IMG/VR virus record: IMGVR_UViG_3300032247_000689
Coordinates: 1 to 64,000 of that record
Source: a virus
Taxonomy: Duplodnaviria; Caudoviricetes
DNA length: 64,000 nucleotides
Direction: 5' to 3' (one strand)
Of this stretch, positions 1 through 64,000 are shown in pieces. Numbering within the stretch: the stretch's first letter is position 1; each line of letters begins with the position of its first letter. A program made the translations under genes and the position numbers. The notes beneath the pieces were generated by a model, which saw only the letters and a program-made list of their open reading frames with translations, made no database searches and was not told where the DNA came from.

Positions 1-6
1 AATGCT

Positions 7-1569
7 TTGGCTAAACGCGGTATTGCAACTAACTCAATGGATACAACCAACGCTCTTGCTATGGCACAAAGCTTAGGTTTATCAGGAGCAACTAATTTTA
101 ATCAAGTAATGCAGGGTGCAGCTGTAGCATCTACCTTTGCCCCAGGTCTTGGTGTAGCAGGTGCTACTCAAGCTATGGGTACATTAAATGCACCAAGCAC
201 AGTTAACATGCTTCGTACAGTAGGCATCAGTATAAGAGGTATGGATGGCGCCGTAAAGCCTCTACCTCAAATTGCAGATGAACTATGGAGGTTCATCACT
301 CAAGGTGGAACTGTGGGTCTTTCTGAAAGAGATGTACAGATAAGCTTAATGCCAGGTAATGGGTTATATGGAATGCTCACCAGCCTTGTTGGCCAAGACC
401 CAACTACTTTTACTTTACTTTCTAACATGCTCATTGCAAAAGCAAAGACTGGCGGCAAAACCGCACTTGCTAATATGAGTAAAGGACAACTACAGCAGAT
501 GGGCTTAACAACAGCTACTGTAAATAAAATGGCTGGACAAACAGCTGCTCAAACAAATCTTTTAACAACCACAGCTAGCGCAACAGCCGCGGGTTATGGC
601 CTATCTGCAGATATTGGTTCTGCTCTTAATAACTTTGCTGCAGCCGCAGGCCCTCTTACACAAGCTCTTGGCGCTTTCTCTGGAGCTTACACAGGAACTA
701 TGGGTCTTGGAAATGGCGCGCTGGGTAGCTTAGTAAAAACTATTACCAGCCTATTCTCTTTAAAGTTCTTAGCAGGAGGCGGACCTGCTGAAGGTAATAT
801 GCCTTACGTTGTTGGTGAAAAAGGACCAGAGCTTTTTGTTCCTAAAACAGACGGAACTGTTGTTTCTAACTCTGACATGAAGGGAATGTTTAGAGAAAAA
901 ACTGGTGGAGTATCTTCCTACGGTTATTCTGGCGGTAAGAAATCTCTTAGTGATGACCAGTTAAAGAATGTATTATCTGCCGCAGGTTTTAAAGGTTCTT
1001 CATTAGAAACAGCGTTTGCAGTTGCTAGGGCTGAGTCAGGCGGACGACCTGGCGCATTAAATCCGACCGCTGCTACAGGCGATTACTCTATGGGCTTATT
1101 TCAGATTAATATGATTGGTGATTTAGGAACAAAGCGTAACGCGGAGTATTTAAAGAAGTATGGCGCAATGGGATACAAGGGGCCGCAAAGCCTTTATGAC
1201 CCAACAATAAATGCGGCAATTGCTTATGACATATCTAAAGGCGGGTCTGACTTCACTAAAGCTTGGGTAAACACATCTAAAAAGCTTGGATTAGCTGGCT
1301 CTCCTGGGGGCTCAGGTTCTTCAGGCGGCGCAAATATAACTTCATCTCTATCGTCCTCTGCATCAACAATAAGTTATTCAGATAAAATTCAAGGATTGAT
1401 TGCTGCGGCATCTGGCGCAATGGGGATGTCCGCGGGTAGTTCAAATACTTATAATAACGGCCCACTTACAATTAATATTAACGGGGCAGGTGACCCTAAA
1501 AAAGTTGCTGCAGAAGTACAAAAAGTTCTTGCATCTAATAATCTTATTTTGCAGACTGGGGCTAAATAA
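7..1569 (+). CDS. Tape measure protein, C-terminal part (5' end probably outside window), with lytic transglycosylase/lysozyme-like domain
   Basis: Ala/Gly-rich helical sequence; AGGGP..PYVVGEKGPELFVP tape-measure motif; AESGG...SMGLFQIN SLT-like motif; upstream of baseplate genes. Confidence 0.85.
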   Translation: MAKRGIATNSMDTTNALAMAQSLGLSGATNFNQVMQGAAVASTFAPGLGVAGATQAMGTLNAPSTVNMLRTVGISIRGMDGAVKPLPQIADELWRFITQGGTVGLSERDVQISLMPGNGLYGMLTSLVGQDPTTFTLLSNMLIAKAKTGGKTALANMSKGQLQQMGLTTATVNKMAGQTAAQTNLLTTTASATAAGYGLSADIGSALNNFAAAAGPLTQALGAFSGAYTGTMGLGNGALGSLVKTITSLFSLKFLAGGGPAEGNMPYVVGEKGPELFVPKTDGTVVSNSDMKGMFREKTGGVSSYGYSGGKKSLSDDQLKNVLSAAGFKGSSLETAFAVARAESGGRPGALNPTAATGDYSMGLFQINMIGDLGTKRNAEYLKKYGAMGYKGPQSLYDPTINAAIAYDISKGGSDFTKAWVNTSKKLGLAGSPGGSGSSGGANITSSLSSSASTISYSDKIQGLIAAASGAMGMSAGSSNTYNNGPLTININGAGDPKKVAAEVQKVLASNNLILQTGAK

Positions 1570-2705
1570 TGGCAAATAAAACAACACGCTCTACAGGTGC
1601 TGCTAAAAATCCTTACGGGGTAAGTCCATTAGGAAAAGTTGAATATGCTATTGGTCGTTTTTTAAAAAGGTCAATCCTTGGAACATTTACTGGGCTTAAA
1701 ACTGGAGCTACTGGCGTTGTTAATATTCCTACTCAAACTTATAACGTTACACACCCAATCGTTACTAGTGGCCATTTAACACCTGTTCCATTACAGATTC
1801 GTCAAGAAAAACCATCCTCTAGTAGAAATGGCAGCGGTGGGGCTGGTGGAGCTGGCGGTTCAGGCGGAACTCTTCCAGTAAGAGCTACCCCTTCAAATGT
1901 TAAATTTAATTTACCTCCGCACCAATGGAGTATCCCTGTCAATCAACGAGTTCTTAATAATCACAATAATGAGGTAGCTGATTACTTTGCGGGGTTTGAG
2001 CATGGACTTAGACGCGCTGTAATGTGGTGCTACGGCTATGGAGCTATTGATAACAATAGCTATACTTGGCAAGGAAGCCCACTAAGCTCAGCTTCTTCCC
2101 CAGCTGCAACGGGAGCAACCAGCCCATTAGATACAAACTGGGGATTTCAATTCTTATGGAACCCTGAGTCTATTGGTAATGCTTTAAGTAGAAACGCAAA
2201 CTTTACGCCAACTGCTGTAGACAAGCTTGCTAATCTGTTTGGGCTTTTTACAGCAATGGAAGCGGTTAGCTTTAAGATTGTTATTGATAGAGTTAATGAT
2301 TTTGCTTGTATAAAATCAAACACTGATTATCAAACTATAGCAACTTACTACAGCGCAAACGGGTACCCAAGCAACCCTGAAGACACGGTAGAGCAACTTA
2401 AAAACTTATCTAAACTTGGAACTATGTCTGACATTGAATATATTTATAAGATGATTAATGGAGAAGGGACTAATGGAAGTGTGTGGAAAAACGCACTAGG
2501 ACGACAGACTGCTGACCTTGGGTTTTTAGCACCCACTGCTGTTGCTATACAATTTGGACCAAACCCAGATAGCCTTTCATATGTAGGGTATGTAGACGGC
2601 ATTACTATTACTCATAATATGTTTACAGAAGATATGATTCCAATTCATTCAGAGGTTAACGTAAACTTTGTAGCGTTTGCTCGTACATCGTTATCTCAGA
2701 AATAA
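1569..2705 (+). CDS. Tail/baseplate-associated protein (tube-initiator-like)
   Basis: Position after tape measure; GFQFLWNPESI and YVGYVDGITITHNMF motifs resemble contractile-tail tube-fold proteins. Confidence 0.55.
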   Translation: MANKTTRSTGAAKNPYGVSPLGKVEYAIGRFLKRSILGTFTGLKTGATGVVNIPTQTYNVTHPIVTSGHLTPVPLQIRQEKPSSSRNGSGGAGGAGGSGGTLPVRATPSNVKFNLPPHQWSIPVNQRVLNNHNNEVADYFAGFEHGLRRAVMWCYGYGAIDNNSYTWQGSPLSSASSPAATGATSPLDTNWGFQFLWNPESIGNALSRNANFTPTAVDKLANLFGLFTAMEAVSFKIVIDRVNDFACIKSNTDYQTIATYYSANGYPSNPEDTVEQLKNLSKLGTMSDIEYIYKMINGEGTNGSVWKNALGRQTADLGFLAPTAVAIQFGPNPDSLSYVGYVDGITITHNMFTEDMIPIHSEVNVNFVAFARTSLSQK

Positions 2706-2713
2706 GGTTAAAG

Positions 2714-2995
2714 ATGACTATATATAAAGGTTCTCGTTATGAGTACTCCACCGTTGACTACGTCTCCACTACATTAAACGGTTCTGAAAATCCAATTGTA
2801 TTTTATTATTTAAGTTCATTTTCTAATGTTTCATACTACGAACACACCTATGTTACAGGTGAACGGTTAGACCAAATTGCTACTAAGTACTATAAGAACC
2901 CTGGATACTGGTGGATTATCCCTGAGTTTAATCCACAGATTGTTGACTTCACTAATATTCCAGATGGAACTGTGATTAAGGTGCCACGTGTTTAA
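2714..2995 (+). CDS. LysM-like baseplate protein (P2 gpX-like)
   Basis: GERLDQIATKYY..PGYWWII...N...IPDGTVIKVP. Confidence 0.75.
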   Translation: MTIYKGSRYEYSTVDYVSTTLNGSENPIVFYYLSSFSNVSYYEHTYVTGERLDQIATKYYKNPGYWWIIPEFNPQIVDFTNIPDGTVIKVPRV

Positions 2996-4331
2996 TTACG
3001 TAAAAGTTGAGTTTCCAGACAGTTCGGTAGGACCTGCTTTTGTTTATAACTTAACCCTGCACCAAAATAGATATCACCATGAAATGGCTGTTATGCAATT
3101 TCGTGATTGGAACGTAGAATACGATGCGGTATCTAACGGGTCTCCTATTTCTTTTACTATTGATGATGGAAACAATAAAAAAGACTTTAGGGGGTATGTG
3201 CATAAAGTAATCCCCGACCAAACCCCAAGCCATAATATGACAACAGTAATCGCGGCAAGCGCGTCCTATGTTATGAAAAGCCCATCTCAAACTGTATATA
3301 GAAACCTATCCGCAGATGGATTAGTTGAAGAGATATGTAATAAATATAGATTTAATGCTTTTACAATCCCTCACCCAAGAGTCTATCCACAGATATCTCA
3401 AGCGGGGCACACTGATTGGGAGATAATGGTTCAAGTTGCTAAAGAAGCTGGTTGCACACTACGAACTGAAGGGACGGAAGTTTATTTTCAACCAGTGTTG
3501 GAAGATTATACAAATAAAAGAGCTGAGGCTCCAAGGTTTGCTATGAGGGACGCAAGCCATCCAAGCGGTTCTACTATTTATTCTTTTGATGCAGGCATTA
3601 GCGAAGCAGAAGAACACGATGGGGACGTTAAAGCGGCAATTGCGGTATCAGGCTTTGATTCCATTACTAAAACCCCTATCTCTATAACCCAACAAGTTCG
3701 TTCAAAGAAAACAAAAACTAAATCAAAACCAGAGTTCTTTGATAAGTTTGCTACTAATATTGTTGCCCCAGACCCAGCTGTGGCAAAATACGAAGCAGAA
3801 GCGGCCGAACAGCGCGCGTCTTTTCCGTACAGGGCTACAGTTGTTGTTTTAGGCCACGCGGGAGTTCGCCCAGATTTGCCTGTTTATTTAGACGGTGTTG
3901 GAGATTATTCAGGGTACTGGACAGTGTTAGGTACTGAACATTTGGTTGAAGAAGAGCACCGTAATACTTTTATGTATACAACTAAACTTTACGTAGGAAC
4001 AGACTCTTTAGGAAGCGCTGCTAGGTGGAAAGATGGAAAACAAATTACAAATCCAGACGCTTCACCAGCAAGAACTTTAATACCTGGGGTTCGACAGACT
4101 AATACTCCTCCATCCAGCCGTGTTATAAAAACTGCAGCTAATATTGGACCTCAATCAAAAGGCTCTTTTAATGCGGCAACAAATAGACCCAAAGCTTCCG
4201 TAAATAACCGTACAGTTAGCGCACCTAAATGGGTAGCGGCAACCCCTACCCCTAAAAAGATTACGCAACCTGTGGAGAAGACACAAGATTTTCCTAAACG
4301 TCTATTGTCAAAAGTGAGTAAAAACATATGA
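2988..4331 (+). CDS. Baseplate hub protein (gpD/gp27-like)
   Basis: ISQAGHTDWEIM motif, YSGYWTV C-terminal motif, synteny. Confidence 0.7.
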   Translation: MFNYVKVEFPDSSVGPAFVYNLTLHQNRYHHEMAVMQFRDWNVEYDAVSNGSPISFTIDDGNNKKDFRGYVHKVIPDQTPSHNMTTVIAASASYVMKSPSQTVYRNLSADGLVEEICNKYRFNAFTIPHPRVYPQISQAGHTDWEIMVQVAKEAGCTLRTEGTEVYFQPVLEDYTNKRAEAPRFAMRDASHPSGSTIYSFDAGISEAEEHDGDVKAAIAVSGFDSITKTPISITQQVRSKKTKTKSKPEFFDKFATNIVAPDPAVAKYEAEAAEQRASFPYRATVVVLGHAGVRPDLPVYLDGVGDYSGYWTVLGTEHLVEEEHRNTFMYTTKLYVGTDSLGSAARWKDGKQITNPDASPARTLIPGVRQTNTPPSSRVIKTAANIGPQSKGSFNAATNRPKASVNNRTVSAPKWVAATPTPKKITQPVEKTQDFPKRLLSKVSKNI

Positions 4332-4861
4332 AGTACTTCTACGGCATATACGAAGGGCTCTGCACCAATAATGAAGACCCTGATAAAGAAAATAAGATTA
4401 AGCTACAGGTCCCTCAAATACTAGGCACTGAAGAGACGGAATGGGCAAAGCCTTGTCTACCCGTAACGGACAATGCCAATCACCCTGACCATAAAAAGCA
4501 TTTAGCGTCCGAGGTAGCAGCTTTGTTACAAGCTCATGCAACCCACGCAACCCACACAGGCACTATCACTTCATCCTCAAGCCTTAGCGGGCCTAGCGCT
4601 CATACCCACACCGTAACCCTTTCACTGGCGCATGATGCCCACACTAATAATCATGCGGGTAAAACGCCAGATAGTACCTACTATCTAGACCACCCTCATG
4701 AGGATACAATGGATACCTTAGATAAAGACGGTTCTGAAGACGGTAACCCTGCGGCAGAACACACCTATCACCGAACAGTTCCCAACGTGGGCCAGAAGGT
4801 GTGGGTTATGTTTATTGGCGGAAACCCTAACTTTCCTGTATGGATGGGAGTACAGATATGA
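4328..4861 (+). CDS. Baseplate spike, gp5/VgrG OB-fold, with His-rich insertion
   Basis: YGIYEG..N.DP...KIKLQVP...WAKPC and P.VGQKVWVMFIGGNPNFPVWMG. Confidence 0.75.
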   Translation: MKYFYGIYEGLCTNNEDPDKENKIKLQVPQILGTEETEWAKPCLPVTDNANHPDHKKHLASEVAALLQAHATHATHTGTITSSSSLSGPSAHTHTVTLSLAHDAHTNNHAGKTPDSTYYLDHPHEDTMDTLDKDGSEDGNPAAEHTYHRTVPNVGQKVWVMFIGGNPNFPVWMGVQI

Positions 4862-5268
4862 GTAAAGCAATATCTCTTCCTTTTTCTTTTGATACTGAAG
4901 GTCGTATTAGCAACACCACAGACCTATCTAAGATTCTTCAAGACCGAATTGTGCTTGGAATTATGACTCTTCTTGGTGAACGAGTAATGCGCCCAAACTT
5001 TGGGACATACGCTCGTAGGTCTGTTTTTGAGAATACAAACGCCGCTATTACTTTAGTTAAACAAGAAGTCTCCACAGGGTTCTCAAATCAATTTCCTTAT
5101 CTACATTTAATTAGCGTTGATGCTGTTGTAGATGTAGATAATTACTTAAATATTACTGTTAATTATAAGTATGGGTCTTCTGCAAATGTTGAGACCGTAA
5201 CAGTTAAAACAGCTACCCTTACCCAATCTGGCAGCATAATCACGGAGGTTCCATATGGCCAGCAATAA
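4858..5268 (+). CDS. Baseplate wedge gp25-like protein
   Basis: AISLPF...TLLGERVMRPNFG; ATG at 4858 overlaps upstream stop. Confidence 0.85.
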   Translation: MSKAISLPFSFDTEGRISNTTDLSKILQDRIVLGIMTLLGERVMRPNFGTYARRSVFENTNAAITLVKQEVSTGFSNQFPYLHLISVDAVVDVDNYLNITVNYKYGSSANVETVTVKTATLTQSGSIITEVPYGQQ

Positions 5269-7000
5269 CTATGTACCGTCTGTTGACTATTCGTCTAGAG
5301 ATTATGCGTCAATCCTTGCGGATATGACAACTCTTATTCCTAACTTCTCCCCATCATGGACTAACCGTGACACAGCGGACTTTGGAATGACACTCCTTGA
5401 GCTCTTTTCTTATATGGGCGACATCCTTAATTATTACATTGACCGCGCTGCAAATGAATCTTTTATTACTACTGCTACTCAACGTCAGAGTGTTTTAGAA
5501 TTAGCAAAGATGTTAGGGTATACCCCAACAGATGCTGCAGCAGCTACTGTTACTCTTACTTTTCAAAACTCAACAGGTTCAGATATTACGTTGCCTGTTT
5601 TAACGCAGGTAGCAACTTCTTTAGTAGCTAATTCTACAACTGCCCAAGTTGTGTTTGAAACAGACTCTGCGGTTACAGTACCAGCAAAAGCAGGTGCAAT
5701 TAATGGTTCTGCAACCGTAAATGCAACTCAGGGCGAGACCATCTCTAATGAAATTATTGGAGTCTCTGATGGGACTTCAAGCCAAACGTTTGCGTTATTT
5801 AATAAATCGGTAATTAGCAATTCAATTAAAATTACCGTAGGTGGGGTTAACTATGAACAGGTTCAATACCTTATTGACGCAAGTAGTTACTCTCCTGTAT
5901 TTTCTACAATTACAGATGCGGAAGACGTTACATATATAACATTTGGTGATTCTGTATCAGGCCGTATCCCACCAAATGGGGCTCAAATCTACGCTACATA
6001 CCGCGTAGGCGGCGGAGTCATTGGAAACGTTGCGTCTAACAATATTAAATATGTAATCAATGTGCCTGGTGGGACAATCCCAGCAGGTATTACAGTAGCA
6101 AACCAAGACATTAGCGTTTCTGGTGACGGGGCCGCAACTGGGGGAGCTGAGGCAGAAACTACAGATTCTATTCGTATCAATGCCCCTCTTAGCGTTCGTT
6201 CTATTAATCGCGCCGTATCTTTAAGCGATTATTCATATCTTGCTGTACAAGTTGCTGGGGTATCTAAAGCAATTTCTACCGCTGACGTTTACACATCGGT
6301 GACCGTTTATTTAGCTCCTGTAGGAGACCCTGGGGTAGCAGCCGATAACGTTACTCCAACTACTGTGTTTAATAACGTTGCTACTAAGGTGCTTGATTAT
6401 CTGATTGATAAAGCACCTGCAAACACAACAGTTACATTCCAACCTCCTAAATATGTAGGAGTAAAACTAGAAGTAGCTATTACAGTTGCCCCTCAGTACC
6501 GTCAGTCAGCGGTTACAAACACTGTTAAATTAGCTTTAACAAACCTATTTGCTTATGACAACGTTGTGTTTAATGACAGCATTTACATCTCTGACGTATA
6601 CAACGCAATTAACTCCGTAGAAGGTATTGCTAATCAACGTATCATTAAGCTGGTACGTACAGATGAAGACCAGACTTACACAATCAATAATAAGTCCCTT
6701 ACTTCTAACGTGGCAACACTTACAACGTCAGTGAACCACACTTTAACTGTAGGCCAAACACTTTCTATAACAGGGGTTGACACCACATTTAACGGAACAT
6801 ACGTAGTTACAGGGGTAACCTCTAACACCTTCTCCTATGCTTTGGTTGGGGTAAACGTTCCATCCGCATCGGCTTCAGGCTCTGCAACAGCGCTAAATAT
6901 TAAAGACATTGTCTGCGCTACTAATGAGATTCCTACAATCTATGAACTACCAAATATTGGAAGTTTGACTGTAGACGCAAGTGGGGGAATCCTTAACTAA
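5255..7000 (+). CDS. Baseplate J-like wedge protein
   Basis: DYSSRDY, DFGMTLLELFSY, FGD...GRIPP, ATGGAEAET..SIR..AP, RAVSLSDY. Confidence 0.9.
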   Translation: MASNNYVPSVDYSSRDYASILADMTTLIPNFSPSWTNRDTADFGMTLLELFSYMGDILNYYIDRAANESFITTATQRQSVLELAKMLGYTPTDAAAATVTLTFQNSTGSDITLPVLTQVATSLVANSTTAQVVFETDSAVTVPAKAGAINGSATVNATQGETISNEIIGVSDGTSSQTFALFNKSVISNSIKITVGGVNYEQVQYLIDASSYSPVFSTITDAEDVTYITFGDSVSGRIPPNGAQIYATYRVGGGVIGNVASNNIKYVINVPGGTIPAGITVANQDISVSGDGAATGGAEAETTDSIRINAPLSVRSINRAVSLSDYSYLAVQVAGVSKAISTADVYTSVTVYLAPVGDPGVAADNVTPTTVFNNVATKVLDYLIDKAPANTTVTFQPPKYVGVKLEVAITVAPQYRQSAVTNTVKLALTNLFAYDNVVFNDSIYISDVYNAINSVEGIANQRIIKLVRTDEDQTYTINNKSLTSNVATLTTSVNHTLTVGQTLSITGVDTTFNGTYVVTGVTSNTFSYALVGVNVPSASASGSATALNIKDIVCATNEIPTIYELPNIGSLTVDASGGILN

Positions 7001-9525
7001 TGTCACGCTACGGCATTGATTACTATGGGCTGGGTTATTACGGTTCTGATAACCCAGTAACATTTGACGCAAACCCTTTTAGGGCTACGCCCGCATACCA
7101 AGGAAGAATACAACTTACTTGGTCTGACCCCACGGGTAACTGGTCGCGTTTAGTAGTCGTGCGCAATCCGTATGGGTATCCGCTTGACCCGTGGGATGGA
7201 ACACAGGTTGTTTCTGTATACAACGGGTTTGACCCGCTTAACTACATAGACTCTGGCCTGGTGCAGGGTCAGTATTACTATTACTCTATCTTTGTATTTA
7301 GCTTGGTTCAATATAACTGGGTAACCGCGGGTAAAGCTTTAGCGCTATCAGTAAAAGACTGCGGCAACTCTAAGCGTTTATATGATTACCTACCAAGCAT
7401 TTATAAGATTACACAGCCCTACTCAGCTACTACAGATGATTGGGAAAACCCAGACCTATACGCGTTCTTAAGTAACTTTGGTTTTGAATTAGATTATGAG
7501 CAAACTATGACAGATTTGCTCAGAGATAAGTACAACACTCAAAAGGTCAACGGCAAGCTTATCCCAACTATGATGAATCAGTTTGGGCAAACTTACGAGC
7601 CTGCTATTGGCCTGCAGCAGAACCGTCGTTTATTACGAGATGCTGTAACCCTTACAAAGCAAAAAGGCTCTAAAGAAGGGCTAGTGGGGTTCATTAAAGA
7701 CTTTACAAGCTGGGCAATCCCATCTTCTATTGCTGAAACTCCAAACCCAAGCGTTAACGGAATAACTGTTAGCCATAACATGATGCTTGACTATAACGAC
7801 TCTTCATTTGAACAAAGTACTGGGCATTGGATATCTACTGACGGCACTGCCCAGATAGATAATCTACAGGTATTAAAGATTAAACAATTACAGCTTACAT
7901 CTAACGTAGCTACCCTTTACATTGGCGTACATAACTATGACGTTGGAAACCAAATCTTTGTCAGTGGATTACAGCTCCCACTGTTTAATAGCTTAACTGC
8001 ATATACATTAACAGCCACAGACCAAATAGCTGGAACTGTTAGCTTCTCTCTTACTGGCTTTAATGTAGCTCTTACATCTGGTTATAACGCCGCAACTGGT
8101 GCGTACGGATTAATCACACCTAGTCCATCTCCATGGGTAGAGCCAACCGCGCCTGTTTTATTTCCAAACAAAGCTACTGGCACAATGGCGCTTTATAACT
8201 CCTCATCTAGTTCTCAAACAATTAATGCGTTTGTAGGAGACGACGACCCAATTAACAAAGGTATCCCTGTCACGGCTGGATTATCTTACTCCTTTAGCGT
8301 CTATGCGTCTAAGGGAGCGGTTACCGCTAGAACAGTAACTTCAAAGATTAAATGGTTTAACCGTTTTGGCGTCTTTATCTCTACATCTTCTGGGACAGGG
8401 GTATCGGATAACACGGCTTTTTTTAGCAACAGTTATCGTCCATCTGTAACCGCATCAGCTCCAACAGGGGCGTACTACGCATGCCCTGGTGTTTCTATTG
8501 CATCTGTTGGTGGGTCTAGTACTAACGAACATCACTACTTTGATGCCGCACAGTTTGAGCAATCCGCATCAGTTACAGACTTTGACGAAGCGCGCCAACT
8601 ACACATTACACTCAGAGCCAATAGAATCAACGAATTAGTAAATCCAAGTTTTGTATCCCCAACCACACCTTGGACATTAACTCAAGGCTCTTCATCTACA
8701 ATCAATACAATTCTTGAACCTAACGCTGAACTCTTTACAATTACAGCGGGAGTTATCTCGGGCGGAACAGCGACTATCACTTTAAACCTAGTGCACTCAT
8801 ACCCAGTGGGCTCTCAAGTGGTTATCTCAGGAGTCACAGGCACTAATGCGTCAAACTACAATGGCGTTAGAACTATTACTGCGATAACAGCTAATTCTTT
8901 CTCGTACATAGTTTCTGCATCTAATTCTTCTATTTCATCAGGCTCTGTATATGCATCTGCATCTGCGTATCAGATAACAGCAAGCGGTAATGCGGTAAAA
9001 CTTGACTCATGGAACGGCTCTACTAACTCTCAACTAATGGGTATCTACTATCCTAATACTTCTTACACCTTTAGCATCTATGCGCAGTCTGTTACCGCAC
9101 CTGAACCAGTGACCGCTGTTATCAAGTGGTACAACACTTCTCATTCTTTAATCAGCTCTAGTACAGGAGATGCTGTTACAACATCTACTACGGCATGGGT
9201 ACGCCCTTATGTAATTGCAGAAGCCCCAGCAACGGCAGCCTACGCTAGCGTAGAACTTCAATGGGCTACCACAAGCGGTCATAAGTTAAATGTAGACCTA
9301 GGATTATTTGAGAACGCTGGCCAGGTTCTAGATTACTTTGATGGAAGTTCAGGCCCTGGAGCTGTATACGACCTATTGTGGGAAGGTAACTCAGCTAACG
9401 CTGGACGTAGCCACCTCTACCATAACCGCTTTGCTACACAGACTAGACTTATTGGCGCTACCTTAGACGAGCAGCTTACTCTTGGCTCTACCGCTGCAAT
9501 TTACCTAGCACAGCCAAATACGTAG
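7000..9525 (+). CDS. Baseplate wedge/tail protein with carbohydrate-binding-like domains
   Basis: LYDYLPSIY...KGS..G P2 gpI-like region; NPSF/FDAAQFE CBM-like repeats; YFDGS C-terminal motif. Confidence 0.7.
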   Translation: MSRYGIDYYGLGYYGSDNPVTFDANPFRATPAYQGRIQLTWSDPTGNWSRLVVVRNPYGYPLDPWDGTQVVSVYNGFDPLNYIDSGLVQGQYYYYSIFVFSLVQYNWVTAGKALALSVKDCGNSKRLYDYLPSIYKITQPYSATTDDWENPDLYAFLSNFGFELDYEQTMTDLLRDKYNTQKVNGKLIPTMMNQFGQTYEPAIGLQQNRRLLRDAVTLTKQKGSKEGLVGFIKDFTSWAIPSSIAETPNPSVNGITVSHNMMLDYNDSSFEQSTGHWISTDGTAQIDNLQVLKIKQLQLTSNVATLYIGVHNYDVGNQIFVSGLQLPLFNSLTAYTLTATDQIAGTVSFSLTGFNVALTSGYNAATGAYGLITPSPSPWVEPTAPVLFPNKATGTMALYNSSSSSQTINAFVGDDDPINKGIPVTAGLSYSFSVYASKGAVTARTVTSKIKWFNRFGVFISTSSGTGVSDNTAFFSNSYRPSVTASAPTGAYYACPGVSIASVGGSSTNEHHYFDAAQFEQSASVTDFDEARQLHITLRANRINELVNPSFVSPTTPWTLTQGSSSTINTILEPNAELFTITAGVISGGTATITLNLVHSYPVGSQVVISGVTGTNASNYNGVRTITAITANSFSYIVSASNSSISSGSVYASASAYQITASGNAVKLDSWNGSTNSQLMGIYYPNTSYTFSIYAQSVTAPEPVTAVIKWYNTSHSLISSSTGDAVTTSTTAWVRPYVIAEAPATAAYASVELQWATTSGHKLNVDLGLFENAGQVLDYFDGSSGPGAVYDLLWEGNSANAGRSHLYHNRFATQTRLIGATLDEQLTLGSTAAIYLAQPNT

Positions 9526-9537
9526 TACTATACGGCT

Positions 9538-9810
9538 ATGTCTAACGTACTTATAGTTGCCTTTGCTGCCTCTTTTATCTTGGCGCTTCTTGAACCTATT
9601 ACAAGTTTTATATCTATATTCATCACCCCTAAGGCGGTAAACGCTTTCTTCTCCGTAAGTTTAAGCTATCTAGGCTTATATCTTATAGGTGGCGGGTCTG
9701 TAAAGCATTTGATTATTGAATCCTTAGCGGCTTCATTCCTTGCCCGCACCGCTTTAACTATTGCAGAACGCGCTTCAACATACCGCTGGGCTTCAATTAA
9801 ACAATCGTAA
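9538..9810 (+). CDS. Small membrane protein (leaderless)
   Basis: About three hydrophobic segments; TACTAT 6 nt before ATG. Confidence 0.6.
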   Translation: MSNVLIVAFAASFILALLEPITSFISIFITPKAVNAFFSVSLSYLGLYLIGGGSVKHLIIESLAASFLARTALTIAERASTYRWASIKQS

Positions 9811-9850
9811 ACCCTTGTGCTAGCGTAGGCCTCCCCTAACAGGAGGTCCT

Positions 9851-10504
9851 ATGGACAAATACTATGTAATAGTTGCTGGGCAAGGAAGCACCAGCCGCGC
9901 AAACGTAGAGGCGCTAATTGAAGACTACGTATATGCAAATGGAAACGATGTTGTATTTATCTTTGCTTATGAAAAGAAACCAACATCAGGACAGGCGTTC
10001 ATCAGTCAGTGGGCAAAAGACAAAACAAAAGATGTAGTTATCTTTGCGCACCCCGACGCAAGTTATGAAAGCCTATCGGCTGCAACAGTGAATGAAAGTA
10101 AAGAACCGTTTAGAGACGCGGTATCGTTCTTAGATAAAGAAGATAAAGCAGTCGGCTTTATTCTATGGAGTGACGATGACCAAAAGTCTAACGACATCGT
10201 TGCTATCTTTAATGACCGCGGGGTTAAGTGCTATGACCTAACCGATGGGTTAAACATCATTAACTCCCAGCTTGTCTCTGAAGTCGCACCTGTCATCCCT
10301 GAGGCAGAGCAGATTGATGAAGAAGACGAAGATGATGAAGACGAAGAAGAAGATGTTTTTGAAGAGCTTGAGGAGCTGCTTGAAGATGAAGACGAGGATG
10401 AAGCTTTTGAAGACCTTTACTTTGGCATGCAGTCGTTCATCAAGGCGATAGCCCGAGAGATAGCCAAGGAGCTTCAAAAGCCTTCCAAGGGGCCTCAGGC
10501 GTGA
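9851..10504 (+). CDS. Hypothetical protein, Rossmann/SLOG-like N-terminus plus acidic tract
   Basis: Strong SD AGGAGG; VIVAGQG; long D/E run. Confidence 0.5.
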   Translation: MDKYYVIVAGQGSTSRANVEALIEDYVYANGNDVVFIFAYEKKPTSGQAFISQWAKDKTKDVVIFAHPDASYESLSAATVNESKEPFRDAVSFLDKEDKAVGFILWSDDDQKSNDIVAIFNDRGVKCYDLTDGLNIINSQLVSEVAPVIPEAEQIDEEDEDDEDEEEDVFEELEELLEDEDEDEAFEDLYFGMQSFIKAIAREIAKELQKPSKGPQA

Positions 10505-11322
10505 TTACAGCCCGTGCCCTAGGTGCGTACGTCTACCTGAAGACCACAGGGGCTCCTGTGAGCGCTGAGAGCCTTTCTAAGGCATTCCCTGAGGGGCGTA
10601 AGGCTTTCCTGACCGTCCTTAAGGAGCTGAGAGACCTTGGGCTAATAACCACGTCCCGTCAGATAGTAAACGGCAAGTATGTAACTCAGTCATATGTCTC
10701 TGATGGGAGTCCCAAAACGGCACTCCTGTTACAGCAGACACAGCTGAATACAAATATAAACAATATTACTTATTCATTTATAAGCAAGAAAGAGTACCTT
10801 GGAGAACCAAGGGGAGACGAGAACATGAGCGATTACGAACCAAGCCCTATGTATTTGGAGCCTGAAGAAAAGGCAGAGTACGTTCGCAAGATGCGCGAGA
10901 AGCGTCAGGCTGAGCACCGTGATATGAAAGCTGCAGAGGCTCAAGAACGCATTGAGGCTAAGAAAGCTTTAACCCCAGCAGACTGGAACTCAGACGATTC
11001 TGCATATCATTTTGCAGAACAGATGGCGTTGAACTGGCATATCAAACCTTGGTTAACTGCTCGCACTCGGTTTAAAGCCGCGTTTGGTCAAGCTCGCAAG
11101 ACCCACGGCACCACTGGTGATATAGAGTTAAAGATGATGGATAGGTTCTTTGATAGGTTAGCGCATCAGAAAAACGCCGATGACCCTGAGATTATCTGGA
11201 AGATGTTTATTAAGCAGTACAGTTCGCTTCTCGTAGACGTCATGCGCGCTACGGTTACTGATGTAGATGTTCAAGTTGCTCAAGAGCTAGCTGATAAACA
11301 GTGGGGAGATTTAGATGTATGA
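10501..11322 (+). CDS. Putative replication initiator (N-terminal wHTH)
   Basis: ARALGAYVYL...EGRKAF...LKELRDLGLI; precedes DnaC-like ATPase. Confidence 0.6.
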   Translation: MITARALGAYVYLKTTGAPVSAESLSKAFPEGRKAFLTVLKELRDLGLITTSRQIVNGKYVTQSYVSDGSPKTALLLQQTQLNTNINNITYSFISKKEYLGEPRGDENMSDYEPSPMYLEPEEKAEYVRKMREKRQAEHRDMKAAEAQERIEAKKALTPADWNSDDSAYHFAEQMALNWHIKPWLTARTRFKAAFGQARKTHGTTGDIELKMMDRFFDRLAHQKNADDPEIIWKMFIKQYSSLLVDVMRATVTDVDVQVAQELADKQWGDLDV

Positions 11323-12001
11323 CCTGTCAGAGTTATCCAACGTACGTCGTATGTGGATAAAGATGGCTAATGTTCCTGCAGCACGAAGTGGTTGGTTGTT
11401 AGATGACTGCAAAGATGTAGACGCAACCACCGTTGAGCGCATTCGTACCTGGATTAAATCAGTTAACGCTGGTGAAGTTATCCGCGCATCTAGCAGTAGG
11501 GGGTGCGGTAAAGGTGTTTTACTTTGGGGAGAGCCTGGCCACGGTAAGACAACGCTTGCTCTTGCAACTATTCAAGAGATACTTACTACGTTTAAGTTAG
11601 AGCCGTTTAAGGTTGAAACTAATCACGTACTTCTGCGCCCATGTTATTTTACAACCTTCAATGACATCTTAGACCTTAAAGGTAAGACGATGGATAACGA
11701 GGCTACAGAAGATGAACAGCTCATCTTTAAAGGCATGTTAGGTGAATGCGATAACGACGCATATAACATCCGTATTCTTATTATTGATGACCTAGGAAAA
11801 GAACATAGGTCTCTATCAGGTTGGCAGAGCAACATGTTTCACCACGTATTGCGCACACGGTTTAATCACGGATTGCCTACTATAGTTACCACCAACGTTG
11901 AGTTAAAGCACTGGGCTGCTGCCTATGGCGATGCTACAGAAAGCTTTGCTAACGAAGCGTTTAGATATCTACCAGTCATTACATCGGATTTAAGAAAGTG
12001 A
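11315..12001 (+). CDS. DnaC/IstB-like helicase loader ATPase
   Basis: Walker A GEPGHGKT, LIIDDLGKE, PTIVTTN. Confidence 0.85.
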   Translation: MYDLSELSNVRRMWIKMANVPAARSGWLLDDCKDVDATTVERIRTWIKSVNAGEVIRASSSRGCGKGVLLWGEPGHGKTTLALATIQEILTTFKLEPFKVETNHVLLRPCYFTTFNDILDLKGKTMDNEATEDEQLIFKGMLGECDNDAYNIRILIIDDLGKEHRSLSGWQSNMFHHVLRTRFNHGLPTIVTTNVELKHWAAAYGDATESFANEAFRYLPVITSDLRK

Positions 12002-12306
12002 GCGCCAACGTGAAAGCCAATCGCCTAGTCCAAGTATTTTTGAGCCAAGCTCAAACTCCTGGGCCAGGGATATACGAGGTATCTACCGATAACGACGGCA
12101 ACTTGTCATGTACATGTCCTGGGTTTAAAGGGCGCAAAACATGCAAACACATTAAATACGTTCAAGCAAAGATTGACAATAACAACGGCAGTTACCCATT
12201 AGAGATATCAAGCCGCGCTACTGAAGAAGAGGCAATGGAGGCTAAGACGTCTGCTGAAGCTTTTCGTGACTTCATCATTAAGTACGGGAAAATAGAGGTT
12301 TTCTAA
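11998..12306 (+). CDS. SWIM zinc-finger protein
   Basis: CTCPGF...CKH. Confidence 0.8.
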   Translation: MSANVKANRLVQVFLSQAQTPGPGIYEVSTDNDGNLSCTCPGFKGRKTCKHIKYVQAKIDNNNGSYPLEISSRATEEEAMEAKTSAEAFRDFIIKYGKIEVF

Positions 12307-12714
12307 TTGCGCAACGGGGATATTAGTAACGAGTTGCCTAAGCGCATCTTAGTTACTACAGACATGATATTAAATGTAGAAGTAAGAACCGAGAAGAAGT
12401 TTAAACTCTTTAAGATTCCTAAAGTAAGTAAGAGCTTACGCCGTGAGGCTGCAAGCCAGCTTTACTTAATTGCTACGCGCCGTGAGATAACTCTTGAGTT
12501 AATCTCATTTGATTTAGAAGAGGACCAGCTTAGTAGCATTATGGATTGGCTCGACACTGTAGGTACTAATCCATTTAGATATTACTCAGTGTATGAATCG
12601 ATTAATCATCTTGTCAAAGAGTTACCGTTTAGACCAGAGATTGTTGGAGTACTAGACTTGCCGCAGAATCTGCTACGGTACGGTCATTGGGGATTGGATA
12701 TAGGCAGCCTATGA
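12307..12714 (+). CDS. Hypothetical protein
   Basis: Tightly packed ORF in replication operon (TTG start). Confidence 0.6.
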   Translation: MRNGDISNELPKRILVTTDMILNVEVRTEKKFKLFKIPKVSKSLRREAASQLYLIATRREITLELISFDLEEDQLSSIMDWLDTVGTNPFRYYSVYESINHLVKELPFRPEIVGVLDLPQNLLRYGHWGLDIGSL

Positions 12715-13943
12715 ACAACGAATCAAAGTTACTTAGCAAAGTAATTGAGGAGCGTAACCTTGGTTACATCCTTGAGAACGGCGTAACAGACGCGTGGTTT
12801 GCCGATGACAGTGACCGACGCATCTTTACATTTATGCGTGAGCATTACGCGGAGTATCAAGAGTGTCCAAGCTTAGAAATCATTCAAGAGAACTTTCCTA
12901 CCTTTCAACTGTTGGAAGTTAATGACAACATCCAATACTTCATTGATAAGTTAATTGACAACCGCCGTAAGTCCACCATCCTTGACACCATCAGCTCAGC
13001 AATTGCTTCTGTTGAGAAAGGGCAAGACCACGAGTCCGCCCTTATGGCGATGGAACGTGGCATCATATCTTTGGAAGAGCAAGGATTAACACGCTCTAAC
13101 GATTTGGAAATCACCACTGCTGCAAAGCTGGCAAAGGAAGAGTATGAGTTCCGTAAGGCAAACCCTGGGTTGTTAGGGCTTGCTACTGGGTTCCCAACCA
13201 TTGACGGTTCTACCTCAGGTCTTCAGCCAGAGCAGTTGGTAGTTATAGTTGCTCCGCCTAAGACAGGTAAGTCAACGCTGGCGTTGCAGATTGCAGTCAA
13301 CTGCCACCTTGCTGGCAAGGTTCCTATGTTCATGTCATTTGAGATGAGTAACGCAGAGCAGAAGTCACGTTATTACGCCATGCGCGCCCGTGTTTCTCAT
13401 AAGCGGTTGATGACTGGAACGCTAACCGATGAGGAAGAGCAACGCTACTACCACATTGTTAATAGCATCCAAGATATGCGCGACAAGTTTTGGTTTGTTG
13501 ACTCTACTAACGGCCAGACTGTAAGCGCCATCGCTAGTAAGATTCAAAGCAAGAACCCTGACATCGTATTCATTGACGGTACTTACTTGATGATTGATGA
13601 GCAAACTGGGGAATCCAATACCCCACAGGCAATTACTAACATTACCCGTAGCCTAAAGCGATTGGCGCAGAAGATTAAGAAGCCAATCGTTATCTCTACT
13701 CAGGTGCTTACTTGGAAGATGCGTGGTGGTAATGTGACCGCTGACGCTATTGGTTATTCATCTTCTTTTCACCAAGATGCAGACGTTATCTTTGGTCTAC
13801 AGAAGATTGATGAGAACGTAGATGACATGAGATTGCTCCGCGTTATAGCAAGCCGTAACTCTGGATTTACTGAAGCTAGTCTGATGTGGGATTGGAATAC
13901 TGGCGCGTTTCGCGAGATGGATGAGGACGATTTAGACATATGA
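12711..13943 (+). CDS. dnaB: Replicative DNA helicase, DnaB family
   Basis: TGFPTID, APPKTGKS, SFEMS, FIDG, QDADV. Confidence 0.92.
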   Translation: MNNESKLLSKVIEERNLGYILENGVTDAWFADDSDRRIFTFMREHYAEYQECPSLEIIQENFPTFQLLEVNDNIQYFIDKLIDNRRKSTILDTISSAIASVEKGQDHESALMAMERGIISLEEQGLTRSNDLEITTAAKLAKEEYEFRKANPGLLGLATGFPTIDGSTSGLQPEQLVVIVAPPKTGKSTLALQIAVNCHLAGKVPMFMSFEMSNAEQKSRYYAMRARVSHKRLMTGTLTDEEEQRYYHIVNSIQDMRDKFWFVDSTNGQTVSAIASKIQSKNPDIVFIDGTYLMIDEQTGESNTPQAITNITRSLKRLAQKIKKPIVISTQVLTWKMRGGNVTADAIGYSSSFHQDADVIFGLQKIDENVDDMRLLRVIASRNSGFTEASLMWDWNTGAFREMDEDDLDI

Positions 13944-14866
13944 CAGTAGAAGAGATGGAAGACACTCTATCTCGTCTCGGCATTGATGTATATAACGTAC
14001 GCGGGGATGAGATACAGGCGCTATGCCCTGCTCACCTAGAGCGCACAGGAAAGACTGACAACAACCCATCGTGGTACATCAACTCTGATACTGGAGCGCA
14101 TATATGTTTCTCATGCGGTTGGAAAGGAAACGTATACGGGTTAATCTCGTATGTAACAAAGACAGATTACGATGAGGCAGGGAAGTGGTTAGGTTCTACA
14201 GAGGGCCTTGCTACACGGTTTGAACGTATCGTAAGAGCGCCTAAGCCTATTGCAGAGATTACAACTGTTACTGAATCTATGCTCAAAGCGTTTACCACAC
14301 CGCCAGACGAGGCGTTAAAAGTTAGAGGATTGACCCCCGCTGCTGCAGAAGAGTATGAGTTGCTTTGGGATGCGCGCCAAAAGAATTGGATTATTCCTAT
14401 ACGTGATGCCCGTACACATAAGCTTATGGGTTGGCAGGAGAAGGGGTTTGACCACCGCTACTTCAATAACAAGCCTGCGGGTATAAAGAAAAGCGATACC
14501 GTCTTTGGTTATAAACAACTAAAGAAGCGTGAAGGCCCAGTGCTTCTAGTGGAATCTCCGTTGGACGTGGTAAGGCTAGCCTCTCTTGGTTACTGTGGTG
14601 TAGCTGCCTTTGGGGCTATTGTCTCCAGCGCTCAGTTTAATCTTATTCGCAGTGCGCCTAACCTTATCTTTGCTTTAGACAACGATGACGCTGGGCGCAA
14701 ATCATCTAAAAACCTACTGATGTTGGCTAAGGCTATGCATGTCGAGGCTAAGTTCTTTAACTACTCAAGCACGGAGATGAAAGATGTTGGCGGTATGAGC
14801 CTTGGTGAGATAGAGTGGGGCATCAATAACGCACGGCATATATTACGAGGAGAACGAGCAATATGA
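13940..14866 (+). CDS. dnaG: DNA primase (Zn finger plus TOPRIM)
   Basis: CPAH...CFSC; VESPLD; LDNDDAG. Confidence 0.9.
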   Translation: MTVEEMEDTLSRLGIDVYNVRGDEIQALCPAHLERTGKTDNNPSWYINSDTGAHICFSCGWKGNVYGLISYVTKTDYDEAGKWLGSTEGLATRFERIVRAPKPIAEITTVTESMLKAFTTPPDEALKVRGLTPAAAEEYELLWDARQKNWIIPIRDARTHKLMGWQEKGFDHRYFNNKPAGIKKSDTVFGYKQLKKREGPVLLVESPLDVVRLASLGYCGVAAFGAIVSSAQFNLIRSAPNLIFALDNDDAGRKSSKNLLMLAKAMHVEAKFFNYSSTEMKDVGGMSLGEIEWGINNARHILRGERAI

Positions 14867-15747
14867 AACGATTAGCATTTTTACTAGTACTACTACTGGC
14901 GCCTGTGACGGCTGTCCACGCAGACCAACCAAAGACAATTGCTGTGATTGACTCAGGCGTCAACACCGCTTTGTTTACTAACATTGTTACTGAGGTATGC
15001 ATCCTTGAGTACTCCAACTGCGCTAACGGCAAACCATTTATGGAGGGCGCTGGTGCGGCAAACACTGGAGTTACTACCAATACCACGCTTACACACGGCA
15101 CAGAGATGTTGTCTATTATCAATAAGGTCAACCCAGCTGTTGGCTTAATCCCTATACGTATTGTTGGTATTACCGACAAAGGCAACCCTTATATCTACTC
15201 CAACAACGCAGTAAAGATGGGCCTTGATTGGGTAGTAGCAAACAGGGTTAAGTACAACATCGTGGCGGTCAACGTTTCTCAAGGAAAGATATTTGCTGGA
15301 TGTCAGGTACCAGACGGTACTGCGCAGGATGTGGCAATCCTTAAGGCAAACAACGTTGCTGTTATTGCTGCCTCTGGAAACGATAGCAACCGTACATCCA
15401 TGCATTCTATTGCTTGTCTACCTGACGTCGTCTCTGTAGGCGCTACGGATAACCCAGACCCAACCGCACAAGGTCTTACTTACGACCCAACAGCAAAGCC
15501 TTACATTGCTCGCTATAGCAACGGTAACGCTCAGACTAGTTTCTATCTCAACGCTCGTTGGATTACCGCACAGCCAAACGGCACTACACGCTTTACTGTG
15601 GGAACTTCTAACTCCAGCGCAGCAATGACGGCGTGGTGGGTAATGAACTTACAAAAATCCTGGACGGATACATATAACAAGGCAGTAGCCTCCTCTACCA
15701 CAGCAAGTAATGAGTGGCTAAGCGGAAAGTATATTCAACTGCCGTGA
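14863..15747 (+). CDS. Secreted subtilisin-like (S8) serine peptidase
   Basis: Signal peptide; VIDSG (D), HGT (H), ASGN, GTS (S). Confidence 0.85.
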   Translation: MKRLAFLLVLLLAPVTAVHADQPKTIAVIDSGVNTALFTNIVTEVCILEYSNCANGKPFMEGAGAANTGVTTNTTLTHGTEMLSIINKVNPAVGLIPIRIVGITDKGNPYIYSNNAVKMGLDWVVANRVKYNIVAVNVSQGKIFAGCQVPDGTAQDVAILKANNVAVIAASGNDSNRTSMHSIACLPDVVSVGATDNPDPTAQGLTYDPTAKPYIARYSNGNAQTSFYLNARWITAQPNGTTRFTVGTSNSSAAMTAWWVMNLQKSWTDTYNKAVASSTTASNEWLSGKYIQLP

Positions 15748-16307
15748 TTATTGGGTTAACTGGATATAGTCGTAGTGGTAAAGACACTGTAGCCAAGACT
15801 CTTACAGAGATGCATGGGTACACCCGCATTGCTTTTGCAGATAAGATTCGTGATTATCTTTATGAGATGAATCCACTTATTGACAACATAGCGGGTGAAC
15901 CTATCTTCTTAAAAGAACGGGTCAACCGTGATGGGTGGGACACCGCAAAGAGCTCTCCACATGTTCGCCGTACTCTGCAGAACGCAGGTGTGGCTGCCCG
16001 TAAAATCTTTGGCGATTCTTTTTGGATTTATCAAGCTCTATCTGATGTGCGACCTCAAGATAAGACGGTAGTAACTGACGTACGCTTTAAGAACGAAGCT
16101 AACTGGATTAAAGACTTTGGCGGTCAGATATGGCGCGTAGAACGTGATGGCATAGCCGCTATCAATAACCATATTTCTGAAAGCGAGATGGATAGTTATC
16201 CTGTGGATTTTACTATCGTTAACAACGGTACACTTGAAGAGCTGGAGGCTATTGTGACCTCTAGGGTAATGAACCTATTACATGAACAACAGATGGACTT
16301 TGAATGA
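15744..16307 (+). CDS. Deoxynucleoside monophosphate kinase
   Basis: IIGLTGYSRSGKDT, FADKIR, TDVRFKNE, HISE. Confidence 0.88.
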   Translation: MIIGLTGYSRSGKDTVAKTLTEMHGYTRIAFADKIRDYLYEMNPLIDNIAGEPIFLKERVNRDGWDTAKSSPHVRRTLQNAGVAARKIFGDSFWIYQALSDVRPQDKTVVTDVRFKNEANWIKDFGGQIWRVERDGIAAINNHISESEMDSYPVDFTIVNNGTLEELEAIVTSRVMNLLHEQQMDFE

Positions 16308-17893
16308 CCTTTACAGGTACGTTACTTCCTTACCAGCCTGAGGCGGTAGACAAGATGTGCGACCGCACAAAGATGCTTGTTGCCTATGACCTTGGGTTGG
16401 GTAAGACTGTTCTCACCATTGCTGCCATAGAACGATTGATGGATGAGACCAAAGTGACCGAGCCTGGCCTTATAATTTGTCTATCCTCACTTAAATATCA
16501 GTGGGCTAATCAGATAGAGAAATTTACAAGTGGAACTTCACGAGCTTTGGTCATTGATGGAACGCCAAAGAAAAGAGCAACCCAATACGAAGAGGCCATG
16601 GATTGGCGGACGTCGGGGGTTGACTACATTGTTCTCAACTACGAGCAAGTTGTTAATGACTGGGAGCAAGTACGACACCTCCCGCGCGGATTCGTTGTCC
16701 TTGATGAAGCAACCGCCATCAAGTCCTTCAGGTCAAAACGCTCTAAACAAGTAAAGAAGCTTAGTACTTCACCATATAGATTTGCGCTTACAGGTACTCC
16801 TATTGAAAATGGAAAACCTGAGGAGCTATATAGCATCATGCAGTTTGTAGACCCTACTGTGTTAGGTAGGTTTGACATCTTTGATGCAGCGTTTATCGTT
16901 CGTAACTCTTGGGGCGGTGTTCAGCATTACCGCAACTTACCTACACTTCATAACAAGATGAAGGAAGCATCAGTACGTAAAGCGCAAAAAGACCCTGATG
17001 TTGCCCCGTATTTACCAGATGCTATTCATAAAGAACCAATCCATATCTACTTAGACCGTAAAAGCGCTAAGTTATATCACCGTATAGTCAATGATTTGAT
17101 TATGGATTTAGATGAAGCTCAAGCTTTGTTTGGTACATCTTTTAATATCCTTGCCCACTACGGCGTAGAGTCACAGCGTGGTGGCCCAGAAGATGAGATG
17201 CGTGGCAAGATTATGTCCAAGATTGGCGCTCTTAAGATGATGTGTTCTCATCCTAAACTTATTGAGACAAGCGCTAACAAGTTTGCACAGATGAACGGTG
17301 AAGGGTCCGCCTATGCCGCTAGGCTTATGGAAGAGGGCGCCCTTGACGGATTATCAACTTCCACTAAGTTTGATTACTTAATCCAATACGTTAATGATTT
17401 CTTAGAACAAGACGATAACAATAAGGTTGTTATCTTTGCTACTTACGTAGATATGCTCGATATGATTATTGCTGAGCTTGGTAAAGACCGCTGCAGGCTT
17501 TACTCAGGGCGCCTTGACGCTAAGACTAAAGAAGCAAACAAAACAGATTTTAATACCAACCCAGAGGTTCGAGTTCTTATCTCCAGCGATGCTGGTGGGT
17601 ACGGCGTTGATTTGCCTGCGGGAAACCTACTCATTAACTATGACCTGCCTTGGTCAGCTGGTCAAGCAACGCAGAGAAATGGCCGCATTGTTCGCGCCTC
17701 TAGTGACTTTAAATCAGTTGTTGTGCAAGACATCATTGTTGCTGGGAGCATTGAGGTGCGCCAGTATGAGGCGTTGAGCCAGAAGAATGCCCTTGCTGCA
17801 GCCGTCATTGATGGGGAAGGAATAGACGATAAGGGCGGCATTGCAATGAGTGTGGGCAGTTTAAAGCAGTTCCTAAACTCATCCATCGTATAA
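16304..17893 (+). CDS. SNF2-family helicase
   Basis: DLGLGKT, LDEA, ALTGTP, GGYGVDL, QRNGRIVR. Confidence 0.9.
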   Translation: MTFTGTLLPYQPEAVDKMCDRTKMLVAYDLGLGKTVLTIAAIERLMDETKVTEPGLIICLSSLKYQWANQIEKFTSGTSRALVIDGTPKKRATQYEEAMDWRTSGVDYIVLNYEQVVNDWEQVRHLPRGFVVLDEATAIKSFRSKRSKQVKKLSTSPYRFALTGTPIENGKPEELYSIMQFVDPTVLGRFDIFDAAFIVRNSWGGVQHYRNLPTLHNKMKEASVRKAQKDPDVAPYLPDAIHKEPIHIYLDRKSAKLYHRIVNDLIMDLDEAQALFGTSFNILAHYGVESQRGGPEDEMRGKIMSKIGALKMMCSHPKLIETSANKFAQMNGEGSAYAARLMEEGALDGLSTSTKFDYLIQYVNDFLEQDDNNKVVIFATYVDMLDMIIAELGKDRCRLYSGRLDAKTKEANKTDFNTNPEVRVLISSDAGGYGVDLPAGNLLINYDLPWSAGQATQRNGRIVRASSDFKSVVVQDIIVAGSIEVRQYEALSQKNALAAAVIDGEGIDDKGGIAMSVGSLKQFLNSSIV

Positions 17894-17900
17894 TTGTCTA

Positions 17901-18053
17901 ATGCCTAACGCGCCTAAGACACCCACACGTACTATCCGTGTTGGGGATGAGCTCTGGAAAGAAGTCCAGAAGAAGGCTGCTTTAGAAGGCGTCACTGTCA
18001 CCAGCGTTATTATCGACGCGCTGGAGAAGTATGTCGCGCTTGACAACAAGTAA
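17901..18053 (+). CDS. Ribbon-helix-helix DNA-binding protein (50 aa, missing from ORF track)
   Basis: MPNAPKTPTRTIRVGDELWKEVQKKAALEGVTVTSVIIDALEKY; leaderless TATAAT-N6-ATG. Confidence 0.8.
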   Translation: MPNAPKTPTRTIRVGDELWKEVQKKAALEGVTVTSVIIDALEKYVALDNK

Positions 18054-18068
18054 GTAGTCCTTTAGATT
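18040..18068 (+). promoter_or_regulatory. SigA-type promoter
   Basis: TTGACA-N17-TAGATT. Confidence 0.7.
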
Positions 18069-18086
18069 ATTCCCAAGGGGGTAATC

Positions 18087-18488
18087 ATGGACGCAAATGC
18101 CATAAAGAAATACGCAAAACAATTCATTACACTTAGGGACGAAGTTGGTGTTTTAACTACTCGTCAAACAGAGCTCAAGACTCGCATTATGAAAGAGCTT
18201 GATAACGCTGAGGCTGATATGAACGGCCATCGCGTATACGAATTCACCGATGAAAACTTTGGTGATATTAAGTTAACCAAACAGCGCCGAGTATCCAAGT
18301 CACTTAATATGGACGTGGCAGAGGACATCCTAACCCGTAAGGGAATCAAAGATACTTGTATTAAGATGGTGCCTGTGTTAGATGAAGGCGCCATTATGTC
18401 CGCTTTCTACGAAGGTTATCTAACCGAAGAAGAGATTGACGCTATGTTCCCAGCAAAGGAGAGCTACGCGTTCTTGGTAAATAAATGA
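18087..18488 (+). CDS. Hypothetical protein (coiled-coil N-terminus)
   Basis: ORF with SD downstream of promoter. Confidence 0.65.
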   Translation: MDANAIKKYAKQFITLRDEVGVLTTRQTELKTRIMKELDNAEADMNGHRVYEFTDENFGDIKLTKQRRVSKSLNMDVAEDILTRKGIKDTCIKMVPVLDEGAIMSAFYEGYLTEEEIDAMFPAKESYAFLVNK

Positions 18489-18955
18489 ACGAAGACTTCA
18501 TTGATAAAAGTTTTGCTGACCTGGAAGAGTTTTATCCAGGCAGTAAGCGTAAGCGCAAACCAGTAGTGGCTAAGGAGCCTGAAGTAAAGCCTGACTCCAA
18601 TTGGGATTCAAAGCCTTACAAGAAAACATTACCCAATGGCAGAGACCTTGAGATGTTTACTATTGGAGCACTTGCGTCCGCTGTAGGGCGACCTGTCATA
18701 ACCATTAGGTCATGGATAAAAGCAGGGTACTTGCCCGCGTCTCCATATCGTCTACCCTCAACTAAAGATATCAACGGCGATGACCATGCAGGCAGACGCC
18801 TGTATTCACGTGCCATGGTAGAAGCTTTAGTAGACATCTTTAACAGGGCTGGACTTATGGAGACAAAGCGTATAGAATGGTCTATGCACCGACATCTCCC
18901 ACAAGAGATTGTCGAGGCATGGAATGAAATCCGTGCAAACGAAACTAAAAACTAA
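18485..18955 (+). CDS. MerR-like HTH DNA-binding protein
   Basis: FTIGALASAVGRPVITIRSWIKAGYLP...RRLYS. Confidence 0.75.
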   Translation: MNEDFIDKSFADLEEFYPGSKRKRKPVVAKEPEVKPDSNWDSKPYKKTLPNGRDLEMFTIGALASAVGRPVITIRSWIKAGYLPASPYRLPSTKDINGDDHAGRRLYSRAMVEALVDIFNRAGLMETKRIEWSMHRHLPQEIVEAWNEIRANETKN

Positions 18956-18968
18956 CAGAAAGAAACAC

Positions 18969-19625
18969 ATGGCAATTAACAGAACAGACACTTATGTCCC
19001 AGAAAATGATGAGTTCACAATTGATGCTCGTCCAGAACAATCAACAAGCACAGCAATCAGTTCAGGCTGGGCTGCTGCTGAGATTCAACCAGCAACATAC
19101 GCTGAAGAGTTTAAGTTCAGCGAAACTAACTATCAAGTAGTTAAGTTCCTTGATGAAGACGGTCCTTTTGCGGTTTACCGCCAGCACTTCCTTACACAGA
19201 AGACTGAGGGCAAGCGCTCTTACATTTCTCTTGGGCCTAACGACCCACTATGCACAAAGCTTCACAGCAAGCCAGAAGAAAAACGCGCCTTCTCAGTTCT
19301 GAACCTCAGTGCACCAGGCGGACCTACACGTCAAATTCTTGTAGCAAGCCCTCGTTTGTTTAAATCCCTACACGCAGCACACTTCTCGCCTCAGGGCCCA
19401 TTGAATAAAAACTATTGGGCACTCAGCCGTTCAGGTAAGATGCAGACAACCACTTACCACATCAACCCAGTTAAGTCTCGCGACCTTATGGAAGACTGGA
19501 ACATTGATGAAGCAGCCGCTGAGAAGGCAGTTGCAAGCGCAGTGCCGTTTACACGCGCTGACCTAAAAGAACCTACATGGGAAGAACTTGAAGCAGTCGC
19601 AGCTTCACTTTCATCCGCGTTCTAA
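18969..19625 (+). CDS. Single-stranded DNA-binding protein (gp32-like)
   Basis: VKFLDEDGPF..YRQHF motif; precedes DNA polymerase. Confidence 0.65.
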   Translation: MAINRTDTYVPENDEFTIDARPEQSTSTAISSGWAAAEIQPATYAEEFKFSETNYQVVKFLDEDGPFAVYRQHFLTQKTEGKRSYISLGPNDPLCTKLHSKPEEKRAFSVLNLSAPGGPTRQILVASPRLFKSLHAAHFSPQGPLNKNYWALSRSGKMQTTTYHINPVKSRDLMEDWNIDEAAAEKAVASAVPFTRADLKEPTWEELEAVAASLSSAF

Positions 19626-19635
19626 CAACTAAGAT

Positions 19636-19681
19636 GCTGGAGGGCTAGGGCAACTATCCCCTGCCCTAGCCTTTCCAGTTT
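19636..19681 (+). terminator. Hairpin, likely terminator
   Basis: GCTGGAGGGCTAGGGCA...TGCCCTAGCCTTTCCAGT. Confidence 0.6.
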
Positions 19682-19692
19682 AGGGGGATTAT

Positions 19693-21657
19693 TTGAATAT
19701 CATTTATAACAAAAAACAACTTGATGAGATGGTTGCGTACTATCTCAAGCAAGACGCATTTGCGTTTGACGTAGAAACCGTCGGCACTCACAGAGGAATC
19801 CCAGCGGTAAACGAAGTTCTATGGATTTCATTTGCTACACACGGTCGCGCAGATGTTATTCCTATGGGGCACCCTAACGGAGAGTTCCTAGAGTTAGTAC
19901 GACCACTTACAGGTCAAGGAGAGAAGCGTGTAGCAGCAGGCCTTCCTGCTCGTCCATCCGATTACTCACGCGATGATAAAAAAGCAACAAAGACATTTAC
20001 CGCTCCCCCTAAGCAGATGTACCCTGCAGAAGTATTTAAGGCGCTAAAGCCATTGTTATTCAATGACCATCAGTTAGTCATTGGTCACAACCTAGTATTT
20101 GATTTAAGTTCAGTGTCTAAGTATTACGGCAACCAAGTTCCTACAGGCCCTTACTTTGATACCTTGATGGCATCTTTCCTTTACGATAACCGCAACCGCG
20201 GTAAGTTAGGTCTAGATGATTGTCTTAAGCGCGAGTTAGGCTACGAGATGAAGAAGGGCATTGGCCATAAGGTAGAGGATTATTCATTTCTAGAGGTGGC
20301 TAAGTATTCTTATCTTGACTCTAAGTACACCTTCTTGCTGTGGAAAACCATTGCGCCAAAGGTTACCGCTGCTGAGGTAGATAGAGTTATGGCGTTGGAG
20401 ATGGATGTTCTTCGTGTTCTCTGCGATATGAAGCTTACTGGCGCTCCTATAGATATGAATGAACTACAGCTCTTATCTATAAAATTAGAACAAGACCTAG
20501 AAGAGGTCAAGGGAAAGATTTATCAGATTGCTGGTCGTGTATTTAACTTAAACTCAACCAGCGAGAAACAGTATGTCTTGTACGGCCCTAAGTCTGATGG
20601 ATGCCGTGGTCTTAAGCCCTCTATTTTGACAGGGCGCGGGGCTAAGAAAGAAGGCAATATTGATTACTCAGATTACTCCGTATCCGCAGATGCGTTAGAA
20701 GAGTTTAGAGAGAAGGATGAGTTGGTAGATGCCATCCTTGAATACCAAGATTTAAATAAGTTGGTTAGTACATATGTAATTCCTTATCTAGGAGGCGATG
20801 TTGTTAAGACAACTAATGGTAAGCAAAGAATCGAAACTAGAGAGTCCATGCTTATTAACAACAGAATCTATGGAGATTTTGTACAGTGGGGCGCAGAGAC
20901 TGGTCGCTTTAGCTCCCGCAACCCTAACTTGCAAAACATCCCCAATGCCCGCACGGCTAACGGTAAGTCAATCCGTAACCTCTTTACAGCGCCCGAGGGA
21001 TATAAATTAGTAGTCGCTGACTACTCACAGATTGAACCGCGAATCATTGCATCTATGTCAGGTGACCCTATTATGATGAAGAACTATCTAGATGGCGAGG
21101 ACATTTATACAACTGTAGGTGACACGATGGGCGTAGACCGTGCTGCAGGTAAGGTACTTGTATTGGCTATGGCTTATGGCGTAGGCCCAGATAAGATTTC
21201 ACGTCAAATTGGTTGTACGATGCAGCAAGCAAAAGCCCTGCTCAATGACTTTAGTCTTAAGTTTTCCTCTATCAATGACTACCGCGCTAAGGTTATTGCC
21301 GTGGCACGTAACAAGGGGTACATTGCTACCATCCTTAAACGACGCAGATACTTACCCGACATTACCTCAGGCGTACCTAAGCTGCGTTCAAGCGCAGAAC
21401 GACAGGCATTCAACACGCGCATCCAAGGCTCAGCCGCGGACATCATCAAGCTTGCTATGATTAACGCATATGAGTTGATTCCAAAGGAAGCCAAGTTGAT
21501 TCTTACCGTGCACGACGAACTTGTTACGTTAACCCCTGACCATCTGGTTGATAAAACTGAGGCTGCAATTCGCGAGTCAATGGAAAGTATTAAGTTACTT
21601 GACGTCCCTTTAGTAGCAGACATCAAGATTGCGCAGAAATGGGGCGACGCTAAGTGA
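19693..21657 (+). CDS. polA: DNA polymerase family A with 3'-5' exonuclease
   Basis: FDVET, GHNLVFD, TGRFSSRNPNLQNIP, ADYSQIEPR, IQGSAAD, VHDEL. Confidence 0.95.
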   Translation: MNIIYNKKQLDEMVAYYLKQDAFAFDVETVGTHRGIPAVNEVLWISFATHGRADVIPMGHPNGEFLELVRPLTGQGEKRVAAGLPARPSDYSRDDKKATKTFTAPPKQMYPAEVFKALKPLLFNDHQLVIGHNLVFDLSSVSKYYGNQVPTGPYFDTLMASFLYDNRNRGKLGLDDCLKRELGYEMKKGIGHKVEDYSFLEVAKYSYLDSKYTFLLWKTIAPKVTAAEVDRVMALEMDVLRVLCDMKLTGAPIDMNELQLLSIKLEQDLEEVKGKIYQIAGRVFNLNSTSEKQYVLYGPKSDGCRGLKPSILTGRGAKKEGNIDYSDYSVSADALEEFREKDELVDAILEYQDLNKLVSTYVIPYLGGDVVKTTNGKQRIETRESMLINNRIYGDFVQWGAETGRFSSRNPNLQNIPNARTANGKSIRNLFTAPEGYKLVVADYSQIEPRIIASMSGDPIMMKNYLDGEDIYTTVGDTMGVDRAAGKVLVLAMAYGVGPDKISRQIGCTMQQAKALLNDFSLKFSSINDYRAKVIAVARNKGYIATILKRRRYLPDITSGVPKLRSSAERQAFNTRIQGSAADIIKLAMINAYELIPKEAKLILTVHDELVTLTPDHLVDKTEAAIRESMESIKLLDVPLVADIKIAQKWGDAK

Positions 21658-22112
21658 GTTGGTTTAAACGAAAGAGACCAGAGTTTGAGATAGTAACAAA
21701 CGATGTGCCTATGTCTACTGTGCATCGTTGGTATATTTATGACACTCGTTTAACTGAGAGCTTTAATGATGTTGCTGAGGCTATTGGGTTATCTCGCATC
21801 AGTAGCGAGGGCGAAGCCAAGGAGATAGAAGACAGCGAAGACCGTATGCTTAACCTCGTTGGTATCTTTCCGTTCCTAAAAAACATGGCTGAATTAAGCG
21901 CCGATGTTATGTCCGCCATTCATGCTAAAGAGATGGTAGAGGATGAAGAAGAAAACGCTGAGGAAATACTTCTTAACATGCATAACATCTACGAGGCTGT
22001 TGCGCTGTCTACCTTGATTGGTGCATTTAGTAGCGCGTTAGAATTAGGCATTATCGATACAAATACGATAAGCTCAAATACATACCTAATGGAAGGAGAA
22101 GACTATGAGTAA
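21654..22112 (+). CDS. Hypothetical protein
   Basis: Coupled ORF. Confidence 0.6.
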   Translation: MSWFKRKRPEFEIVTNDVPMSTVHRWYIYDTRLTESFNDVAEAIGLSRISSEGEAKEIEDSEDRMLNLVGIFPFLKNMAELSADVMSAIHAKEMVEDEEENAEEILLNMHNIYEAVALSTLIGAFSSALELGIIDTNTISSNTYLMEGEDYE

Positions 22113-22491
22113 TGCAGATTGGTGGGCAAAGAAGTTAGGGACACCAACTCCTTTTGCCCCAGCAACGCCCCCAGCATTTGCTGTTCAACCGCCTGCCGCT
22201 ACATACGCACGTCCTCAGAATCCAAGTTATCCCCCTAGCCAACAGATGAGCCCACAGGCTCCTTTATGCCCAGGGTGTGGTAGTGGCAATTATTCTGTTG
22301 CAGCAAAACAAGTTACACAGTACGGACAAGTGGAGTCATGGCGTTGTTACGACTGTGGTTACCCATTAGTTCAGGCTGGAAGTTCACATGGCGGGGCTAA
22401 CTCAGCCCCATCCTCTGGCCCTTCACAGCGTTCAAAGCAAGTGCCTACAGGCGGATGGAACCCAACAACAATCATTGGAAAACTTGAATGA
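22105..22491 (+). CDS. Pro-rich zinc-ribbon protein
   Basis: CPGCGS...CYDCGYP. Confidence 0.65.
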   Translation: MSNADWWAKKLGTPTPFAPATPPAFAVQPPAATYARPQNPSYPPSQQMSPQAPLCPGCGSGNYSVAAKQVTQYGQVESWRCYDCGYPLVQAGSSHGGANSAPSSGPSQRSKQVPTGGWNPTTIIGKLE

Positions 22492-23537
22492 ATATAACAG
22501 CAGACCTAGCAAAAGTATTTAGTGACATCAATAAGAAGATGGGCAAGGACACCATTGTTCGTGGCTCAGATATTACACAGCACGGCAAAAGATTTACCAC
22601 AGGCTCAATTGCATTAGACGTAGCGTTAGGTGGCGGTTGGCCCGCTAATCAATGGCATGAGATTATTGGTGAAGCAAGCAACGGCAAGACCGCTTTAGCT
22701 TTAAAAACTATTGCCCTTAACCAGGCGCGTGACCCAGAGTTCACAGCAATCTGGGTGGCTGCAGAAGAGTGGGTCCCTGGGTACGCTGAGATGTGTGGGG
22801 TTGACCCAGAAAGAGTATTTGTAGTATCCACAAACGTAATGGAAGAAGCTTATGAAGCGGTTATTCGGCTTGTTGAATCAAAAACTATTGATTGCATTGT
22901 TCTCGACAGTCTTCCTGCTCTGGTTCCTTCCGCAGAGGATGAGAAAGAGATGGAAGAAGCAACCGTAGGACGCGGTGCACTTCTTACTAATAAGTTCTTC
23001 CGTAAGGTAGGCAAGGCATCTAAGCGTTCCCTCACAGAACCAGAGCGCCCATTTATCGGCATAATTATCAACCAGTGGCGTTCAAAGGTTGGCGTTATGT
23101 ATGGAGACCCGCGCACCACACCTGGTGGGTTGGGTAAGGATTATTCTTACTTTACTCGTATCGAGGTTCGTAGAGACGAGTGGATTGAGGCGGGGACAGG
23201 TCAAGAAAAGAAACGAGTGGGTCAGACTATTAAGTTTAGAGTCATCAAGAACAAGTCTGCTGCCCCATCTGCTACCGCATCCGTAGACTTTTATTTTGGT
23301 GAAGGTGGAGAGTTATCCCCAGGAGACTTTGATTTTGCTAAAGAGATACTTGCTATTGGTATTATCAACAAGGTTATTACTAGAGCAGGTGCGTACTATC
23401 GGTATGCCGATAGGCAGTGGCAGGGTAGTGATGCTATGCTTAGCTCCATTCGGGAAGAAGTAGACCTCAAAGAGGCCCTTGAACGGGATGTGTTGGATTC
23501 GATTAAAGCGAACTCTAAACACGCGCATGAAGAGTAA
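22488..23537 (+). CDS. recA: RecA recombinase
   Basis: TGSIALDVALGGG, GEASNGKT, INQWR.KVGVMYGDP.TTPGG. Confidence 0.95.
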   Translation: MNITADLAKVFSDINKKMGKDTIVRGSDITQHGKRFTTGSIALDVALGGGWPANQWHEIIGEASNGKTALALKTIALNQARDPEFTAIWVAAEEWVPGYAEMCGVDPERVFVVSTNVMEEAYEAVIRLVESKTIDCIVLDSLPALVPSAEDEKEMEEATVGRGALLTNKFFRKVGKASKRSLTEPERPFIGIIINQWRSKVGVMYGDPRTTPGGLGKDYSYFTRIEVRRDEWIEAGTGQEKKRVGQTIKFRVIKNKSAAPSATASVDFYFGEGGELSPGDFDFAKEILAIGIINKVITRAGAYYRYADRQWQGSDAMLSSIREEVDLKEALERDVLDSIKANSKHAHEE

Positions 23538-23904
23538 GGGCCAGAAAGAGTCTCAAAAGCATGAGGCACGATTAGCAAAAGCTATCGATGGACAGCGTAA
23601 TGCTGTTAGCGGTGCATTTTGGAATCGTAAAGGCGATGTACGTTCACAAGACTTACTAGTTGAGCACAAGTGGACGGGCAAAGCTTCCTTCACCGTTAAA
23701 GCCGCGGTTTTGGAAAAGATTGTCAAAGAAGCAATTCTTGATGGTCGAATGCCTGTGCTAGGTATTAGCCTCAATAACGAGAATTACATATTGCTTACTG
23801 AAGATGACTTTCTAGAATTGCGCCAGACTCTTCAGGAGTGCAATTGTTTGAAGAAGACCTCGGACCAGAAGCTTGGCGATACCGCGCTAAGTGTAGGGGA
23901 ATGA
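23527..23904 (+). CDS. PD-(D/E)XK nuclease, Holliday junction resolvase-like
   Basis: HEARLA...SGA...KGDV...LVEHK. Confidence 0.7.
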   Translation: MKSKGQKESQKHEARLAKAIDGQRNAVSGAFWNRKGDVRSQDLLVEHKWTGKASFTVKAAVLEKIVKEAILDGRMPVLGISLNNENYILLTEDDFLELRQTLQECNCLKKTSDQKLGDTALSVGE

Positions 23905-24164
23905 ACACAGATTTATGGTTCCCCCCTCGTGATAAAGACCAGTACAAAACCATTGCAGATGCCGCTAAGGCTATCTGTTATGGTAAAGACGGATTACCTG
24001 AGTGTCCCGTGCGAAAGCAATGTTTGCTATATGCTGAGCACAATGAAGACACACATGGTATCTGGGGCGGCATGAGCCATCGTGAAAGAAACGCACTAAA
24101 AAGAAAAGCACAAAAACAAGGACTAACATTCGACGAATGGATTGAAACTAAAACAACATGGTAG
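23838..24164 (+). CDS. whiB: WhiB-family Fe-S transcription factor
   Basis: C...C...CPVRKQC, GIWGG. Confidence 0.9.
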   Translation: MQLFEEDLGPEAWRYRAKCRGMNTDLWFPPRDKDQYKTIADAAKAICYGKDGLPECPVRKQCLLYAEHNEDTHGIWGGMSHRERNALKRKAQKQGLTFDEWIETKTTW

Positions 24165-24991
24165 ATAAGAAGCTAAAGAAGTTCCTAGACGTGGGTAAGA
24201 ACAACACACGAGTACTAGGCTCAGTAGAGCGGTACATCATTTCAAAGCCTAGGGACTTGAGCCGTAGAACGGATGTCCTGCATCCATCAGAGATGGTGGA
24301 CCCAGGCTGGTGCTACCGCGCTTCTTACTTCCAGTTACAAGGTAATGCTCCAATTAGTAATAGAACCATGACGTTGCGCCTTGCATCTGTCTTTGAAGAA
24401 GGTCACGCTATCCACGCTAAATGGCAGCGTTGGTTTCAGGAGATGGGTAACCTATACGGCAAGTGGTATTGCTTAGAGTGCGATGAGATGTTCTGGGGTG
24501 ACGTGCATTGTCACGAAGGCCCCCTTGAGTATCGTGAAGTCCCACTGTTCTATGAGCCATTGCGCATCTCTGGCCATTCAGACGGCTGGCTCCGTGGTTT
24601 AGGCGAGCCGCTTATGCTTGAGATTAAATCAGTAGGCGAGGGTACCTTGCGTTGGGAATGCCCAGAGCTGTACGCTGAACATGACTACAACTTTAACAAA
24701 ACGTGGAAAGCTATTACCGCACCTTTTATGAAGCATATCCAACAGGTGCAGATTTACATGAAGCTAGCAGAACTGCTAGGCTATGAAGACTTCCCACAAG
24801 AAGCAGTGCTTATCTATGAAGCAAAGCCAAATCAAGAAGCCAAGGAGTTTGTTGTTCCTAAGTCAGACTTCGGCATCAAACATTTGTTCGATGCGGCGCA
24901 GATGATTGTGGATGCAGTTAAAAAAGGAGAGCCGCCTGTATGTAATATAAAGGCAGAAGGATGCGAGAGGTGCAAAGGATATGACAGTTAA
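24158..24991 (+). CDS. Cas4-like/PD-(D/E)XK exonuclease
   Basis: HPS...C, GHSDG...LEIKS, QVQIY, C-terminal C..C..C. Confidence 0.8.
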   Translation: MVDKKLKKFLDVGKNNTRVLGSVERYIISKPRDLSRRTDVLHPSEMVDPGWCYRASYFQLQGNAPISNRTMTLRLASVFEEGHAIHAKWQRWFQEMGNLYGKWYCLECDEMFWGDVHCHEGPLEYREVPLFYEPLRISGHSDGWLRGLGEPLMLEIKSVGEGTLRWECPELYAEHDYNFNKTWKAITAPFMKHIQQVQIYMKLAELLGYEDFPQEAVLIYEAKPNQEAKEFVVPKSDFGIKHLFDAAQMIVDAVKKGEPPVCNIKAEGCERCKGYDS

Positions 24992-25463
24992 ACTACATGC
25001 AACAGGTATCAGCGATGAGATGCTATCTATTCTGGAGTCTCAAGGACTACCAGTAAAGCGCGAATTAAATATAGAGTTGCCTGATTTCCCTACAGATATC
25101 ACAGGGGTGGATGACCAACAGCTAATGGATTTAGCTAACCGCTATATGCAGAACTATAACTTTATGCTTACTCAAGTTGCTTGCGCTGAGCTTGCTGTGA
25201 TTGAGGCAGACAACGCTTATGACACAGCAGAAGCAAAGGCCATGCTCACAATGAGCACGGGTAAAACTACAGAGAAATCTGTGATGTTAAAAGCACAGGT
25301 TCTTACAGACCCAGAGATTGTAGATTTGTCGACAAAATGTATGCAGGCTAAGGCATACCACAAGATGTTGAAGACAACGCTGGATAACTTAGAGCGTTAC
25401 TACCAGCTTACAAGTCGTGAACTTACACGGCGCACAGCAATTATTAAATCCAGAGGGTTCTAA
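24981..25463 (+). CDS. Hypothetical helical protein (possible recombination mediator)
   Basis: Coiled coil ending SRELTRR; lies between exonuclease and RuvC. Confidence 0.5.
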   Translation: MTVKLHATGISDEMLSILESQGLPVKRELNIELPDFPTDITGVDDQQLMDLANRYMQNYNFMLTQVACAELAVIEADNAYDTAEAKAMLTMSTGKTTEKSVMLKAQVLTDPEIVDLSTKCMQAKAYHKMLKTTLDNLERYYQLTSRELTRRTAIIKSRGF

Positions 25464-25999
25464 TGAAAGTATTCACTGATGGGATGTTGGTTTCAGAACT
25501 GCCTGTATACATAGGTATCGACCAGTCCTACAGTGGATTTGCCATAACCGCAATCAATGACACTGGTTACAAGACCACAGTTTATAAATCAGATAAGCGC
25601 GGTGTAGATAGGCTCAAGGATATACAGGCATACGTAATGAATGTATTAGCTGAATATCGCATCACGGATGTAGCTATGGAAGGCTACGCCTTTGGCTCAC
25701 AGATGTCTAACATGCTTGGTGAGCTTGGCGGTATGGTGAAGATGACCCTGCATGACTTTGGCGTTTACCCACTTATTGTTCCCCCAACCAACCTAAAGAA
25801 ATACGTTGCGGGTAAAGGGCAGGGCGTATCTAAAAGCCAGATTCTTATGTACGTATACAAGAAATGGGGCGTGGAGTTTACAGACGACAACGCTGCTGAT
25901 TCTTATGCCCTAGCGCACATCGTGTCGGGCGCGTATAGCCTTGCATACGAGAAAGAAGTTTATGATAAGCTTCAGGACATTAAGTTCAGGGAGCGGTAA
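25463..25999 (+). CDS. ruvC: RuvC-like resolvase
   Basis: IGIDQS, AMEG, DNAADS. Confidence 0.85.
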   Translation: MKVFTDGMLVSELPVYIGIDQSYSGFAITAINDTGYKTTVYKSDKRGVDRLKDIQAYVMNVLAEYRITDVAMEGYAFGSQMSNMLGELGGMVKMTLHDFGVYPLIVPPTNLKKYVAGKGQGVSKSQILMYVYKKWGVEFTDDNAADSYALAHIVSGAYSLAYEKEVYDKLQDIKFRER

Positions 26000-26166
26000 T
26001 GCCTAAGTACGACTTCACATGTATAACATGCGATAAGACTATAGAAATGCATATGTCCTTTGACGCTACCGAACGACCAATATGCGAAAAGTGTGGGAAC
26101 TTCATGGTTAAAGCCTTTACCCCTCCCGCAGTTCATTTCAAAGGCGGAGGGTGGGGCGGCCAATAA
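25999..26166 (+). CDS. FmdB-family zinc-ribbon protein (55 aa, missing from ORF track)
   Basis: MPKYDFTCITC...CEKCG...FKGGGW. Confidence 0.85.
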   Translation: MPKYDFTCITCDKTIEMHMSFDATERPICEKCGNFMVKAFTPPAVHFKGGGWGGQ

Positions 26167-26312
26167 TGGGAAGCAAAAAGAATCAGATGAAGATTAAGGC
26201 AGCGTTGGAAACACGTATCGCTAACATGCCTAAAGGTTCAGGTTATAAAAAACCAGGGTCAATGAATAAGAAGAAGACTGGTTATGTAAAGCTTGGACCA
26301 ATCAACAAGTGA
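26166..26312 (+). CDS. Small basic hypothetical protein (48 aa)
   Basis: Coupled ATG/TGA overlaps; GYKKPGSMN. Confidence 0.55.
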   Translation: MGSKKNQMKIKAALETRIANMPKGSGYKKPGSMNKKKTGYVKLGPINK

Positions 26313-26542
26313 GTAAGACACAGGACAAGAAAGCTGCGCGTATTGCCGAAGCCAAAGCATTTGTACAGGCTCGACGTCAATCGCAGATTGCTATCTTTGA
26401 ATCAAATTTCAACGCAGGTATTAAGTTCTTCTTAGAGAACAAAGAGAAGATGAGCCCTGAGGAGATAACCCTTATCGAAGCAGAGATTGAAAAGAACAAA
26501 ACGCTTATAGAAGAGTTTAAGGAGAAGTGGGCGGTAGAGTAA
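26309..26542 (+). CDS. Hypothetical protein
   Basis: Coupled ORF. Confidence 0.6.
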   Translation: MSKTQDKKAARIAEAKAFVQARRQSQIAIFESNFNAGIKFFLENKEKMSPEEITLIEAEIEKNKTLIEEFKEKWAVE

Positions 26543-26555
26543 ACGCCCCATCAAC

Positions 26556-26777
26556 ATGGCAAAAAGCACCCGAGAACTAAAGCCCGATTACACGGGCAGC
26601 ATGGACTATGCCAACGAAGTCCTGCATGAGTGCCCTGTCTGTGAGTCCACCCTTTGGAATATCAAAGCCAGTTTCCAAGACTACGAGCTATCCCAGTACC
26701 TTTTAGATATGGAATGCTCTATTTGTGGCACTTTTGGGCGGGCTCCAACGCCTTTAGACACACCTAATCTTATTTAG
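26556..26777 (+). CDS. Zinc-finger hypothetical protein
   Basis: CPVC...CSICG. Confidence 0.65.
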   Translation: MAKSTRELKPDYTGSMDYANEVLHECPVCESTLWNIKASFQDYELSQYLLDMECSICGTFGRAPTPLDTPNLI

Positions 26778-26827
26778 TTGTCATACTTAATACCGCGGGG
26801 CTCCACAATTCGTAAACCGAGGTACAC

Positions 26828-27115
26828 ATGACAGAGCAAATTCAAGCAGAGGAGAACGTCCTACGCGTCTCCGCGGGGTCTAACCCGCAGGCTGTAGCAT
26901 CAGCAATCGCCCATAGTATTTATGAAACACGCGCGTGTAAGATTCGTGCGGTGGGTGCGGGTGCGGTCAACCAAGCAACTAAGGCTATCGCAATCGCCCG
27001 CGGATATACCGCCCCTAGAGGGTTAGATATTGCCTATATCCCAGGGTTCACAACCATTAAGAGCCACGATGGGGACATTAGTGCTATCGTTCTTACGGTA
27101 ATTGTTATCAATTAA
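26828..27115 (+). CDS. spoVS: SpoVS-family protein
   Basis: LRVS..SNP..VASAIA...AVGAGAVNQATKAIAIARGY...PGF. Confidence 0.88.
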   Translation: MTEQIQAEENVLRVSAGSNPQAVASAIAHSIYETRACKIRAVGAGAVNQATKAIAIARGYTAPRGLDIAYIPGFTTIKSHDGDISAIVLTVIVIN

Positions 27116-27175
27116 GCCTGTATTTCCCTTTTAAATACCGTACATTTGTTAGAACCTTAGGCCAAAGGAAATCAT

Positions 27176-27508
27176 ATGAATACAAGTTCAAAAAAGAACC
27201 CAGCGCCGATTGCTCCTACCTCAGCTGAGCCATCAAATGCTACAGGTTCAAAACCACGTGTAGCTCCTGTTGAAAAGGGAAAGCTCATGAAGAAGAAGGG
27301 CGCTCAAGCGGGCGACCCAACTAAGATGGCTAAGCCATCACGTACATTTGTAAAGGCAACTTCAGGTGCTCGTTACGGTGTACGCGTTAAGTTCCAGAAG
27401 TCCGAAGCCCCAGAAGCTGGTGCAACTCAAGCAAACGGAAGAATCCTTCCTTCAGCCATGAAAGCTCAAGCGCCTAATTTTAGCGCGGGTATGGCGGACC
27501 ATAACTAA
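27176..27508 (+). CDS. Basic hypothetical protein
   Basis: SD AAAGGA; followed by terminator. Confidence 0.65.
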   Translation: MNTSSKKNPAPIAPTSAEPSNATGSKPRVAPVEKGKLMKKKGAQAGDPTKMAKPSRTFVKATSGARYGVRVKFQKSEAPEAGATQANGRILPSAMKAQAPNFSAGMADHN

Positions 27509-27513
27509 GAGAG

Positions 27514-27540
27514 AAGGGCCAGGGAAACCTGGCCCTTTTT
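27514..27540 (+). terminator. Intrinsic terminator
   Basis: AAGGGCCAGG-GAAA-CCTGGCCCTT plus T-run. Confidence 0.85.
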
Positions 27541-27599
27541 CATTGCATTAACTATAAAGTATGACTAGAATACAAGCCTGTACATTATAGGAGCTATTG

Positions 27600-28148
27600 A
27601 TGACTACAATCGTTGGGCTACAGCTGGATGATAAATCAATCATTGCAGCAGACTCACGCATTACAGACCACAATGGCCAAACCTTTAGTCATCCCGATGC
27701 AAGAAAAATTAGTGAGCGCGGGGCGTTTCTTATAGCAGGTATGGGCGAAGTGATGCCTTGCGATGTTATCCAACATATTTGGATGCCGTTAAAAGTTACT
27801 ATTAAAGATAAACAAGACCTTTACCATTTTATGATATCAAAAGTAACGCCATCAATGCGAGCTTGTTTAAAAGAAAACGGGTATAACTTTGATGAAGACC
27901 GTTCTCCTGGAGACACGGAGCAAAGATTTACATTTCTTGTTTCTGTAGCGGGTGAGTTATTTGAGGTAGACCAAGACCTATCTGTATGTAGAAAGTCCGA
28001 CGGCATCTACGGCATAGGCTCAGGTGGGCCGTACGCTATAGGCGCCTTGCATGCTGGCGCTACCCCTATTGAAGCGTTGGAGATTGCCTCCAAAGTCAGC
28101 GCATATACAGCCCCGCCTTTCCTTATTGAAGAACAGTTTAAAGACTAG
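27600..28148 (+). CDS. Ntn-hydrolase, proteasome-beta/HslV-like protease
   Basis: N-terminal MTTIVG, AADSR, GIGSGG..A.GAL. Confidence 0.8.
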   Translation: MTTIVGLQLDDKSIIAADSRITDHNGQTFSHPDARKISERGAFLIAGMGEVMPCDVIQHIWMPLKVTIKDKQDLYHFMISKVTPSMRACLKENGYNFDEDRSPGDTEQRFTFLVSVAGELFEVDQDLSVCRKSDGIYGIGSGGPYAIGALHAGATPIEALEIASKVSAYTAPPFLIEEQFKD

Positions 28149-28174
28149 ACGGCTATATAAGTCTTTGCTATAAT
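28146..28174 (+). promoter_or_regulatory. SigA promoter (extended -10) for hsp20
   Basis: TAGACG-N17-TATAAT preceded by TGC. Confidence 0.75.
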
Positions 28175-28233
28175 CTTATCCGCGAGTGCCGAATGGGCTC
28201 GCATACAACCTAGTTCGTCTAAAGGAGAGAACT

Positions 28234-28719
28234 ATGCATACATTCCCTGCACAAAAAGAACCAGCTGACTGGCCTTCAAAATATGATAGGACCGTTCTTC
28301 CAAAGCCCGTAACCCTACAGTCTTTATTCAACGACATGTTTTTCCTAGGGTTCTCGGACCAAATCTCACGTTGGAACGCCCTCACACAGCTCAAGCCTGT
28401 GTCGTTCCCGCCCTATAACCTCATCAAGTTAGATGACGACTCATACAAGGTAGAGCTAGCTGTAGCTGGTTATACTAAAGATGACATCGCTATCACTGTT
28501 GAGCGCGACCAGCTTATCGTGGCTAGCAAAGACCAAGATGAGAAGGTAGACAATGTGGTTATTCACCAAGGTATTGCTCAGCGCCAGTGGCGCCAGAAGT
28601 TTATCTTAGGTGAGTATATGGAAGTAGCAAGCGCAACCCTGCGTGATGGCCTACTGACCATCAACATTGAACGCAACATGCCTGAGGAAGATAAGCCAAA
28701 GGTAATCAAGATTAAGTAG
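28234..28719 (+). CDS. Small heat-shock protein Hsp20/IbpA
   Basis: FPPYNLIK...ELAVAG...HQGIAQR...DGLL; SD AAGGAG supports ATG at 28234. Confidence 0.92.
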   Translation: MHTFPAQKEPADWPSKYDRTVLPKPVTLQSLFNDMFFLGFSDQISRWNALTQLKPVSFPPYNLIKLDDDSYKVELAVAGYTKDDIAITVERDQLIVASKDQDEKVDNVVIHQGIAQRQWRQKFILGEYMEVASATLRDGLLTINIERNMPEEDKPKVIKIK

Positions 28720-28734
28720 TTACGACACGACATT

Positions 28735-28760
28735 TAACCCCGTCAGAAATGGCGGGGTTA
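28735..28760 (+). terminator. Intrinsic terminator
   Basis: TAACCCCGTCA-GAAA-TGGCGGGGTTA plus T-rich tail. Confidence 0.8.
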
Positions 28761-28823
28761 TTTGTTTTATTTGTCTACTTTGTGTGATACGCTTGACGCA
28801 ACTTGATGAAAACAAGGGGAGTC

Positions 28824-29057
28824 ATGTTAGAGATACTAGAAAAACATCTCAACGCTGAGCCAGCGGGTTGCGTTGTAGCTAAATGGATTGACGGCTTAAA
28901 AACTGAAGAACAACAAGCATTTGAGAACATCAGAAAGAATAGTCAAGAGATACATATCGCTGTATTGTTTAAAGATTTATGCAGCCAAGCACACCTACCA
29001 TTCAAATTAACGGCCTTCCGTTCACACCTTAGAGGATATTGCACATGTCAGAAATGA
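28824..29057 (+). CDS. Hypothetical protein
   Basis: SD GGGGAG; ends H..G.C.C. Confidence 0.6.
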   Translation: MLEILEKHLNAEPAGCVVAKWIDGLKTEEQQAFENIRKNSQEIHIAVLFKDLCSQAHLPFKLTAFRSHLRGYCTCQK

Positions 29058-30061
29058 GTCTGCTAGACATATTAAATAACGCCACAGTTGCGCCAGCGGG
29101 CGGTGAGTGGTTATGGCCACCTATCCAACAAGCAACCCCCACAGTTATTAACCCAGCAGTTTATGATGTTAGCAAAAAAGTAGAACATAATTGCAAGTTA
29201 GTTGTCTTTGTGCCAGACCCACAGATAGGTTACCGCAAATATGAAGACGGAACCCTTGACCCCTTCCACGATGATAAAGCAATTGATGTTCACTTCCAGA
29301 TTCTTGCTTATCTGCAAGAGAAGTACGGCGTTGATGAGATTATTCATTTAGGTGATTACCTTGACCTTCCTACGATGGGTAAATACGCACAAGAAGAAAT
29401 GTTTGCTCACACTGTTCAACCTGCGTTGGACTATGGTCACAACCTTCTTGCAAAACAAAGAGCAACGTGTCCCGATGCTAAGATTGTTTTGTTGGAAGGT
29501 AACCATGACTGCAGAATGCAACGTTATGTGATTGCAAACGCCATGGCTAGCAAAGGCATTAAGCGCGCGAACGCAACACCAGAAGATTGGCCAGTAATGT
29601 CTTTGCCGTACCTTCTTCGGCTTGATGACCTTAAGGTTGATTACGTAGGCGCATATCCAGCAGGTGAGTATTGGATTACTAAGACCCTCAAGGCTATCCA
29701 CGGAACAACTGTGCGCAGCAATGGTTCTACAGCATCCTCATATGTAAATAAAAACCCACACATTTCAACAGTATTTGGACACGCACACCGACAAGAGGTT
29801 CAGTACAAGACTGTCTCTGATGGGGATGGCCCAATCCGTTCAGTGTCGGCAAGCCCAGGATGTCTATGCCGTATCGATGGCGCTGTGCCTTCTTATGGTT
29901 CAGGATTAAATGACAATGGACGCCCAGTAAAGCATTGGGAAGATTGGCAACAGGGAATTATGATTGGTTGGGTCAAACCAAATGACCATTTCACCTTACA
30001 ACCTATTCATATCATGGATGGTTGGGCTATCTACGAAGGTATAGAGTTCAAAGCTGATTAA
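29039..30061 (+). CDS. Calcineurin-like metallophosphoesterase
   Basis: PDPQ, LGDYLD, EGNHD, HG, GHAH; start may be a few codons downstream. Confidence 0.85.
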   Translation: MHMSEMSLLDILNNATVAPAGGEWLWPPIQQATPTVINPAVYDVSKKVEHNCKLVVFVPDPQIGYRKYEDGTLDPFHDDKAIDVHFQILAYLQEKYGVDEIIHLGDYLDLPTMGKYAQEEMFAHTVQPALDYGHNLLAKQRATCPDAKIVLLEGNHDCRMQRYVIANAMASKGIKRANATPEDWPVMSLPYLLRLDDLKVDYVGAYPAGEYWITKTLKAIHGTTVRSNGSTASSYVNKNPHISTVFGHAHRQEVQYKTVSDGDGPIRSVSASPGCLCRIDGAVPSYGSGLNDNGRPVKHWEDWQQGIMIGWVKPNDHFTLQPIHIMDGWAIYEGIEFKAD

Positions 30062-30080
30062 TTAGGCGTATCCTTGAGGT

Positions 30081-30620
30081 ATGGCTAATCCTTCACCGCA
30101 TCAAAACGTCCAGAACCTGGGCGCTGGTGGTATGTATGGAACCAACACTGTCTATGGCGGTGGCGGTGTTCCTGTTGCCCGTAGCGAGCTTGATTTCCTT
30201 CGTCTTGGTGTAGGTCGTGCTCCGCAAGCAGAGTATCCAGATGGCTATTTAGGCACTATTCGTTCCCGTCGTGATGATAAAGGACGAGCATCAAGCGCAT
30301 CAGATACAGTATTAAATGCGTTAAAGGTACGTGTAGGTCAGCGTTCTTATCAACGTGGTGTTCACCGCGGTGAGCGTATTGATGTACAAGATTATTATTA
30401 CCCAGAAGGACTAGACCCAATGCGTGGTATTGCGCGTCAGATGAGAGCGGTTAAAGATGGTAACGTCTACCGCAGTCAGCGCAATGTAGAGAACGCAATG
30501 GCAGCTCCAGCCCCTCACCTGCCTAATGATGGCAAAGCAAACATGCGAAGCACATCGCCTATGTCATTAGATAAGCATCGCGTAGACCAGATGTCACGAC
30601 TCCGTACCCCTTGGAAGTAA
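30081..30620 (+). CDS. Hypothetical protein (probable late/virion-associated)
   Basis: Leaderless TATCCT-N6-ATG; EYPDGYLGT motif. Confidence 0.65.
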   Translation: MANPSPHQNVQNLGAGGMYGTNTVYGGGGVPVARSELDFLRLGVGRAPQAEYPDGYLGTIRSRRDDKGRASSASDTVLNALKVRVGQRSYQRGVHRGERIDVQDYYYPEGLDPMRGIARQMRAVKDGNVYRSQRNVENAMAAPAPHLPNDGKANMRSTSPMSLDKHRVDQMSRLRTPWK

Positions 30621-30621
30621 C

Positions 30622-30879
30622 ATGAACAAAAGCGAAGACCAGCTACCAGTTCCTTCAAAAACACCTATGCATTCAACCACTCGTAAGAACGATATGAAGA
30701 TGACACATGGTTCAGCTGAAGTTAACGTTGGTCAAGACACCAGCGTTCTACATGTACAAGGCGCACAGCCTGTGAGCATGAGTAGCCCAGTTCGTTTTTC
30801 AGGTAAAGGTACAGCAAGAGATTTAGGACCAATATTTAAAGCAATCAGACAGTCCAACCCAGCAAACAAGAAGAACTAA
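30622..30879 (+). CDS. Hypothetical protein
   Basis: Tightly packed ORF. Confidence 0.55.
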   Translation: MNKSEDQLPVPSKTPMHSTTRKNDMKMTHGSAEVNVGQDTSVLHVQGAQPVSMSSPVRFSGKGTARDLGPIFKAIRQSNPANKKN

Positions 30880-30880
30880 C

Positions 30881-31306
30881 ATGGCAGAGGATAGGGCTTA
30901 CGACACAGCTAGGCAGCCAGAGTTGTCTTTCCCTGCTTATAGAGGCGTTTTTGTTCCAGGAGATTACCATTCTTCTAACTCTGGGGTTGGGGTTCATTGG
31001 TCTGCTAATAAAAAAGTTGCAGAAGAGATGGGCTCCCATGCTTGGCAAGAGAATCATGGGATGGGGACACACCCAAAAGATAGAATTGTTATACATAATG
31101 CCGAGATACCTTTAAGCTCAGTAGAGTCCGATACAAATGTATTAAAAAAGAACAGAGTCCTTTCTCCAGATAACTTAAATAAAAATATAGAAGAAGAAGT
31201 GCCAGTTAAAAAGGGAAAGACGGTTCGTGTAAAAAGCACCAGCACTAGCACACGAGCTAGAACCCGCACCAGAACCTATAATCCCCCAAGAGAGATGAAG
31301 GCTTAA
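30881..31306 (+). CDS. Putative ADP-ribosyltransferase-fold protein
   Basis: YRG...HWS...EEEV, the R-S-E pattern of ART domains. Confidence 0.5.
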   Translation: MAEDRAYDTARQPELSFPAYRGVFVPGDYHSSNSGVGVHWSANKKVAEEMGSHAWQENHGMGTHPKDRIVIHNAEIPLSSVESDTNVLKKNRVLSPDNLNKNIEEEVPVKKGKTVRVKSTSTSTRARTRTRTYNPPREMKA

Positions 31307-31307
31307 T

Positions 31308-31670
31308 ATGGCAGGTAAGTTTGCAGATGGCGTTTACAATCGCCGCCCGTGGGTTGCCCCTACAGAGGCAGCGATGCCTCCACAGGAGTACATTGGTCCT
31401 TTTCAATCTAACCAAGAGCGTTTGATTAGCCAATCCCTAGCCGCATGGTCGATGTCTGCCGCGGAAATCCAAGAGTATGTCCGCCCACCACTACCACAGA
31501 TTAAATTATTCCCCGCCCGCTACGGGTATACCGAGCATGAAATTGGCATTGAAGATATTGTAGATTTACCACGTCAGGTGCCTACCACCCAGCGTGTAGA
31601 GTCTGACTACAGCCAGACTCCAAATGCAACAGAGTCAACCAGCACTAACTCGTTAGGACCAACAATATAA
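31308..31670 (+). CDS. Hypothetical protein
   Basis: Tightly packed ORF. Confidence 0.6.
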   Translation: MAGKFADGVYNRRPWVAPTEAAMPPQEYIGPFQSNQERLISQSLAAWSMSAAEIQEYVRPPLPQIKLFPARYGYTEHEIGIEDIVDLPRQVPTTQRVESDYSQTPNATESTSTNSLGPTI

Positions 31671-31843
31671 TGGGACGCAATAACTCAGATTTTAATGAAG
31701 GTAAAGATATTCCAGGATTTGAAGGGACTATGGCTGCTTTTAATAATCTCATTAAAAGTGGTCAGTCAATAGTCAATAAAAGAAAAGAAGAAGACCTTAT
31801 AGAGGATTCTTTTGCTCGTGCGGATATGGAAAGAGACAAGTGA
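31670..31843 (+). CDS. Small hypothetical protein (57 aa, missing from ORF track)
   Basis: MGRNNSDFNEG...; coupled at both ends. Confidence 0.6.
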   Translation: MGRNNSDFNEGKDIPGFEGTMAAFNNLIKSGQSIVNKRKEEDLIEDSFARADMERDK

Positions 31844-32073
31844 GCAAAGACCCAGGACTATACACAGACTCAACTGGCGAAGGCATGGCTGGAGCAGAAG
31901 ACGTCAGCTTAGAGACCCAGCGCGAGCTAAAGCGCACCACATATAACGGTACAGGCTCCTGCAAAGCATGCGGCATGCAAATCGACCCTGTACAATCGTT
32001 GATGAATCAAGAATTGTGTCCTTCTTGCCGTCGCAGGAAGATGCATTCACGAGTGAAAGGACGAATGGCATGA
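31840..32073 (+). CDS. Zinc-finger hypothetical protein
   Basis: CKACG...CPSC. Confidence 0.6.
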   Translation: MSKDPGLYTDSTGEGMAGAEDVSLETQRELKRTTYNGTGSCKACGMQIDPVQSLMNQELCPSCRRRKMHSRVKGRMA

Positions 32074-32279
32074 CCGTTCGTAAGTCTATGTCACAGAACG
32101 TGGCTATGGTAGAGGGCGCAACAGACGGTAAGTACCGCAAGCGTCGTCCTAATACTACAGTTGCACCAGCAATGGGTGACGAACTAATGGTTAAGAACCG
32201 TGCAGACCTGCACCCATACATGAACTACGGTTTCATTAACTCAGAAGAAACCGCTAAGGTTAACCCAGCAGGTAACTAA
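32070..32279 (+). CDS. Hypothetical protein
   Basis: ATG at 32070 overlaps upstream TGA. Confidence 0.6.
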   Translation: MTVRKSMSQNVAMVEGATDGKYRKRRPNTTVAPAMGDELMVKNRADLHPYMNYGFINSEETAKVNPAGN

Positions 32280-32611
32280 TGGTTGAAGACCGCGCCAATA
32301 ACCCAGCACGTAAGGTTGACCTACCAAACAGCCTCGGTGGTGTTTCCTTTATGCAACAGCAGATTCCAGATAATGTAAGTGCCGCGTTGCTTCCAGGGTC
32401 TGGTGTTAGTAAAGCAGGTAATGGTGTGCGCGTTATTGACCGCTCAAAAGATAGACTAGGACTTGCTCATAGCGCAGAGTCCTATAACAAGATTAGTACA
32501 GATGTAACAAACTTACGTAAGTCAGGTGACGCTGCAAAGTACAGTGCTTCAGTTGTTGAGGGGCGTAACGCAGGTACTCCAAAGAAAACTGTAAAGATTA
32601 AGAGCAACTAA
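32279..32611 (+). CDS. Hypothetical protein
   Basis: Coupled; N-terminal EDRANNPAR motif. Confidence 0.6.
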   Translation: MVEDRANNPARKVDLPNSLGGVSFMQQQIPDNVSAALLPGSGVSKAGNGVRVIDRSKDRLGLAHSAESYNKISTDVTNLRKSGDAAKYSASVVEGRNAGTPKKTVKIKSN

Positions 32612-32802
32612 TGAGCGCGCCAGATAGAAGCGGTGATGCAAGCCGTCAGGCTAATTACGAAAAGCTATTAGGCAAGTATGCCGACGAGCTCATGCATCCT
32701 AAGAAGTACGACCATGAAGAGAGCAAGGCTGATAAAGCCGCTAATGATGAGTCGTTATTTGCAACAGAAGGACGAATACCAGAAAGCTGGACGGAGAAGT
32801 AA
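32611..32802 (+). CDS. Hypothetical protein
   Basis: Coupled; N-terminal DRSGDASR motif. Confidence 0.6.
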   Translation: MSAPDRSGDASRQANYEKLLGKYADELMHPKKYDHEESKADKAANDESLFATEGRIPESWTEK

Positions 32803-33029
32803 TGGCTACAAAGAAAGCAGCAGCGCCTAAAGAAGCAGCTCCTAAAGCAGCAGCGCCAAAGAAAACAGCCGCACCTAAGAAGCCAAAAGAAATTGGTATG
32901 GCTGGCGGAAAATTAGAGACATTTAAAGCAAGTAATCCTGAATCAGTAGAGAAGTTTAAAGATGCACTACACGCTGGCAAAGTTGGCTCAATGGGTCATG
33001 CTGGCGGTCAATGGGAATTTCTTAAGTAA
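32802..33029 (+). CDS. Lys/Ala/Pro-rich histone-H1-like small protein
   Basis: KKAAAPKEAAPKAAAPKKTAAPKK. Confidence 0.6.
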   Translation: MATKKAAAPKEAAPKAAAPKKTAAPKKPKEIGMAGGKLETFKASNPESVEKFKDALHAGKVGSMGHAGGQWEFLK

Positions 33030-33100
33030 TAGCCCCATTAAAAAACTGAAGGTTAAGCCTGTCGTCAATGACAGTAGCCTTCTTATGTTAGGATTACGAC

Positions 33101-33667
33101 ATGGTATACGACTTAGCCCAGTTTAAAAAAGCCGCAATAGACCCTAAAGAACCGCATATGCGCGTTCTTAAGTGCATCAAGTGCCGTTCTATTGAAGAAG
33201 TCCCAGATTATGAGGGGCCTGAGGGCGGAGAGAATACCCAAGAGTTTGACCTTTCGCTGAAGTTCTTTACAGACCAGCATGTTAATAAAGGGTGTAAACG
33301 AGACGATTTCGTAACCGTCCGATTTCCAACCCGTTTTTGGATTATTCCTAAAGTAAAAGAAAGCATCATTGCACAGTTCAATGAGGGCGCCCAAGGCCTT
33401 GATGTATTTGGCACACACTTCTACGACACCAAGAATAACTTTCAAGCAGACGCTATGAATTGCTGGATGAAAGAACATAACCAGACAGAAGACTGCGGTG
33501 ATTATAAGTCTGATAAGAAACGCCTAAAACCAGGCACATCTGTAGAGCGTATGCAGTTGGGTATGGAAAAGGAAAGCACAGGGCCAAAGGTATATCTATG
33601 CGATTACTGCCCTTACAAGTCCCTTGTGCAGAAGAAAGCATTTAAGAGGATGGGCTTAGATAAGTAG
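33101..33667 (+). CDS. Cys-rich hypothetical protein (leaderless)
   Basis: CIKC, CDYCP; TAGGAT-N6-ATG. Confidence 0.7.
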   Translation: MVYDLAQFKKAAIDPKEPHMRVLKCIKCRSIEEVPDYEGPEGGENTQEFDLSLKFFTDQHVNKGCKRDDFVTVRFPTRFWIIPKVKESIIAQFNEGAQGLDVFGTHFYDTKNNFQADAMNCWMKEHNQTEDCGDYKSDKKRLKPGTSVERMQLGMEKESTGPKVYLCDYCPYKSLVQKKAFKRMGLDK

Positions 33668-33718
33668 GCTTTCTAAAGCCGTTGTATACTGTATTTACAG
33701 GCTATCTAAGGGGGAACA

Positions 33719-33925
33719 ATGTTTCTCGGAATGACTTGTAGTTGCGGCGCATCGTTAGAGGCGGATGCCTATGAAAACGATACGCTTATCATGCTATGGG
33801 CTAATTCATTTATCAGCGCGCATCAAGCGTGTGGGTATATGAGTCAATTTAAAGAGCCCAATGCAAAGGAAAACACTGTTCGCTACGACGTTATGCCCAA
33901 GGAACGCCACGAGAAAGAACTATAA
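33719..33925 (+). CDS. Hypothetical protein
   Basis: SD AGGGGG; CSCG...H..C. Confidence 0.6.
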   Translation: MFLGMTCSCGASLEADAYENDTLIMLWANSFISAHQACGYMSQFKEPNAKENTVRYDVMPKERHEKEL

Positions 33926-33932
33926 TACTTAG

Positions 33933-34865
33933 ATGGACATCTACTCAACGCTCGCTGCACAAGCCGAGCCCGTATCAGTAGAGCCATCTGAAACTTCGTA
34001 TTTTAGTACCCCAGGGGCAGGGTTAGACCCAAGACTATTTATCAACAATAAGCTTGTGCCATCTGTTCGCTCATCAGTTTTACGCATTTTAATTGAGCAC
34101 TTAAAGTTTCACTATTACAACCCAGAAGCGTTTATCACCGTTTGGTTGGCTGGGTCAGCCGTAAGTTATCAATGGAGCGCCGCTCGTAAACCTGCCGATT
34201 TAGATTGCCTTATCGGGGTCAACTACCTACAGTTCAGGCAGACCAACCCAGAGTTTAAATCTTTGAGCGATGCTCAGATTGCCGCTATGTTCAACGAGGA
34301 CTTTAGACAAGATTTACATCCGTTGACCAAAGACTTTATGGGCACGTTTGAGTTGACCTTTTACGTCAATGTTAAATCAGACATCCGTTCTATCAAACCA
34401 TACGCAGCTTATTCATTAACCCACGATGACTGGACAGTTCAACCTGAGGTCAAAGCGCCACCCCGTAATAAAGCGTGGGAGCAAAAGGTAACAAAAGATA
34501 CATCTATGACTACCGAGATTCTATCTCGTTACTCAGTAGCCCTTGACGGTATTAGTCAAGCAACTACCGATTCTGCACGACGCAACTCAGAGGCTGCGTT
34601 AAAACTTGCGGTAGAACAAGGTGCTGCTTTATTTGATGATATTCACAAGGGTCGTACTTATGCTTTTAGTCCCTCAGGACAAGGATATTCCGACATCTAT
34701 AACTATCGCTGGCAGGCTGGCAAACAAGCTGGTACTGTTCAGGCATTGCGTAAATTAAAGGATATATCCGTTAAGGGACGCAAAGCATTTGAAGAGTCAA
34801 CCTATGGGATGTCACTTCCAGATGCTAGTACGCTAGTGCGCAGAGCACTTGGCGCACGTCGTTAA
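33933..34865 (+). CDS. Pol-beta-superfamily nucleotidyltransferase
   Basis: hGS motif (LAGSAVSY) followed by DLD; leaderless TATAAT-N6-ATG. Confidence 0.7.
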   Translation: MDIYSTLAAQAEPVSVEPSETSYFSTPGAGLDPRLFINNKLVPSVRSSVLRILIEHLKFHYYNPEAFITVWLAGSAVSYQWSAARKPADLDCLIGVNYLQFRQTNPEFKSLSDAQIAAMFNEDFRQDLHPLTKDFMGTFELTFYVNVKSDIRSIKPYAAYSLTHDDWTVQPEVKAPPRNKAWEQKVTKDTSMTTEILSRYSVALDGISQATTDSARRNSEAALKLAVEQGAALFDDIHKGRTYAFSPSGQGYSDIYNYRWQAGKQAGTVQALRKLKDISVKGRKAFEESTYGMSLPDASTLVRRALGARR

Positions 34866-34889
34866 TTTAATAACAGGAGAACTCTATTC

Positions 34890-35354
34890 GTGGCAACACT
34901 TATCTTTGTCGACCATGTATTGCGCAGTCATACAGGTACGCCCGTCAAGCAGGGCATCGCGTTATATAGAACCCTAAAAGAAAAAGAACGCGTACTTCTT
35001 CTTTGCTCGCATAAAAGTAAAGATGAGCGTTGGTTGCGCGAAAACAAGATTAATTTAGTTGATGACCTAATCGGCCCTGATGTTCCTTTTCTTGAAGAGA
35101 GTATGGAGTTTCGCCAAGTCCAGCATTGCCGCGCTAACTGGCCTATTGATTTAGTTATCACAGGGGACACAGAGTTAGCCGCCCGTTTACTTGAGGCGGG
35201 GATGACCACGATGTTATTCCTACACCCTACCTACATTAGCGAGAAGTTCAGACCTGATAGCCGTCAAGGAGTTAAACCGTGGGCTGAGATGACTGAGCAA
35301 TTGATTAAGCAACAAGAGTCCTACGTTGAAGACCATCGAGTTCAAGAACTATGA
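34890..35354 (+). CDS. HAD-fold protein (degenerate motif I)
   Basis: LIFVDHVL, P..QGIALY, WL..N, LVITGD. Confidence 0.55.
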   Translation: MATLIFVDHVLRSHTGTPVKQGIALYRTLKEKERVLLLCSHKSKDERWLRENKINLVDDLIGPDVPFLEESMEFRQVQHCRANWPIDLVITGDTELAARLLEAGMTTMLFLHPTYISEKFRPDSRQGVKPWAEMTEQLIKQQESYVEDHRVQEL

Positions 35355-36805
35355 GACTTATCTATTTGGGGGCAGATGTCCCTAGCAATCGCACCCTTCT
35401 TGAAACAACCACCGCTAACCATGTGGGGGTAAGTTACTGGCGCTTAGTTCAACGGGGGCTACCTAAGAAGAGCCATTACCTGCTGAAGAACTACTTTAAG
35501 GATGACTTCTACATCTATGTGCACCCTGGAATACCTAAAGACAATAGGCTTAGCCCAGAGGAGTTAGACGCTTTTCAAGCTGAGTACGAAGAGTTCATCG
35601 CCAACAATATCGAGCGCATAACCACCTTCAATGAGATTAACGCTGACTGGGTTCCACAGTCATTTGTAGAGCAACAGCGTTCTACCTGCTGGTCACAGGT
35701 TCCGCCTATTAAGTTTCAGCCTATCTGGGAGCCGTCCACAGGGTTTGCAGAACTGAACAAGATGGCTGAGTATTATCTGGACATTGCCGTTCCTGGAGAC
35801 GCTTTAGAGGCTGAGACTCAACTAGCCACGGTAGCCCGCACGTTGGCGCGTAAGGGCACTAGGTTTCATATCCTAGGCTCAGCCAAGCCCGACAACCTTA
35901 GGTCTGTCCCTGCTGAGACCGCCAGCACTATGTCATGGCTTAGCCCTATGATGAATGGTGAAACTATTGTCTGGGACGGTATGAAGTTGGTTCGCTATCC
36001 CAAGCGGATGAAAGACCAAGCCCGTTCTCGATACCGCAACGTGTATCTGAAAGCTGGTATAAATGCAGATAGGATTCTGGAAGATGACGATAAGGAAGTC
36101 TGCCGTCTGGCGGTCTGGTCTTACCAACAGTATGAAGCGAGGTTAAACGGCGTGAGTAATGAAGACTTCTTATCTGATAAGAGCGAGTGGAGTGAAGTGG
36201 AGCGAAGTGGGGAAAGCACCCCCTCTGATATTGATAAGAAGGTAGGTGAGGTGCGGAAACTTGAGCCTCGAAATCCTGCTGAAATGGGTAATTTACCTGT
36301 CTTTGGATTCAATACAACAACCGAGGTAGAAGACGATGGAACCATCAAAGATGTGACCACCGTAAGCTCGCAACATGTGTCTTTGCGTATGTGCGATACC
36401 TGCTTTGTAGCCGCTAACTGTCCTGCTTTTAAGCCCGCAAACACCTGCGCTTTTAAGTTACCTGTCGAGGTTAAGACCAAAGAACAACTACGCGCCCTAC
36501 TCAATGCAATTATAGAAATGCAGGGACAACGCGTTGCTTTTATGCGTTTTAGCGAAGAATTGAACGGTGGATACGCTGACCCTAATGTTTCTCAAGAGAT
36601 TGACCGCCTATTTAAATTGGTTAAAACAACAAAAGAGTTAGATGACTCACGTGAGTTTATCCGCATGACTGTCGAGCGCCAAGGCTCGGCTGGGGTACTA
36701 TCATCCATCTTCGGAGACAAGGCAAACGTCCTCAAAGAACTTCCAAATGAGGGGCTTGATGAGGAGCAAACAACGAAGATTATTAAGGATTTAACAGAAG
36801 AATAG
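35351..36805 (+). CDS. TGT/DpdA-like TIM-barrel protein fused to Cys-rich C-terminal domain
   Basis: RFHILG...ASTMSWL resembles the H.hG...DS.SW pattern of TGT-like proteins; CDTC....CP.F....C. Confidence 0.45.
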   Translation: MRLIYLGADVPSNRTLLETTTANHVGVSYWRLVQRGLPKKSHYLLKNYFKDDFYIYVHPGIPKDNRLSPEELDAFQAEYEEFIANNIERITTFNEINADWVPQSFVEQQRSTCWSQVPPIKFQPIWEPSTGFAELNKMAEYYLDIAVPGDALEAETQLATVARTLARKGTRFHILGSAKPDNLRSVPAETASTMSWLSPMMNGETIVWDGMKLVRYPKRMKDQARSRYRNVYLKAGINADRILEDDDKEVCRLAVWSYQQYEARLNGVSNEDFLSDKSEWSEVERSGESTPSDIDKKVGEVRKLEPRNPAEMGNLPVFGFNTTTEVEDDGTIKDVTTVSSQHVSLRMCDTCFVAANCPAFKPANTCAFKLPVEVKTKEQLRALLNAIIEMQGQRVAFMRFSEELNGGYADPNVSQEIDRLFKLVKTTKELDDSREFIRMTVERQGSAGVLSSIFGDKANVLKELPNEGLDEEQTTKIIKDLTEE

Positions 36806-36919
36806 CCTGTCCTTTTATCATATAAAAAACGACTAGCACAGGCGGGAATTACCTTCCCGCTGAACTGACACAACTTTATATCTAAACTTAAAAACTCAAC
36901 TTAATAGAACGGGGTAAGT

Positions 36920-38938
36920 ATGGCTTTGTCCTTCCATCTGGCGGACGATTTCGTTTCTGGCTACAAAACTAAGAGAGTGCCGTGGGGTTATAAAGACGCT
37001 GGCGGTAACTCGGTAGGAGAGATTACCTTCCTACGAACCTACTCCCGTAAGAAAGAAGATGGGACTAAGGAGACTTGGGTTGAGGTATGCGAGCGCGTAA
37101 TCAACGGTATGTACTCTTTGCAGAAAGACCACGCTAAGACTAACCGCCTACCATGGAATGACGCTAAGGCACAGGCTTCTGCTAAAGAAGCTTTTGACCG
37201 CCTCTTTAATCTAAAGTGGACTCCGCCTGGACGTGGGCTTTGGGTTATGGGTACGCCTCTCGTTAATGAACAACGCAACTCAGCCGCCCTACAGAATTGC
37301 TCTTTTGTCTCAACCGAGTCAATGACTAAGCTTAACCCCGCTAAACCTTTTGCTTTCCTAATGGAAGCGTCGATGCTTGGCGTAGGCGTAGGTTTTGACG
37401 ACAAAGGCGCGGATAAAGACTTTACTATTTATGCACCGCAACAAGGAGATACATATGTCATCCCAGATACCCGAGAAGGATGGGTTGAAAGTACCTCTGC
37501 CCTCATCAATAGTTACCTTAAGCCAGATTCGAAGTCGCCTACTTTCGACTACGGGCTCATTAGACCAGCAGGAACTCCGATTAAAACCTTTGGCGGAACC
37601 GCAGCGGGGCACGAACCGCTAGAAAAACTACACAACTACATTCGAACTCTTTTTAAGGAGCGTTCAGGTGAAAAGCTTACTCGCAAGGATATTGCTGATA
37701 TTGGTAATCTCATCGGCGTGTGTGTGGTTAGTGGAAACGTGCGCCGTTCTGCTGAACTTTTAATGGGTCGTTTGGATGACAAGGACTTTCTCAATCTAAA
37801 GAACCCAGAGGTATACCCAGAGCGTAACTCGTATGACCCTAAGAACCCTGGTTGGGCTTGGATGTCAAACAACTCGGTCGAAGTTTGTGTTGGAGACGAC
37901 ATGAGCCACATCATTGATGGCATCGCTCTCAACGGTGAGCCTGGGGTTATTTGGATGGACGTGACTCGTAAGTATGGTCGTCTCATTGACCCACCTAACA
38001 ACAAGGATTGGCGCGCTGCTGGGTACAACCCATGCGCAGAACAATCTCTTGAATCCTTTGAGTGCTGTACATTGGTGGAGACTTACATCAACCGCCACGA
38101 TTCTCTTGATGACTTCAAGCGCACATTAAAGTTTGCGTATCTCTATGCCAAGACGGTAACTCTCTTGCCTACCCACTGGGAAGAAACAAATGCAATCATG
38201 CAACGCAACCGTCGTATCGGTACATCTATCTCTGGTATTGCTAACTTTGCAGACCGCGTAGGACTTCCAACTCTTCGTGAGTGGATGGACTCTGGCTACG
38301 AAGTTGTACAGGCATATGACAAATCGTATTCAGAGTGGCTTGGTATCCGTGAGTCAATCAAGACTACAACCGTTAAGCCTAGTGGCACGGTCTCTATCTT
38401 GGCGGGAGAATCTCCTGGTGTGCATTGGACTCCTGGTGGACAATACTTCCTTCGTACTATCCGCTTTGCAAACGATGACCCTATGTTGCCTCTCTTTCAG
38501 TTTGCAGGATATAAAGTTGAACCCGCTTCTGAATCACCTAAGACTACTTCGGTAGTGTACTTTCCTATTCAATCTCAGGCTCTTCGAAGCGAGAAAGATG
38601 TCTCTATCTATGAAAAGACCTCTCTTGCCTCTATGGCGCAACGCCATTGGTCTGATAACTCTGTATCTGTAACGGTCTCTTTCCAGCCCAACGAAAAGAA
38701 AGATGTTGGTACAGTATTACATATGTTTGACGGGCAGCTCAAAACCGTTTCCTTCTTACCTATGGGGAACGAGACCTACCCGCAAATGCCATACACACAG
38801 ATAACTAAAGAAGAATACGAAGCGAATACATTAAAACTCTTGCCGATTGACTTTACTGACGTATATGCAGGCATGGCGGCTGACGCTATTGGTGAAAAGT
38901 ATTGCTCTACCGACTTCTGTGAAGTACCTAAGCCATAA
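36920..38938 (+). CDS. nrdJ: Class II (B12-dependent) ribonucleotide reductase
   Basis: RTYSR, PPGRGLW, GNVRRSA, NPCAE, TVKPSGT, C-terminal C....C. Confidence 0.93.
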   Translation: MALSFHLADDFVSGYKTKRVPWGYKDAGGNSVGEITFLRTYSRKKEDGTKETWVEVCERVINGMYSLQKDHAKTNRLPWNDAKAQASAKEAFDRLFNLKWTPPGRGLWVMGTPLVNEQRNSAALQNCSFVSTESMTKLNPAKPFAFLMEASMLGVGVGFDDKGADKDFTIYAPQQGDTYVIPDTREGWVESTSALINSYLKPDSKSPTFDYGLIRPAGTPIKTFGGTAAGHEPLEKLHNYIRTLFKERSGEKLTRKDIADIGNLIGVCVVSGNVRRSAELLMGRLDDKDFLNLKNPEVYPERNSYDPKNPGWAWMSNNSVEVCVGDDMSHIIDGIALNGEPGVIWMDVTRKYGRLIDPPNNKDWRAAGYNPCAEQSLESFECCTLVETYINRHDSLDDFKRTLKFAYLYAKTVTLLPTHWEETNAIMQRNRRIGTSISGIANFADRVGLPTLREWMDSGYEVVQAYDKSYSEWLGIRESIKTTTVKPSGTVSILAGESPGVHWTPGGQYFLRTIRFANDDPMLPLFQFAGYKVEPASESPKTTSVVYFPIQSQALRSEKDVSIYEKTSLASMAQRHWSDNSVSVTVSFQPNEKKDVGTVLHMFDGQLKTVSFLPMGNETYPQMPYTQITKEEYEANTLKLLPIDFTDVYAGMAADAIGEKYCSTDFCEVPKP

Positions 38939-38950
38939 CGATTAAATAAT

Positions 38951-38983
38951 GAAGCCCCTGTGTGAGTGTTGCACAGGGGCTTC
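38951..38983. terminator. Terminator between convergent gene blocks
   Basis: GAAGCCCCTGTG...CACAGGGGCTTC. Confidence 0.75.
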
Positions 38984-39101
38984 TTAGTATTAAACGCAGG
39001 TACGGCTATCTCTCTCTTCCTAAAACCAATAAAAGAAAGTGAAAGGTCTTGACCGCCCTTAGCATGGAAAGGGTGTGCTTTAACGCCCAATACTATAGGG
39101 A

Positions 39102-39257
39102 TTAAATCTCTTCTTCGTCGTCCTCTTCTTCATCATCACAGAGGCAATCATCTCCACACTCTCCGCAATCGAAGCATTGGTCATCTTCCCACTCTTCAAG
39201 GTCATCTTCATCTTCAAGTTCAATCTCTTCAATATCAGGGGTTACTTCATCAGCCAC
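39102..39257 (-). CDS. Very acidic small protein with Cys cluster
   Basis: GTG start; D/E-rich; CFDCGECGDDCLC. Confidence 0.55.
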   Translation of the reverse strand: MADEVTPDIEEIELEDEDDLEEWEDDQCFDCGECGDDCLCDDEEEDDEEEI

Positions 39258-39261
39258 TCTC

Positions 39262-39549
39262 TTATGCCTCTCTCTTGAAGGATACTGTACCTGACCAAGA
39301 CATAGGCTTGCCTTTAACATCAAGGTCTGCGCCAGCAATCATCTTGCAACTCTTTCTAGTTGTCATGGCTTGGACTCTCTCTTTAACCCAACGCTTGCCA
39401 GCACTAGCGTTAGACCACGCTGTTTTTTCTACAACATAGCCTTCGTCAATTCCTTCATCTCTTACGCTAACGCTTGCTAACCATGCGCCACCCTTTTCAG
39501 GGTTCTTTTTTAGTGTTGCCTCGAATATAGCAGTTACTTTTCTAGCCAT
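39262..39549 (-). CDS. Hypothetical protein
   Basis: SD AAGGAG. Confidence 0.65.
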   Translation of the reverse strand: MARKVTAIFEATLKKNPEKGGAWLASVSVRDEGIDEGYVVEKTAWSNASAGKRWVKERVQAMTTRKSCKMIAGADLDVKGKPMSWSGTVSFKREA

Positions 39550-39961
39550 TGTTATTCTCCTTTGTGACCCAATAGTACGGCATATCAGGCAATACGTTTG
39601 GGAACTTGTCTGAGTAGTATTCAGGGTTCTTTCTTATTAAGTTGCTTTGGTGAGATAGGTGAAGCCGTCTCTCTCCTAACCATGACGGTAGGATTACTCT
39701 ACCATCATAGTTAAATCTCTCTAGCATATTATCCGTGTAGCCACGCGCGCTCCACTCTATGCACATCTCTCTCCCATACTCTTTAAGCGCGCTCTCATAG
39801 CCCGCCCACATGAGTACGGCAGGGTGGTTACGCCAGCCCTTTGTCTCTCCACGCAGGGCTCTTAATACTTGCCACGCTTCGACTCTCTGTTTACCTAGTC
39901 TCTTATAGTCCAGCACTTGCGCCGTCTCTCTGAAACTAGGATAGGGAAGGAAGGTCTGCAC
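39542..39961 (-). CDS. Pyrimidine-dimer DNA glycosylase-like protein (MSMEG_6728 family)
   Basis: MQTFLPY...LD.KRLGKQRVE...HPAV.MW...SHQSNL.RK. Confidence 0.85.
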   Translation of the reverse strand: MQTFLPYPSFRETAQVLDYKRLGKQRVEAWQVLRALRGETKGWRNHPAVLMWAGYESALKEYGREMCIEWSARGYTDNMLERFNYDGRVILPSWLGERRLHLSHQSNLIRKNPEYYSDKFPNVLPDMPYYWVTKENNNG

Positions 39962-40116
39962 GTTACGCCTCTAGGTATTGCACTATGACCCCAAGCGTTG
40001 TGTGTATAGCGCAATCACAATCGCTCTCTTTATGGTCGTTGAAAGAATTAAAGTGTTCTAAATTATCCTCATAGATTACGTCAATAAGTTCGTTTATTGT
40101 ATATAAATCACTCATC

Positions 40117-40557
40117 TTATCTCTCTCTCATACTGTTGAAGGCAATATCAACTGCGATATTAAACTTTATATCCATTTCCTCTGTCCACTCGATAGAGTT
40201 CATCTCTCCCCAGTTGATAAGGTTATGCTCATCTATGAAGTTATGAATCTCCAGCGCGGTATCCTCATTAACGGATAACATCTTACCTATCCACATGGTA
40301 AAGATATTCGTTTGGTGCGGTTTGCGTGTAGGCACTTCATAATCGTTGCAGATAGCGTCCACTAGGGCTACCCCTGCTATGTCTCTCTTGCTCCCCACAT
40401 AGGTAAGGCGCAATCCTGAATCGGATAGGGCTTGAAGTACAGTTATATATTCTATATCTACATTTATATCTTTGTTAAGTTTGATTAGTTCTTCTAGCCT
40501 TATACCTAGTACGCAAGCGTAATCCTTCTGCGCAGTAACCTTATCGTTGTCGTTCAT
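40117..40557 (-). CDS. Hypothetical protein
   Basis: SD AAGGAG. Confidence 0.6.
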   Translation of the reverse strand: MNDNDKVTAQKDYACVLGIRLEELIKLNKDINVDIEYITVLQALSDSGLRLTYVGSKRDIAGVALVDAICNDYEVPTRKPHQTNIFTMWIGKMLSVNEDTALEIHNFIDEHNLINWGEMNSIEWTEEMDIKFNIAVDIAFNSMRER

Positions 40558-40599
40558 ACTTCTCCTTCGATATTGGTCGAGTTACACTCGGCGCACTCA

Positions 40600-40725
40600 T
40601 TACATCTCATCTTTCTTATGCTTCCGTTTCCTAGTGTATCGCTTCTTATTCTTTATGGGGGTAGCGGAATTACTACGGCGTAACTCTAATAAACGGCGTA
40701 GTTCCTCTGCTGACTTCTTAAACAT
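40600..40725 (-). CDS. Small basic peptide (41 aa, missing from ORF track)
   Basis: MFKKSAEELRRLLELRRSNSATPIKNKKRYTRKRKHKKDEM; SD AAGGAAAG; TTGACT-N17-CACACT upstream. Confidence 0.6.
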   Translation of the reverse strand: MFKKSAEELRRLLELRRSNSATPIKNKKRYTRKRKHKKDEM

Positions 40726-41173
40726 CTTTCCTTATCCTTTGTTAGATAACCCTAGCGCGTACTACGTCCTTAGTGTGTCGAACGGTACGTTGCAAGTCAA
40801 TTCGCGTAATCGCGCTAGGGTTATTCTGTAACTCAATAGGTACTGCGCTTTCGTGTCTATCATTTACTCGATACTATGCTGGCGAAACTATACTGCTGGT
40901 TACGGCTATCATAGTTTTCACCGTAATCCGTCGCGTTGTTATGGAGTAAGACCCTGTTTCATAGGCTAGACCAATCCTATTAAGTAACTTTGCACCCCGT
41001 TAGGTACTGCGACACCATAGTTCACTCGAATCTATTACATAAACTCATTGGAACACTTTTGCTAATTGCCTATTGCCTTATTAAAGATAGCCCATGCCTA
41101 TCTCATTGGGGCTCACGTTCGCCATGTGGGGCTCTTGACCAATCCTAACGGGGAATCCTCTATGTAGTTTTAT

Positions 41174-41788
41174 TTACCAACTCGCTTGGTAGTGGTAATC
41201 GTACTCTCCCTCAATATCACTCGCAAGTATTGAGTTAATCGTCTCTGCTGTCTCTGCAAGTTCACGATAGTAATACTCGTCCTTATCGGTACTACCGAAA
41301 AAGAATCCTGATACGGGTGGGATAGGGTCATCGCCTTCATCAAGGATAACCCTACTCGAACGCGCTGTCTCTTTGGCAAACGCTTCCATAATAGATTTGA
41401 CCGTACTGTTCTCTGAACCCGAATCTATTGTATAAACTTCTGAATCTTGAGTAGGTACTGCCTTATGCCTATCCTGTAAGCCTACGACACACGCGTTACG
41501 CAACGCGATAAGGTCGTCTCTGCTCATTGAGATACGCTGGCACTCATCTACGCCGTTGGCGCAGTTGCGAACTATCCAACCGTGAATAGCGTTAGCCTTA
41601 CGCCAATACGCTACGCACTTAGTAACTCTAACGCTACCGTATTCTGCGGTCGGTATCGAGTTTAGACCCGACGCTTCGATAACATTATCGTATTCAAGAT
41701 TATCTTTGCGAGTCATTTCGCCATTAACGCTCTCGAAGTCATACGCGCTTATGTGCTTCTCTGCATATAGGTACATATCTAATCCCAT
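41174..41788 (-). CDS. Conserved phage hypothetical protein
   Basis: MGLDMY...YWRKANAIHGW...GFFFGS...YQASW. Confidence 0.75.
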   Translation of the reverse strand: MGLDMYLYAEKHISAYDFESVNGEMTRKDNLEYDNVIEASGLNSIPTAEYGSVRVTKCVAYWRKANAIHGWIVRNCANGVDECQRISMSRDDLIALRNACVVGLQDRHKAVPTQDSEVYTIDSGSENSTVKSIMEAFAKETARSSRVILDEGDDPIPPVSGFFFGSTDKDEYYYRELAETAETINSILASDIEGEYDYHYQASW

Positions 41789-41915
41789 TTGTGTTTTCCT
41801 TTATTGTCTAATTGTTCGACGTCGCACCATACGAAGCCGTCCTGATGTCTAGTTATCTGTCCTAATATGTCGAACCATTGTTCGTCCACTTCGGCAGTAA
41901 TTCTGAACGTGTCGG

Positions 41916-42110
41916 TCATAGGATTACCCTTCTGTTGTCCTCTAGGTAGAACATATAATCGAGCGCGGTCGTTATTAAATTGTTTAAGTTCGGTATATCT
42001 AACGCGGTATCCGCGCTATTTATTCCGTCCTGTAATCGAAGTAATACGTCCTTCATAAGTTTCGCGTAATCTACGGGAGACTCGTCGAAGGTAATCGTAT
42101 CCTTGTCCAT
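41916..42110 (-). CDS. Hypothetical protein
   Basis: SD AAGGAG. Confidence 0.55.
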   Translation of the reverse strand: MDKDTITFDESPVDYAKLMKDVLLRLQDGINSADTALDIPNLNNLITTALDYMFYLEDNRRVIL

Positions 42111-42222
42111 TAGAACTCCTTACTGTTGTAGGTATATCCGCTAACCTTATTTGAGTTATGGATAATAGCAAGCGTTACGGCTACCGTGTATAGGGCTAGT
42201 ACGCCTAGCCCTATCGCGGTAA

Positions 42223-44091
42223 TCATGCGACCCTGTTTGTGTTGAGCGTGGATTTGACTAGGCTCTGCGCCACTTCAAGAACGTCCTTTGGCTCGGCAAC
42301 CGCGTGAAAGATACTCGCGCCATGATTTATACGCTTGATAGTGCTTCGCGCAGACTCGCCATAATCATCTCCGAGACGGCTCTGCTCTAATAATTCTTGG
42401 TAATACTTATATCCACCTAAGAATACTACGCAAGTGATGAAGCCCTTATCGTTTAAGGATTTAATAATCGCGTTGCAATCATCGTCCATATCCCACTCGC
42501 CGTCGGTAACTATGAAGGCTAACTTTATCGAACGCTTGCTCATAGTGAGAATACGCTCTGCTTCAATTAAGCCACGAATAGGATTAGTGCTACCCGAAGC
42601 GTGGAGATAACGATAGGTACTAGGCTTAGCCTTGTCCTTCTTGTCATAGATAAGGCTACTCTCATGGTTGAAAGATATAGTAGTCACGTTGCCGTTGATA
42701 CCTTCGATACCGCGCTTGATAATCCACGCGTTCTCCATGACCGAGCGCATGAGCCCACCCATACTGCTACTGTGGTCGGTTAAGATTACCGCTTCAATAT
42801 CTGTATTAGGGTTACCCGTATCCCATTGGTCGAACATGGTACGGATAGAGTTCACGTTAGGGCTCATGGTACGGGTGATATTTAACTTACCGCGCGCGTT
42901 AAACTTATCCCACTTAGGGTCGCCGTTGCGAACGATACGCTCTAATTCTTGACCGAAGCGACGGGCAATCGAGCGCGCTGACTCTGATACGCTCATCTCT
43001 GAACATGATACCTGCTTAACCGCACCGCGTACTTCGTCGCTATTAAGGATAGCCTTACGCGTTTCATTGACTTCGCGCTTGATAGTTTCGTTTTCCTTGA
43101 TAGCCTTCATGCGGTTATTGAGTAACTTAGAGATAGCCTTATCTTTATCGTCGAACTCTACGTCCGCGCCTTCGTAAGTGCCGTCTCCACCCACGCCGAC
43201 ATTAGGATTATTACCGATAGTTTCGATAGGGTTATCCTTGTTCATGCGAGCGTTGCGTTCTTGTAAGCGTTCTTGCTCTGCGTTCTTTGCAGGACGACCC
43301 TTTACAGGGAACTCGCAACCGCCATGTGGGGGTAGGTGAATCTCACCCTGTTGCTCATCTAAGCCGACAATCTCTGCCATGCGAGCGATAAGCACCTTAG
43401 CCTTATCGAAGTCGGCAGGGAATACCAATACGCGATAGGCGTGGATAAGTGTGTGTAGTTCTTGCGCTAAGGCTACGCCATGAGTAGCGATAAACTCATC
43501 TGCAACCGCTTGGCGTACTTCGATAGGTAGATAGGTGCGACCCGTAATAATATGGAAGTAATTGCCAATCGTATCTTGATTATCGAGTAGGTACTGCGTG
43601 GTCGCGCTCTCTAGGAATAGTCGAGTCACGGGATATTTAGCCACTAGTAACGCTTCCGCGCGCGCTTCCTCTAGGATATAGGTTGCGCGACGGTACTTAT
43701 TATCCTTGACATATTGGATAAGGTTACTTCCTGCGCGTGGCGAGAATAGAACGTGAGCGACTTCGTGGTAGTTGAGCCCGTGAAGGTGCATGATATTATC
43801 TTGAGATACATCTGCAATAAGGTTATCGTTAAATATAATCTCGCGACCGTTGCTCATAGCATTAGTTTCCATAGACGGGTCATTAACTACCGATACGGTT
43901 AGTTCAGAGTCGCCCGTGATAATTCTATCGGCGCGCTGATATACCGCGCTGATAGCGTTAAGGCGGTTAGCCCTATCCTGATAGTCGGCGAGAATATTCT
44001 CTCTAGTGCGACCGAACTCGTCGGTCGCACCCCACCGTAAGTCTCCGCTTTCTAGGGCAGAGAGTTCATCGTTGTATCTAGCCCTAGCCAC
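42223..44091 (-). CDS. vWA-domain protein with N-terminal HExxH motif (CobT-like)
   Basis: YHEVAH; MIDAS DHSSSM, GSTNP, VTDGE. Confidence 0.82.
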   Translation of the reverse strand: MARARYNDELSALESGDLRWGATDEFGRTRENILADYQDRANRLNAISAVYQRADRIITGDSELTVSVVNDPSMETNAMSNGREIIFNDNLIADVSQDNIMHLHGLNYHEVAHVLFSPRAGSNLIQYVKDNKYRRATYILEEARAEALLVAKYPVTRLFLESATTQYLLDNQDTIGNYFHIITGRTYLPIEVRQAVADEFIATHGVALAQELHTLIHAYRVLVFPADFDKAKVLIARMAEIVGLDEQQGEIHLPPHGGCEFPVKGRPAKNAEQERLQERNARMNKDNPIETIGNNPNVGVGGDGTYEGADVEFDDKDKAISKLLNNRMKAIKENETIKREVNETRKAILNSDEVRGAVKQVSCSEMSVSESARSIARRFGQELERIVRNGDPKWDKFNARGKLNITRTMSPNVNSIRTMFDQWDTGNPNTDIEAVILTDHSSSMGGLMRSVMENAWIIKRGIEGINGNVTTISFNHESSLIYDKKDKAKPSTYRYLHASGSTNPIRGLIEAERILTMSKRSIKLAFIVTDGEWDMDDDCNAIIKSLNDKGFITCVVFLGGYKYYQELLEQSRLGDDYGESARSTIKRINHGASIFHAVAEPKDVLEVAQSLVKSTLNTNRVA

Positions 44092-44968
44092 GAAGCACCT
44101 CATTGAAGTAGTTCATATCTGCTTGGCGGTATCCCATAGACTCTAGGATATTGTCCTTATGTGTATCACACGCTAGGCGTACCCCACCGCGCTCCTCACG
44201 GTTGAAGCCATTAACGAAGGACATAATTGCGAAGTCCACGTCGAAGTTGCGAGCGTTATTTATGAAGGCAACGAGCGAACGGGTTGAGATAGGGGTAGAT
44301 AACTCCTCTTTAGCGTATTGCTCGCGAAGTTGGTCGGCTAGGATTAGAAGTGCTTTATTACCGACTACCTTGTTCTCGATAGCCCTATCGTAAGGGAACT
44401 CCAACTTAATATGGAAGCGGTCATTGAAGGCTTGGTTGAGTTCTTGTGTGCCTTTATAGCCATAGTTCATATCGGCTACGATTAGTAAGTCCTTATGCGC
44501 CTTGATTACTTCGCCACCGTTCTCCAATAGTTGAATCTCACGGCGGTAATCGAGAAGTGAGAATAGGACGGTAGAGACACGGGTAGGGAGAAAGTTCACC
44601 TCATTGAGAAGTAATACGCCACCATGTCGGACGATTTGGGTAACTGCACCGTCCTGCCAACGATAACCCTGTCCGTCTGCGCGTGGAATCCATGCGCCGA
44701 ATAGTTGAGAAGGGTCGATAGCATTAGAGTTCGATACATTGAAGTAACGCATACCCTTAGCCGAAGCATAACTCTGAACGGCGATAGTCTTACCGCTACC
44801 TGCTTCACCTTCGATAAGGATATTAGTGCCGTCGGCAAGCGCGCGGTCAAAGATTTCCCACTCGGTTTTACGTCCGAAGTGGCGGTTGATATACCCGTGA
44901 GATAGAGATATATCGGGTACTGTAATCATGGAGTAGGTCATATCCTGCTCATTGGTCGTTGTATTCAT
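44084..44968 (-). CDS. MoxR/CobS-like AAA+ ATPase
   Basis: GEAGSGKT, LLNEVN, N.GY.G...LNQAFNDRF; SD GGAAGG supports ATG at 44968. Confidence 0.88.
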   Translation of the reverse strand: MNTTTNEQDMTYSMITVPDISLSHGYINRHFGRKTEWEIFDRALADGTNILIEGEAGSGKTIAVQSYASAKGMRYFNVSNSNAIDPSQLFGAWIPRADGQGYRWQDGAVTQIVRHGGVLLLNEVNFLPTRVSTVLFSLLDYRREIQLLENGGEVIKAHKDLLIVADMNYGYKGTQELNQAFNDRFHIKLEFPYDRAIENKVVGNKALLILADQLREQYAKEELSTPISTRSLVAFINNARNFDVDFAIMSFVNGFNREERGGVRLACDTHKDNILESMGYRQADMNYFNEVLRG

Positions 44969-45020
44969 TGTGCCTTCCTGTGCGCCATTGGCGCGGTTAT
45001 GGGTTTGCCTTACATAGAGA

Positions 45021-45049
45021 AAGATAGGGGAAGGGATAGGTATAGGCAA
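45021..45049 (-). promoter_or_regulatory. SigA-type promoter for AAA/vWA operon
   Basis: TTGCCT-N17-TATCTT on minus strand. Confidence 0.6.
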
Positions 45050-45311
45050 CTTCCTACTACGCGTGGAGTATAACGATTTGATAACGATTTCCTGCTCTCT
45101 CTGCCTCTCTTATCCGATAACTCTCCCCAACCGATAGCCCTAGACGTGGCTGTATCGCCATGCTCTCTCCACTACCATAGGTAGTAGCCGAAAGTCAATA
45201 GCGGAAAGGTGTGTTCTCTCTCACTCTCTAAGGTTAGCGGGCTCTCTCGCCTCTCTCGCGCAAAATTGTTATGAAATCGTTATAAATCTCTCGGCGTGTC
45301 GATTTGACAGA

Positions 45312-45427
45312 GTTTGTGTTGGTTAATAGCTAGCTATTAACCAATTAACAATAAGCCTAAGCTTATTGTTAACGGGGTTTAAGGGGTGTCCCCTGATAGG
45401 GTTATGGGTGGGTGGGTCAACACAAAC
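45312..45427. repeat. Branched palindrome element A (divergent copy)
   Basis: GTTTGTGTTG...CAACACAAAC enclosing a 26-bp perfect palindrome (45319-45344) and a 12-bp hairpin (45345-45372). Confidence 0.7.
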
Positions 45428-45440
45428 ATTTCGCGCCCAA

Positions 45441-45456
45441 TGTTTCACGTGAAACG
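45441..45456. promoter_or_regulatory. parS-like site
   Basis: TGTTTCACGTGAAACG: 15/16 match to TGTTTCACGTGAAACA, perfect 14-bp core, intergenic. Confidence 0.75.
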
Positions 45457-45545
45457 GTGATAGCCCTAGCGCGCTAGGCACTAGGGCTATCGTTACCCTG
45501 TTTCCGAAAGGTTAGAAACTCAACAGGGCGCTAGGGGTAGACGAC

Positions 45546-46115
45546 CTACTCCCCCTTATCCCCGCGAATTACTCCGCGAAGGACATCTAATATGTTAGAG
45601 GGGAAATCGGTTGGTACTGCCCCTGATTCAGTAAGGAGTTCAAGTGGGTCGTATTCACCTGAAAGTATCTTGTATGGGTCTAACTTAGAGAACTTATCCA
45701 CCTTGCAGTTACTACGAAGGAAGGCTGTCGCTAGGTCAGGTGCTTCCATCTCGAATTGGGAGATAAACCTACCCAATACGCCCATAGTAGAGAATAACTC
45801 CGCCGCATGACCGCAAGCCCATAGGATATTGCAAGCGATAGCGAGGGCGTACATATCGTCCTCGTTAGGCTTATCGTTCTGTATTACATTGGTAATCGCA
45901 GAGTTGGCTAGGGTTACGCTCATTTTTTGACGGAACTCGAAGTCACCCTTGAGTGTTTGGCAAATAATTGCCGAATAGAGTTCAGGTTCGTGAAGGTCAC
46001 GGGTAAGGTTAGGGAACAACGGGTCAATGTTGTCCCCTTCCTCAATATCCTGCGCGTCAGGCAAGAGGTTAATAGTGGCGATAATCTCGTTAAAACGATA
46101 CTTGAGGTCGCTCAT
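45546..46115 (-). CDS. Hypothetical protein
   Basis: Coupled ORF. Confidence 0.65.
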   Translation of the reverse strand: MSDLKYRFNEIIATINLLPDAQDIEEGDNIDPLFPNLTRDLHEPELYSAIICQTLKGDFEFRQKMSVTLANSAITNVIQNDKPNEDDMYALAIACNILWACGHAAELFSTMGVLGRFISQFEMEAPDLATAFLRSNCKVDKFSKLDPYKILSGEYDPLELLTESGAVPTDFPSNILDVLRGVIRGDKGE

Positions 46116-46603
46116 TGCTCGCTCACATCTGTATCGAAGTCAGAGTCATCTAACTCCCAAGAGTCGATGTCAATATCGTAACTACCTGACTCGCCCTTGT
46201 AGGAGATTGTCACGCTAATACTAGCCTCGATGTCAGCGTCCTCTAGGACTATTTCACCTGCGCGTTCCTCGTTCTCGGCTTCTACGTCCTCGAACTCGGC
46301 AACTGTGTACCCCTTGTAATTAACGGCAACTGTGAACTTGCGCATTAGGGTTTCAATGTTATCCCAACCTAAGCGGTCAGCGATAGTGTTATAGGTCTCG
46401 ATGGCTTCATCGTTGGTAAGTGTGCCGTTGTCGGCTAGGTCGCGGAGTGCGCCAAGAACGCCCTCTGCGTGTGTGGCGTTAAGGTTGTCCTTAGCGCGCT
46501 GGATACGAAGGTCTACATCTGCGTAGGCTTCGTTTACTGCCTTAGTTGTCTGTGCTACCACATCATCTGCGGTAAAGAACAACTGTGTCTGTTCGTATGA
46601 CAT
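46112..46603 (-). CDS. Acidic hypothetical protein
   Basis: SD AGGAAG; own promoter. Confidence 0.7.
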   Translation of the reverse strand: MSYEQTQLFFTADDVVAQTTKAVNEAYADVDLRIQRAKDNLNATHAEGVLGALRDLADNGTLTNDEAIETYNTIADRLGWDNIETLMRKFTVAVNYKGYTVAEFEDVEAENEERAGEIVLEDADIEASISVTISYKGESGSYDIDIDSWELDDSDFDTDVSEQ

Positions 46604-46647
46604 TTGTACTGCTTCCTGTGGGTGGTCGTTATCCCACTACCTGATTT

Positions 46648-46736
46648 AACCATACTCTCCCCCTCTCTATTCCAACTCTTTTATAACGATTTGATAACGA
46701 AAAGATAACATTTCGTTATTCTCAGCCAACTCTCAG
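46648..46736 (-). promoter_or_regulatory. Cassette promoter: GGAAT-N18-GTT, ATAAC array, TCTCAG-N5-TCTCAG
   Basis: Promoter 46648-46673; ATAAC at 46683/46694/46705, GTTAT 46715; TCTCAG 46720/46731. Confidence 0.75.
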
Positions 46737-46746
46737 GAATCTCCCA

Positions 46747-46833
46747 TGTTTGTGTTGGTTTATTAGCAAAATATGACGTGTCATATTTTGCAGACATAGC
46801 TGCTATGTCTGCGCTAATAAACCAACACAAACA
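46747..46833. repeat. T-shaped three-way-junction palindrome B
   Basis: 21-bp stem plus 10-bp and 11-bp arms, all Watson-Crick. Confidence 0.95.
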
Positions 46834-46834
46834 A

Positions 46835-46864
46835 TAAGCCTAGCGGGGGAAGCCGCTAGGCTTA
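46835..46864 (-). terminator. Intrinsic terminator
   Basis: TAAGCCTAGCGG-N6-CCGCTAGGCTTA; T-rich tail on minus strand. Confidence 0.75.
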
Positions 46865-46872
46865 CTGCTGAC

Positions 46873-47250
46873 TTATGAAAAGGATACGAACCCTGGCGCG
46901 TTGGTATTCCATATTTGGCTATCGTATTTGAGGAAGTAATCTACTTGCTCATCGGATAATCCTAGTGTGTAGCCCTCATCATCTGCGCCACCTGTGATAA
47001 TGACATCGCCCATGATTACATCTGACATATCGTACATATCAACCCATAGCGCGGTTGCGGTTGGGTTTTGAGTTAGCCCGCTAAACTTTCCGTTCTCGTT
47101 GAGCCACATATCAGGTTGGCTAGGCTTATCGTGTAGAGAGACACACTCAATCATGCCACCTACGGCTTCAGATAGAACTTCGTAACAGGTATCGTTGGTG
47201 AACTCAACCACAGACTTCTCACCTGTGGTCGTAATCTTAATTGCTTTCAT
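46873..47250 (-). CDS. DUF3846-like protein
   Basis: VGGMIECV...MWLNENGK....N..AT...GDVIITGG.D.EG. Confidence 0.75.
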   Translation of the reverse strand: MKAIKITTTGEKSVVEFTNDTCYEVLSEAVGGMIECVSLHDKPSQPDMWLNENGKFSGLTQNPTATALWVDMYDMSDVIMGDVIITGGADDEGYTLGLSDEQVDYFLKYDSQIWNTNAPGFVSFS

Positions 47251-47398
47251 CGGGTTTCCTTTCGGTCGGGGTGTGGGGTGGATAGCCCTAGACTTGGCTC
47301 TAGGGCTATCCTGCAACCTGCTGACCCGTAGCGGTTGCGAGATAGGCAATTACGGCTTGTACTGGCTCGGATAGCCTATCCCAAACTTAATGCGGGTC

Positions 47399-47704
47399 TT
47401 ACTTCTTTACTCCAAGAGTTTTGCGGAGATTCTTAATGCGCTCATAGAGAGTGCCTTCGGATACTCCTAGTGATTCAGCCATAAGGCTAATAGGTAGCCC
47501 TGCCTTGTGTGCTTGCCATGTAATGGCGTCGCGGTTGATGATGGCTTCCTTAAGAGCCACATCTGCTTCAACTAGGCTTTGGCAGAACTGTGCTTTCTGC
47601 TCTAGGCTTAGTTTTGACTTGCGGTACTTGCGCGTAGGTGCTTTACCTGTCGCGCGCGCTGTACGGATACGCTCCTTCAGCGCGTCTATGTCCTTGTGTG
47701 ACAT
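47399..47704 (-). CDS. HTH DNA-binding protein
   Basis: GLPISLMAESLGVSEGTLYERI. Confidence 0.75.
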   Translation of the reverse strand: MSHKDIDALKERIRTARATGKAPTRKYRKSKLSLEQKAQFCQSLVEADVALKEAIINRDAITWQAHKAGLPISLMAESLGVSEGTLYERIKNLRKTLGVKK

Positions 47705-47745
47705 ATATTCTCTTTCCGTGAGGGGTCGTTCTCACTATCTAATAG

Positions 47746-47817
47746 AACCACACCTCTGCGGATTCTCTTTCACTTTTTTGATAACGATTCGGTAACAATC
47801 TCATAACGAAATGTTAT
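47746..47817 (-). promoter_or_regulatory. Cassette promoter (variant GAAAG-N18-GTT) with ATAAC array
   Basis: ATAAC 47781, GTAAC 47792, ATAAC 47803, GTTAT 47813. Confidence 0.65.
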
Positions 47818-47820
47818 AAA

Positions 47821-47911
47821 TGTTTGTGTTGGGGTTTATATGCAAAAAATAACGTGTTATTTTTTGCAGACATGGCTTCCATGTCTGCGCATATAAACCC
47901 CAACACAAACA
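47821..47911. repeat. T-shaped three-way-junction palindrome C
   Basis: 23-bp stem plus two 10-bp arms, all Watson-Crick. Confidence 0.95.
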
Positions 47912-47914
47912 AGA

Positions 47915-47940
47915 CAGCCCCAGCCTTTCGGCTGGGGCTG
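47915..47940 (-). terminator. Intrinsic terminator
   Basis: CAGCCCCAGCC-TTTC-GGCTGGGGCTG (GAAA loop on minus strand). Confidence 0.8.
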
Positions 47941-47955
47941 CTTTATAACGTTTCG

Positions 47956-48903
47956 TTATAGTGCCATTACGGCTTCTAGAACCCGCGCCTTTTCTTGCTG
48001 GATTCCAGTCTCGAATCCACTAGCGGCAACTGCCATGCCCTCTGTCATAGGGTTATCGCCATTGCGGTACCAGTCGATTCTTTCGGTGAGCGCGTTAAGC
48101 GCGCCCCACTTAGTGCCAGTAATATTGGCGTTAGTTGGAGATGAGACATAGAGCCCACGAGTGAGGTCGAATTTTGCTTCCCACTTAGTAAGTTGAGCCT
48201 TCTTATCGTCCTCGGGCTTTGGATAGATAGTCTCGAATACCTTGTCGAATTGCGCGGTTGTGATTGGTGTCTGGTAAAGACCCTGTGCGATTGCATCGAA
48301 TTCATCTAAGTAAGCATGTGTGAGCGCAAGAGCCTCGCGCGCTTCTGTGATTCTGCCCTGTGTGCCTTGAGTGTGGCGAACAGACCATGATTGCTTAGCG
48401 CGCTTGAAGGCTAGGCTTAGCGTATTTTGGCAGATAACGCGAACAGGCGTTACACATGCGCGGATTGAACTAGAGCCGTCATGTGATGATGAAACTAAGA
48501 GATATGTCTTAGTTGTGTCATTTGCGCCAGTTGGGTCGATTGTAAACTCGCGGTCGATTGTGAGCGCACCGAAGATTGTGCGACCCTTGCGGAAGAAACC
48601 TGCGGATTCCCATTGGGCTCCGCCGTCAAGAAGATTGTCGCCGAAAGCGAGTAAATCCTCATTTTGGTATACATCGTATTTTTCGCCTACGATTGCGAGA
48701 GATTCCACGCCGTTAGGGGTATCGCGTAGCACCATATATTCATTAGAGAGAGGCTTGACGCCAGTTGGGTAATTTACAGGCTCCTTGCGGACATTCCAGT
48801 TGGCAAGACCTGCGCGGTTGAGCATTTCGCTCGTTGTGACATGCTCATTAGGGCGGAAAATCTCCCGCGCTAATGTGTGCCACGTTGGTGTGCGTAGTGA
48901 CAT
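47956..48903 (-). CDS. DUF932 / TIGR03299-like phage-plasmid protein
   Basis: WH.L, AGL.W.V, YLL..SHDGS...TPVRVICQNTL, RHT, GT.WGALNA. Confidence 0.85.
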   Translation of the reverse strand: MSLRTPTWHTLAREIFRPNEHVTTSEMLNRAGLANWNVRKEPVNYPTGVKPLSNEYMVLRDTPNGVESLAIVGEKYDVYQNEDLLAFGDNLLDGGAQWESAGFFRKGRTIFGALTIDREFTIDPTGANDTTKTYLLVSSSHDGSSSIRACVTPVRVICQNTLSLAFKRAKQSWSVRHTQGTQGRITEAREALALTHAYLDEFDAIAQGLYQTPITTAQFDKVFETIYPKPEDDKKAQLTKWEAKFDLTRGLYVSSPTNANITGTKWGALNALTERIDWYRNGDNPMTEGMAVAASGFETGIQQEKARVLEAVMAL

Positions 48904-48949
48904 TTTTAACCTTTCGATATTGCTAGCCCTATGGCTAGGCACCCAATAT

Positions 48950-49060
48950 AACCTAATACGCGGTAGTGCTATTCCACTCTCACATAACGATTAGATAACG
49001 ATTCCATAACATTTCGTTATACAGGTATCTCTCAGGAAACTCTCAGGATTCTCCTCTCAG
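48950..49060 (-). promoter_or_regulatory. Cassette promoter: GGAAT-N18-GTT, ATAAC array, TCTCAG boxes
   Basis: Promoter 48950-48975; ATAAC 48984/48995/49006, GTTAT 49016; TCTCAG 49030/49041/49055. Confidence 0.75.
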
Positions 49061-49067
49061 CTGAAAA

Positions 49068-49158
49068 TGTTTGTGTTGGGCTGTATATGAAAAATATGCA
49101 TGGCATATTTTTGCAAAGACCGCTTCGCGACTTTGCCATATACAGCCCAACACAAACA
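49068..49158. repeat. T-shaped three-way-junction palindrome D
   Basis: 22-bp stem, 10-bp arm, second arm with one small internal mismatch. Confidence 0.92.
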
Positions 49159-49160
49159 AG

Positions 49161-49192
49161 TTATCCACAGGCGGGGAAGTGCCTGTGGATAA
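49161..49192. promoter_or_regulatory. Inverted pair of DnaA boxes within a hairpin
   Basis: TTATCCACA (49161) and TGTGGATAA (49184). Confidence 0.6.
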
Positions 49193-49236
49193 GTTAGCCG
49201 CCGCGAAAAAGGTTAGGGAAAACGCGGCGGCTAAGG

Positions 49237-49404
49237 CTAGGTTGTGCTATTCCAGCACTCGTCACAAGTAAAGCCATCTGGATATGCGTCTGGAAGTATT
49301 GGCGTTAGTACAGACCCATCAGGGAGCTTCTTTGCGCACTTCATACAGATTAGTGAGCCTTCCGCGTCCTCAACGCCGATAAGCCTAGTGAACGGAGTAA
49401 TCAC
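49237..49404 (-). CDS. Small zinc-finger protein (55 aa)
   Basis: CMKC...CDEC; coupled to upstream gene. Confidence 0.55.
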   Translation of the reverse strand: MITPFTRLIGVEDAEGSLICMKCAKKLPDGSVLTPILPDAYPDGFTCDECWNSTT

Positions 49405-49589
49405 GCTGGCACCCATGTAGTCCAGCGCGTTTCAAGGTTATCCTGCAAGAGGCGTAACCTTACGCTACCTGTGCGATTGCGTACCTTCTCGACTACAAAG
49501 CCTACTTCTTTAGATTGCTCGGTTTCGTATAGGTCGCCAATCTCGGGCTCGAAATTGAGTGGCAAGATGTGGTCGGTGAGTATTGCCAT
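49401..49589 (-). CDS. Hypothetical protein
   Basis: SD GAAAGGA. Confidence 0.6.
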   Translation of the reverse strand: MAILTDHILPLNFEPEIGDLYETEQSKEVGFVVEKVRNRTGSVRLRLLQDNLETRWTTWVPA

Positions 49590-49742
49590 TTATTTATTCC
49601 TTTCGTAATGGAAGTCACAGATTGTGGCGTCCGCGTCTATTGAGTAGTGACAATTAGTTTTTACTGTGTGGTGAGTGTAATGAAAGTGGGCGAGCCCTGC
49701 AAGGGTGGCTATTGCCACCCCTGCAAGAATTACGCGCTTCAT
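49590..49742 (-). CDS. Small exported/membrane peptide (50 aa)
   Basis: MKRVILAGVAIATLAGLA...; coupled. Confidence 0.55.
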   Translation of the reverse strand: MKRVILAGVAIATLAGLAHFHYTHHTVKTNCHYSIDADATICDFHYERNK

Positions 49743-49897
49743 GGTTTCAATCCAAATTGCTCAACGACAGTCTTAGTACATTCCTCAATTCCCGAAATCT
49801 TGCCTTCTGTGTAGGCAATCTCGATAATGTGCGCCACTAGATTAGTGGTAGTGGTATCTAGGCTCGCTTCTGCGAGTAGGGCTAGGGCTTGCTTCAT
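49739..49897 (-). CDS. Small hypothetical protein (52 aa), first gene of leftward region
   Basis: SD GAAAGG downstream of cassette promoter. Confidence 0.6.
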   Translation of the reverse strand: MKQALALLAEASLDTTTTNLVAHIIEIAYTEGKISGIEECTKTVVEQFGLKP

Positions 49898-49943
49898 GTT
49901 CGTAACCTTTCGTTATGAAGGCGTTGTTGCCTTCAACTACTAT

Positions 49944-50062
49944 AACCGAGAGCGCGCTAGTGCTATTCCCACTATATATAACGAAATGATAACGATTAGA
50001 TAACAATATGTTATACAGCCTGCTCTCAGGTACCCCCCAGGGTTAACTCAGACAATTCTCAG
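49944..50062 (-). promoter_or_regulatory. Cassette promoter: GGAAT-N18-GTT, ATAAC array, four TCTCAG-like repeats
   Basis: Promoter 49944-49969; ATAAC 49978/49989/50000, GTTAT 50010; TCTCAG/CCCCAG/ACTCAG/TCTCAG at 50024/50035/50046/50057. Confidence 0.75.
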
Positions 50063-50123
50063 GAACGGGGCCAGGAAACATCCGCACCTATTACATAGTT
50101 CTATAGGCAGTAGCCCTTTTTGC

Positions 50124-50152
50124 TTGACATGGTGAGGCAGTAGCGCTATGGT
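50124..50152 (+). promoter_or_regulatory. SigA promoter (leaderless)
   Basis: TTGACA-N17-TATGGT-N6-ATG. Confidence 0.75.
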
Positions 50153-50158
50153 GCGGTA

Positions 50159-50332
50159 ATGGATGTGGATGATGCGCTTGCTCTGATTGAGAAGCAATTT
50201 GGTAATAGAAAACCACGAGAAGAGTTCTTGCAGAATTTGGTGGAGCGGGGTAAGCTATGTGCTACCTGCCGTAAAATTCAATGCGATTGCGATTGTGACT
50301 GTAAGAGTTGCTGGGGGAAGATATGCATCTAA
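50159..50332 (+). CDS. Small Cys-rich protein (57 aa, missing from ORF track)
   Basis: CATCRKIQCDCDCDCKSCWGKIC. Confidence 0.6.
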   Translation: MDVDDALALIEKQFGNRKPREEFLQNLVERGKLCATCRKIQCDCDCDCKSCWGKICI

Positions 50333-50474
50333 CAGAGGTATTCACTGCTTATTGTGCTAGGTGTCGCCATGAGGTGAGTACATCGGAGTATGAAGTAACC
50401 GCGACAAATTCAGACAAGAAGAGCGCGCACAGTAGATGCCCCCAGTGCGGAACACCGATTCAGAAAGTAATACA

Positions 50475-50678
50475 ATGACACACGAAGAACTATTAAGAGC
50501 AATTGAGTGGGAAGGCAGAACTAACCTTCACAGAACTCTCCGCGCAGTAGTAGAGCTGCATAGCTCTGAGGGTAGAAAGTCCCATCCAACAGGACCTGTC
50601 ATAGCGCATTTTTGCACCTTCGATAATGAACTCTATCCTTGCAAAACTATCCAAGCCATAGAGAAGGAGTTAGCATGA
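50475..50678 (+). CDS. Hypothetical protein
   Basis: MTHEELL...LRAVVELH...YPC.TIQAIEKEL. Confidence 0.65.
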   Translation: MTHEELLRAIEWEGRTNLHRTLRAVVELHSSEGRKSHPTGPVIAHFCTFDNELYPCKTIQAIEKELA

Positions 50679-50760
50679 TTATTGGTCTACTCGTATATAT
50701 TGTCACCATCAACACTTTAGGTGTACTATTTGGCATCTACGGCTACGGCAGCGCGAAAGG

Positions 50761-51024
50761 ATGGTGGAGATGAGCCTACTACTCATACCTCTACTTATTC
50801 TCGGCGCGGGAATTATCTACCTTACATCCCAAGCAAGCGAAATACAGAGAGAAGAAACCATCGATGACTCTGGAGATGAAGAGCTAGGATGGTACGACTG
50901 GGAAGAGACCTTCTCCTGCGAACTCTGCGATGACATCATCTATGAGGGCGAAGCTCTCGTCTACATCCGCTGTGAAGATGAACACATCCTCTTCTGCGAG
51001 TACTGCCTCAACCCTCTCCTTTAG
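50761..51024 (+). CDS. Membrane-anchored zinc-finger protein
   Basis: N-terminal TM segment; CELC...CEYC. Confidence 0.55.
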   Translation: MVEMSLLLIPLLILGAGIIYLTSQASEIQREETIDDSGDEELGWYDWEETFSCELCDDIIYEGEALVYIRCEDEHILFCEYCLNPLL

Positions 51025-51060
51025 CCTTACACTTTTCCCTAAAAGCGCCATACTTCCTTC

Positions 51061-51297
51061 GTGCGCTTTATTACATGGCTATTCGAACAGATAGGGGATG
51101 CCACCCCCACATCCCGCTTTGCCAAAATCTGCTGGGACGATATCAACAATGGGTGTGCTCATACAAGATTTTCTTTTAAACAGTGGCAAAATCATTTTTT
51201 AGAGAAGCATAGAGATAGCGCTGACGAGCTCCTGAAGATGTTATTCACAGCGTATATTCAGTATCAGAACGAGATGGGTAACCGAGTTGTCTTCTAA
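51061..51297 (+). CDS. Hypothetical protein (YozE-like)
   Basis: MRFITWL..Q......FA...D; leaderless. Confidence 0.5.
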   Translation: MRFITWLFEQIGDATPTSRFAKICWDDINNGCAHTRFSFKQWQNHFLEKHRDSADELLKMLFTAYIQYQNEMGNRVVF

Positions 51298-51321
51298 CCG
51301 CGCCAACGGTAGACTAAGCTC

Positions 51322-51822
51322 ATGAGAGACTTTAAGACCTTCTGGTACGCAGGCGAACACCACTTCCTATTGACTACGGGCGAGACTTTTCTAGGCACTC
51401 CTTCTGGAGTCTGGGCCTCTTATATTCCTCCTAAGGGCGGTAAGAAGGGCACCGTGATGATGCTCTACGCAACAAGAGAGTCTCGCTTCTTTGTTCCTCA
51501 CGTTCTGGGCGCCTTAGCTGTGCATAGCCTTAATACATACGGAGAGTTACCTGAGGGCTCCCATGATGTCTCTTGCCACTCTATCGGCATTCAGCGCCGT
51601 TTAGCAGACCTTCTAGGACAACTACCAGCAAGCGCGGTATTAAATAGAGAGAATTGGTTTAGCAGTATCAGAAATATTAAGTTCTGGTCTAGCCTGCCTA
51701 ACGTTCAAAACACACGTATCCTAGACCTAGAGCTTCTACGTGAAGGTAAAGAGTTCATACTTAATGTATTGAAGAGCCCTCACGCAGTGCAGATGGAGTT
51801 GCCTTTCTATCAGGAGGTCTAG
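51322..51822 (+). CDS. Hypothetical protein, paralog of downstream gene
   Basis: Leaderless TAGACT-N6-ATG; similarity to 51823 ORF. Confidence 0.6.
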   Translation: MRDFKTFWYAGEHHFLLTTGETFLGTPSGVWASYIPPKGGKKGTVMMLYATRESRFFVPHVLGALAVHSLNTYGELPEGSHDVSCHSIGIQRRLADLLGQLPASAVLNRENWFSSIRNIKFWSSLPNVQNTRILDLELLREGKEFILNVLKSPHAVQMELPFYQEV

Positions 51823-52653
51823 GTGCCCCGCAATAACGATGATTTTGTAAAAGGAACATACCTTCACAATACTGGTAATAGCTCTTTTAGTATCCTTCAC
51901 GGCGCTGGGCAGAATGCAATTGGTACTCAATCAGGTGGGGTAATTAAAGTAAACCGAAGCGGAGAGTATAGAGATTATAATCAGCTTGCTGATAGAGCTG
52001 AGCGCATAGGCAACGAACCTCAAAATGATACTCAAGCTTTTCCACCAGTATCTGATAATAATGGGGATTATGTACGCGAAACTGATTCAAAAGGTAATCG
52101 TCAAATTGTTAGACAGGGTGTGTTATTTCAAGATACACGCAAACCCCCTAAAGCAGAATTAATAGCAGTCACTAAGGATATAGACCATATGGTTCCTGCT
52201 TTATTAGAAGCTGCAAATAGAGAATCTAATAAACGTTTTGGACAAAATGTTCAACACTCTGACAATCTTTCTCAATTTAGTCGTCCTTTAGTAAACCGTT
52301 TAATTAGAGCTGGTTTAACGCCAGGTCCTGAAATAGAAGAAAACGGAAATGATTTTGATTGGAACGAAGCTCACTCAATAGTACAAAATGCTGTAGGAGA
52401 AAAAAGATATATAAATCCTTCCGAAATTAATCGGATAGACTCTGATGAGTTTTCGCGTGGCGGACGAGACTTTGTAAGAACGCTGAAGAAAGCGGAAAGA
52501 GAACGAGGAATTACTAAAGGCAAAGCTCAAAAAGTCTCTGATGTAGTTAGCAGCGTTGCAGATAAAGCCGCATCTCGTGTAAGGGCTTTTCAAGAAGCTC
52601 TTCCAGGAATGAAGTTGGGCGCTGGTGAATATCAACCTAGGGATACTAAATAA
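51823..52653 (+). CDS. Hypothetical protein with possible degenerate GNAT-like domain
   Basis: SD AGGAGG; HSDNLSQFSRPLV.RL motif. Confidence 0.55.
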   Translation: MPRNNDDFVKGTYLHNTGNSSFSILHGAGQNAIGTQSGGVIKVNRSGEYRDYNQLADRAERIGNEPQNDTQAFPPVSDNNGDYVRETDSKGNRQIVRQGVLFQDTRKPPKAELIAVTKDIDHMVPALLEAANRESNKRFGQNVQHSDNLSQFSRPLVNRLIRAGLTPGPEIEENGNDFDWNEAHSIVQNAVGEKRYINPSEINRIDSDEFSRGGRDFVRTLKKAERERGITKGKAQKVSDVVSSVADKAASRVRAFQEALPGMKLGAGEYQPRDTK

Positions 52654-52741
52654 TGTCAAATCTAGGTATAGTACGCGCTCGCGTATGTAAGAAGTGTGAG
52701 CACACAACGGATTACGGCATCTGCGTTGTAGATGAGTGTGA

Positions 52742-52996
52742 ATGCGTTTGTTCGGAGTACACAGCATGAAAGACCCAGCACTAGGACGTACACGCGCTGA
52801 GCGCGCTTTAGGAGAGCACTTGGACCCTAAGAAGAAGAGTACACAGATGAAGCCTAAGCGCTCACGTGTCAATGAATTTAGAGTTGTACATGTAGGTCAA
52901 TATGATGGCCCTCGCGCCTCATACGGACGCTACAACGTATCTGAGCAGGCATCAGATATTCTTAACCGTCAAAAGCGTAATCAGGATATGAGGTAA
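52742..52996 (+). CDS. Basic hypothetical protein
   Basis: ORF in late-type gene run; start uncertain. Confidence 0.5.
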   Translation: MRLFGVHSMKDPALGRTRAERALGEHLDPKKKSTQMKPKRSRVNEFRVVHVGQYDGPRASYGRYNVSEQASDILNRQKRNQDMR

Positions 52997-52998
52997 CA

Positions 52999-53265
52999 AT
53001 GGCATTCTTCGCAGCATTACCAGAGATATTTGCCGCAGGCGCCGCAGAGACTGCGGGCGCTGCAGGTGGCGCAGCCGCTGTAGGGGCTGGAGAAGCAGCA
53101 ATGGATGGAGCAGCTCTATCTGAAGGTGGCGCAAGCAAGCTTCAAAACTTTGCTGCAGGCATGAATAGCAACAACAATTCAGATAGTAAGCCTAAGAGCG
53201 TTACTATCTCTGATGTGACCGCACCTGTAACCCCATCTCATAACGTAGGAGAAAACTTTGGCTAA
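52999..53265 (+). CDS. Ala/Gly-rich hypothetical protein
   Basis: SD GAGGT. Confidence 0.6.
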   Translation: MAFFAALPEIFAAGAAETAGAAGGAAAVGAGEAAMDGAALSEGGASKLQNFAAGMNSNNNSDSKPKSVTISDVTAPVTPSHNVGENFG

Positions 53266-53446
53266 GACAATTAAAGTGGCTGGTGAAGGCCATACAATTA
53301 AAAAGAATAAAAAGGGCGACGTTATCGTTGACCATGCTGGTAACAAGGGCAAGTACGACAAGATTAACTTGACCAAGAAAGCTGGCGCTAAGACTGTTAA
53401 GCAAGGTGTTAAAGCAACTAGAGATTGGCATAAGAAAAATGGCTAA
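53258..53446 (+). CDS. Small basic hypothetical protein
   Basis: SD AGGAG; TTG start. Confidence 0.6.
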   Translation: MAKTIKVAGEGHTIKKNKKGDVIVDHAGNKGKYDKINLTKKAGAKTVKQGVKATRDWHKKNG

Positions 53447-53597
53447 GAAAGTATGGGAAACCCCAGACCCAACAGGTAAGGATAAGAAGCTATCACCAGC
53501 TAAAAAAGCTGCAGCAAAAGCACGTGCTAAAGCTGCTGGTCGTCCATACCCTAACCTTGTTGACAACATGAACGCTGCAAAGAAGAAGAAGAAATGA
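53439..53597 (+). CDS. Small basic hypothetical protein
   Basis: AKARAKAAGRPYPNLVDNM. Confidence 0.65.
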   Translation: MAKKVWETPDPTGKDKKLSPAKKAAAKARAKAAGRPYPNLVDNMNAAKKKKK

Positions 53598-54127
53598 TTA
53601 AAAGAGTTACTGTTGGTCTATTTATTGCCCTTTTAACATCCACTACTGCTTTTGCACATGTTGATACAAAAGTTAGCATTAAACCTAACTCTATCTACAC
53701 TCCTGGAGCGCTAAACCCTGCAGTTACTCAAGCTAATATTAAAGATAACATTTGCAAGGCTAACTGGACCACAACAGTTCGTCCACCCGTTTCATATACA
53801 AATAAACTTAAAGCCGCTCAACTAGCTGGTAACTACCAGTTCTTTATCGCTATCTATGGCGCTGACCCTAAGAGCTACGAAGAAGACCACCTCATCTCGC
53901 TACAACTTGGGGGTTCTCCCACAGACCCTAAGAATTTATGGCCTGAACCATATTCTGGAGATAACGCGCATAAGAAGGATGTAGTTGAAACTGCCCTTAA
54001 GCGTTTAATTTGCTCTGGCAAAATCACACTTGCAGATGCTCAAAAAGCTATTGCCACCGATTGGATTGCTGCGTACAACAAGTATGTAAACGCTGCAGAC
54101 CTTAAAGCAGTTGACTCAAATGGCTGA
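53594..54127 (+). CDS. Secreted HNH-like protein
   Basis: Signal peptide; TPGA.NP.VTQ; YEEDHLISLQLGG...NLWPE. Confidence 0.7.
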   Translation: MIKRVTVGLFIALLTSTTAFAHVDTKVSIKPNSIYTPGALNPAVTQANIKDNICKANWTTTVRPPVSYTNKLKAAQLAGNYQFFIAIYGADPKSYEEDHLISLQLGGSPTDPKNLWPEPYSGDNAHKKDVVETALKRLICSGKITLADAQKAIATDWIAAYNKYVNAADLKAVDSNG

Positions 54128-54413
54128 GACTAAAAAGTTTGGTCCCTACAAAGGTTCCGAAGCAAATGGAGGTCGCCCTATCTACGTCTACAAGAAAAAA
54201 GTAGGCGGTAAGTGGGTTACTACTTCTAAAAACAAAGCTCGCGCTGATTACGAGTCTAAGAACGGCAAGATTAAATCTAAAGACGTTACTGTCGACCATA
54301 AAGACAATAATCACAATAACGACTCTAAAGGTAACCTTCGGGCTATCTCTCGCAGTAAAAACACAGCTAAAGAAAACAAGCGCCGTGCAGGTAAAAAGGA
54401 GAATGAGAAATGA
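54120..54413 (+). CDS. HNH endonuclease-like protein
   Basis: VDHKDNNHNNDSKGNL..SRSKN. Confidence 0.75.
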   Translation: MAETKKFGPYKGSEANGGRPIYVYKKKVGGKWVTTSKNKARADYESKNGKIKSKDVTVDHKDNNHNNDSKGNLRAISRSKNTAKENKRRAGKKENEK

Positions 54414-54721
54414 TTTATCGTAAAGGCGAAGGTCAAATGAATGATGAAGGCAAGCACACAGGCCTTATCAACAAGGCTGTAGAGCAAAGAATTGCACGTG
54501 AGTCAGAGCGACGTGATATTGGAACTGCCGCCCAAAATACACGTGATTATGAAAGAGGAATCACAACAGCGCGTTACCTTACAGACCTTGGTCACTCAGC
54601 TGACCTTAATGAATTAAGCCCTAAAGAACTTGGTCCAGTTAGCGGTTCAGAGATGGCAACTTATAAAGCTAAGAAGTCTGCTGCAAGTCGCACTACCGCA
54701 AGGGAAATGAAGCGCCGTTAA
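54410..54721 (+). CDS. Hypothetical protein
   Basis: Coupled ORF. Confidence 0.55.
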   Translation: MIYRKGEGQMNDEGKHTGLINKAVEQRIARESERRDIGTAAQNTRDYERGITTARYLTDLGHSADLNELSPKELGPVSGSEMATYKAKKSAASRTTAREMKRR

Positions 54722-55077
54722 TGAAGAAAAAAGCTGTGGTATTTGACCTTAATAAAACTCTGCGTAAAGGGTCAGGTGAGCCACTCCAACATATTCTAAA
54801 GAAGGCTAAGAAAGACAAAGATAAAGAAGCTGTCCTTGTTATCAGCGGTGAGTCTGATAAAGACCGTGGTGAAGCAAGAGAGTGGTTAGATGAGCACCAT
54901 TTAAAAGATGCACAGCTTTATATGCGCCCAAGAGGTGAAAGAGCTCATGATGATGTTGAGAAAGCTAAAATCTTAGATAAGGTATCGCGCCAATTTAAAA
55001 TCAAGAAGGCGTATGATGATAAGCCAGAGAACGTTGAGATGTACAGGGAAAAGGGTATAAAGGCTAAGCGCGTATGA
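54721..55077 (+). CDS. HAD phosphatase domain (PNKP-like)
   Basis: VFDLNKTL, SG, LYMRP...D...K, YDD. Confidence 0.75.
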   Translation: MKKKAVVFDLNKTLRKGSGEPLQHILKKAKKDKDKEAVLVISGESDKDRGEAREWLDEHHLKDAQLYMRPRGERAHDDVEKAKILDKVSRQFKIKKAYDDKPENVEMYREKGIKAKRV

Positions 55078-55322
55078 AAAAACATCGCCACTATATGCAA
55101 CACCCTCAGTTTCCTTGGCTTGGTTTATATTCAGACCCAGTTCGTCCGTCATATATGACTATTGGCGGCAGCGGTATTGTAGGTAACTTTGGAGCAGAGT
55201 CTCCGATGTCAGAGATGCATGAAGGTACATGGCAAGATGATGTACGTGCAGCTGGGCCGACATCAGGTGACGGCGCTGCAGCAGGCGCAGGTATTACAGG
55301 AGCAGGAAGCGGAGTAGCATGA
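55074..55322 (+). CDS. Hypothetical protein
   Basis: Coupled ORF. Confidence 0.5.
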   Translation: MKKHRHYMQHPQFPWLGLYSDPVRPSYMTIGGSGIVGNFGAESPMSEMHEGTWQDDVRAAGPTSGDGAAAGAGITGAGSGVA

Positions 55323-55489
55323 AGCACAACGACTCACAGGGATTTCCAGACCCATTTACAACGATGACAAGTGAAGACTGGGCAGAGTTTGATAAACATG
55401 CTGAAGAAGAGCATAAGAAGTCAGAGAATTGGCCAAAGAACCAACCGTTTATTCCACAAAACCCAAACCCACCATTCTAAGGAGGAACC

Positions 55490-55690
55490 GTGCAGACGAC
55501 CACTGAGGGAAGAGAAATAACAGCGGTTGACAGATGCGATACATGTGGCGCTCCAGCAAAGGTTGTTGCTACATTTCTTAATGGTGAACTTTTATTCTGC
55601 GGCCATCACGCGCGCGAAGCTGGGACTAATCTAGTATTAAAGGCGCTTCACGTATACGACCCTGACGGTGAGTTTAATTTGATACACTAA
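55490..55690 (+). CDS. Actinobacterial-type small Zn-binding protein
   Basis: DRCDTCGA...LLFCGHH; SD AAGGAGG. Confidence 0.7.
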   Translation: MQTTTEGREITAVDRCDTCGAPAKVVATFLNGELLFCGHHAREAGTNLVLKALHVYDPDGEFNLIH

Positions 55691-55715
55691 GTTCACTAAT
55701 TTAGGGAGAGTCTAG

Positions 55716-57656
55716 ATTAAAGCACTGCGTCTAATCGCAGCACTATCTGTAGCAACATTTGCCGCTTTCTTTCCATCACTATTTGCATCATCAGCACAAG
55801 CATCTTGTGTAACAACCGCACAGTCTATAGTGACTGCGGCAACAGCTTCTACCTTTTTAAACACCGATAGCGTAACAGTAGGCGCGGATGGTGCTGCCAC
55901 CACATCAACTCCCGTTGTTGTACAAAATACATGTGGTGGAGACGATGTCTCATATCAAGTAGCGCTTCCAACAACTATTAATTTTGCGGGTACTGATTAC
56001 AACGCTGTATACGCTACTACTAACTCAACTATTGTTTTTGGGCGTCAAGATAATACCTATTGGGATTTTCCACGCACTACATCTATATCAGTAAACTCTT
56101 ATGACTGGGTAGTCCTTAGTACCGCTAATACCCCTGGTTATCCAGCACAATGGCAATCTACAGATGAGCATTTAATTGTTACATCAAGCCAAGCAGGTTT
56201 TCAAGTAGACCTTGCTGTTCGTCCTTATGGAGCTAACGTAGCAAATACGCCGCTGTCAACTATTGTTGTTACTGCCGCAATTAACGCAGATAACACATTA
56301 AACATTACTTATCTATCTGATGTCCAACAAGGGCTACAAACAAGAACAGGAGTTCGTCTTCCTGATGGACGTGTAGTAAGCCTTGAAGATGCTGGTCTTA
56401 CTCGCGTGTACGTTGCTCCTGTTGTAACCGCTGAAGAGATAGCTCCTGCGCCAACCGTGAGTCCCTCCGCCAGTCCAGAGCCCACTCATTCACCAACTCC
56501 TTCTCCAAGTGCCTCACCCTCGGTAGCGCCGACAAGTACCCCAACACCATCCCCAAGCCCAACGCCAACACAAACACCACAACCAAGTCCATCACCTACT
56601 CCTTCCCCATCGCCTTCGCCATCTGATAGTCCAGCGCCATCTCCAACTCCGACACCCGAAGTAACGCCTTCTCCAACTCCGTCTCCAACTCCTGAACCCG
56701 AGCCAACCAGTACCCCTGTGTTGCCAGAACCATCGCCTACTCCCCCACCCGCTCCGCAACCAGAACCTGCTCCACGACCAGACCCTGTTGTTGCTCCTGT
56801 CCCACCCGTTGTCGAGCCAGAACCTTTGCCAATGCCACCTGAGCCGCCCGCTCTAGAGCCTGAGCCGTCTCCAGAACCTGCTCCTGAGGTAATTCCTGAC
56901 CCACAGCCTACTCCTGACCCTGTGCCTGTTGTAGAGCCTGTTCCAACCCCTGAGCCGCAACCAGAGCCGCAACCAACCCCAGAACCCGCACCTGCTCCTG
57001 AGCCAGCTCCAGAACCCGCTCCTGAGCCTGCTCCAACGCCTGAACCAATGCCTGCACCTGCACCTGAACCCCCTGCTGTAATAGAAGTGACTGCTGATAC
57101 TACTGCAGAAACATGGGTTCCTGCTGTAGCGCCAGAAGAATACCTTACACAAGCTGAAATCAAAGCATATGACAAAATTGGTCTAGTCCCTAACAACCCA
57201 GACCAGCTTCCAACAGATGTTCCAAAAGAAGCACCAAAAGAAGCGCTAGTTCCGCATATTCAAGTAGACGTGCCTGGCGTTGAAAACGGCGGTATTCAGT
57301 TCTTTGGTACTAAAACCTCACCTCAAGTTGTAAATGAGGATGGAACACTTACACCCCCAGCGCCGCCTCCTGGTTCAGGCCTCCCAATACCTGCTGATGC
57401 AATTACAATTGCAGATACATTCATCGGGCAACCAGGCGGAACAACATTCAATGCACCTGACGTTGCCGTACCCGTAATTGAAACTCCAGTAACTGGAGCT
57501 ATTGCAGCCGTACCAGGCGTTCAAGCACTCAATCATGCATTCGTTGCTATGGCAAACATTGGCAACGATATGAGCCCAGTTACTCGTAAAAAAGCTAAAA
57601 AGATATTAGTTATCACAACCGTGATAGCTGCAGTGAGAAGGAGATTCGGTAGCTAA
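55716..57656 (+). CDS. Exported protein with long Pro-rich stalk and C-terminal hydrophobic anchor (probable ATT start)
   Basis: In-frame signal peptide from ATT 55716 after SD AGGGAG; PSPT/PEP repeats about 56445-57075; C-terminal [16 protein letters not shown]. Confidence 0.75.
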
Positions 57657-57838
57657 TGCGACAATTCTTTAAAGACATTTCTAAAGATTTCTTTAGTGAA
57701 ATTTGGACCTTTGTAGGTTTATTCTCTGCGTGGCTTGTTCTAACAGGTAGCGCAAAAAACGTTATTGGAAAAGTAACACTTGCATCTTTTGTTGTATGGT
57801 GCATCACACTCCGACTTCGTAACCCAGGAGATGAATAA
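57656..57838 (+). CDS. Small two-TM membrane protein
   Basis: Two hydrophobic segments; coupled. Confidence 0.7.
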   Translation: MRQFFKDISKDFFSEIWTFVGLFSAWLVLTGSAKNVIGKVTLASFVVWCITLRLRNPGDE

Positions 57839-58200
57839 TGAAAAGTGGATTTAAACTAACAGGAAATATCCTGCTTCGTATCGTAGCTGTATTTGCAGCT
57901 AGCGGCCTCGGAGTAATCGGTGCTGGTTCTATTGCAGGTATTTCGGTTCTTAAAGCAGTAACAGTTGCTGGTCTTACAGCAGTAGCCGCCGTAGTAGAAA
58001 AGCTAGCACGTGGCTTTATGAATGACGGCAAGCTATCACTAGACGAGATTAATTCCGCATTTGCAGCAGTTGATGTAAATTCTAAGACAGCAGCTGACCT
58101 TCAGGTTGAGGCTAATCAATCAGGTACAGCAATTACAATTGCACCAGAAAAACCTAAAGCAGACTCAGCAGCACCAGAAGACGACCCACACTACAACTAG
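57838..58200 (+). CDS. Holin-like membrane protein
   Basis: Two TM segments directly upstream of endolysin. Confidence 0.6.
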   Translation: MKSGFKLTGNILLRIVAVFAASGLGVIGAGSIAGISVLKAVTVAGLTAVAAVVEKLARGFMNDGKLSLDEINSAFAAVDVNSKTAADLQVEANQSGTAITIAPEKPKADSAAPEDDPHYN

Positions 58201-58209
58201 GAGTAAAAA

Positions 58210-59016
58210 ATGGCATTAGGAAACGTAGGAAATCCCGTACCACCAGTCACAAACGCTAAGCCAGGAACATCAGCTCGTATGCTTGAGGTGGCTAGGTCAC
58301 AAGTTGGTGTTATTGAAGGACCAAAAGATAACGAAACAATTTACGGCGCCTTTACAAAAACTAACTTCCAAGCATGGTGCGGAGCGCTTATGATGTGGTG
58401 CGCCGATAAAGCTGGAGTAAAGATTCCTAATACTGTCTACACTCCAACAGGTGCGGCAGCATTTAAGAAGGCTGGAACTTGGGCGGATGCAGCAGATGCT
58501 CACCCACAGCCAGGTGACCTTGTTTACTTCTCATTTATTCCCCATGCCCTACCAACATCACCAATCCAACACGTAGGTATTGTGGTTAAGGACAATGGCG
58601 ATGGCACAGTAACAACTGTTGAAGGAAACACCACACCAGACTCAAAGCCAAAGGGTTCACCTAATAATGGTGGCGAATGCGCTATGAATGTCCGTGCCTA
58701 CAAGGTTGATAATAAGCGCCACCTCTGGTGCTCAATCGTTGGTTTTGGTCGTCCCGCTTACAAAGATGGCACTGTTCTAACCCCATCAACTCCAGTAGCA
58801 AAGGTACTACCAGAGTTCCCAGGTCAGATTAAGCCTGGAGATAAAGGAGAAGGCGTAAAGCTCATCCAGCAGGCCCTTGACCTAGATGCTGATGGAGATT
58901 ACGGCCCAGCTACAAAGAAAGCGATAATTGCTATCCAAGACAGCCATGACCATCTAGATTCTAATGGAATCGTTGGCCCAGCTACTTGGGCAGAGATTAT
59001 GAAGCACCTCGATTAA
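58210..59016 (+). CDS. Endolysin (CHAP-like peptidase plus peptidoglycan-binding domain)
   Basis: WCG, PQPGDLVYF, HVGIV, EGNT; DGDYGPAT...GIVGPATW. Confidence 0.88.
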   Translation: MALGNVGNPVPPVTNAKPGTSARMLEVARSQVGVIEGPKDNETIYGAFTKTNFQAWCGALMMWCADKAGVKIPNTVYTPTGAAAFKKAGTWADAADAHPQPGDLVYFSFIPHALPTSPIQHVGIVVKDNGDGTVTTVEGNTTPDSKPKGSPNNGGECAMNVRAYKVDNKRHLWCSIVGFGRPAYKDGTVLTPSTPVAKVLPEFPGQIKPGDKGEGVKLIQQALDLDADGDYGPATKKAIIAIQDSHDHLDSNGIVGPATWAEIMKHLD

Positions 59017-59128
59017 TTGATGACTGATGCTGAACGCATAAGGCGCTATACCTGCGCCTTATGCGACAAGCGGTTTGTTGTACCTGATTTAGCACGAATG
59101 TGCGAACAAAAACACTTAGAATCAGAAG

Positions 59129-59494
59129 ATGAAATCACGACACTCTACCGCTCTTGACGCCGCTGATGCTATTGGCGCTATGGTCAAGCAGGGCACCCGT
59201 ACAACTGGCAAATCTCTTCTTACTAAGAAGAAGATGACTGCTTCAAAGAAAAGCTCTAATAAGCCAACAACATCTAAGCCCGCGGCAGAGGTTAAGCCAG
59301 AGCCTAAAAAGCCTGCACCAAAGCCAACTAAAGCTCCTGCTAAAAAAGCTCCTGCAAAGAAGACAGAGCCAAAGATAGAGAAGAAACTTTACTCAGAGCC
59401 TAAGCCAAGTTTTAAGTTTACAAGTGAGCCTGTTGATTTAACAAAGATTGATAGTTCTTCTGGATATAAAGTAACTGATAAGCGTTCTAAATGA
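59129..59494 (+). CDS. Lys/Pro-rich hypothetical protein
   Basis: PAKKAPAKK low-complexity region. Confidence 0.55.
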   Translation: MKSRHSTALDAADAIGAMVKQGTRTTGKSLLTKKKMTASKKSSNKPTTSKPAAEVKPEPKKPAPKPTKAPAKKAPAKKTEPKIEKKLYSEPKPSFKFTSEPVDLTKIDSSSGYKVTDKRSK

Positions 59495-59860
59495 GAAAGA
59501 AGAAGCAACCAGGCATTACCTCTGAGGTAAAGTCGGCTATAACTCCCCCAGTAAAGGGGCGTCAATGGAGAGAGCGCCTTACCAGAGTTGGCGTGGTTAC
59601 TTCACCTGTTAAAGGCAAAGACACTAACGCAAAGCAATGGAACCGCTGGACTCCATGAAAAGAAAGTCTGAGTTTAAGCAAAGCGTTGCAAAACCAGCAA
59701 AATATATAGACTCTCGTTTTGGCATTCGCCGCATATTCCTTACCAAGCAGGAGCGCCCTAGAGTTGCTCAATACACACGGCCTGGAAAAGGACCTAACGG
59801 AGAGCATTTAAATTAATCGTTTTCACTGTAAACTTTAAATAGCCTATCGAAAGGACCCAT

Positions 59861-60511
59861 ATGGCGGCCTCCTACCCTAGTTCCGTTAAGGTCTTTCCTA
59901 CCCACGTTAACGTAACTGAAGTTATTGACGCTGGTCACCCAAATACCATTCAAGATGAAGTGGTTGCGGTTGAGAGCACACTTGGTGTTCTCCCTAGCCT
60001 TTCTACAACCCCATCACCTAGCGGTTCGTTTAACGGCACCTCATACCTTTTCTCAACTGTCTCAGACCGTATTGCCAACATAGAAACTGGCGTTGTTGCA
60101 GATACTCATACCCAATATATTCGCAAGTCTGGTGACACAGCAAACGTCATCCAACCTGGCGCAAATACCACTAAAGGTTTAGTGATTAAAGGTGCAGCTA
60201 GCCAATCTGCAAACCTATTAGAGCTTCAGAACAATGCAGGCACCGTCGTTGCTTATATTGACGCAAGCGGTAACTTAACTGCTAATAACGTAACTGGCGG
60301 CGCATATGTTCTTTTATCCACAGTAACAGCAAAAGGTGATTTGATTGCGGCTACTGGCTCAGGGGCTGTGGCTAACCTTCCAGCTGGAACTAATGGATAT
60401 GTTCTTACAGCAGACAGCGCCCAAACCACAGGACTCAAGTGGGCAGCCGCATCTAGCGGAACAGATAGCTCATCAGGTTTTGTTGGAAACTTCTTATTAG
60501 GCGGTATGTAA
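59861..60511 (+). CDS. Virion structural / tail-fibre-like protein
   Basis: MAASYPSS, N..QDEV.AVE, TAKGDLI...GYVLTADS...GLKWAA, FLLGGM end. Confidence 0.65.
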   Translation: MAASYPSSVKVFPTHVNVTEVIDAGHPNTIQDEVVAVESTLGVLPSLSTTPSPSGSFNGTSYLFSTVSDRIANIETGVVADTHTQYIRKSGDTANVIQPGANTTKGLVIKGAASQSANLLELQNNAGTVVAYIDASGNLTANNVTGGAYVLLSTVTAKGDLIAATGSGAVANLPAGTNGYVLTADSAQTTGLKWAAASSGTDSSSGFVGNFLLGGM

Positions 60512-60786
60512 TGGCAACATCAGAAGCATGGCAGCGCTCAGCGGGTAAGAACCCAAAGGGCGGTCTTAATGAAAAAGGACGTAAGTCCTACGAGAAGGCA
60601 CACCCAGGTAGTAATCTTAAACCACCCGTTAAAAAAGAGCAGGCAAAGAAATCACCTAAGTCTGCTGCACGTCGCAAGTCTTTCTGTGCTCGCATGGAAG
60701 GCATGAAGAAACAAAATACGTCTACTAAAACCGCTAAAGACCCAAACAGCCGTATTAATAAATCCTTGCGCGCATGGGATTGTTAA
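60511..60786 (+). CDS. Conserved basic phage protein (DUF6321-like)
   Basis: AWQR..GKNP.GGLN...RRKSFCARM...SLRAWDC. Confidence 0.7.
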   Translation: MATSEAWQRSAGKNPKGGLNEKGRKSYEKAHPGSNLKPPVKKEQAKKSPKSAARRKSFCARMEGMKKQNTSTKTAKDPNSRINKSLRAWDC

Positions 60787-60812
60787 TACTCTTATCTAGA
60801 TAAAGGAAACAT

Positions 60813-61952
60813 ATGTCAAGTTATATCTCACCTGCACCACAGGGTGACCCAAAGGCTACAGGAGCATATGCTGTAGCAATTGCGGCAACCTCAGGTTCAG
60901 TAAACAATGATGGGCATGCTACAGACTCAGCGGGCAACGTAGCCGTTGACCAGGTCTGGGGTAACTTCCCACTACAGCCAAACGATGTCCGCCGTGTTGC
61001 AGCAAGTAACTTTGGTGGAGCCCGCGGAAGCGATGTAGTAACAATTACTTCTGGTGGAACAATGCAGAACGTTCCAGGAAAAGATGCAGACTATGGATGG
61101 TCTGCAACTACTATGGTTGCATCAGACAACCTAGCTTACGGCAATCTTACAAAATCCCTTAACAATGGAATCACATTTGCTGTTAAGCCAGATAGCCATG
61201 AGCTTGCAGAATCAGGTTACTCAGGATATCCAGCAAACGTTCGTGGAAATCAAGCTGTATACATCATTACACAGGCAACTGGTAATGGAAGTACACAGAC
61301 TTACACAGCTCCAAACAACTTCCTTAAGGCAGGGGATACAGTAAACATTACTGGAACTGGCCTTGATGGAAACAGCCTCACAGTAGCAACAGCAAACCGC
61401 TACACATTCACAGTATCTGCTTCAGGAACTGGGACCTACATCAACATCTCTGGTCGTGTTCGTTATACAGATGAAGTCACTGCAAACGATGGTTCTTATG
61501 TTTCTGGTGTTGCTTATGTAAGGGTACCTAGCGTTCTAGGATTTACCACAGCTTCTGCTGTAGACGTTATGACCGATGTTGAACTCATTCAAACAACGGC
61601 ATCTGCAGCTACAAACACAGCTACACAGCCAACTCGTATTAACGTAACAGCAACTGACACAGCAACTGTATACGTTTCTGGCGGAACAAGTACATGGCCA
61701 GTTGGTACTAAGGTAACTATTGCAGCGGGTACAGGTATCCCAGCAGCACTTGTTGGTACTTGGACAGTAACTGGTGGCTCAGGAAGCACACTCGTTATTA
61801 CAGGTTCAGGATGGACTGTTGCAGACACAAGTTCTATCACACCTGGAACACGTCTCACTGGTACATCTGGAACAATCAAATCTCAATCTATTGCGGCTGG
61901 CACAGGCTCAATTGCAGCTGGTGCAGCGGTCACGATTACACCTTGGGCTTAA
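60813..61952 (+). CDS. Thr/Gly-rich virion protein (beta-domains, PASTA-like segment)
   Basis: VWGNFPLQPND; VPSVLG.T...A; QSIAAG. Confidence 0.6.
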   Translation: MSSYISPAPQGDPKATGAYAVAIAATSGSVNNDGHATDSAGNVAVDQVWGNFPLQPNDVRRVAASNFGGARGSDVVTITSGGTMQNVPGKDADYGWSATTMVASDNLAYGNLTKSLNNGITFAVKPDSHELAESGYSGYPANVRGNQAVYIITQATGNGSTQTYTAPNNFLKAGDTVNITGTGLDGNSLTVATANRYTFTVSASGTGTYINISGRVRYTDEVTANDGSYVSGVAYVRVPSVLGFTTASAVDVMTDVELIQTTASAATNTATQPTRINVTATDTATVYVSGGTSTWPVGTKVTIAAGTGIPAALVGTWTVTGGSGSTLVITGSGWTVADTSSITPGTRLTGTSGTIKSQSIAAGTGSIAAGAAVTITPWA

Positions 61953-61963
61953 TAGCCTAATAA

Positions 61964-61998
61964 CAAAAAGCCCCTGGCAGTTTGCCAGGGGCTTTTTG
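61964..61998. terminator. Bidirectional terminator
   Basis: CAAAAAGCCCCTGGCA-GTT-TGCCAGGGGCTTTTTG. Confidence 0.9.
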
Positions 61999-62316
61999 CT
62001 ATGCAATGCGTTTTGTCTTACGCATGCGTACACGGTCCCATTCTGTAGTTCCTCCCCAGATGCCGAACAGCTCCTCGTGTTTGAGTGCGTATTCAAGGCA
62101 CGGATGCTTGAAGTCACACGCCCCACATATGGGGCGCACTAGCCTTATCTTCTCTCGTGCATCTATCTTGTTCTCTGGGAAGAACAGCTCTGGGTCTACT
62201 TGTGCGCAGACCTGTGAGCCGTCAAAGGATGGTGCATTAGTACCACCCGTGCTTAATCCAGAATGCTTTTGCTCCACATGCGCTCCCGTATCGTTTTTCA
62301 ATATAACGTAACCCAT
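61999..62316 (-). CDS. whiB: Second WhiB-family protein (true start probably downstream)
   Basis: CAQVDPELFFP...CGAC....C...GIWGGTT. Confidence 0.9.
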   Translation of the reverse strand: MGYVILKNDTGAHVEQKHSGLSTGGTNAPSFDGSQVCAQVDPELFFPENKIDAREKIRLVRPICGACDFKHPCLEYALKHEELFGIWGGTTEWDRVRMRKTKRIA

Positions 62317-62761
62317 ACTTAACCTGAAGTTGTGCTGACTGTGTTTGTGTGACCTTATAGTTACCCCAGGTGCTTGGCAAGAACTGTGCTATGCCAAACG
62401 CGCCCGAGTGCTTATTTAAAGCTTTTGGATTGAAATGGCTCTCGTTTTTCCAGACGTACTGGAGACACTTCCATTCAGACATACTCCAACCATTGGAATA
62501 CACAGTGAGGAACGTAAGCGCTTCAGCGTCAAAATACTTAGCTTGGTTGCTAGTAATTGATGCCCGAGCCTGTGAGCGAGTTGTTTGTACTTTTAAGTAA
62601 GCCAGCGAAACGGTGACAGGCTTTTCTTTTACTGTCGGCACCGTTGACGCCTGTAACGCATAGGCAGGTGTTACGACATGCGATAAGGCTATCATCATCG
62701 CTGCTCCTGCGTATGTTACCTTCTTTAGATTAATCGTTAGATTAATTCTGATATTGAGCAT
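62237..62761 (-). CDS. Exported lytic transglycosylase (SLT/Rpf-like)
   Basis: Signal-like segment; ESHFNPKA.N..SGAFGIAQFL...YIEKRYGSAC.A..F....GWY. Confidence 0.85.
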   Translation of the reverse strand: MLNIRINLTINLKKVTYAGAAMMIALSHVVTPAYALQASTVPTVKEKPVTVSLAYLKVQTTRSQARASITSNQAKYFDAEALTFLTVYSNGWSMSEWKCLQYVWKNESHFNPKALNKHSGAFGIAQFLPSTWGNYKVTQTQSAQLQVKYGLRYIEKRYGSACGAKAFWIKHGWY

Positions 62762-62977
62762 ATTATTGCTCCTCTCAGTTGGCGAAAGCCACTATCGCTA
62801 GTGGCCTCTGTCATGTACTAGCAAAGCAGAGAGTTACAGAGCGTGTCAAGTCTAAACACAGACATTTAACATTTATTTATATAAATTACGTGTAAACTAT
62901 TAAAAATAACGCTTTTTGGGCTATAAATCGTAGAACTATTCTGTTAAGAAGTTAACATCATCACAGAATAGGTTTGT

Positions 62978-63229
62978 ATGAGCATAGATACATGGATTGG
63001 CATAACCGCAAGCGAAATTGCAATTTTAGCGGCAGCTGCTGCTGGTGTCAAGTTTTTAGTTAAGAAGTATTTATCAGAGCTTCGCCCTAATGGCGGAAGT
63101 TCTATTCACGATAAGATTAACAAAGAGATTGTTCCTATGCTTAAAGAGCTACGCGAACATCAGATTGAAATTGGAGAGAAGGTTGCTAAGCTCGAGGGTC
63201 GTTTCGAGCAGCATGTAGACGAGCAATAG
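62978..63229 (+). CDS. Membrane protein with coiled coil
   Basis: TM segment, then ELRPNGGSS..D. Confidence 0.7.
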   Translation: MSIDTWIGITASEIAILAAAAAGVKFLVKKYLSELRPNGGSSIHDKINKEIVPMLKELREHQIEIGEKVAKLEGRFEQHVDEQ

Positions 63230-63284
63230 GAGTATGCTAGAGTTTAAGTACGCGGAAATGCCGCGGAAAGAAAGAGAGCATAAA

Positions 63285-63476
63285 GTGGACCTAACCACAC
63301 TCAAGTCGATGGGCGGAACATGGCTTCGCGCATCAGTAGCAGCAGTACTCGCGCTTTACCTAAACGGCGAAACTGACCCAAAGAAGTTGTCAGCGGCCTT
63401 TCTAGCAGGTATTGCGGGACCAGCACTTAAGTTCCTTAATCCAAAGGATAAGTCTTACGGCCTAGGCGCAAAGTAA
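63285..63476 (+). CDS. Holin-like membrane protein
   Basis: Two TM segments; LNPKDKSYG end. Confidence 0.6.
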   Translation: MDLTTLKSMGGTWLRASVAAVLALYLNGETDPKKLSAAFLAGIAGPALKFLNPKDKSYGLGAK

Positions 63477-63491
63477 CAATTTAATAGGAAT

Positions 63492-63524
63492 AGGGGTCGC
63501 AGAACACACCTGCGGCCCCTTTTT
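63492..63524 (+). terminator. Intrinsic terminator
   Basis: AGGGGTCGCAG...CTGCGGCCCCT plus T-run. Confidence 0.8.
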
Positions 63525-63540
63525 CATTTATACTTACGCT

Positions 63541-63747
63541 ATGGTTAAGTGCGACAACTGCGTGAATCCAGCCTCCTACACACAGGCTGACCCTGGAGTT
63601 AATCCAGTCAACTATTGCCAAAAGTGTTTACCTGGATGGTTACACAGCCGCGCACTTGCTGGACACTTCCCACTTGTAGAGCCTGTAGCGGATGCTCCAA
63701 AAACAACAAGACGGAAGAAAGCAGCATCCTCAGATGAGAGTGATTAG
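63541..63747 (+). CDS. Zinc-finger hypothetical protein (leaderless)
   Basis: CDNC...CQKC; TATACT-N6-ATG. Confidence 0.65.
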   Translation: MVKCDNCVNPASYTQADPGVNPVNYCQKCLPGWLHSRALAGHFPLVEPVADAPKTTRRKKAASSDESD

Positions 63748-63994
63748 ACAACAAGCTATTCAGGTACACCCAGTACCAGATAAGATTACGCCTGAACGTG
63801 GGCCATTTCCACGTGAGCTATTTGATGAGCCAGAGATTGTCTACGCAGACCCAGCATATAGCGAAGATGGTACAAGTTATCTTCCAGGAGCTACCGTGCA
63901 AAATAACTATAAGCCTGTTAAGTATCTACGATGTGTAGTGTGCAACTCTAGAGTTCTTGAGAGTGAGACTTCCCTGCACATATGTGAGGGATAA
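63734..63994 (+). CDS. Hypothetical protein
   Basis: CVVC...H.C; overlaps upstream stop. Confidence 0.55.
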   Translation: MRVIRQQAIQVHPVPDKITPERGPFPRELFDEPEIVYADPAYSEDGTSYLPGATVQNNYKPVKYLRCVVCNSRVLESETSLHICEG

Positions 63995-64000
63995 TGGCTG

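Follow-up and report, generated by a model that had tools for sequence, protein, structure and literature searches.

A repeated terminator–hairpin–operator–promoter spacer and its probable role in insulated early transcription units of an uncultured phage

Introduction

Why would a phage place the same composite spacer in front of a series of unrelated genes? The question is raised by a 64,000-nucleotide stretch (IMGVR_UViG_3300032247_000689:1-64000; here called the window) of a 95.8-kb IMG/VR record of an uncultured phage. An earlier note on the window proposed that a modular cassette with fixed element order is repeated four to five times at 45-50 kb. Our best explanation is that this block would be the leftward early region of a myovirus-like phage of ~96 kb, arranged as five tandem insulated units.

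Results

Four spacers with a common element order

Strand reading and alignment show that, between 45.0 and 50.07 kb on the minus strand, four spacers lie upstream of the ATGs at 49897, 48903, 47704 and 46603. They share one order, in which an intrinsic terminator is followed by a T-element, CTGAGA boxes, an ATAAC/GTTAT array, GGAATA-N17-GTT, a 5' hairpin, an SD and the gene. A fifth, longer variant precedes an AAA ATPase. The proposed cassette plan is borne out. The motifs occur far above chance, and the plan recurs throughout a family of related phages, in which different genes stand between the spacers. When the whole 95.8-kb genome was scanned, paired T-element arms, ATAAC arrays and GGAAT-N18-GTT were seen within the 45-50 kb block or next to it and nowhere else; single T-arm words and CTGAGA words also occur outside it. 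The spacers and genes are as follows.

49898..50075, minus strand: spacer A, without a T-element; contains an SD
49237..49897, minus strand: cargo A, small ORFs, four in number, of 52, 50, 62 and 59 aa, none assigned to a Pfam or PHROG family
48904..49067, minus strand: spacer B; contains an SD
47956..48903, minus strand: cargo B, DUF932 protein of 315 aa, kept throughout the phage family
47705..47820, minus strand: spacer C, without CTGAGA boxes
47399..47704, minus strand: cargo C1, HTH101, a basic protein of 101 aa
47251..47398, minus strand: conserved structured intergenic motif, with a AGCCGTAATTGCC core in a covarying stem, then a 12-bp hairpin
46873..47250, minus strand: cargo C2, DUF3846 protein (125 aa, pI 4.05)
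46604..46746, minus strand: spacer D
45546..46603, minus strand: cargo D, acidic 163-aa (pI 4.05) and 189-aa (pI 4.4) proteins
42223..44968, minus strand: cargo E, AAA_5 (CobS-like) ATPase and its 626-aa partner, conserved across the family

As had been claimed, the cargo genes are unrelated, their products belonging to different families: DUF932 and DUF3846 proteins, one small HTH protein, acidic proteins with a pI of 4.0-4.4, and four peptides that are 50-62 aa long. The small ORFs of cargo A are almost unique to this phage, and the cargo D proteins evolve fast across relatives. The anatomy also fits the idea of self-contained expression units, each having its own promoter-like site, 5' hairpin, SD and terminator. 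The structured motif at 47251..47398 is not one of the cassette spacers.

Spacer A does lack a T-element, and the strand switch placed near 50.06 kb is real.

50124..50152, plus strand: sigma70-like promoter TTGACA-17-TATGGT, driving the rightward genes and marking the divergent point

The further suggestion of a genome end or terminal-repeat boundary at this point found no support; the 123-bp end repeat of the record lies elsewhere and looks like an assembly overlap. A simpler explanation for the missing T-element is that no co-directional upstream unit needs terminating. The divergent sigma70-like promoter, together with the absence of GGCC and the 9-fold depletion of AGCT in the 45-50 kb block only, suggests that the block is an early region.

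Putative operator boxes, promoter-like sites and 5' hairpins

Downstream of the T-element position, each spacer carries the following elements.

50057-50062 and 50024-50029, minus strand: CTGAGA boxes, spacer A
49978-50014, minus strand: ATAAC palindrome and GTTAT array, spacer A
49944-49969, minus strand: GGAATA-N17-GTT, spacer A
about 49916-49935, minus strand: 5' hairpin, spacer A
49030-49060, minus strand: three CTGAGA boxes, spacer B
48984-49020, minus strand: ATAAC/GTTAT array, spacer B
48950-48975, minus strand: GGAATA-N17-GTT, spacer B
about 48923-48938, minus strand: 5' hairpin, spacer B
47781-47817, minus strand: ATAAC/GTTAT array, spacer C
47743-47767, minus strand: weaker GAGAAT ... 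GGTTCTA promoter-like site, spacer C
about 47718-47735, minus strand: 5' hairpin, spacer C
46720-46736, minus strand: two CTGAGA boxes, spacer D
46683-46719, minus strand: ATAAC/GTTAT array, spacer D
46648-46673, minus strand: GGAATA-N17-GTT, spacer D
about 46618-46637, minus strand: 5' hairpin, spacer D

The array unit is an ATAAC-N5-GTTAT palindrome plus two GTTAT repeats in exact 11-bp steps. Three YGTTAY boxes at 11-bp steps were matched four times in the window, against 0.00 in shuffles, and all matches lie in the four spacers, in agreement with the note's ATAAC array in each cassette. CTGAGA (TCTCAG) boxes, at 11- or 33-bp steps, were found in spacers A, B and D only, the expected three cassettes. 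From the identical operator arrays in all four spacers, co-regulation of the units is a reasonable inference. A candidate binder of the ATAAC palindromes, judged from sequence, is HTH101, whose fold combines a long helix with an HTH of LuxR/GerE or sigma-region-4 type. HTH orthologues co-occur with ATAAC-N5/6-GTTAT palindromes in the relatives L073-L077; counting against this assignment, ATAACGATT boxes are kept in relatives without HTH101, such as L037.

The proposed GGAAT-N18-GTT promoter holds for spacers A, B and D but not for C, which has GAGAAT and another spacing. Likewise, the gap between the last GTTAT and GGAAT is 8, 8 and 9 nt in A, B and D, as claimed, but 13 nt in C. GGAATA-N17-GTT was matched four times, against 0.42 expected, the fourth site lying at 42001-42026. 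These four sites have an ECF-type -35 GGAAT and -10 GTT 17-19 nt apart, from which spacer C deviates. A sigma70 scan gave no match at the four spacer promoter positions, and no sigma factor gene was found in this phage. The relative G001 has ten GGAA[TC]-N18-GTT sites, and its first cassette gene encodes an ECF sigma factor. Every one of the four spacers has a short 5' hairpin (5-7 bp), as noted earlier, but taken singly these are weak (z -0.8 to -3.2).

T-elements follow the terminators

The terminators and T-elements between the units are listed in transcription order.

49161..49232, minus strand: two terminator hairpins ending unit A
49068..49158, minus strand: T-element B, 91 nt, Y-shaped
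47914..47941, minus strand: intrinsic terminator hairpin of unit B, its U-tract forming the T-element arm
47821..47911, minus strand: T-element C, 91 nt
46830..46869, minus strand: intrinsic terminator hairpin of unit C
46747..46833, minus strand: T-element D, 87 nt

The T-element is here a Y-shaped palindrome of 87-91 nt with invariant ends, TGTTTGTGTTG/CAACACAAACA; copies B, C and D each have outer arms of 21-27 bp and two inner hairpins. Folded as RNA, either strand reaches -50 to -57 kcal/mol (z -9 to -12), and the T-arm 11-mer at up to one mismatch gives 11 matches against 1.48 expected. The T-tails of the terminators at 49161-49192, 47914-47941 and 46830-46869 are the start of the T-element. 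We see the same across the family, where the T-element always lies directly 3' of a GC hairpin and short T-run and the terminator U-tract is its left arm.

A pattern scan found 27 loci, and the non-redundant set comprises 63 T-elements in ~25 related viral contigs. Lengths range from 67 to 111 nt, with invariant terminal inverted repeats of 11-12 bp and a variable centre, and the median length of the uninterrupted outer stem is 21 bp (mostly 19-25 bp). The conserved arms covary, with five double compensatory changes, three wobble changes and one mismatch, and in the closest clade both sides have changed at nine outer-stem pairs. Counted over 29 oriented type-1 elements, the sense strand has 63 G.U pairs and the antisense strand 18; the bias is towards sense in 19 elements and towards antisense in two. 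In many family members, only the sense strand gives a good fold. Between genes, a double-stranded RNA stem of ~20 bp or longer is predicted. As the T-element lies downstream of a terminator, it would be transcribed by read-through only. Its folding, we infer, takes place in the sense strand and most probably in RNA made by read-through. No match at the gathering score was found in Rfam, which returned only sub-threshold look-alikes of miRNA hairpins (29 bits against 95). A separate observation is that an RNA role alone does not account for the 11-12 invariant, specific bases.

The region before the AAA ATPase has its own layout.

45442..45455: parS-type 14-bp palindrome GTTTCACGTGAAAC, just upstream of the type-2 element
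45311..45428, minus strand: type-2 T-element, comprising T-arm, CCCACCCACCC tract, two hairpins and closing arm
44969..45310, minus strand: GAGAG-rich long leader of the AAA/vWA operon
45263-45284 (inverted orientation) and 45069-45090: ATAAC pairs in this leader

The copy that the note had called degenerate does exist, but the label does not fit: a T-arm followed by CCCACCCACCC marks a second, conserved type of element, which many relatives have at this position. It is cleanly absent (114 bp) from one of two 99.9% identical genomes, so that copy is dispensable.

Turnover among relatives

The box type that follows the T-element varies by lineage. In most relatives perfect DnaA boxes, including the TTGTCCACA variant, stand there in a single orientation, 2-23 nt after nearly every T-element, with 6-10 per genome. 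Matches to the DnaA 9-mer TT[A/G]TCCACA were found in G002, G003, G005, L011, L022 and L032, and in G003 the boxes form a 20-bp palindrome. This phage has only two such 9-mers, both in the B terminator, whose hairpin (49161-49192, the second of unit A) is made of two inverted perfect DnaA boxes, TTATCCACA. The CTGAGA and GATAAC/GATAACGATT boxes were rejected as DnaA boxes, matching at only about 5/9 positions of the 9-mer.

The idea that cassettes are exchanged by recombination at the spacers is only partly supported by sequence comparison. Cargo genes and whole spacers do come and go. Among the 30-odd related loci of the first comparison, none has a counterpart of the four small ORFs, HTH or DUF3846; the latter two turned up afterwards, only in a few short metagenome contigs that are closely related. 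L022 and L032 differ by a one-cassette indel with both junctions in the terminator/T-element zone, homology resuming at the next box. The junction between the DUF3846 and acid genes holds a full 269-nt spacer in this phage, the same cassette within a longer spacer in L073, a 90-nt spacer lacking terminator and T-element in L074, and 20 nt in L076/L077. Regulatory units are also gained or missing between the conserved acid and p189 genes. Against exchange, the backbone order DUF932 - acid - p189 - AAA - vWA is conserved, L073 carries extra small ORFs inside a unit, upstream of the terminator, and no significant trace of cassette exchange is visible in the gene trees. AAA and DUF932 yield congruent topologies; the acid tree is discordant, yet congruence is not rejected by it (AU p 0.17).

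Discussion

We propose, with a probability of roughly 0.6, that the block comprises insulated, co-regulated early transcription units built on a portable terminator–hairpin–operator–promoter spacer. The intrinsic terminator would close the upstream unit, its U-tract running into the T-element, so that any read-through RNA would form a hairpin acting as a second barrier or a processing site; the double-stranded stem of ~21-25 bp could be a substrate of, for example, host RNase III. Together, terminator and T-element would make each unit answer to its own promoter only. Boxes on the same face of the helix at 11-bp steps would act as the common operator, with the HTH protein of unit C as candidate binder. 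The GGAATA-N17-GTT site, of ECF (SigH/SigR) type, would probably be read by a host ECF sigma factor, and the 5'-terminal hairpin would probably stabilise the mRNA.

The SigH-specific promoters of Corynebacterium glutamicum are GGAATA-N17-GTT, and among the SigH/SigR-type (ECF) promoters of Actinobacteria the SigH-specific ones of trxB1 and mshC match the sites here letter for letter (PMC10012870). Unlike in those systems, the phage has no cognate sigma, and most relatives are without the motif, including the closer L035-L038 and part of L074/L075. As the -10 regions of the relatives resemble ordinary TAnnnT hexamers, the ECF assignment could be wrong. The sites may instead be housekeeping-sigma early promoters plus an activator site, their conserved part being a TAnnnT -10 (TATAGT, TATATT, TTAAAT); GGAATA would then be the promoter-proximal box of the phased array, bound by an activator that replaces the -35 contact. 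Such an arrangement is possible but doubtful. Close relatives do retain TAGAAT-, TTAAAT- or TTAGAT-like -10 sequences, often without GGAAT-N18-GTT, the CTGAGAAT boxes of G001 grade into GGGAATA in 11-bp register, and the phage itself has no sigma gene; however, the negative sigma70 scan speaks against it, GTT is invariant in all nine promoters of this phage and G001 at a fixed N17 from GGGAATA/TGGAATA, and the G001 sigma gene lies behind a GGAAT-type promoter, the usual autoregulatory layout.

Two further readings give the DNA itself the leading part, and we consider both improbable. T-elements might be selfish or recombination-active DNA, MITE-like or attC-like, that spreads beside terminators, perhaps as an integron-like cassette system without a known integrase, the cassette appearance being largely a by-product of insertion and of crossovers between copies. 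The invariant terminal repeats around a variable centre (67-111 nt), the position at the 3' end of each gene group, the 114-bp presence/absence difference and the L022/L032 indel bounded by T-elements are in keeping with this, and the strand-biased fold is reminiscent of attC, which folds strand-specifically. But no target-site duplication accompanies the clean indel, no copies were found in 185,579 reference prokaryote genomes except chance flagellin 5' ends, and diverged relatives (this phage against L008, L073 and L074) share orthologous positions with related interiors, which indicates vertical descent. It is equally hard to favour a role of the spacers as DNA-level landing pads for chromosome proteins of the host. 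In that case DnaA, ParB or a further factor would be recruited or titrated by the T-arms, DnaA boxes and parS, whether or not a cruciform extrudes, and the effect would be on the timing of early transcription, the onset of replication, or the positioning or condensation of the incoming genome. The DnaA boxes behind nearly every T-element in most relatives, those in the B terminator, the parS beside the type-2 element here and in G005 and L074, and an 11-bp phasing equal to a 9-mer plus 2 would all suit it; yet the boxes of this phage fit the 9-mer poorly, the G003 palindrome fits a dimeric HTH repressor equally well, and an origin is not expected to be repeated before each gene. Arm covariation and sense-only folding also argue against a symmetric duplex site or cruciform.

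The concept closest to the proposed insulated units on a portable spacer is that of the mobile regulatory cassettes known as PeSL (promoter-early stem-loop) in T4-type phages (Arbiol et al. 2010, PMC2839356; Comeau et al. 2014, PMC4122927), which follow the same logic. In both, small terminator-plus-promoter composites are repeated between non-essential early ORFans of a plastic region, a layout by which each gene can be expressed and insulated independently; conservation of the copies extends over about 100 bp, and cargo varies between relatives. The composite here is intergenic, ends in SD and start codon, and has many copies clustered in a plastic, ORFan-rich region. PeSL indels and replacements between close relatives have junctions that fall in the motifs; here this holds for the L022/L032 indel and for spacer gain or loss in L073-L077, yet the L073 insertion lies inside a unit and the trees are compatible with vertical descent. 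In contrast to PeSLs, the promoter is GGAATA-N17-GTT behind phased operator boxes rather than sigma70-like with an AT-rich upstream region, the stem-loop is double (a terminator plus a branched hairpin of 87-91 nt with invariant ends), the element sequences are unrelated and the phage is not T4-like. Excised mini-circles, formed when neighbouring motifs recombine, are a PeSL trait; the evidence here comes from sequence, and the gene trees do not demand exchange.

Phage T7 has RNase III processing hairpins with internal loops between early genes, inside one long transcript. Both phages have long, mutually similar intergenic hairpins in the early region, and the predicted uninterrupted stems of about two helical turns fit the size of an RNase III substrate. 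The hairpin here differs in standing behind an intrinsic terminator, in the perfect conservation of its base sequence and in its frequent branching; cleavage is a prediction.

In integrons, cassettes are promoterless and expressed from a common platform promoter, and the attC consensus has an inverse core RYYYAAC at the 5' end and a core GTTRRRY at the 3' end. T-elements share with attC a variable-length imperfect palindrome with conserved ends and variable centre on the 3' side of each cassette, a strand-biased single-strand fold, and unrelated cargo. They differ in core order, which is the opposite (GTTGGGC ... GCCCAAC), and in that each unit has its own promoter-like site and vertically inherited position; the tyrosine recombinase IntI (PF00589) is absent from the 95.8-kb genome at E <= 1.

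A bolder and rather unlikely extension is that the terminator-coupled T-elements represent a previously undescribed class of phage cis-element, in which a sense-strand hairpin has a sequence-specific base that a dedicated phage or host protein recognises. They would be both RNA insulation or processing sites and crossover points of an integrase-free, integron-like system that swaps self-expressed anti-defence cassettes within this family of uncultured phages of ~96 kb, with host DnaA, ParB and ECF-sigma signals wired in. On our preferred reading of insulated units, the spacer would be a portable module over evolution, its grammar kept while box types, promoter type and cargo turn over.

Organisation of the spacers

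The plus strand of this phage carries nearly all of its genes, the exception being a minus-strand block from ~39.0 to 50.07 kb. Within that block, the control regions before the ATGs at 49897, 48903, 47704 and 46603 (spacers A to D) share one fixed order of elements, and both a reading of the minus strand and an alignment uphold the earlier note on this point. A spacer opens with a GC-rich hairpin whose T-tail forms the first bases of the T-element, a palindrome of 87-91 nt made of outer arms of 21-27 bp and two inner hairpins, which folds at -50 to -57 kcal/mol (z -9 to -12) in either strand. CTGAGA boxes were confirmed in three spacers, as was the lack of a T-element in the first, which is most simply explained by there being no co-directional unit ahead of it. 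In 4/4 spacers there follows an ATAAC-N5-GTTAT palindrome with two further GTTAT boxes at exact 11-bp steps (four matches, where 100 shuffles gave none), then a gap of 8-9 nt (13 nt in spacer C) before GGAATA-N17-GTT, which has 4 matches against 0.42 expected and from which spacer C departs. A hairpin of 5-7 bp, an SD sequence and the ATG complete the spacer. A whole-genome scan found paired T-element arms, ATAAC arrays and promoter-like matches only within the block, and lone T-arm and CTGAGA words also outside it.

The cargo is mutually unrelated, as had been proposed: DUF932, a 101-aa HTH protein, DUF3846, two acidic proteins and four peptides of 50-62 aa. What had been described as a degenerate copy before the AAA_5 ATPase gene proved instead to be a distinct type-2 element, which occupies the same place in relatives.

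T-elements in the window
49068-49158, minus strand: T-element of spacer B
47821-47911, minus strand: T-element of spacer C
46747-46833, minus strand: T-element of spacer D
45311-45428: type-2 element, in which a T-arm leads into a CCCACCCACCC tract and then two hairpins

Just upstream of the first box in the T-less first spacer is the motif AACCCTGGGGGG(T), common to this phage (G000) and the related genomes G001 and G003.

Sites of the AACCCTGGGGGG(T) motif
Window 50030-50050
L049 (locus of G001), about 5485-5500
G003 region, about 9660-9690

The T-element across the phage family

A two-arm pattern scan of IMG/VR gave 27 loci spread over about 25 contigs, of which many are ~95 kb long, and with arm variants allowed there are 63 non-redundant copies with the consensus T-TGTTTGTGTTGGG...CCCAACACAAACAtt. 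Immediately ahead of every type-1 copy stand a terminator hairpin and then 2-5 T-rich bases. The elements span 67-101 nt in all, most have an uninterrupted outer stem of 19-25 bp, and their interior is highly variable yet self-complementary. Changes within the otherwise invariant arms comprise five double compensatory, three wobble and one mismatch, and both partners of nine outer-stem pairs have changed within the closest clade.

The T-element could in principle be a symmetric duplex site or a cruciform, or a fold adopted by one strand. In 29 type-1 elements, oriented by their neighbouring ORFs, G.U pairs number 63 in the sense strand vs 18 in the antisense; taken per element, the preference is for sense in 19 and for antisense in two. 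In some T-elements the sense-strand fold is better by 7-13 kcal/mol. Such an asymmetry in G.U pairing speaks for folding of a single strand, with RNA as the simplest case, over the symmetric alternatives. An Rfam search gave no match above threshold, and a literature search for the arm sequence returned unrelated primers only.

One type-2 copy is cleanly gone from locus L013 (114 bp, no target duplication); G002 and L029, the latter 99.9% identical to L013, both have it. The phages can therefore do without this copy, which is either unstable or mobile.

A pattern scan of reference prokaryote genomes gave four matches, none resembling the phage family: three are chance matches at flagellin gene starts (MALTINTN) and one is an unrelated MAG contig. 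Lone T-arm 10-mers in relatives were likewise rejected as elements, being mostly within coding regions (Thr-Gln-Thr codons). In L056-L058 (Gastranaerophilales and an uncultured-bacterium MAG) the flagellin genes begin ...ATCAACACAAACA, and TGTTTGTGTTG, exactly complementary to it, occurs in their 5' leaders some 75-77 nt upstream, a pairing that is possibly a translational hairpin unrelated to the phage element.

Promoters, boxes and candidate regulators

Enrichment of GGAA[TC]-N18-GTT was found only in this phage (4 sites) and G001 (10 sites). The motif of this phage has the same form, GGAATA-N17-GTT, as the SigH-specific promoters of C. glutamicum (PMC10012870). G001 encodes an ECF sigma factor of 164 aa (L049:5618-6112; Sigma70_r2 1.5e-15, r4_2 5.6e-8), whose gene opens the first cassette and is preceded by a GGGAATA-N17-GTT promoter. 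An ECF sigma gene is absent from all other relatives fetched; searches for a sigma factor in this phage with Pfam region 2 and region 4_2, tblastn and phmmer were all negative, as were Pfam scans of the rightward early ORFs. Because no sigma factor is detectable here and close relatives often keep just a TAnnnT-like -10 hexamer, the reading of GGAATA-N17-GTT as an ECF promoter is plausible, not secure. A further exact GGAATA-N17-GTT lies at window 42001-42026 (minus), downstream of the vWA gene (partner of the AAA ATPase gene) and in or beside a 64-aa ORF, without a T-element or an ATAAC array; it is a possible promoter for the leftward genes that come next.

Proteins resembling the G001 sigma factor in the protein atlas point loosely toward Bacteroidota ECF sigmas. 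On our reasoning, strong SD sequences and a sigma70-type promoter speak against a Bacteroidota host.

50124-50152: sigma70-like promoter, a good match, driving the rightward genes

The 101-aa basic protein is the only regulator encoded in the cassettes of this phage. Its AlphaFold model (mean pLDDT 82.5) comprises a long helix and a C-terminal three-helix unit, which can be overlaid on domains of the LuxR/GerE/NarL and ECF sigma-4 types (1.2-1.7 Å across some 44 residues; weak Foldseek E-values of 0.1-0.4); the G001 counterpart, at 27% identity, matches Sigma70_r4. Four metagenomic homologues (58-90% identity) come from short contigs with the conserved order DUF932 - HTH - DUF3846 - acid (the acidic 163-aa protein) - p189 (a 189-aa protein), whose spacers contain ATAAC-N5/6-GTTAT palindromes. 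The HTH-like fold and this co-occurrence make the protein a candidate binder of the ATAAC/GTTAT arrays; against this, locus L037 has ATAACGATT boxes without its gene.

The interval separating the HTH gene from the DUF3846 gene contains a conserved structured motif, in which an invariant CTAnCCG-AGCC...AGCCGTAATTGCC core inside a stem is followed by a 12-bp hairpin. Six stem pairs are changed on both sides (seven sequences), and Rfam gave no match.

Copies of the HTH-DUF3846 intergenic motif
Window 47251-47398, minus strand
Close-relative metagenome contigs: L073:309-457, L074:1584-1722, L076:529-700
L049 (G001): 8478-8600 and 9655-9760
Related locus L035: 8941

Most relatives have CCTGTGGATAAC as their first box past the T-element, and this sequence includes a perfect DnaA box. 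DnaA boxes number 6-10 per relative genome, in a single orientation and 2-23 nt downstream of the T-element; TTGTCCACA variants also occur. CTGAGAG arrays replace them in this phage, G001, L008 and L031. This phage has just two DnaA boxes, perfect and inverted (TTATCCACA / TGTGGATAA). It also has a parS-type site, whose pairing with a type-2 T-element recurs in G005 and L074.

49161-49192: terminator hairpin of unit A, preceding the T-element of spacer B and built from the two inverted DnaA boxes
45442-45455: perfect parS-type palindrome GTTTCACGTGAAAC, 13 nt upstream of the type-2 T-element

The proposed cassette exchange and genome end

The earlier note had suggested that cassettes are exchanged by recombination between spacers. 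The backbone order DUF932 - acid - p189 - AAA - vWA is conserved, the AAA and DUF932 trees agree, and the acid tree differs without congruence being rejected (AU p 0.17), so that the gene-tree test for exchange was not significant. Turnover of cargo and spacers points the other way. No counterpart of the four small ORFs, the HTH or DUF3846 occurs in the first set of 30-odd related loci, and the last two recur only on the short contigs L073-L077; cargo families f30 and f10 shift position relative to DUF932 and vWA. Locus L032 has one unit more than L022 (T-element, box, promoter, f10, terminator), with both junctions in the terminator/T-element zone and homology restarting at the DnaA box. At the DUF3846-to-acid junction this phage and L073 have a full spacer; L074 has one of 90 nt bearing only a promoter, and L076/L077 have 20 nt. 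Regulatory units in the acid-p189 interval are present in some relatives and absent in others. Against exchange at the spacers, additional small ORFs of L073 lie within a unit. Given such turnover amid a conserved backbone, the spacers behave as portable modules where change is tolerated; recombination between them is only partly supported, with the junctions and turnover for it and the backbone order, the trees and the L073 insertion against.

A genome end or terminal repeat near 50.06 kb, also raised previously, found no support. The IMG/VR record (95,815 bp, rated 100% complete, the window covering 1-64000) has a 123-bp direct repeat at its ends, elsewhere, which looks like assembly overlap. 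The linear IMG/VR contigs G002 and G004 both end within the acid/p189 part of the early block, which could reflect microdiversity breaking the assembly, or real ends. An apparent 1.5-kb deletion in G002, with its breakpoint in the acid gene, proved to be an artefact of joining the ends of this linear contig and was set aside. GATC and CCGG do not occur in the entire 95.8-kb genome. In the minus-strand block (38985-50065) GGCC stands at 0 vs 1.53 per kb elsewhere and AGCT at 0.54 vs 4.64; this depletion is limited to the block, where TCGA and CGCG are enriched. It is compatible with early host exposure and locates no terminus.

The genome encodes baseplate wedge proteins, a DnaB-like helicase, PolA, ribonucleotide reductase and a queuine-tRNA-ribosyltransferase-like protein. 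DNA searches of INPHARED phages, near and distant, gave no DNA-level match to the region, and PolA has only 40% identity, to Streptomyces phages. A tRNA scan of the window found none. Among the rightward early genes is a small HNH_3 endonuclease ORF (window 54111-54413, plus; 100 aa, E 1.7e-6).

Relation to known systems and significance

The closest concept to these spacers is the PeSL cassette of T4-type phages, a composite promoter/terminator motif that insulates ORFans and mediates shuffling (PMC2839356, PMC4122927), although the promoter type differs. The resemblance to attC sites and integrons fails, as this phage has no integrase (a tyrosine recombinase gene is absent), core-site order differs in the T-elements, and the cassettes here have their own promoters. 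Likeness to T7 RNase III sites is limited to stem size; an RNase III gene is absent from the phage.

Here a phage that does not belong to the T4 group offers a clean natural example of modular, insulated expression units in its early region. The T-element is the least explained and most original part of the finding: present in 63 copies whose ends are invariant, whose arms covary and whose fold favours one strand, it is a well-defined candidate new structured RNA or single-strand DNA signal. DUF932, DUF3846 and very acidic proteins are the kind of cargo found in anti-defence islands, and the spacers therefore mark likely locations of new counter-defence genes. With perfect DnaA boxes ahead of almost all early genes in most relatives, a parS site, and ECF-type promoters that are joined in one relative by a cargo ECF sigma, the family may read the replication or stress state of the host at the start of infection.

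Follow-up and report, generated by a model that had tools for sequence, protein, structure and literature searches.

This analysis suggests, at a probability that we put at about 0.4, that the three intergenic palindromes B, C and D in the window (the whole 64,000-nucleotide stretch of phage DNA analysed) are the T-shaped sub-lineage of a family of phage-specific perfect inverted repeats fused to predicted intrinsic terminators, which would bound early gene cassettes and serve as DNA-level boundary or insulator elements. The parts of this reading differ in strength. Judged from the sequence, action at the DNA level is probable, and a role as insulator between tandem transcription units is a tentative proposal that is rather doubtful when taken by itself.

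Concerning the anatomy of the elements, B (46747–46833) is an 87-bp perfect T-shaped palindrome with a 21-bp stem and two arms (77.5 bits with model R1), C (47821–47911) is a 91-bp perfect T-shaped palindrome with a 23-bp stem (82.8 bits with model R1), and D (49068–49158) is a 91-bp T-shaped palindrome with a 22-bp stem; none is assigned to a strand. These coordinates and sequences agree with the initial annotation, as do the stems of 21–23 bp with two arms, the fully paired three-way junctions and the absence of G-T pairs. The small mismatch that it reported in D appears as a small internal loop in the second arm, and the folds show loops of 3–4 nt instead of the 1–3 nt claimed. As single-stranded DNA, B, C and D fold with −36.6, −41.0 and −39.4 kcal/mol (z-scores −13.0, −13.2 and −12.9), no shuffled sequence folded as well (0/200), and the opposite strand folds equally well. 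The 12-mer TGTTTGTGTTGG has seven exact copies in the window, six of which are the ends of B, C and D. All elements of the window are confined to 45.3–49.2 kb, where the three described initially are real and a degenerate fourth copy, element A (45311–45428, no strand assigned), had been missed. A lies one cassette beyond the others and represents a second architecture, with the same ends carrying one mismatch each, an outer stem of 10 bp, two perfect AT-rich hairpins and a G-run of four GGG tracts at 45399–45416. A-like copies were found in five loci of relatives (L014, L139, L146, L135 and L088).

The source genome belongs to an uncultured freshwater phage, a dsDNA myovirus of 95.8 kb with a family A DNA polymerase closest to those of Streptomyces phages, and is not T4-like. 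The element cassettes occupy its sole leftward gene block. Each of B, C and D directly follows a predicted intrinsic terminator on the minus strand, namely the hairpin of the DUF3846 gene (46830–46869), that of the DUF932 gene (47914–47941) and a hairpin at 49161–49192 in which both stem halves are perfect DnaA boxes. In all three cases the T-tail of the predicted terminator is the first arm of the element, which bears out the placement between a terminator and the next promoter claimed previously. On the other side lie leftward promoter cassettes, all putative: after B (46648–46746, minus strand) with CTCTCAGG-type repeats, ATAACG repeats at 11-bp spacing and GGAAT-N18-GTT; after C (47705–47820, minus strand) with ATAACG repeats and a deviating promoter motif; and after D (48904–49067, minus strand) with CTCTCAGG repeats, ATAACG repeats and GGAAT-N18-GTT. 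Elements precede four of the five putative promoter cassettes in the window, and the first one, at 49.9–50.1 kb, has neither an upstream gene nor an element. No sigma-70-type promoter match was found in the leftward cassettes.

One to a few genes lie in each segment between elements. The DUF932 (TIGR03299) gene (47956–48903, minus strand) is the sole gene between D and C, and nearly all relatives likewise have elements on both sides of it. Between C and B, a DUF3846 gene (46873–47250, minus strand) shares the slot with a gene for a 101-aa HTH protein with a weak match to sigma-70 region 4 (47399–47704, minus strand); the former was not found in the loci of relatives, and the latter had no homologue in the slots of any relative. 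Two function-unassigned genes of 163 and 189 aa (clusters F1 and F2; 45546–46603, minus strand) lie between B and A. A sequence search of the DUF932 protein and of a 626-aa protein against solved structures returned nothing useful.

Pattern scans of viral and metagenome contigs identified 178 distinct elements with the same ends, whereas exact-end matches to the same pattern numbered 0 in 185,579 bacterial and archaeal genomes. Among 66 clear members, the 12 outer bp are invariant and the core measures 17–50 nt. The T shape, which the initial annotation took as the conserved feature, occurs in this phage and is otherwise confined to four or five close relatives (L006/L046, L084/L123, L135 and L140); the other members carry a single inner hairpin or an unstructured core. 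Likewise, the initial statement on conservation of the outer 12 bp and the arm bases is correct inside this genome, but the arms vary across the wider family. A strong hairpin ends at most 8 nt from one element end in 58 of 63 cases, the order of the T arms relative to gene direction is identical in every T-shaped copy, and in complete relatives the elements are restricted to one stretch of ~3.5 kb. At distant DUF932 loci (L028–L030, 31–36% identity) no comparable inverted repeats were seen, so that DUF932 does not by itself entail the element.

The family is large and apparently undescribed. Rfam returned nothing for the whole window at gathering thresholds, and with E-value thresholds gave only 23–29-bit matches to miRNA-precursor hairpins, whose cut-offs are 74–97 bits; no Rfam family thus explains B, C and D, which the initial annotation had not recognised either. 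Neither a megablast of the 8-kb region nor a blastn of D against 50,697 phage records yielded more than chance matches of 19–29 nt. Literature searches with the 12-mer and its complement found unrelated primer sequences only, and those combining DnaA boxes with phage intergenic repeats, or DUF932 with leading regions, found no description of the element.

This distribution bears on the idea that the elements are selfish or neutral DNA, either MITE- or REP-like repeats or old palindromes kept by templated correction and tolerated after terminators. They do resemble MITEs in measuring 70–100 bp, in bearing ~20-bp terminal inverted repeats and in their TGT...ACA termini, and a post-terminator site is a known safe haven. 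However, a target-site duplication is lacking in 45 of 63 elements and the other 18 share 2–3 nt only, no transposase match was found in the genome, the copies are clustered within ~3.5 kb instead of dispersed, and the prokaryote genomes scanned hold none. Furthermore, paralogous copies inside one genome are 65–84% alike, whereas D and its counterpart in a relative (L135:1542-1632) are 96% identical within a surrounding locus of 71% identity, a pattern contrary to that of a recent burst. Even in relatives with only ~50% identity of the DUF932 proteins, the elements persist at syntenic junctions. We regard a selfish or neutral origin as very unlikely.

The pairing pattern provides the main evidence for action as DNA. 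Stems are perfect over 19–26 bp, a narrow range, in 66 of 66 clear members, while the inner pairs vary; the structure-over-sequence conservation proposed initially is therefore that of a real repeat family, and pairing is retained in the homologues. The 7–14 bp beyond the outer 12 include all four Watson–Crick pairs with zero mismatch or wobble; stem positions 13–20 show the four pair types and no non-Watson–Crick pair, and no wobble pair occurs among roughly 500 variable pairs. Pairing ends abruptly, with G-T at the first unpaired position in only 4/66 and pairing resumed past a mismatch in only 4/102 short-stem matches. The 11 T-shaped copies contain a single G-T among 455 predicted pairs, and one of them (L135:3481-3572) shows a compensated change within the otherwise fixed 12-mer. 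Such strict Watson–Crick pairing suggests that the constraint acts on DNA or both strands and not on a single RNA, as the initial annotation had argued. Quasi-palindrome correction also yields Watson–Crick-only arms, a point in favour of neutral persistence, and templated correction of this kind during replication, not selection, could keep the arms perfect; if so, the lack of wobble would not exclude an RNA role.

An RNA role would mean that the 19–26-bp duplex, formed in read-through transcripts, separates the cassette mRNAs, much as RNase III sites do among the early genes of T7; it could be a target of RNase III, stabilise 3' ends or act as a back-up terminator. RNase III requires a duplex of about two helical turns, which is the size of these stems, and the orientation relative to transcription is fixed. 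The elements moreover come directly after terminators with imperfect T-tracts that may leak. Against this stand the near-complete lack of G-T pairs, the equal folding of both strands, stems without internal loops of the T7-site kind, the position in the terminator–promoter gap, and the Rfam results, which gave no family at threshold and only miRNA-precursor hairpins far below it. Neither promoter hexamers in the stems nor a U-tract after the stem occurred consistently. Action through RNA is, in our estimate, unlikely.

Based on the strict self-complementarity over 19–26 bp atop a fixed 12-bp base, the element most likely acts as folded DNA, which could be a hairpin when the DNA is single-stranded or a cruciform when it is negatively supercoiled, with the stem base probably read by a protein. 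In the boundary reading, each early cassette would be a self-contained set of promoter, gene and terminator, with the repeat marking its boundary. The first arm would provide the T-tract of the upstream terminator, and the palindrome, placed between the terminator and the next promoter, may absorb transcription-generated supercoiling, stop or mark leak-through, or both, so that the cassettes could each fire independently. Several points weigh against this proposal. Positive supercoiling before an approaching polymerase would re-absorb a cruciform, which makes it a poor physical roadblock, and extrusion from the duplex is harder for many members because they hold 17–50 unpaired or half-paired core bases. 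Other terminators of the same genome lack the element and work without it, and the fixed 12-mer argues for a sequence-specific reader, which an insulator does not need.

The fixed 12-bp base and the strict Watson–Crick arms may alternatively constitute a structure-specific signal in hairpin or cruciform form, which in this lineage would be elaborated to a perfect three-way junction and through which a candidate phage or host reader would control entry, priming, recombination or expression of a terminal-repeat early block; this is possible but improbable. Its more specific form, sites read by a host or phage protein in DNA entry, anchoring or replication priming, which would resemble T5-like injection-stop DnaA-box repeats or hairpin primosome-assembly sites, has about the same low likelihood. 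The neighbourhood of the elements is consistent with it. Of 76 long-stem elements, 41 have a perfect 9-bp DnaA box no more than 70 nt away (background 0.034 per 140 nt), usually 5–15 nt from the promoter-side end and often as an inverted pair; the terminator stem adjacent to D is built of such boxes, and a chromosomal-type parS adjoins element A as well as an element in locus L022. In T5-like phages, DnaA boxes are conserved in long inverted repeats of the first-injected DNA (bioRxiv 10.1101/866236). The block moreover shows homology to a section of a phage terminal repeat. In Streptomyces phage Bmoc, whose direct terminal repeat measures 11 kb and also strings together leftward units of a single gene, gene 2 of the repeat is a DUF932 homologue. 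By this analogy, the leftward block is probably a long terminal repeat carrying host-takeover genes. The ends of the present record share a 123-bp repeat, which looks like an assembly overlap. Logan contigs of four DNA runs were short, stopping at or near elements; they carried no information as to depth, ends or transcripts and weigh on neither side.

However, a promoter-side DnaA box is present in 0/11 T-shaped copies, which carry other repeat arrays there, and DnaA is thus not needed by the T-shaped elements. One element per gene junction suits the logic of transcription units better than that of entry or priming, and the T5 model is itself a hypothesis. GC skew showed no origin-like switch at the elements. 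If such a signal were true, it would be a new class of folded-DNA signal in dsDNA phages, alongside host-derived DnaA boxes and parS.

The cassette organisation also raises the question of recombination, in which the elements would be sites or linkers for exchanging early-gene cassettes, by homologous exchange like that at PeSLs or through a structure-specific recombinase as at attC. The gene content between elements does differ among relatives: the slot between DUF932 and F1 holds F3 or F13 in others, and the HTH and DUF3846 genes in the window. Every element has the same 12–16-bp ends in both orientations, an arm is purely G/T, a composition reportedly preferred by RecA, and the homology between the window and L135 spans exactly from the outer end of C to that of D. 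Nevertheless, ends of homology blocks were not enriched at elements (3.2% within 10 nt versus 3.7% for random positions). Family searches of the 95.8-kb genome gave no match to tyrosine recombinases (PF00589, which matched in all control genomes), serine recombinases or Y1 transposase/HUH proteins (PF01797 only), and likewise none to telomere resolvases or RNase III. In addition, the stems lack extrahelical bases, and self-complementary arms are unnecessary for homologous exchange. Exchange of cassettes as the function is accordingly quite unlikely.

Lastly, the branched shape suggested that the elements might be decoys, by which host nucleases, or defence sensors that recognise hairpins and junctions, would be baited or blocked. 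Full pairing of the three-way junctions is in keeping with this, as is their place among probable early or anti-defence genes, DUF932 and DUF3846 included. Most of the family nevertheless has no branched shape, palindromes are usually a liability for phage DNA, and nothing links the elements to any defence system; a decoy function is extremely improbable.

Phage early regions consist of small self-contained gene units, and to our knowledge the signals that keep such units independent or exchangeable are known in detail only for T4-type phages. The present family contributes an element that is widespread and apparently restricted to phages, and for which the evidence of selection on DNA self-pairing is unusually clean, with hundreds of covarying pairs and essentially no wobble. 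It further brings a direct fusion to predicted terminators, and neighbours that imitate sites of the host chromosome, namely DnaA boxes and parS. If the elements fold in vivo, cruciform or hairpin DNA would here serve naturally as a regulatory part, and synthetic constructs in actinobacteria could take the elements up directly as insulators. Cultured Streptomyces phages, through the homology of their terminal repeat, offer a route to experiments.

Compared with known systems, the AAV ITRs, to which the elements were likened initially, share the T-shaped A-B-B'-C-C'-A' geometry and similar arm sizes. The likeness does not extend further, since the present elements belong to a dsDNA phage, have no Rep-binding repeat or D region and are T-shaped only in one lineage; they are internal (46.7–49.2 kb of 95.8 kb), while ITRs end a linear single-stranded genome and carry a Rep nicking site, and no HUH/Y1 match (PF01797 only), hence no Rep gene, was found. 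The likeness to integron attC sites fared similarly. What the two share is that structure is conserved more than sequence, that the ends are conserved while the core varies in length, and that they are placed at the 3' end of gene cassettes, whereas the cassettes here carry their own putative promoters. PF00589 was unmatched in the 95.8-kb genome, so no IntI-type gene was seen; the stems, perfect in 66/66, have no extrahelical bases or unpaired central spacer, features by which strand choice is set in attC sites; and relative to the attC cores RYYYAAC/GTTRRRY the polarity is reversed, with GTT in the 5' arm and AAC in the 3' arm on either strand, and B and C misfit the degenerate words.

REP/BIME and DNA-uptake sequences are short words that form inverted repeats at gene 3' ends in many copies, doubling as terminators or abutting them, and they are chromosomal, dispersed and imperfect. 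The present elements differ in being phage-only, clustered and perfect, and REP/BIME were rejected on the lack of an exact-end match in the 185,579 prokaryote genomes and of a RAYT-type/Y1 transposase (PF01797). MITEs were set aside for want of a target-site duplication and of a transposase or recombinase match, and in view of the clustered copies and the 65–84% paralogue identity. In Frpo, a −35/−10 pair is rebuilt in the stem, and N4 hairpin promoters have a 5–7-bp stem with a 3-nt loop and use a virion RNA polymerase; the stems here hold no promoter-like hexamer pair, and no RNA-polymerase match was found among the Pfam-scanned ORFs (largest 949 aa), which led us to reject both types. The early RNase III sites of T7 are comparable in their stems of ~two helical turns between consecutive early genes, but lie within one long transcript and have internal loops, whereas the present elements come after terminators, are perfect and can fold on both strands.

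The T5-like injection-stop repeats share long inverted repeats or palindromes with perfect DnaA boxes, and a location in non-coding DNA of a leftward early block that is in, or homologous to, a long terminal repeat, here by analogy. They differ in lying in one large non-coding region, against one element per gene junction here, and in a length of 131 bp with no arm covariation described (bioRxiv 10.1101/866236); the T-shaped copies in turn are without the promoter-side DnaA box. The PeSLs of T4-type phages (PMC2839356, PMC4122927) likewise combine a repeated intergenic terminator stem-loop with the next early promoter and flank small variable early genes whose content differs among relatives. 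A terminator stem-loop and an early promoter, both predicted, do stand together in the cassettes described here. Identity with a PeSL that carries a sigma-70-type T4 early promoter was rejected, as the leftward cassettes gave no sigma-70-type match and the polymerase is of family A; the promoters here are not of the sigma-70 consensus and the phage is not T4-like. No enrichment of homology breakpoints was found either, and PeSL stems are drawn with G-T pairs (PMC2839356, PMC4122927), whereas the pairs here are strictly Watson–Crick. Above all, the present arrangement differs from that of PeSLs in its separate perfect palindrome of 70–100 bp with fixed 12-bp ends, placed between the terminator hairpin and the promoter cassette.

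The data show that the T-shaped palindromic elements B (46747-46833), C (47821-47911) and D (49068-49158) belong to a family of perfect inverted repeats that are fused to terminators, occur only in phages and bound early-gene cassettes. They lie exactly where the initial annotation had placed them, and its proposal of fully paired three-way junctions was borne out by folding of the single-stranded DNA, which gave energies of -36.6, -41.0 and -39.4 kcal/mol, respectively, and z-scores of about -13, with 0 of 200 shuffles equalling native folding; the complementary strands folded equally well. The predicted outer stems measure 21, 23 and 22 bp, and the folds contain neither unpaired junction bases nor G-T pairs, as had been claimed, although the loops, described as 1-3 nt, came out at 3-4 nt. 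One arm of D is interrupted by a small internal loop. A rival explanation of such folded structures is that they act as decoys.

The 12-mer TGTTTGTGTTGG occurs seven times without mismatch in the window; six of these sites form the two ends of B, C and D. The degenerate fourth copy, A, at 45311-45428, deviates by one base at each end. Its outer stem is only 10 bp long, and it also contains two AT-rich hairpins, both perfectly paired, as well as GGG tracts, four in a row, a G-quadruplex-type motif with loops of 4, 1 and 1 nt (45399-45416, plus strand) just inside its right end. The C-rich/G-rich run of A was found again in A-type copies of the related contigs L146, L135, L088, L089 and L109. 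Additionally, a lone half-site, the 12-mer complement with one mismatch, lies at 42234-42245 in the final codons of a 626-aa gene, where it adjoins a ATAGGGCTAG hairpin and has no partner arm. Single 12-mer copies outside the elements are few and lie within coding sequence. Terminators of this genome do not in general carry the fixed 12-mer as their tail, which suggests a sequence-specific reader.

The scan of viral contigs yielded 22 stretches with both 12-mers 50-80 nt apart, and a slightly looser pattern yielded at least 120 in metagenome contigs, whereas none of 185,579 bacterial and archaeal genomes contained the same end pattern; the viral and metagenome scans gave at least 178 distinct family sequences. 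Among the matches listed, outer-stem length was bimodal (10-13 bp, n = 102; 19-26 bp, n = 76), the short-stem class being a mixture of chance matches and real A-like copies; pairing almost never resumes beyond a mismatch in any sequence of this class. Among the long-stem matches, 66 are clear members; in these, positions 1-12 do not vary, and positions 13-20 show all four Watson-Crick pair types with zero mismatch and zero wobble. One T-shaped copy, L135:3481-3572, has a compensated change within the 12-mer itself. The core (17-50 nt) is variable: some members form two hairpins (the T shape), others a single side-stacked hairpin that leaves the tail unpaired, and others no stable structure. 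When nine T-shaped copies were used to build a covariance model, it gave T-shaped sequences 77-100 bits, in one orientation, and all others 54 bits or less; the T shape occurred, among the matches listed, only in the window, L006/L046, L084/L123, L135 and L140. The order of the arms relative to gene direction is constant in all T-shaped copies, and only one G-T was present among 455 predicted pairs of 11 such copies.

Strict Watson-Crick pairing, equal folding of the two strands and a position between terminator and promoter argue for folded DNA, or for both strands needing to fold, rather than for a single RNA, and we put the probability that the elements act at the DNA level at about 0.65. 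Templated correction of quasi-palindromes during replication would likewise yield Watson-Crick-only arms; therefore, the absence of wobble still leaves some probability to an RNA role, such as that of an RNase III target or a stabiliser in read-through transcripts.

On the minus strand, a predicted intrinsic terminator immediately precedes each element, whose own first arm is the T-rich tail of that terminator. Downstream of each element follow 11-bp-spaced repeat arrays (CTCTCAGG-type and ATAACG-type), a GGAAT-N18-GTT motif and then a gene. Five such putative promoter cassettes were identified. One of the elements A-D stands before each of the four that have an upstream gene; the first cassette, near 50.0 kb in the divergent region, lacks one. 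The rightward genes are headed by a near-consensus sigma-70 promoter (TTGACA, 17 nt, TATGGT; 50124-50152, plus strand), which faces the leftward block from the far side of the divergent control region. In relatives, a strong hairpin ends within 8 nt of one end in 58 of 63 long-stem elements. Since the element occurs only at terminator-to-promoter junctions, provides the terminator T-tract and sits where the supercoiling of two units meets, we favour, tentatively and at well short of even odds, a role as a boundary or insulator between tandem transcription units, in which extrusion of the 87-91-bp palindrome would absorb about 8-9 helical turns (91/10.5).

On the side away from the strong hairpin, a perfect DnaA box lies within 70 nt in 41 of the 76 long-stem elements (background, 0.034 per 140 nt), commonly 5-15 nt from the element and often as an inverted pair. 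These boxes bear on the rival reading that the element is a DNA signal which a protein reads during entry or priming, comparable with the proposal for the T5 DnaA-box repeats (bioRxiv 10.1101/866236); the promoter side of the T-shaped copies carries no DnaA box, other arrays being present there instead. Single or inverted-pair boxes flank elements in L007, L009, L012, L017, L019 and L020. In the window, the stem of the terminator beside D (49161-49192) consists of two perfect DnaA boxes, and A has, 13 nt away at 45441-45456, a perfect parS palindrome of the chromosomal type, GTTTCACGTGAAAC; L022 carries a 14-mer of that parS in the right flank of its element, at a distance of 6 nt. The terminal repeats of cultured relatives include ParB-like genes.

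The full viral record spans 95,815 bp; the 123-bp repeat at its ends probably reflects overlap in the assembly, not a genuine terminal repeat. Its genes are those of a myovirus with a DnaB-type helicase, a class II ribonucleotide reductase and a family A DNA polymerase, the last best matching Streptomyces phages (~39% identity). Apart from a 10.9-kb block at 39-50 kb, almost every gene is encoded on the plus strand. A-D occupy the promoter-proximal 4 kb of this block and separate DUF932, the pair formed by a 101-aa HTH protein and DUF3846, and two unknown genes. The HTH protein (47399-47704, minus strand) has a weak, below-cut-off match to an ECF sigma-70 profile (TIGR02937, E 0.002), and its gene neighbours cassettes whose promoter-like GGAAT-N18-GTT is unlike the sigma-70 consensus. 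A second family of hairpins, on ATAGCCCTAG and its complement, occurs in untranslated regions of the block (42185-42210, 45133-45164, 45460-45492 and 47281-47312) with no T-tract following, and about 600 nt (40558-41173) hold no credible ORF.

In complete relatives, the elements are grouped in a single stretch of ~3.5 kb with one or a few genes per segment between elements, and DUF932 nearly always has such a segment to itself. Gene content in the slot that separates DUF932 from the F1 gene, of unknown function, differs from phage to phage, and no relative's locus has a homologue of the window's HTH or DUF3846 genes. D and its L135 counterpart share 96% identity, against 71% for the surrounding locus. 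Paralogous elements in one genome are 65-84% alike. A rival role is that of recombination linkers, like the promoter-early stem-loop (PeSL) cassettes of T4-type phages (PMC2839356, PMC4122927), and another is that of selfish repeats. In cultured Streptomyces phages, gene 2 of an 11-kb direct terminal repeat, composed of leftward single-gene units, encodes a homologue of DUF932 (45-47% identity). As the window's leftward block (39080-50000, 10.9 kb) resembles in size and layout the 11.06-kb repeat of Streptomyces phage Bmoc (L151/L152: 1-11063 and 121823-132885), it may represent a collapsed terminal repeat. Bmoc is cultured and tractable, and the cassette-boundary motif in the intergenic gaps of its repeat (L151:1200-9100) is a different one: at least seven copies of a GGCCGGGGCGGCC mini-hairpin beside a GC-rich terminator hairpin.

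Concerning known systems, the elements lack the defining features of integron attC sites and AAV-type repeats, to which the initial annotation had likened them, and also those of REP elements and MITEs, with no target-site duplications found at 63 long-stem elements. The Rfam match that might have accounted for them was sought, and no family applies. The literature searched holds no description of this element family. The closest system in its working is PeSL, as a cassette boundary; unlike PeSL, the present elements add a new, separate part, a perfect palindrome whose ends are fixed.
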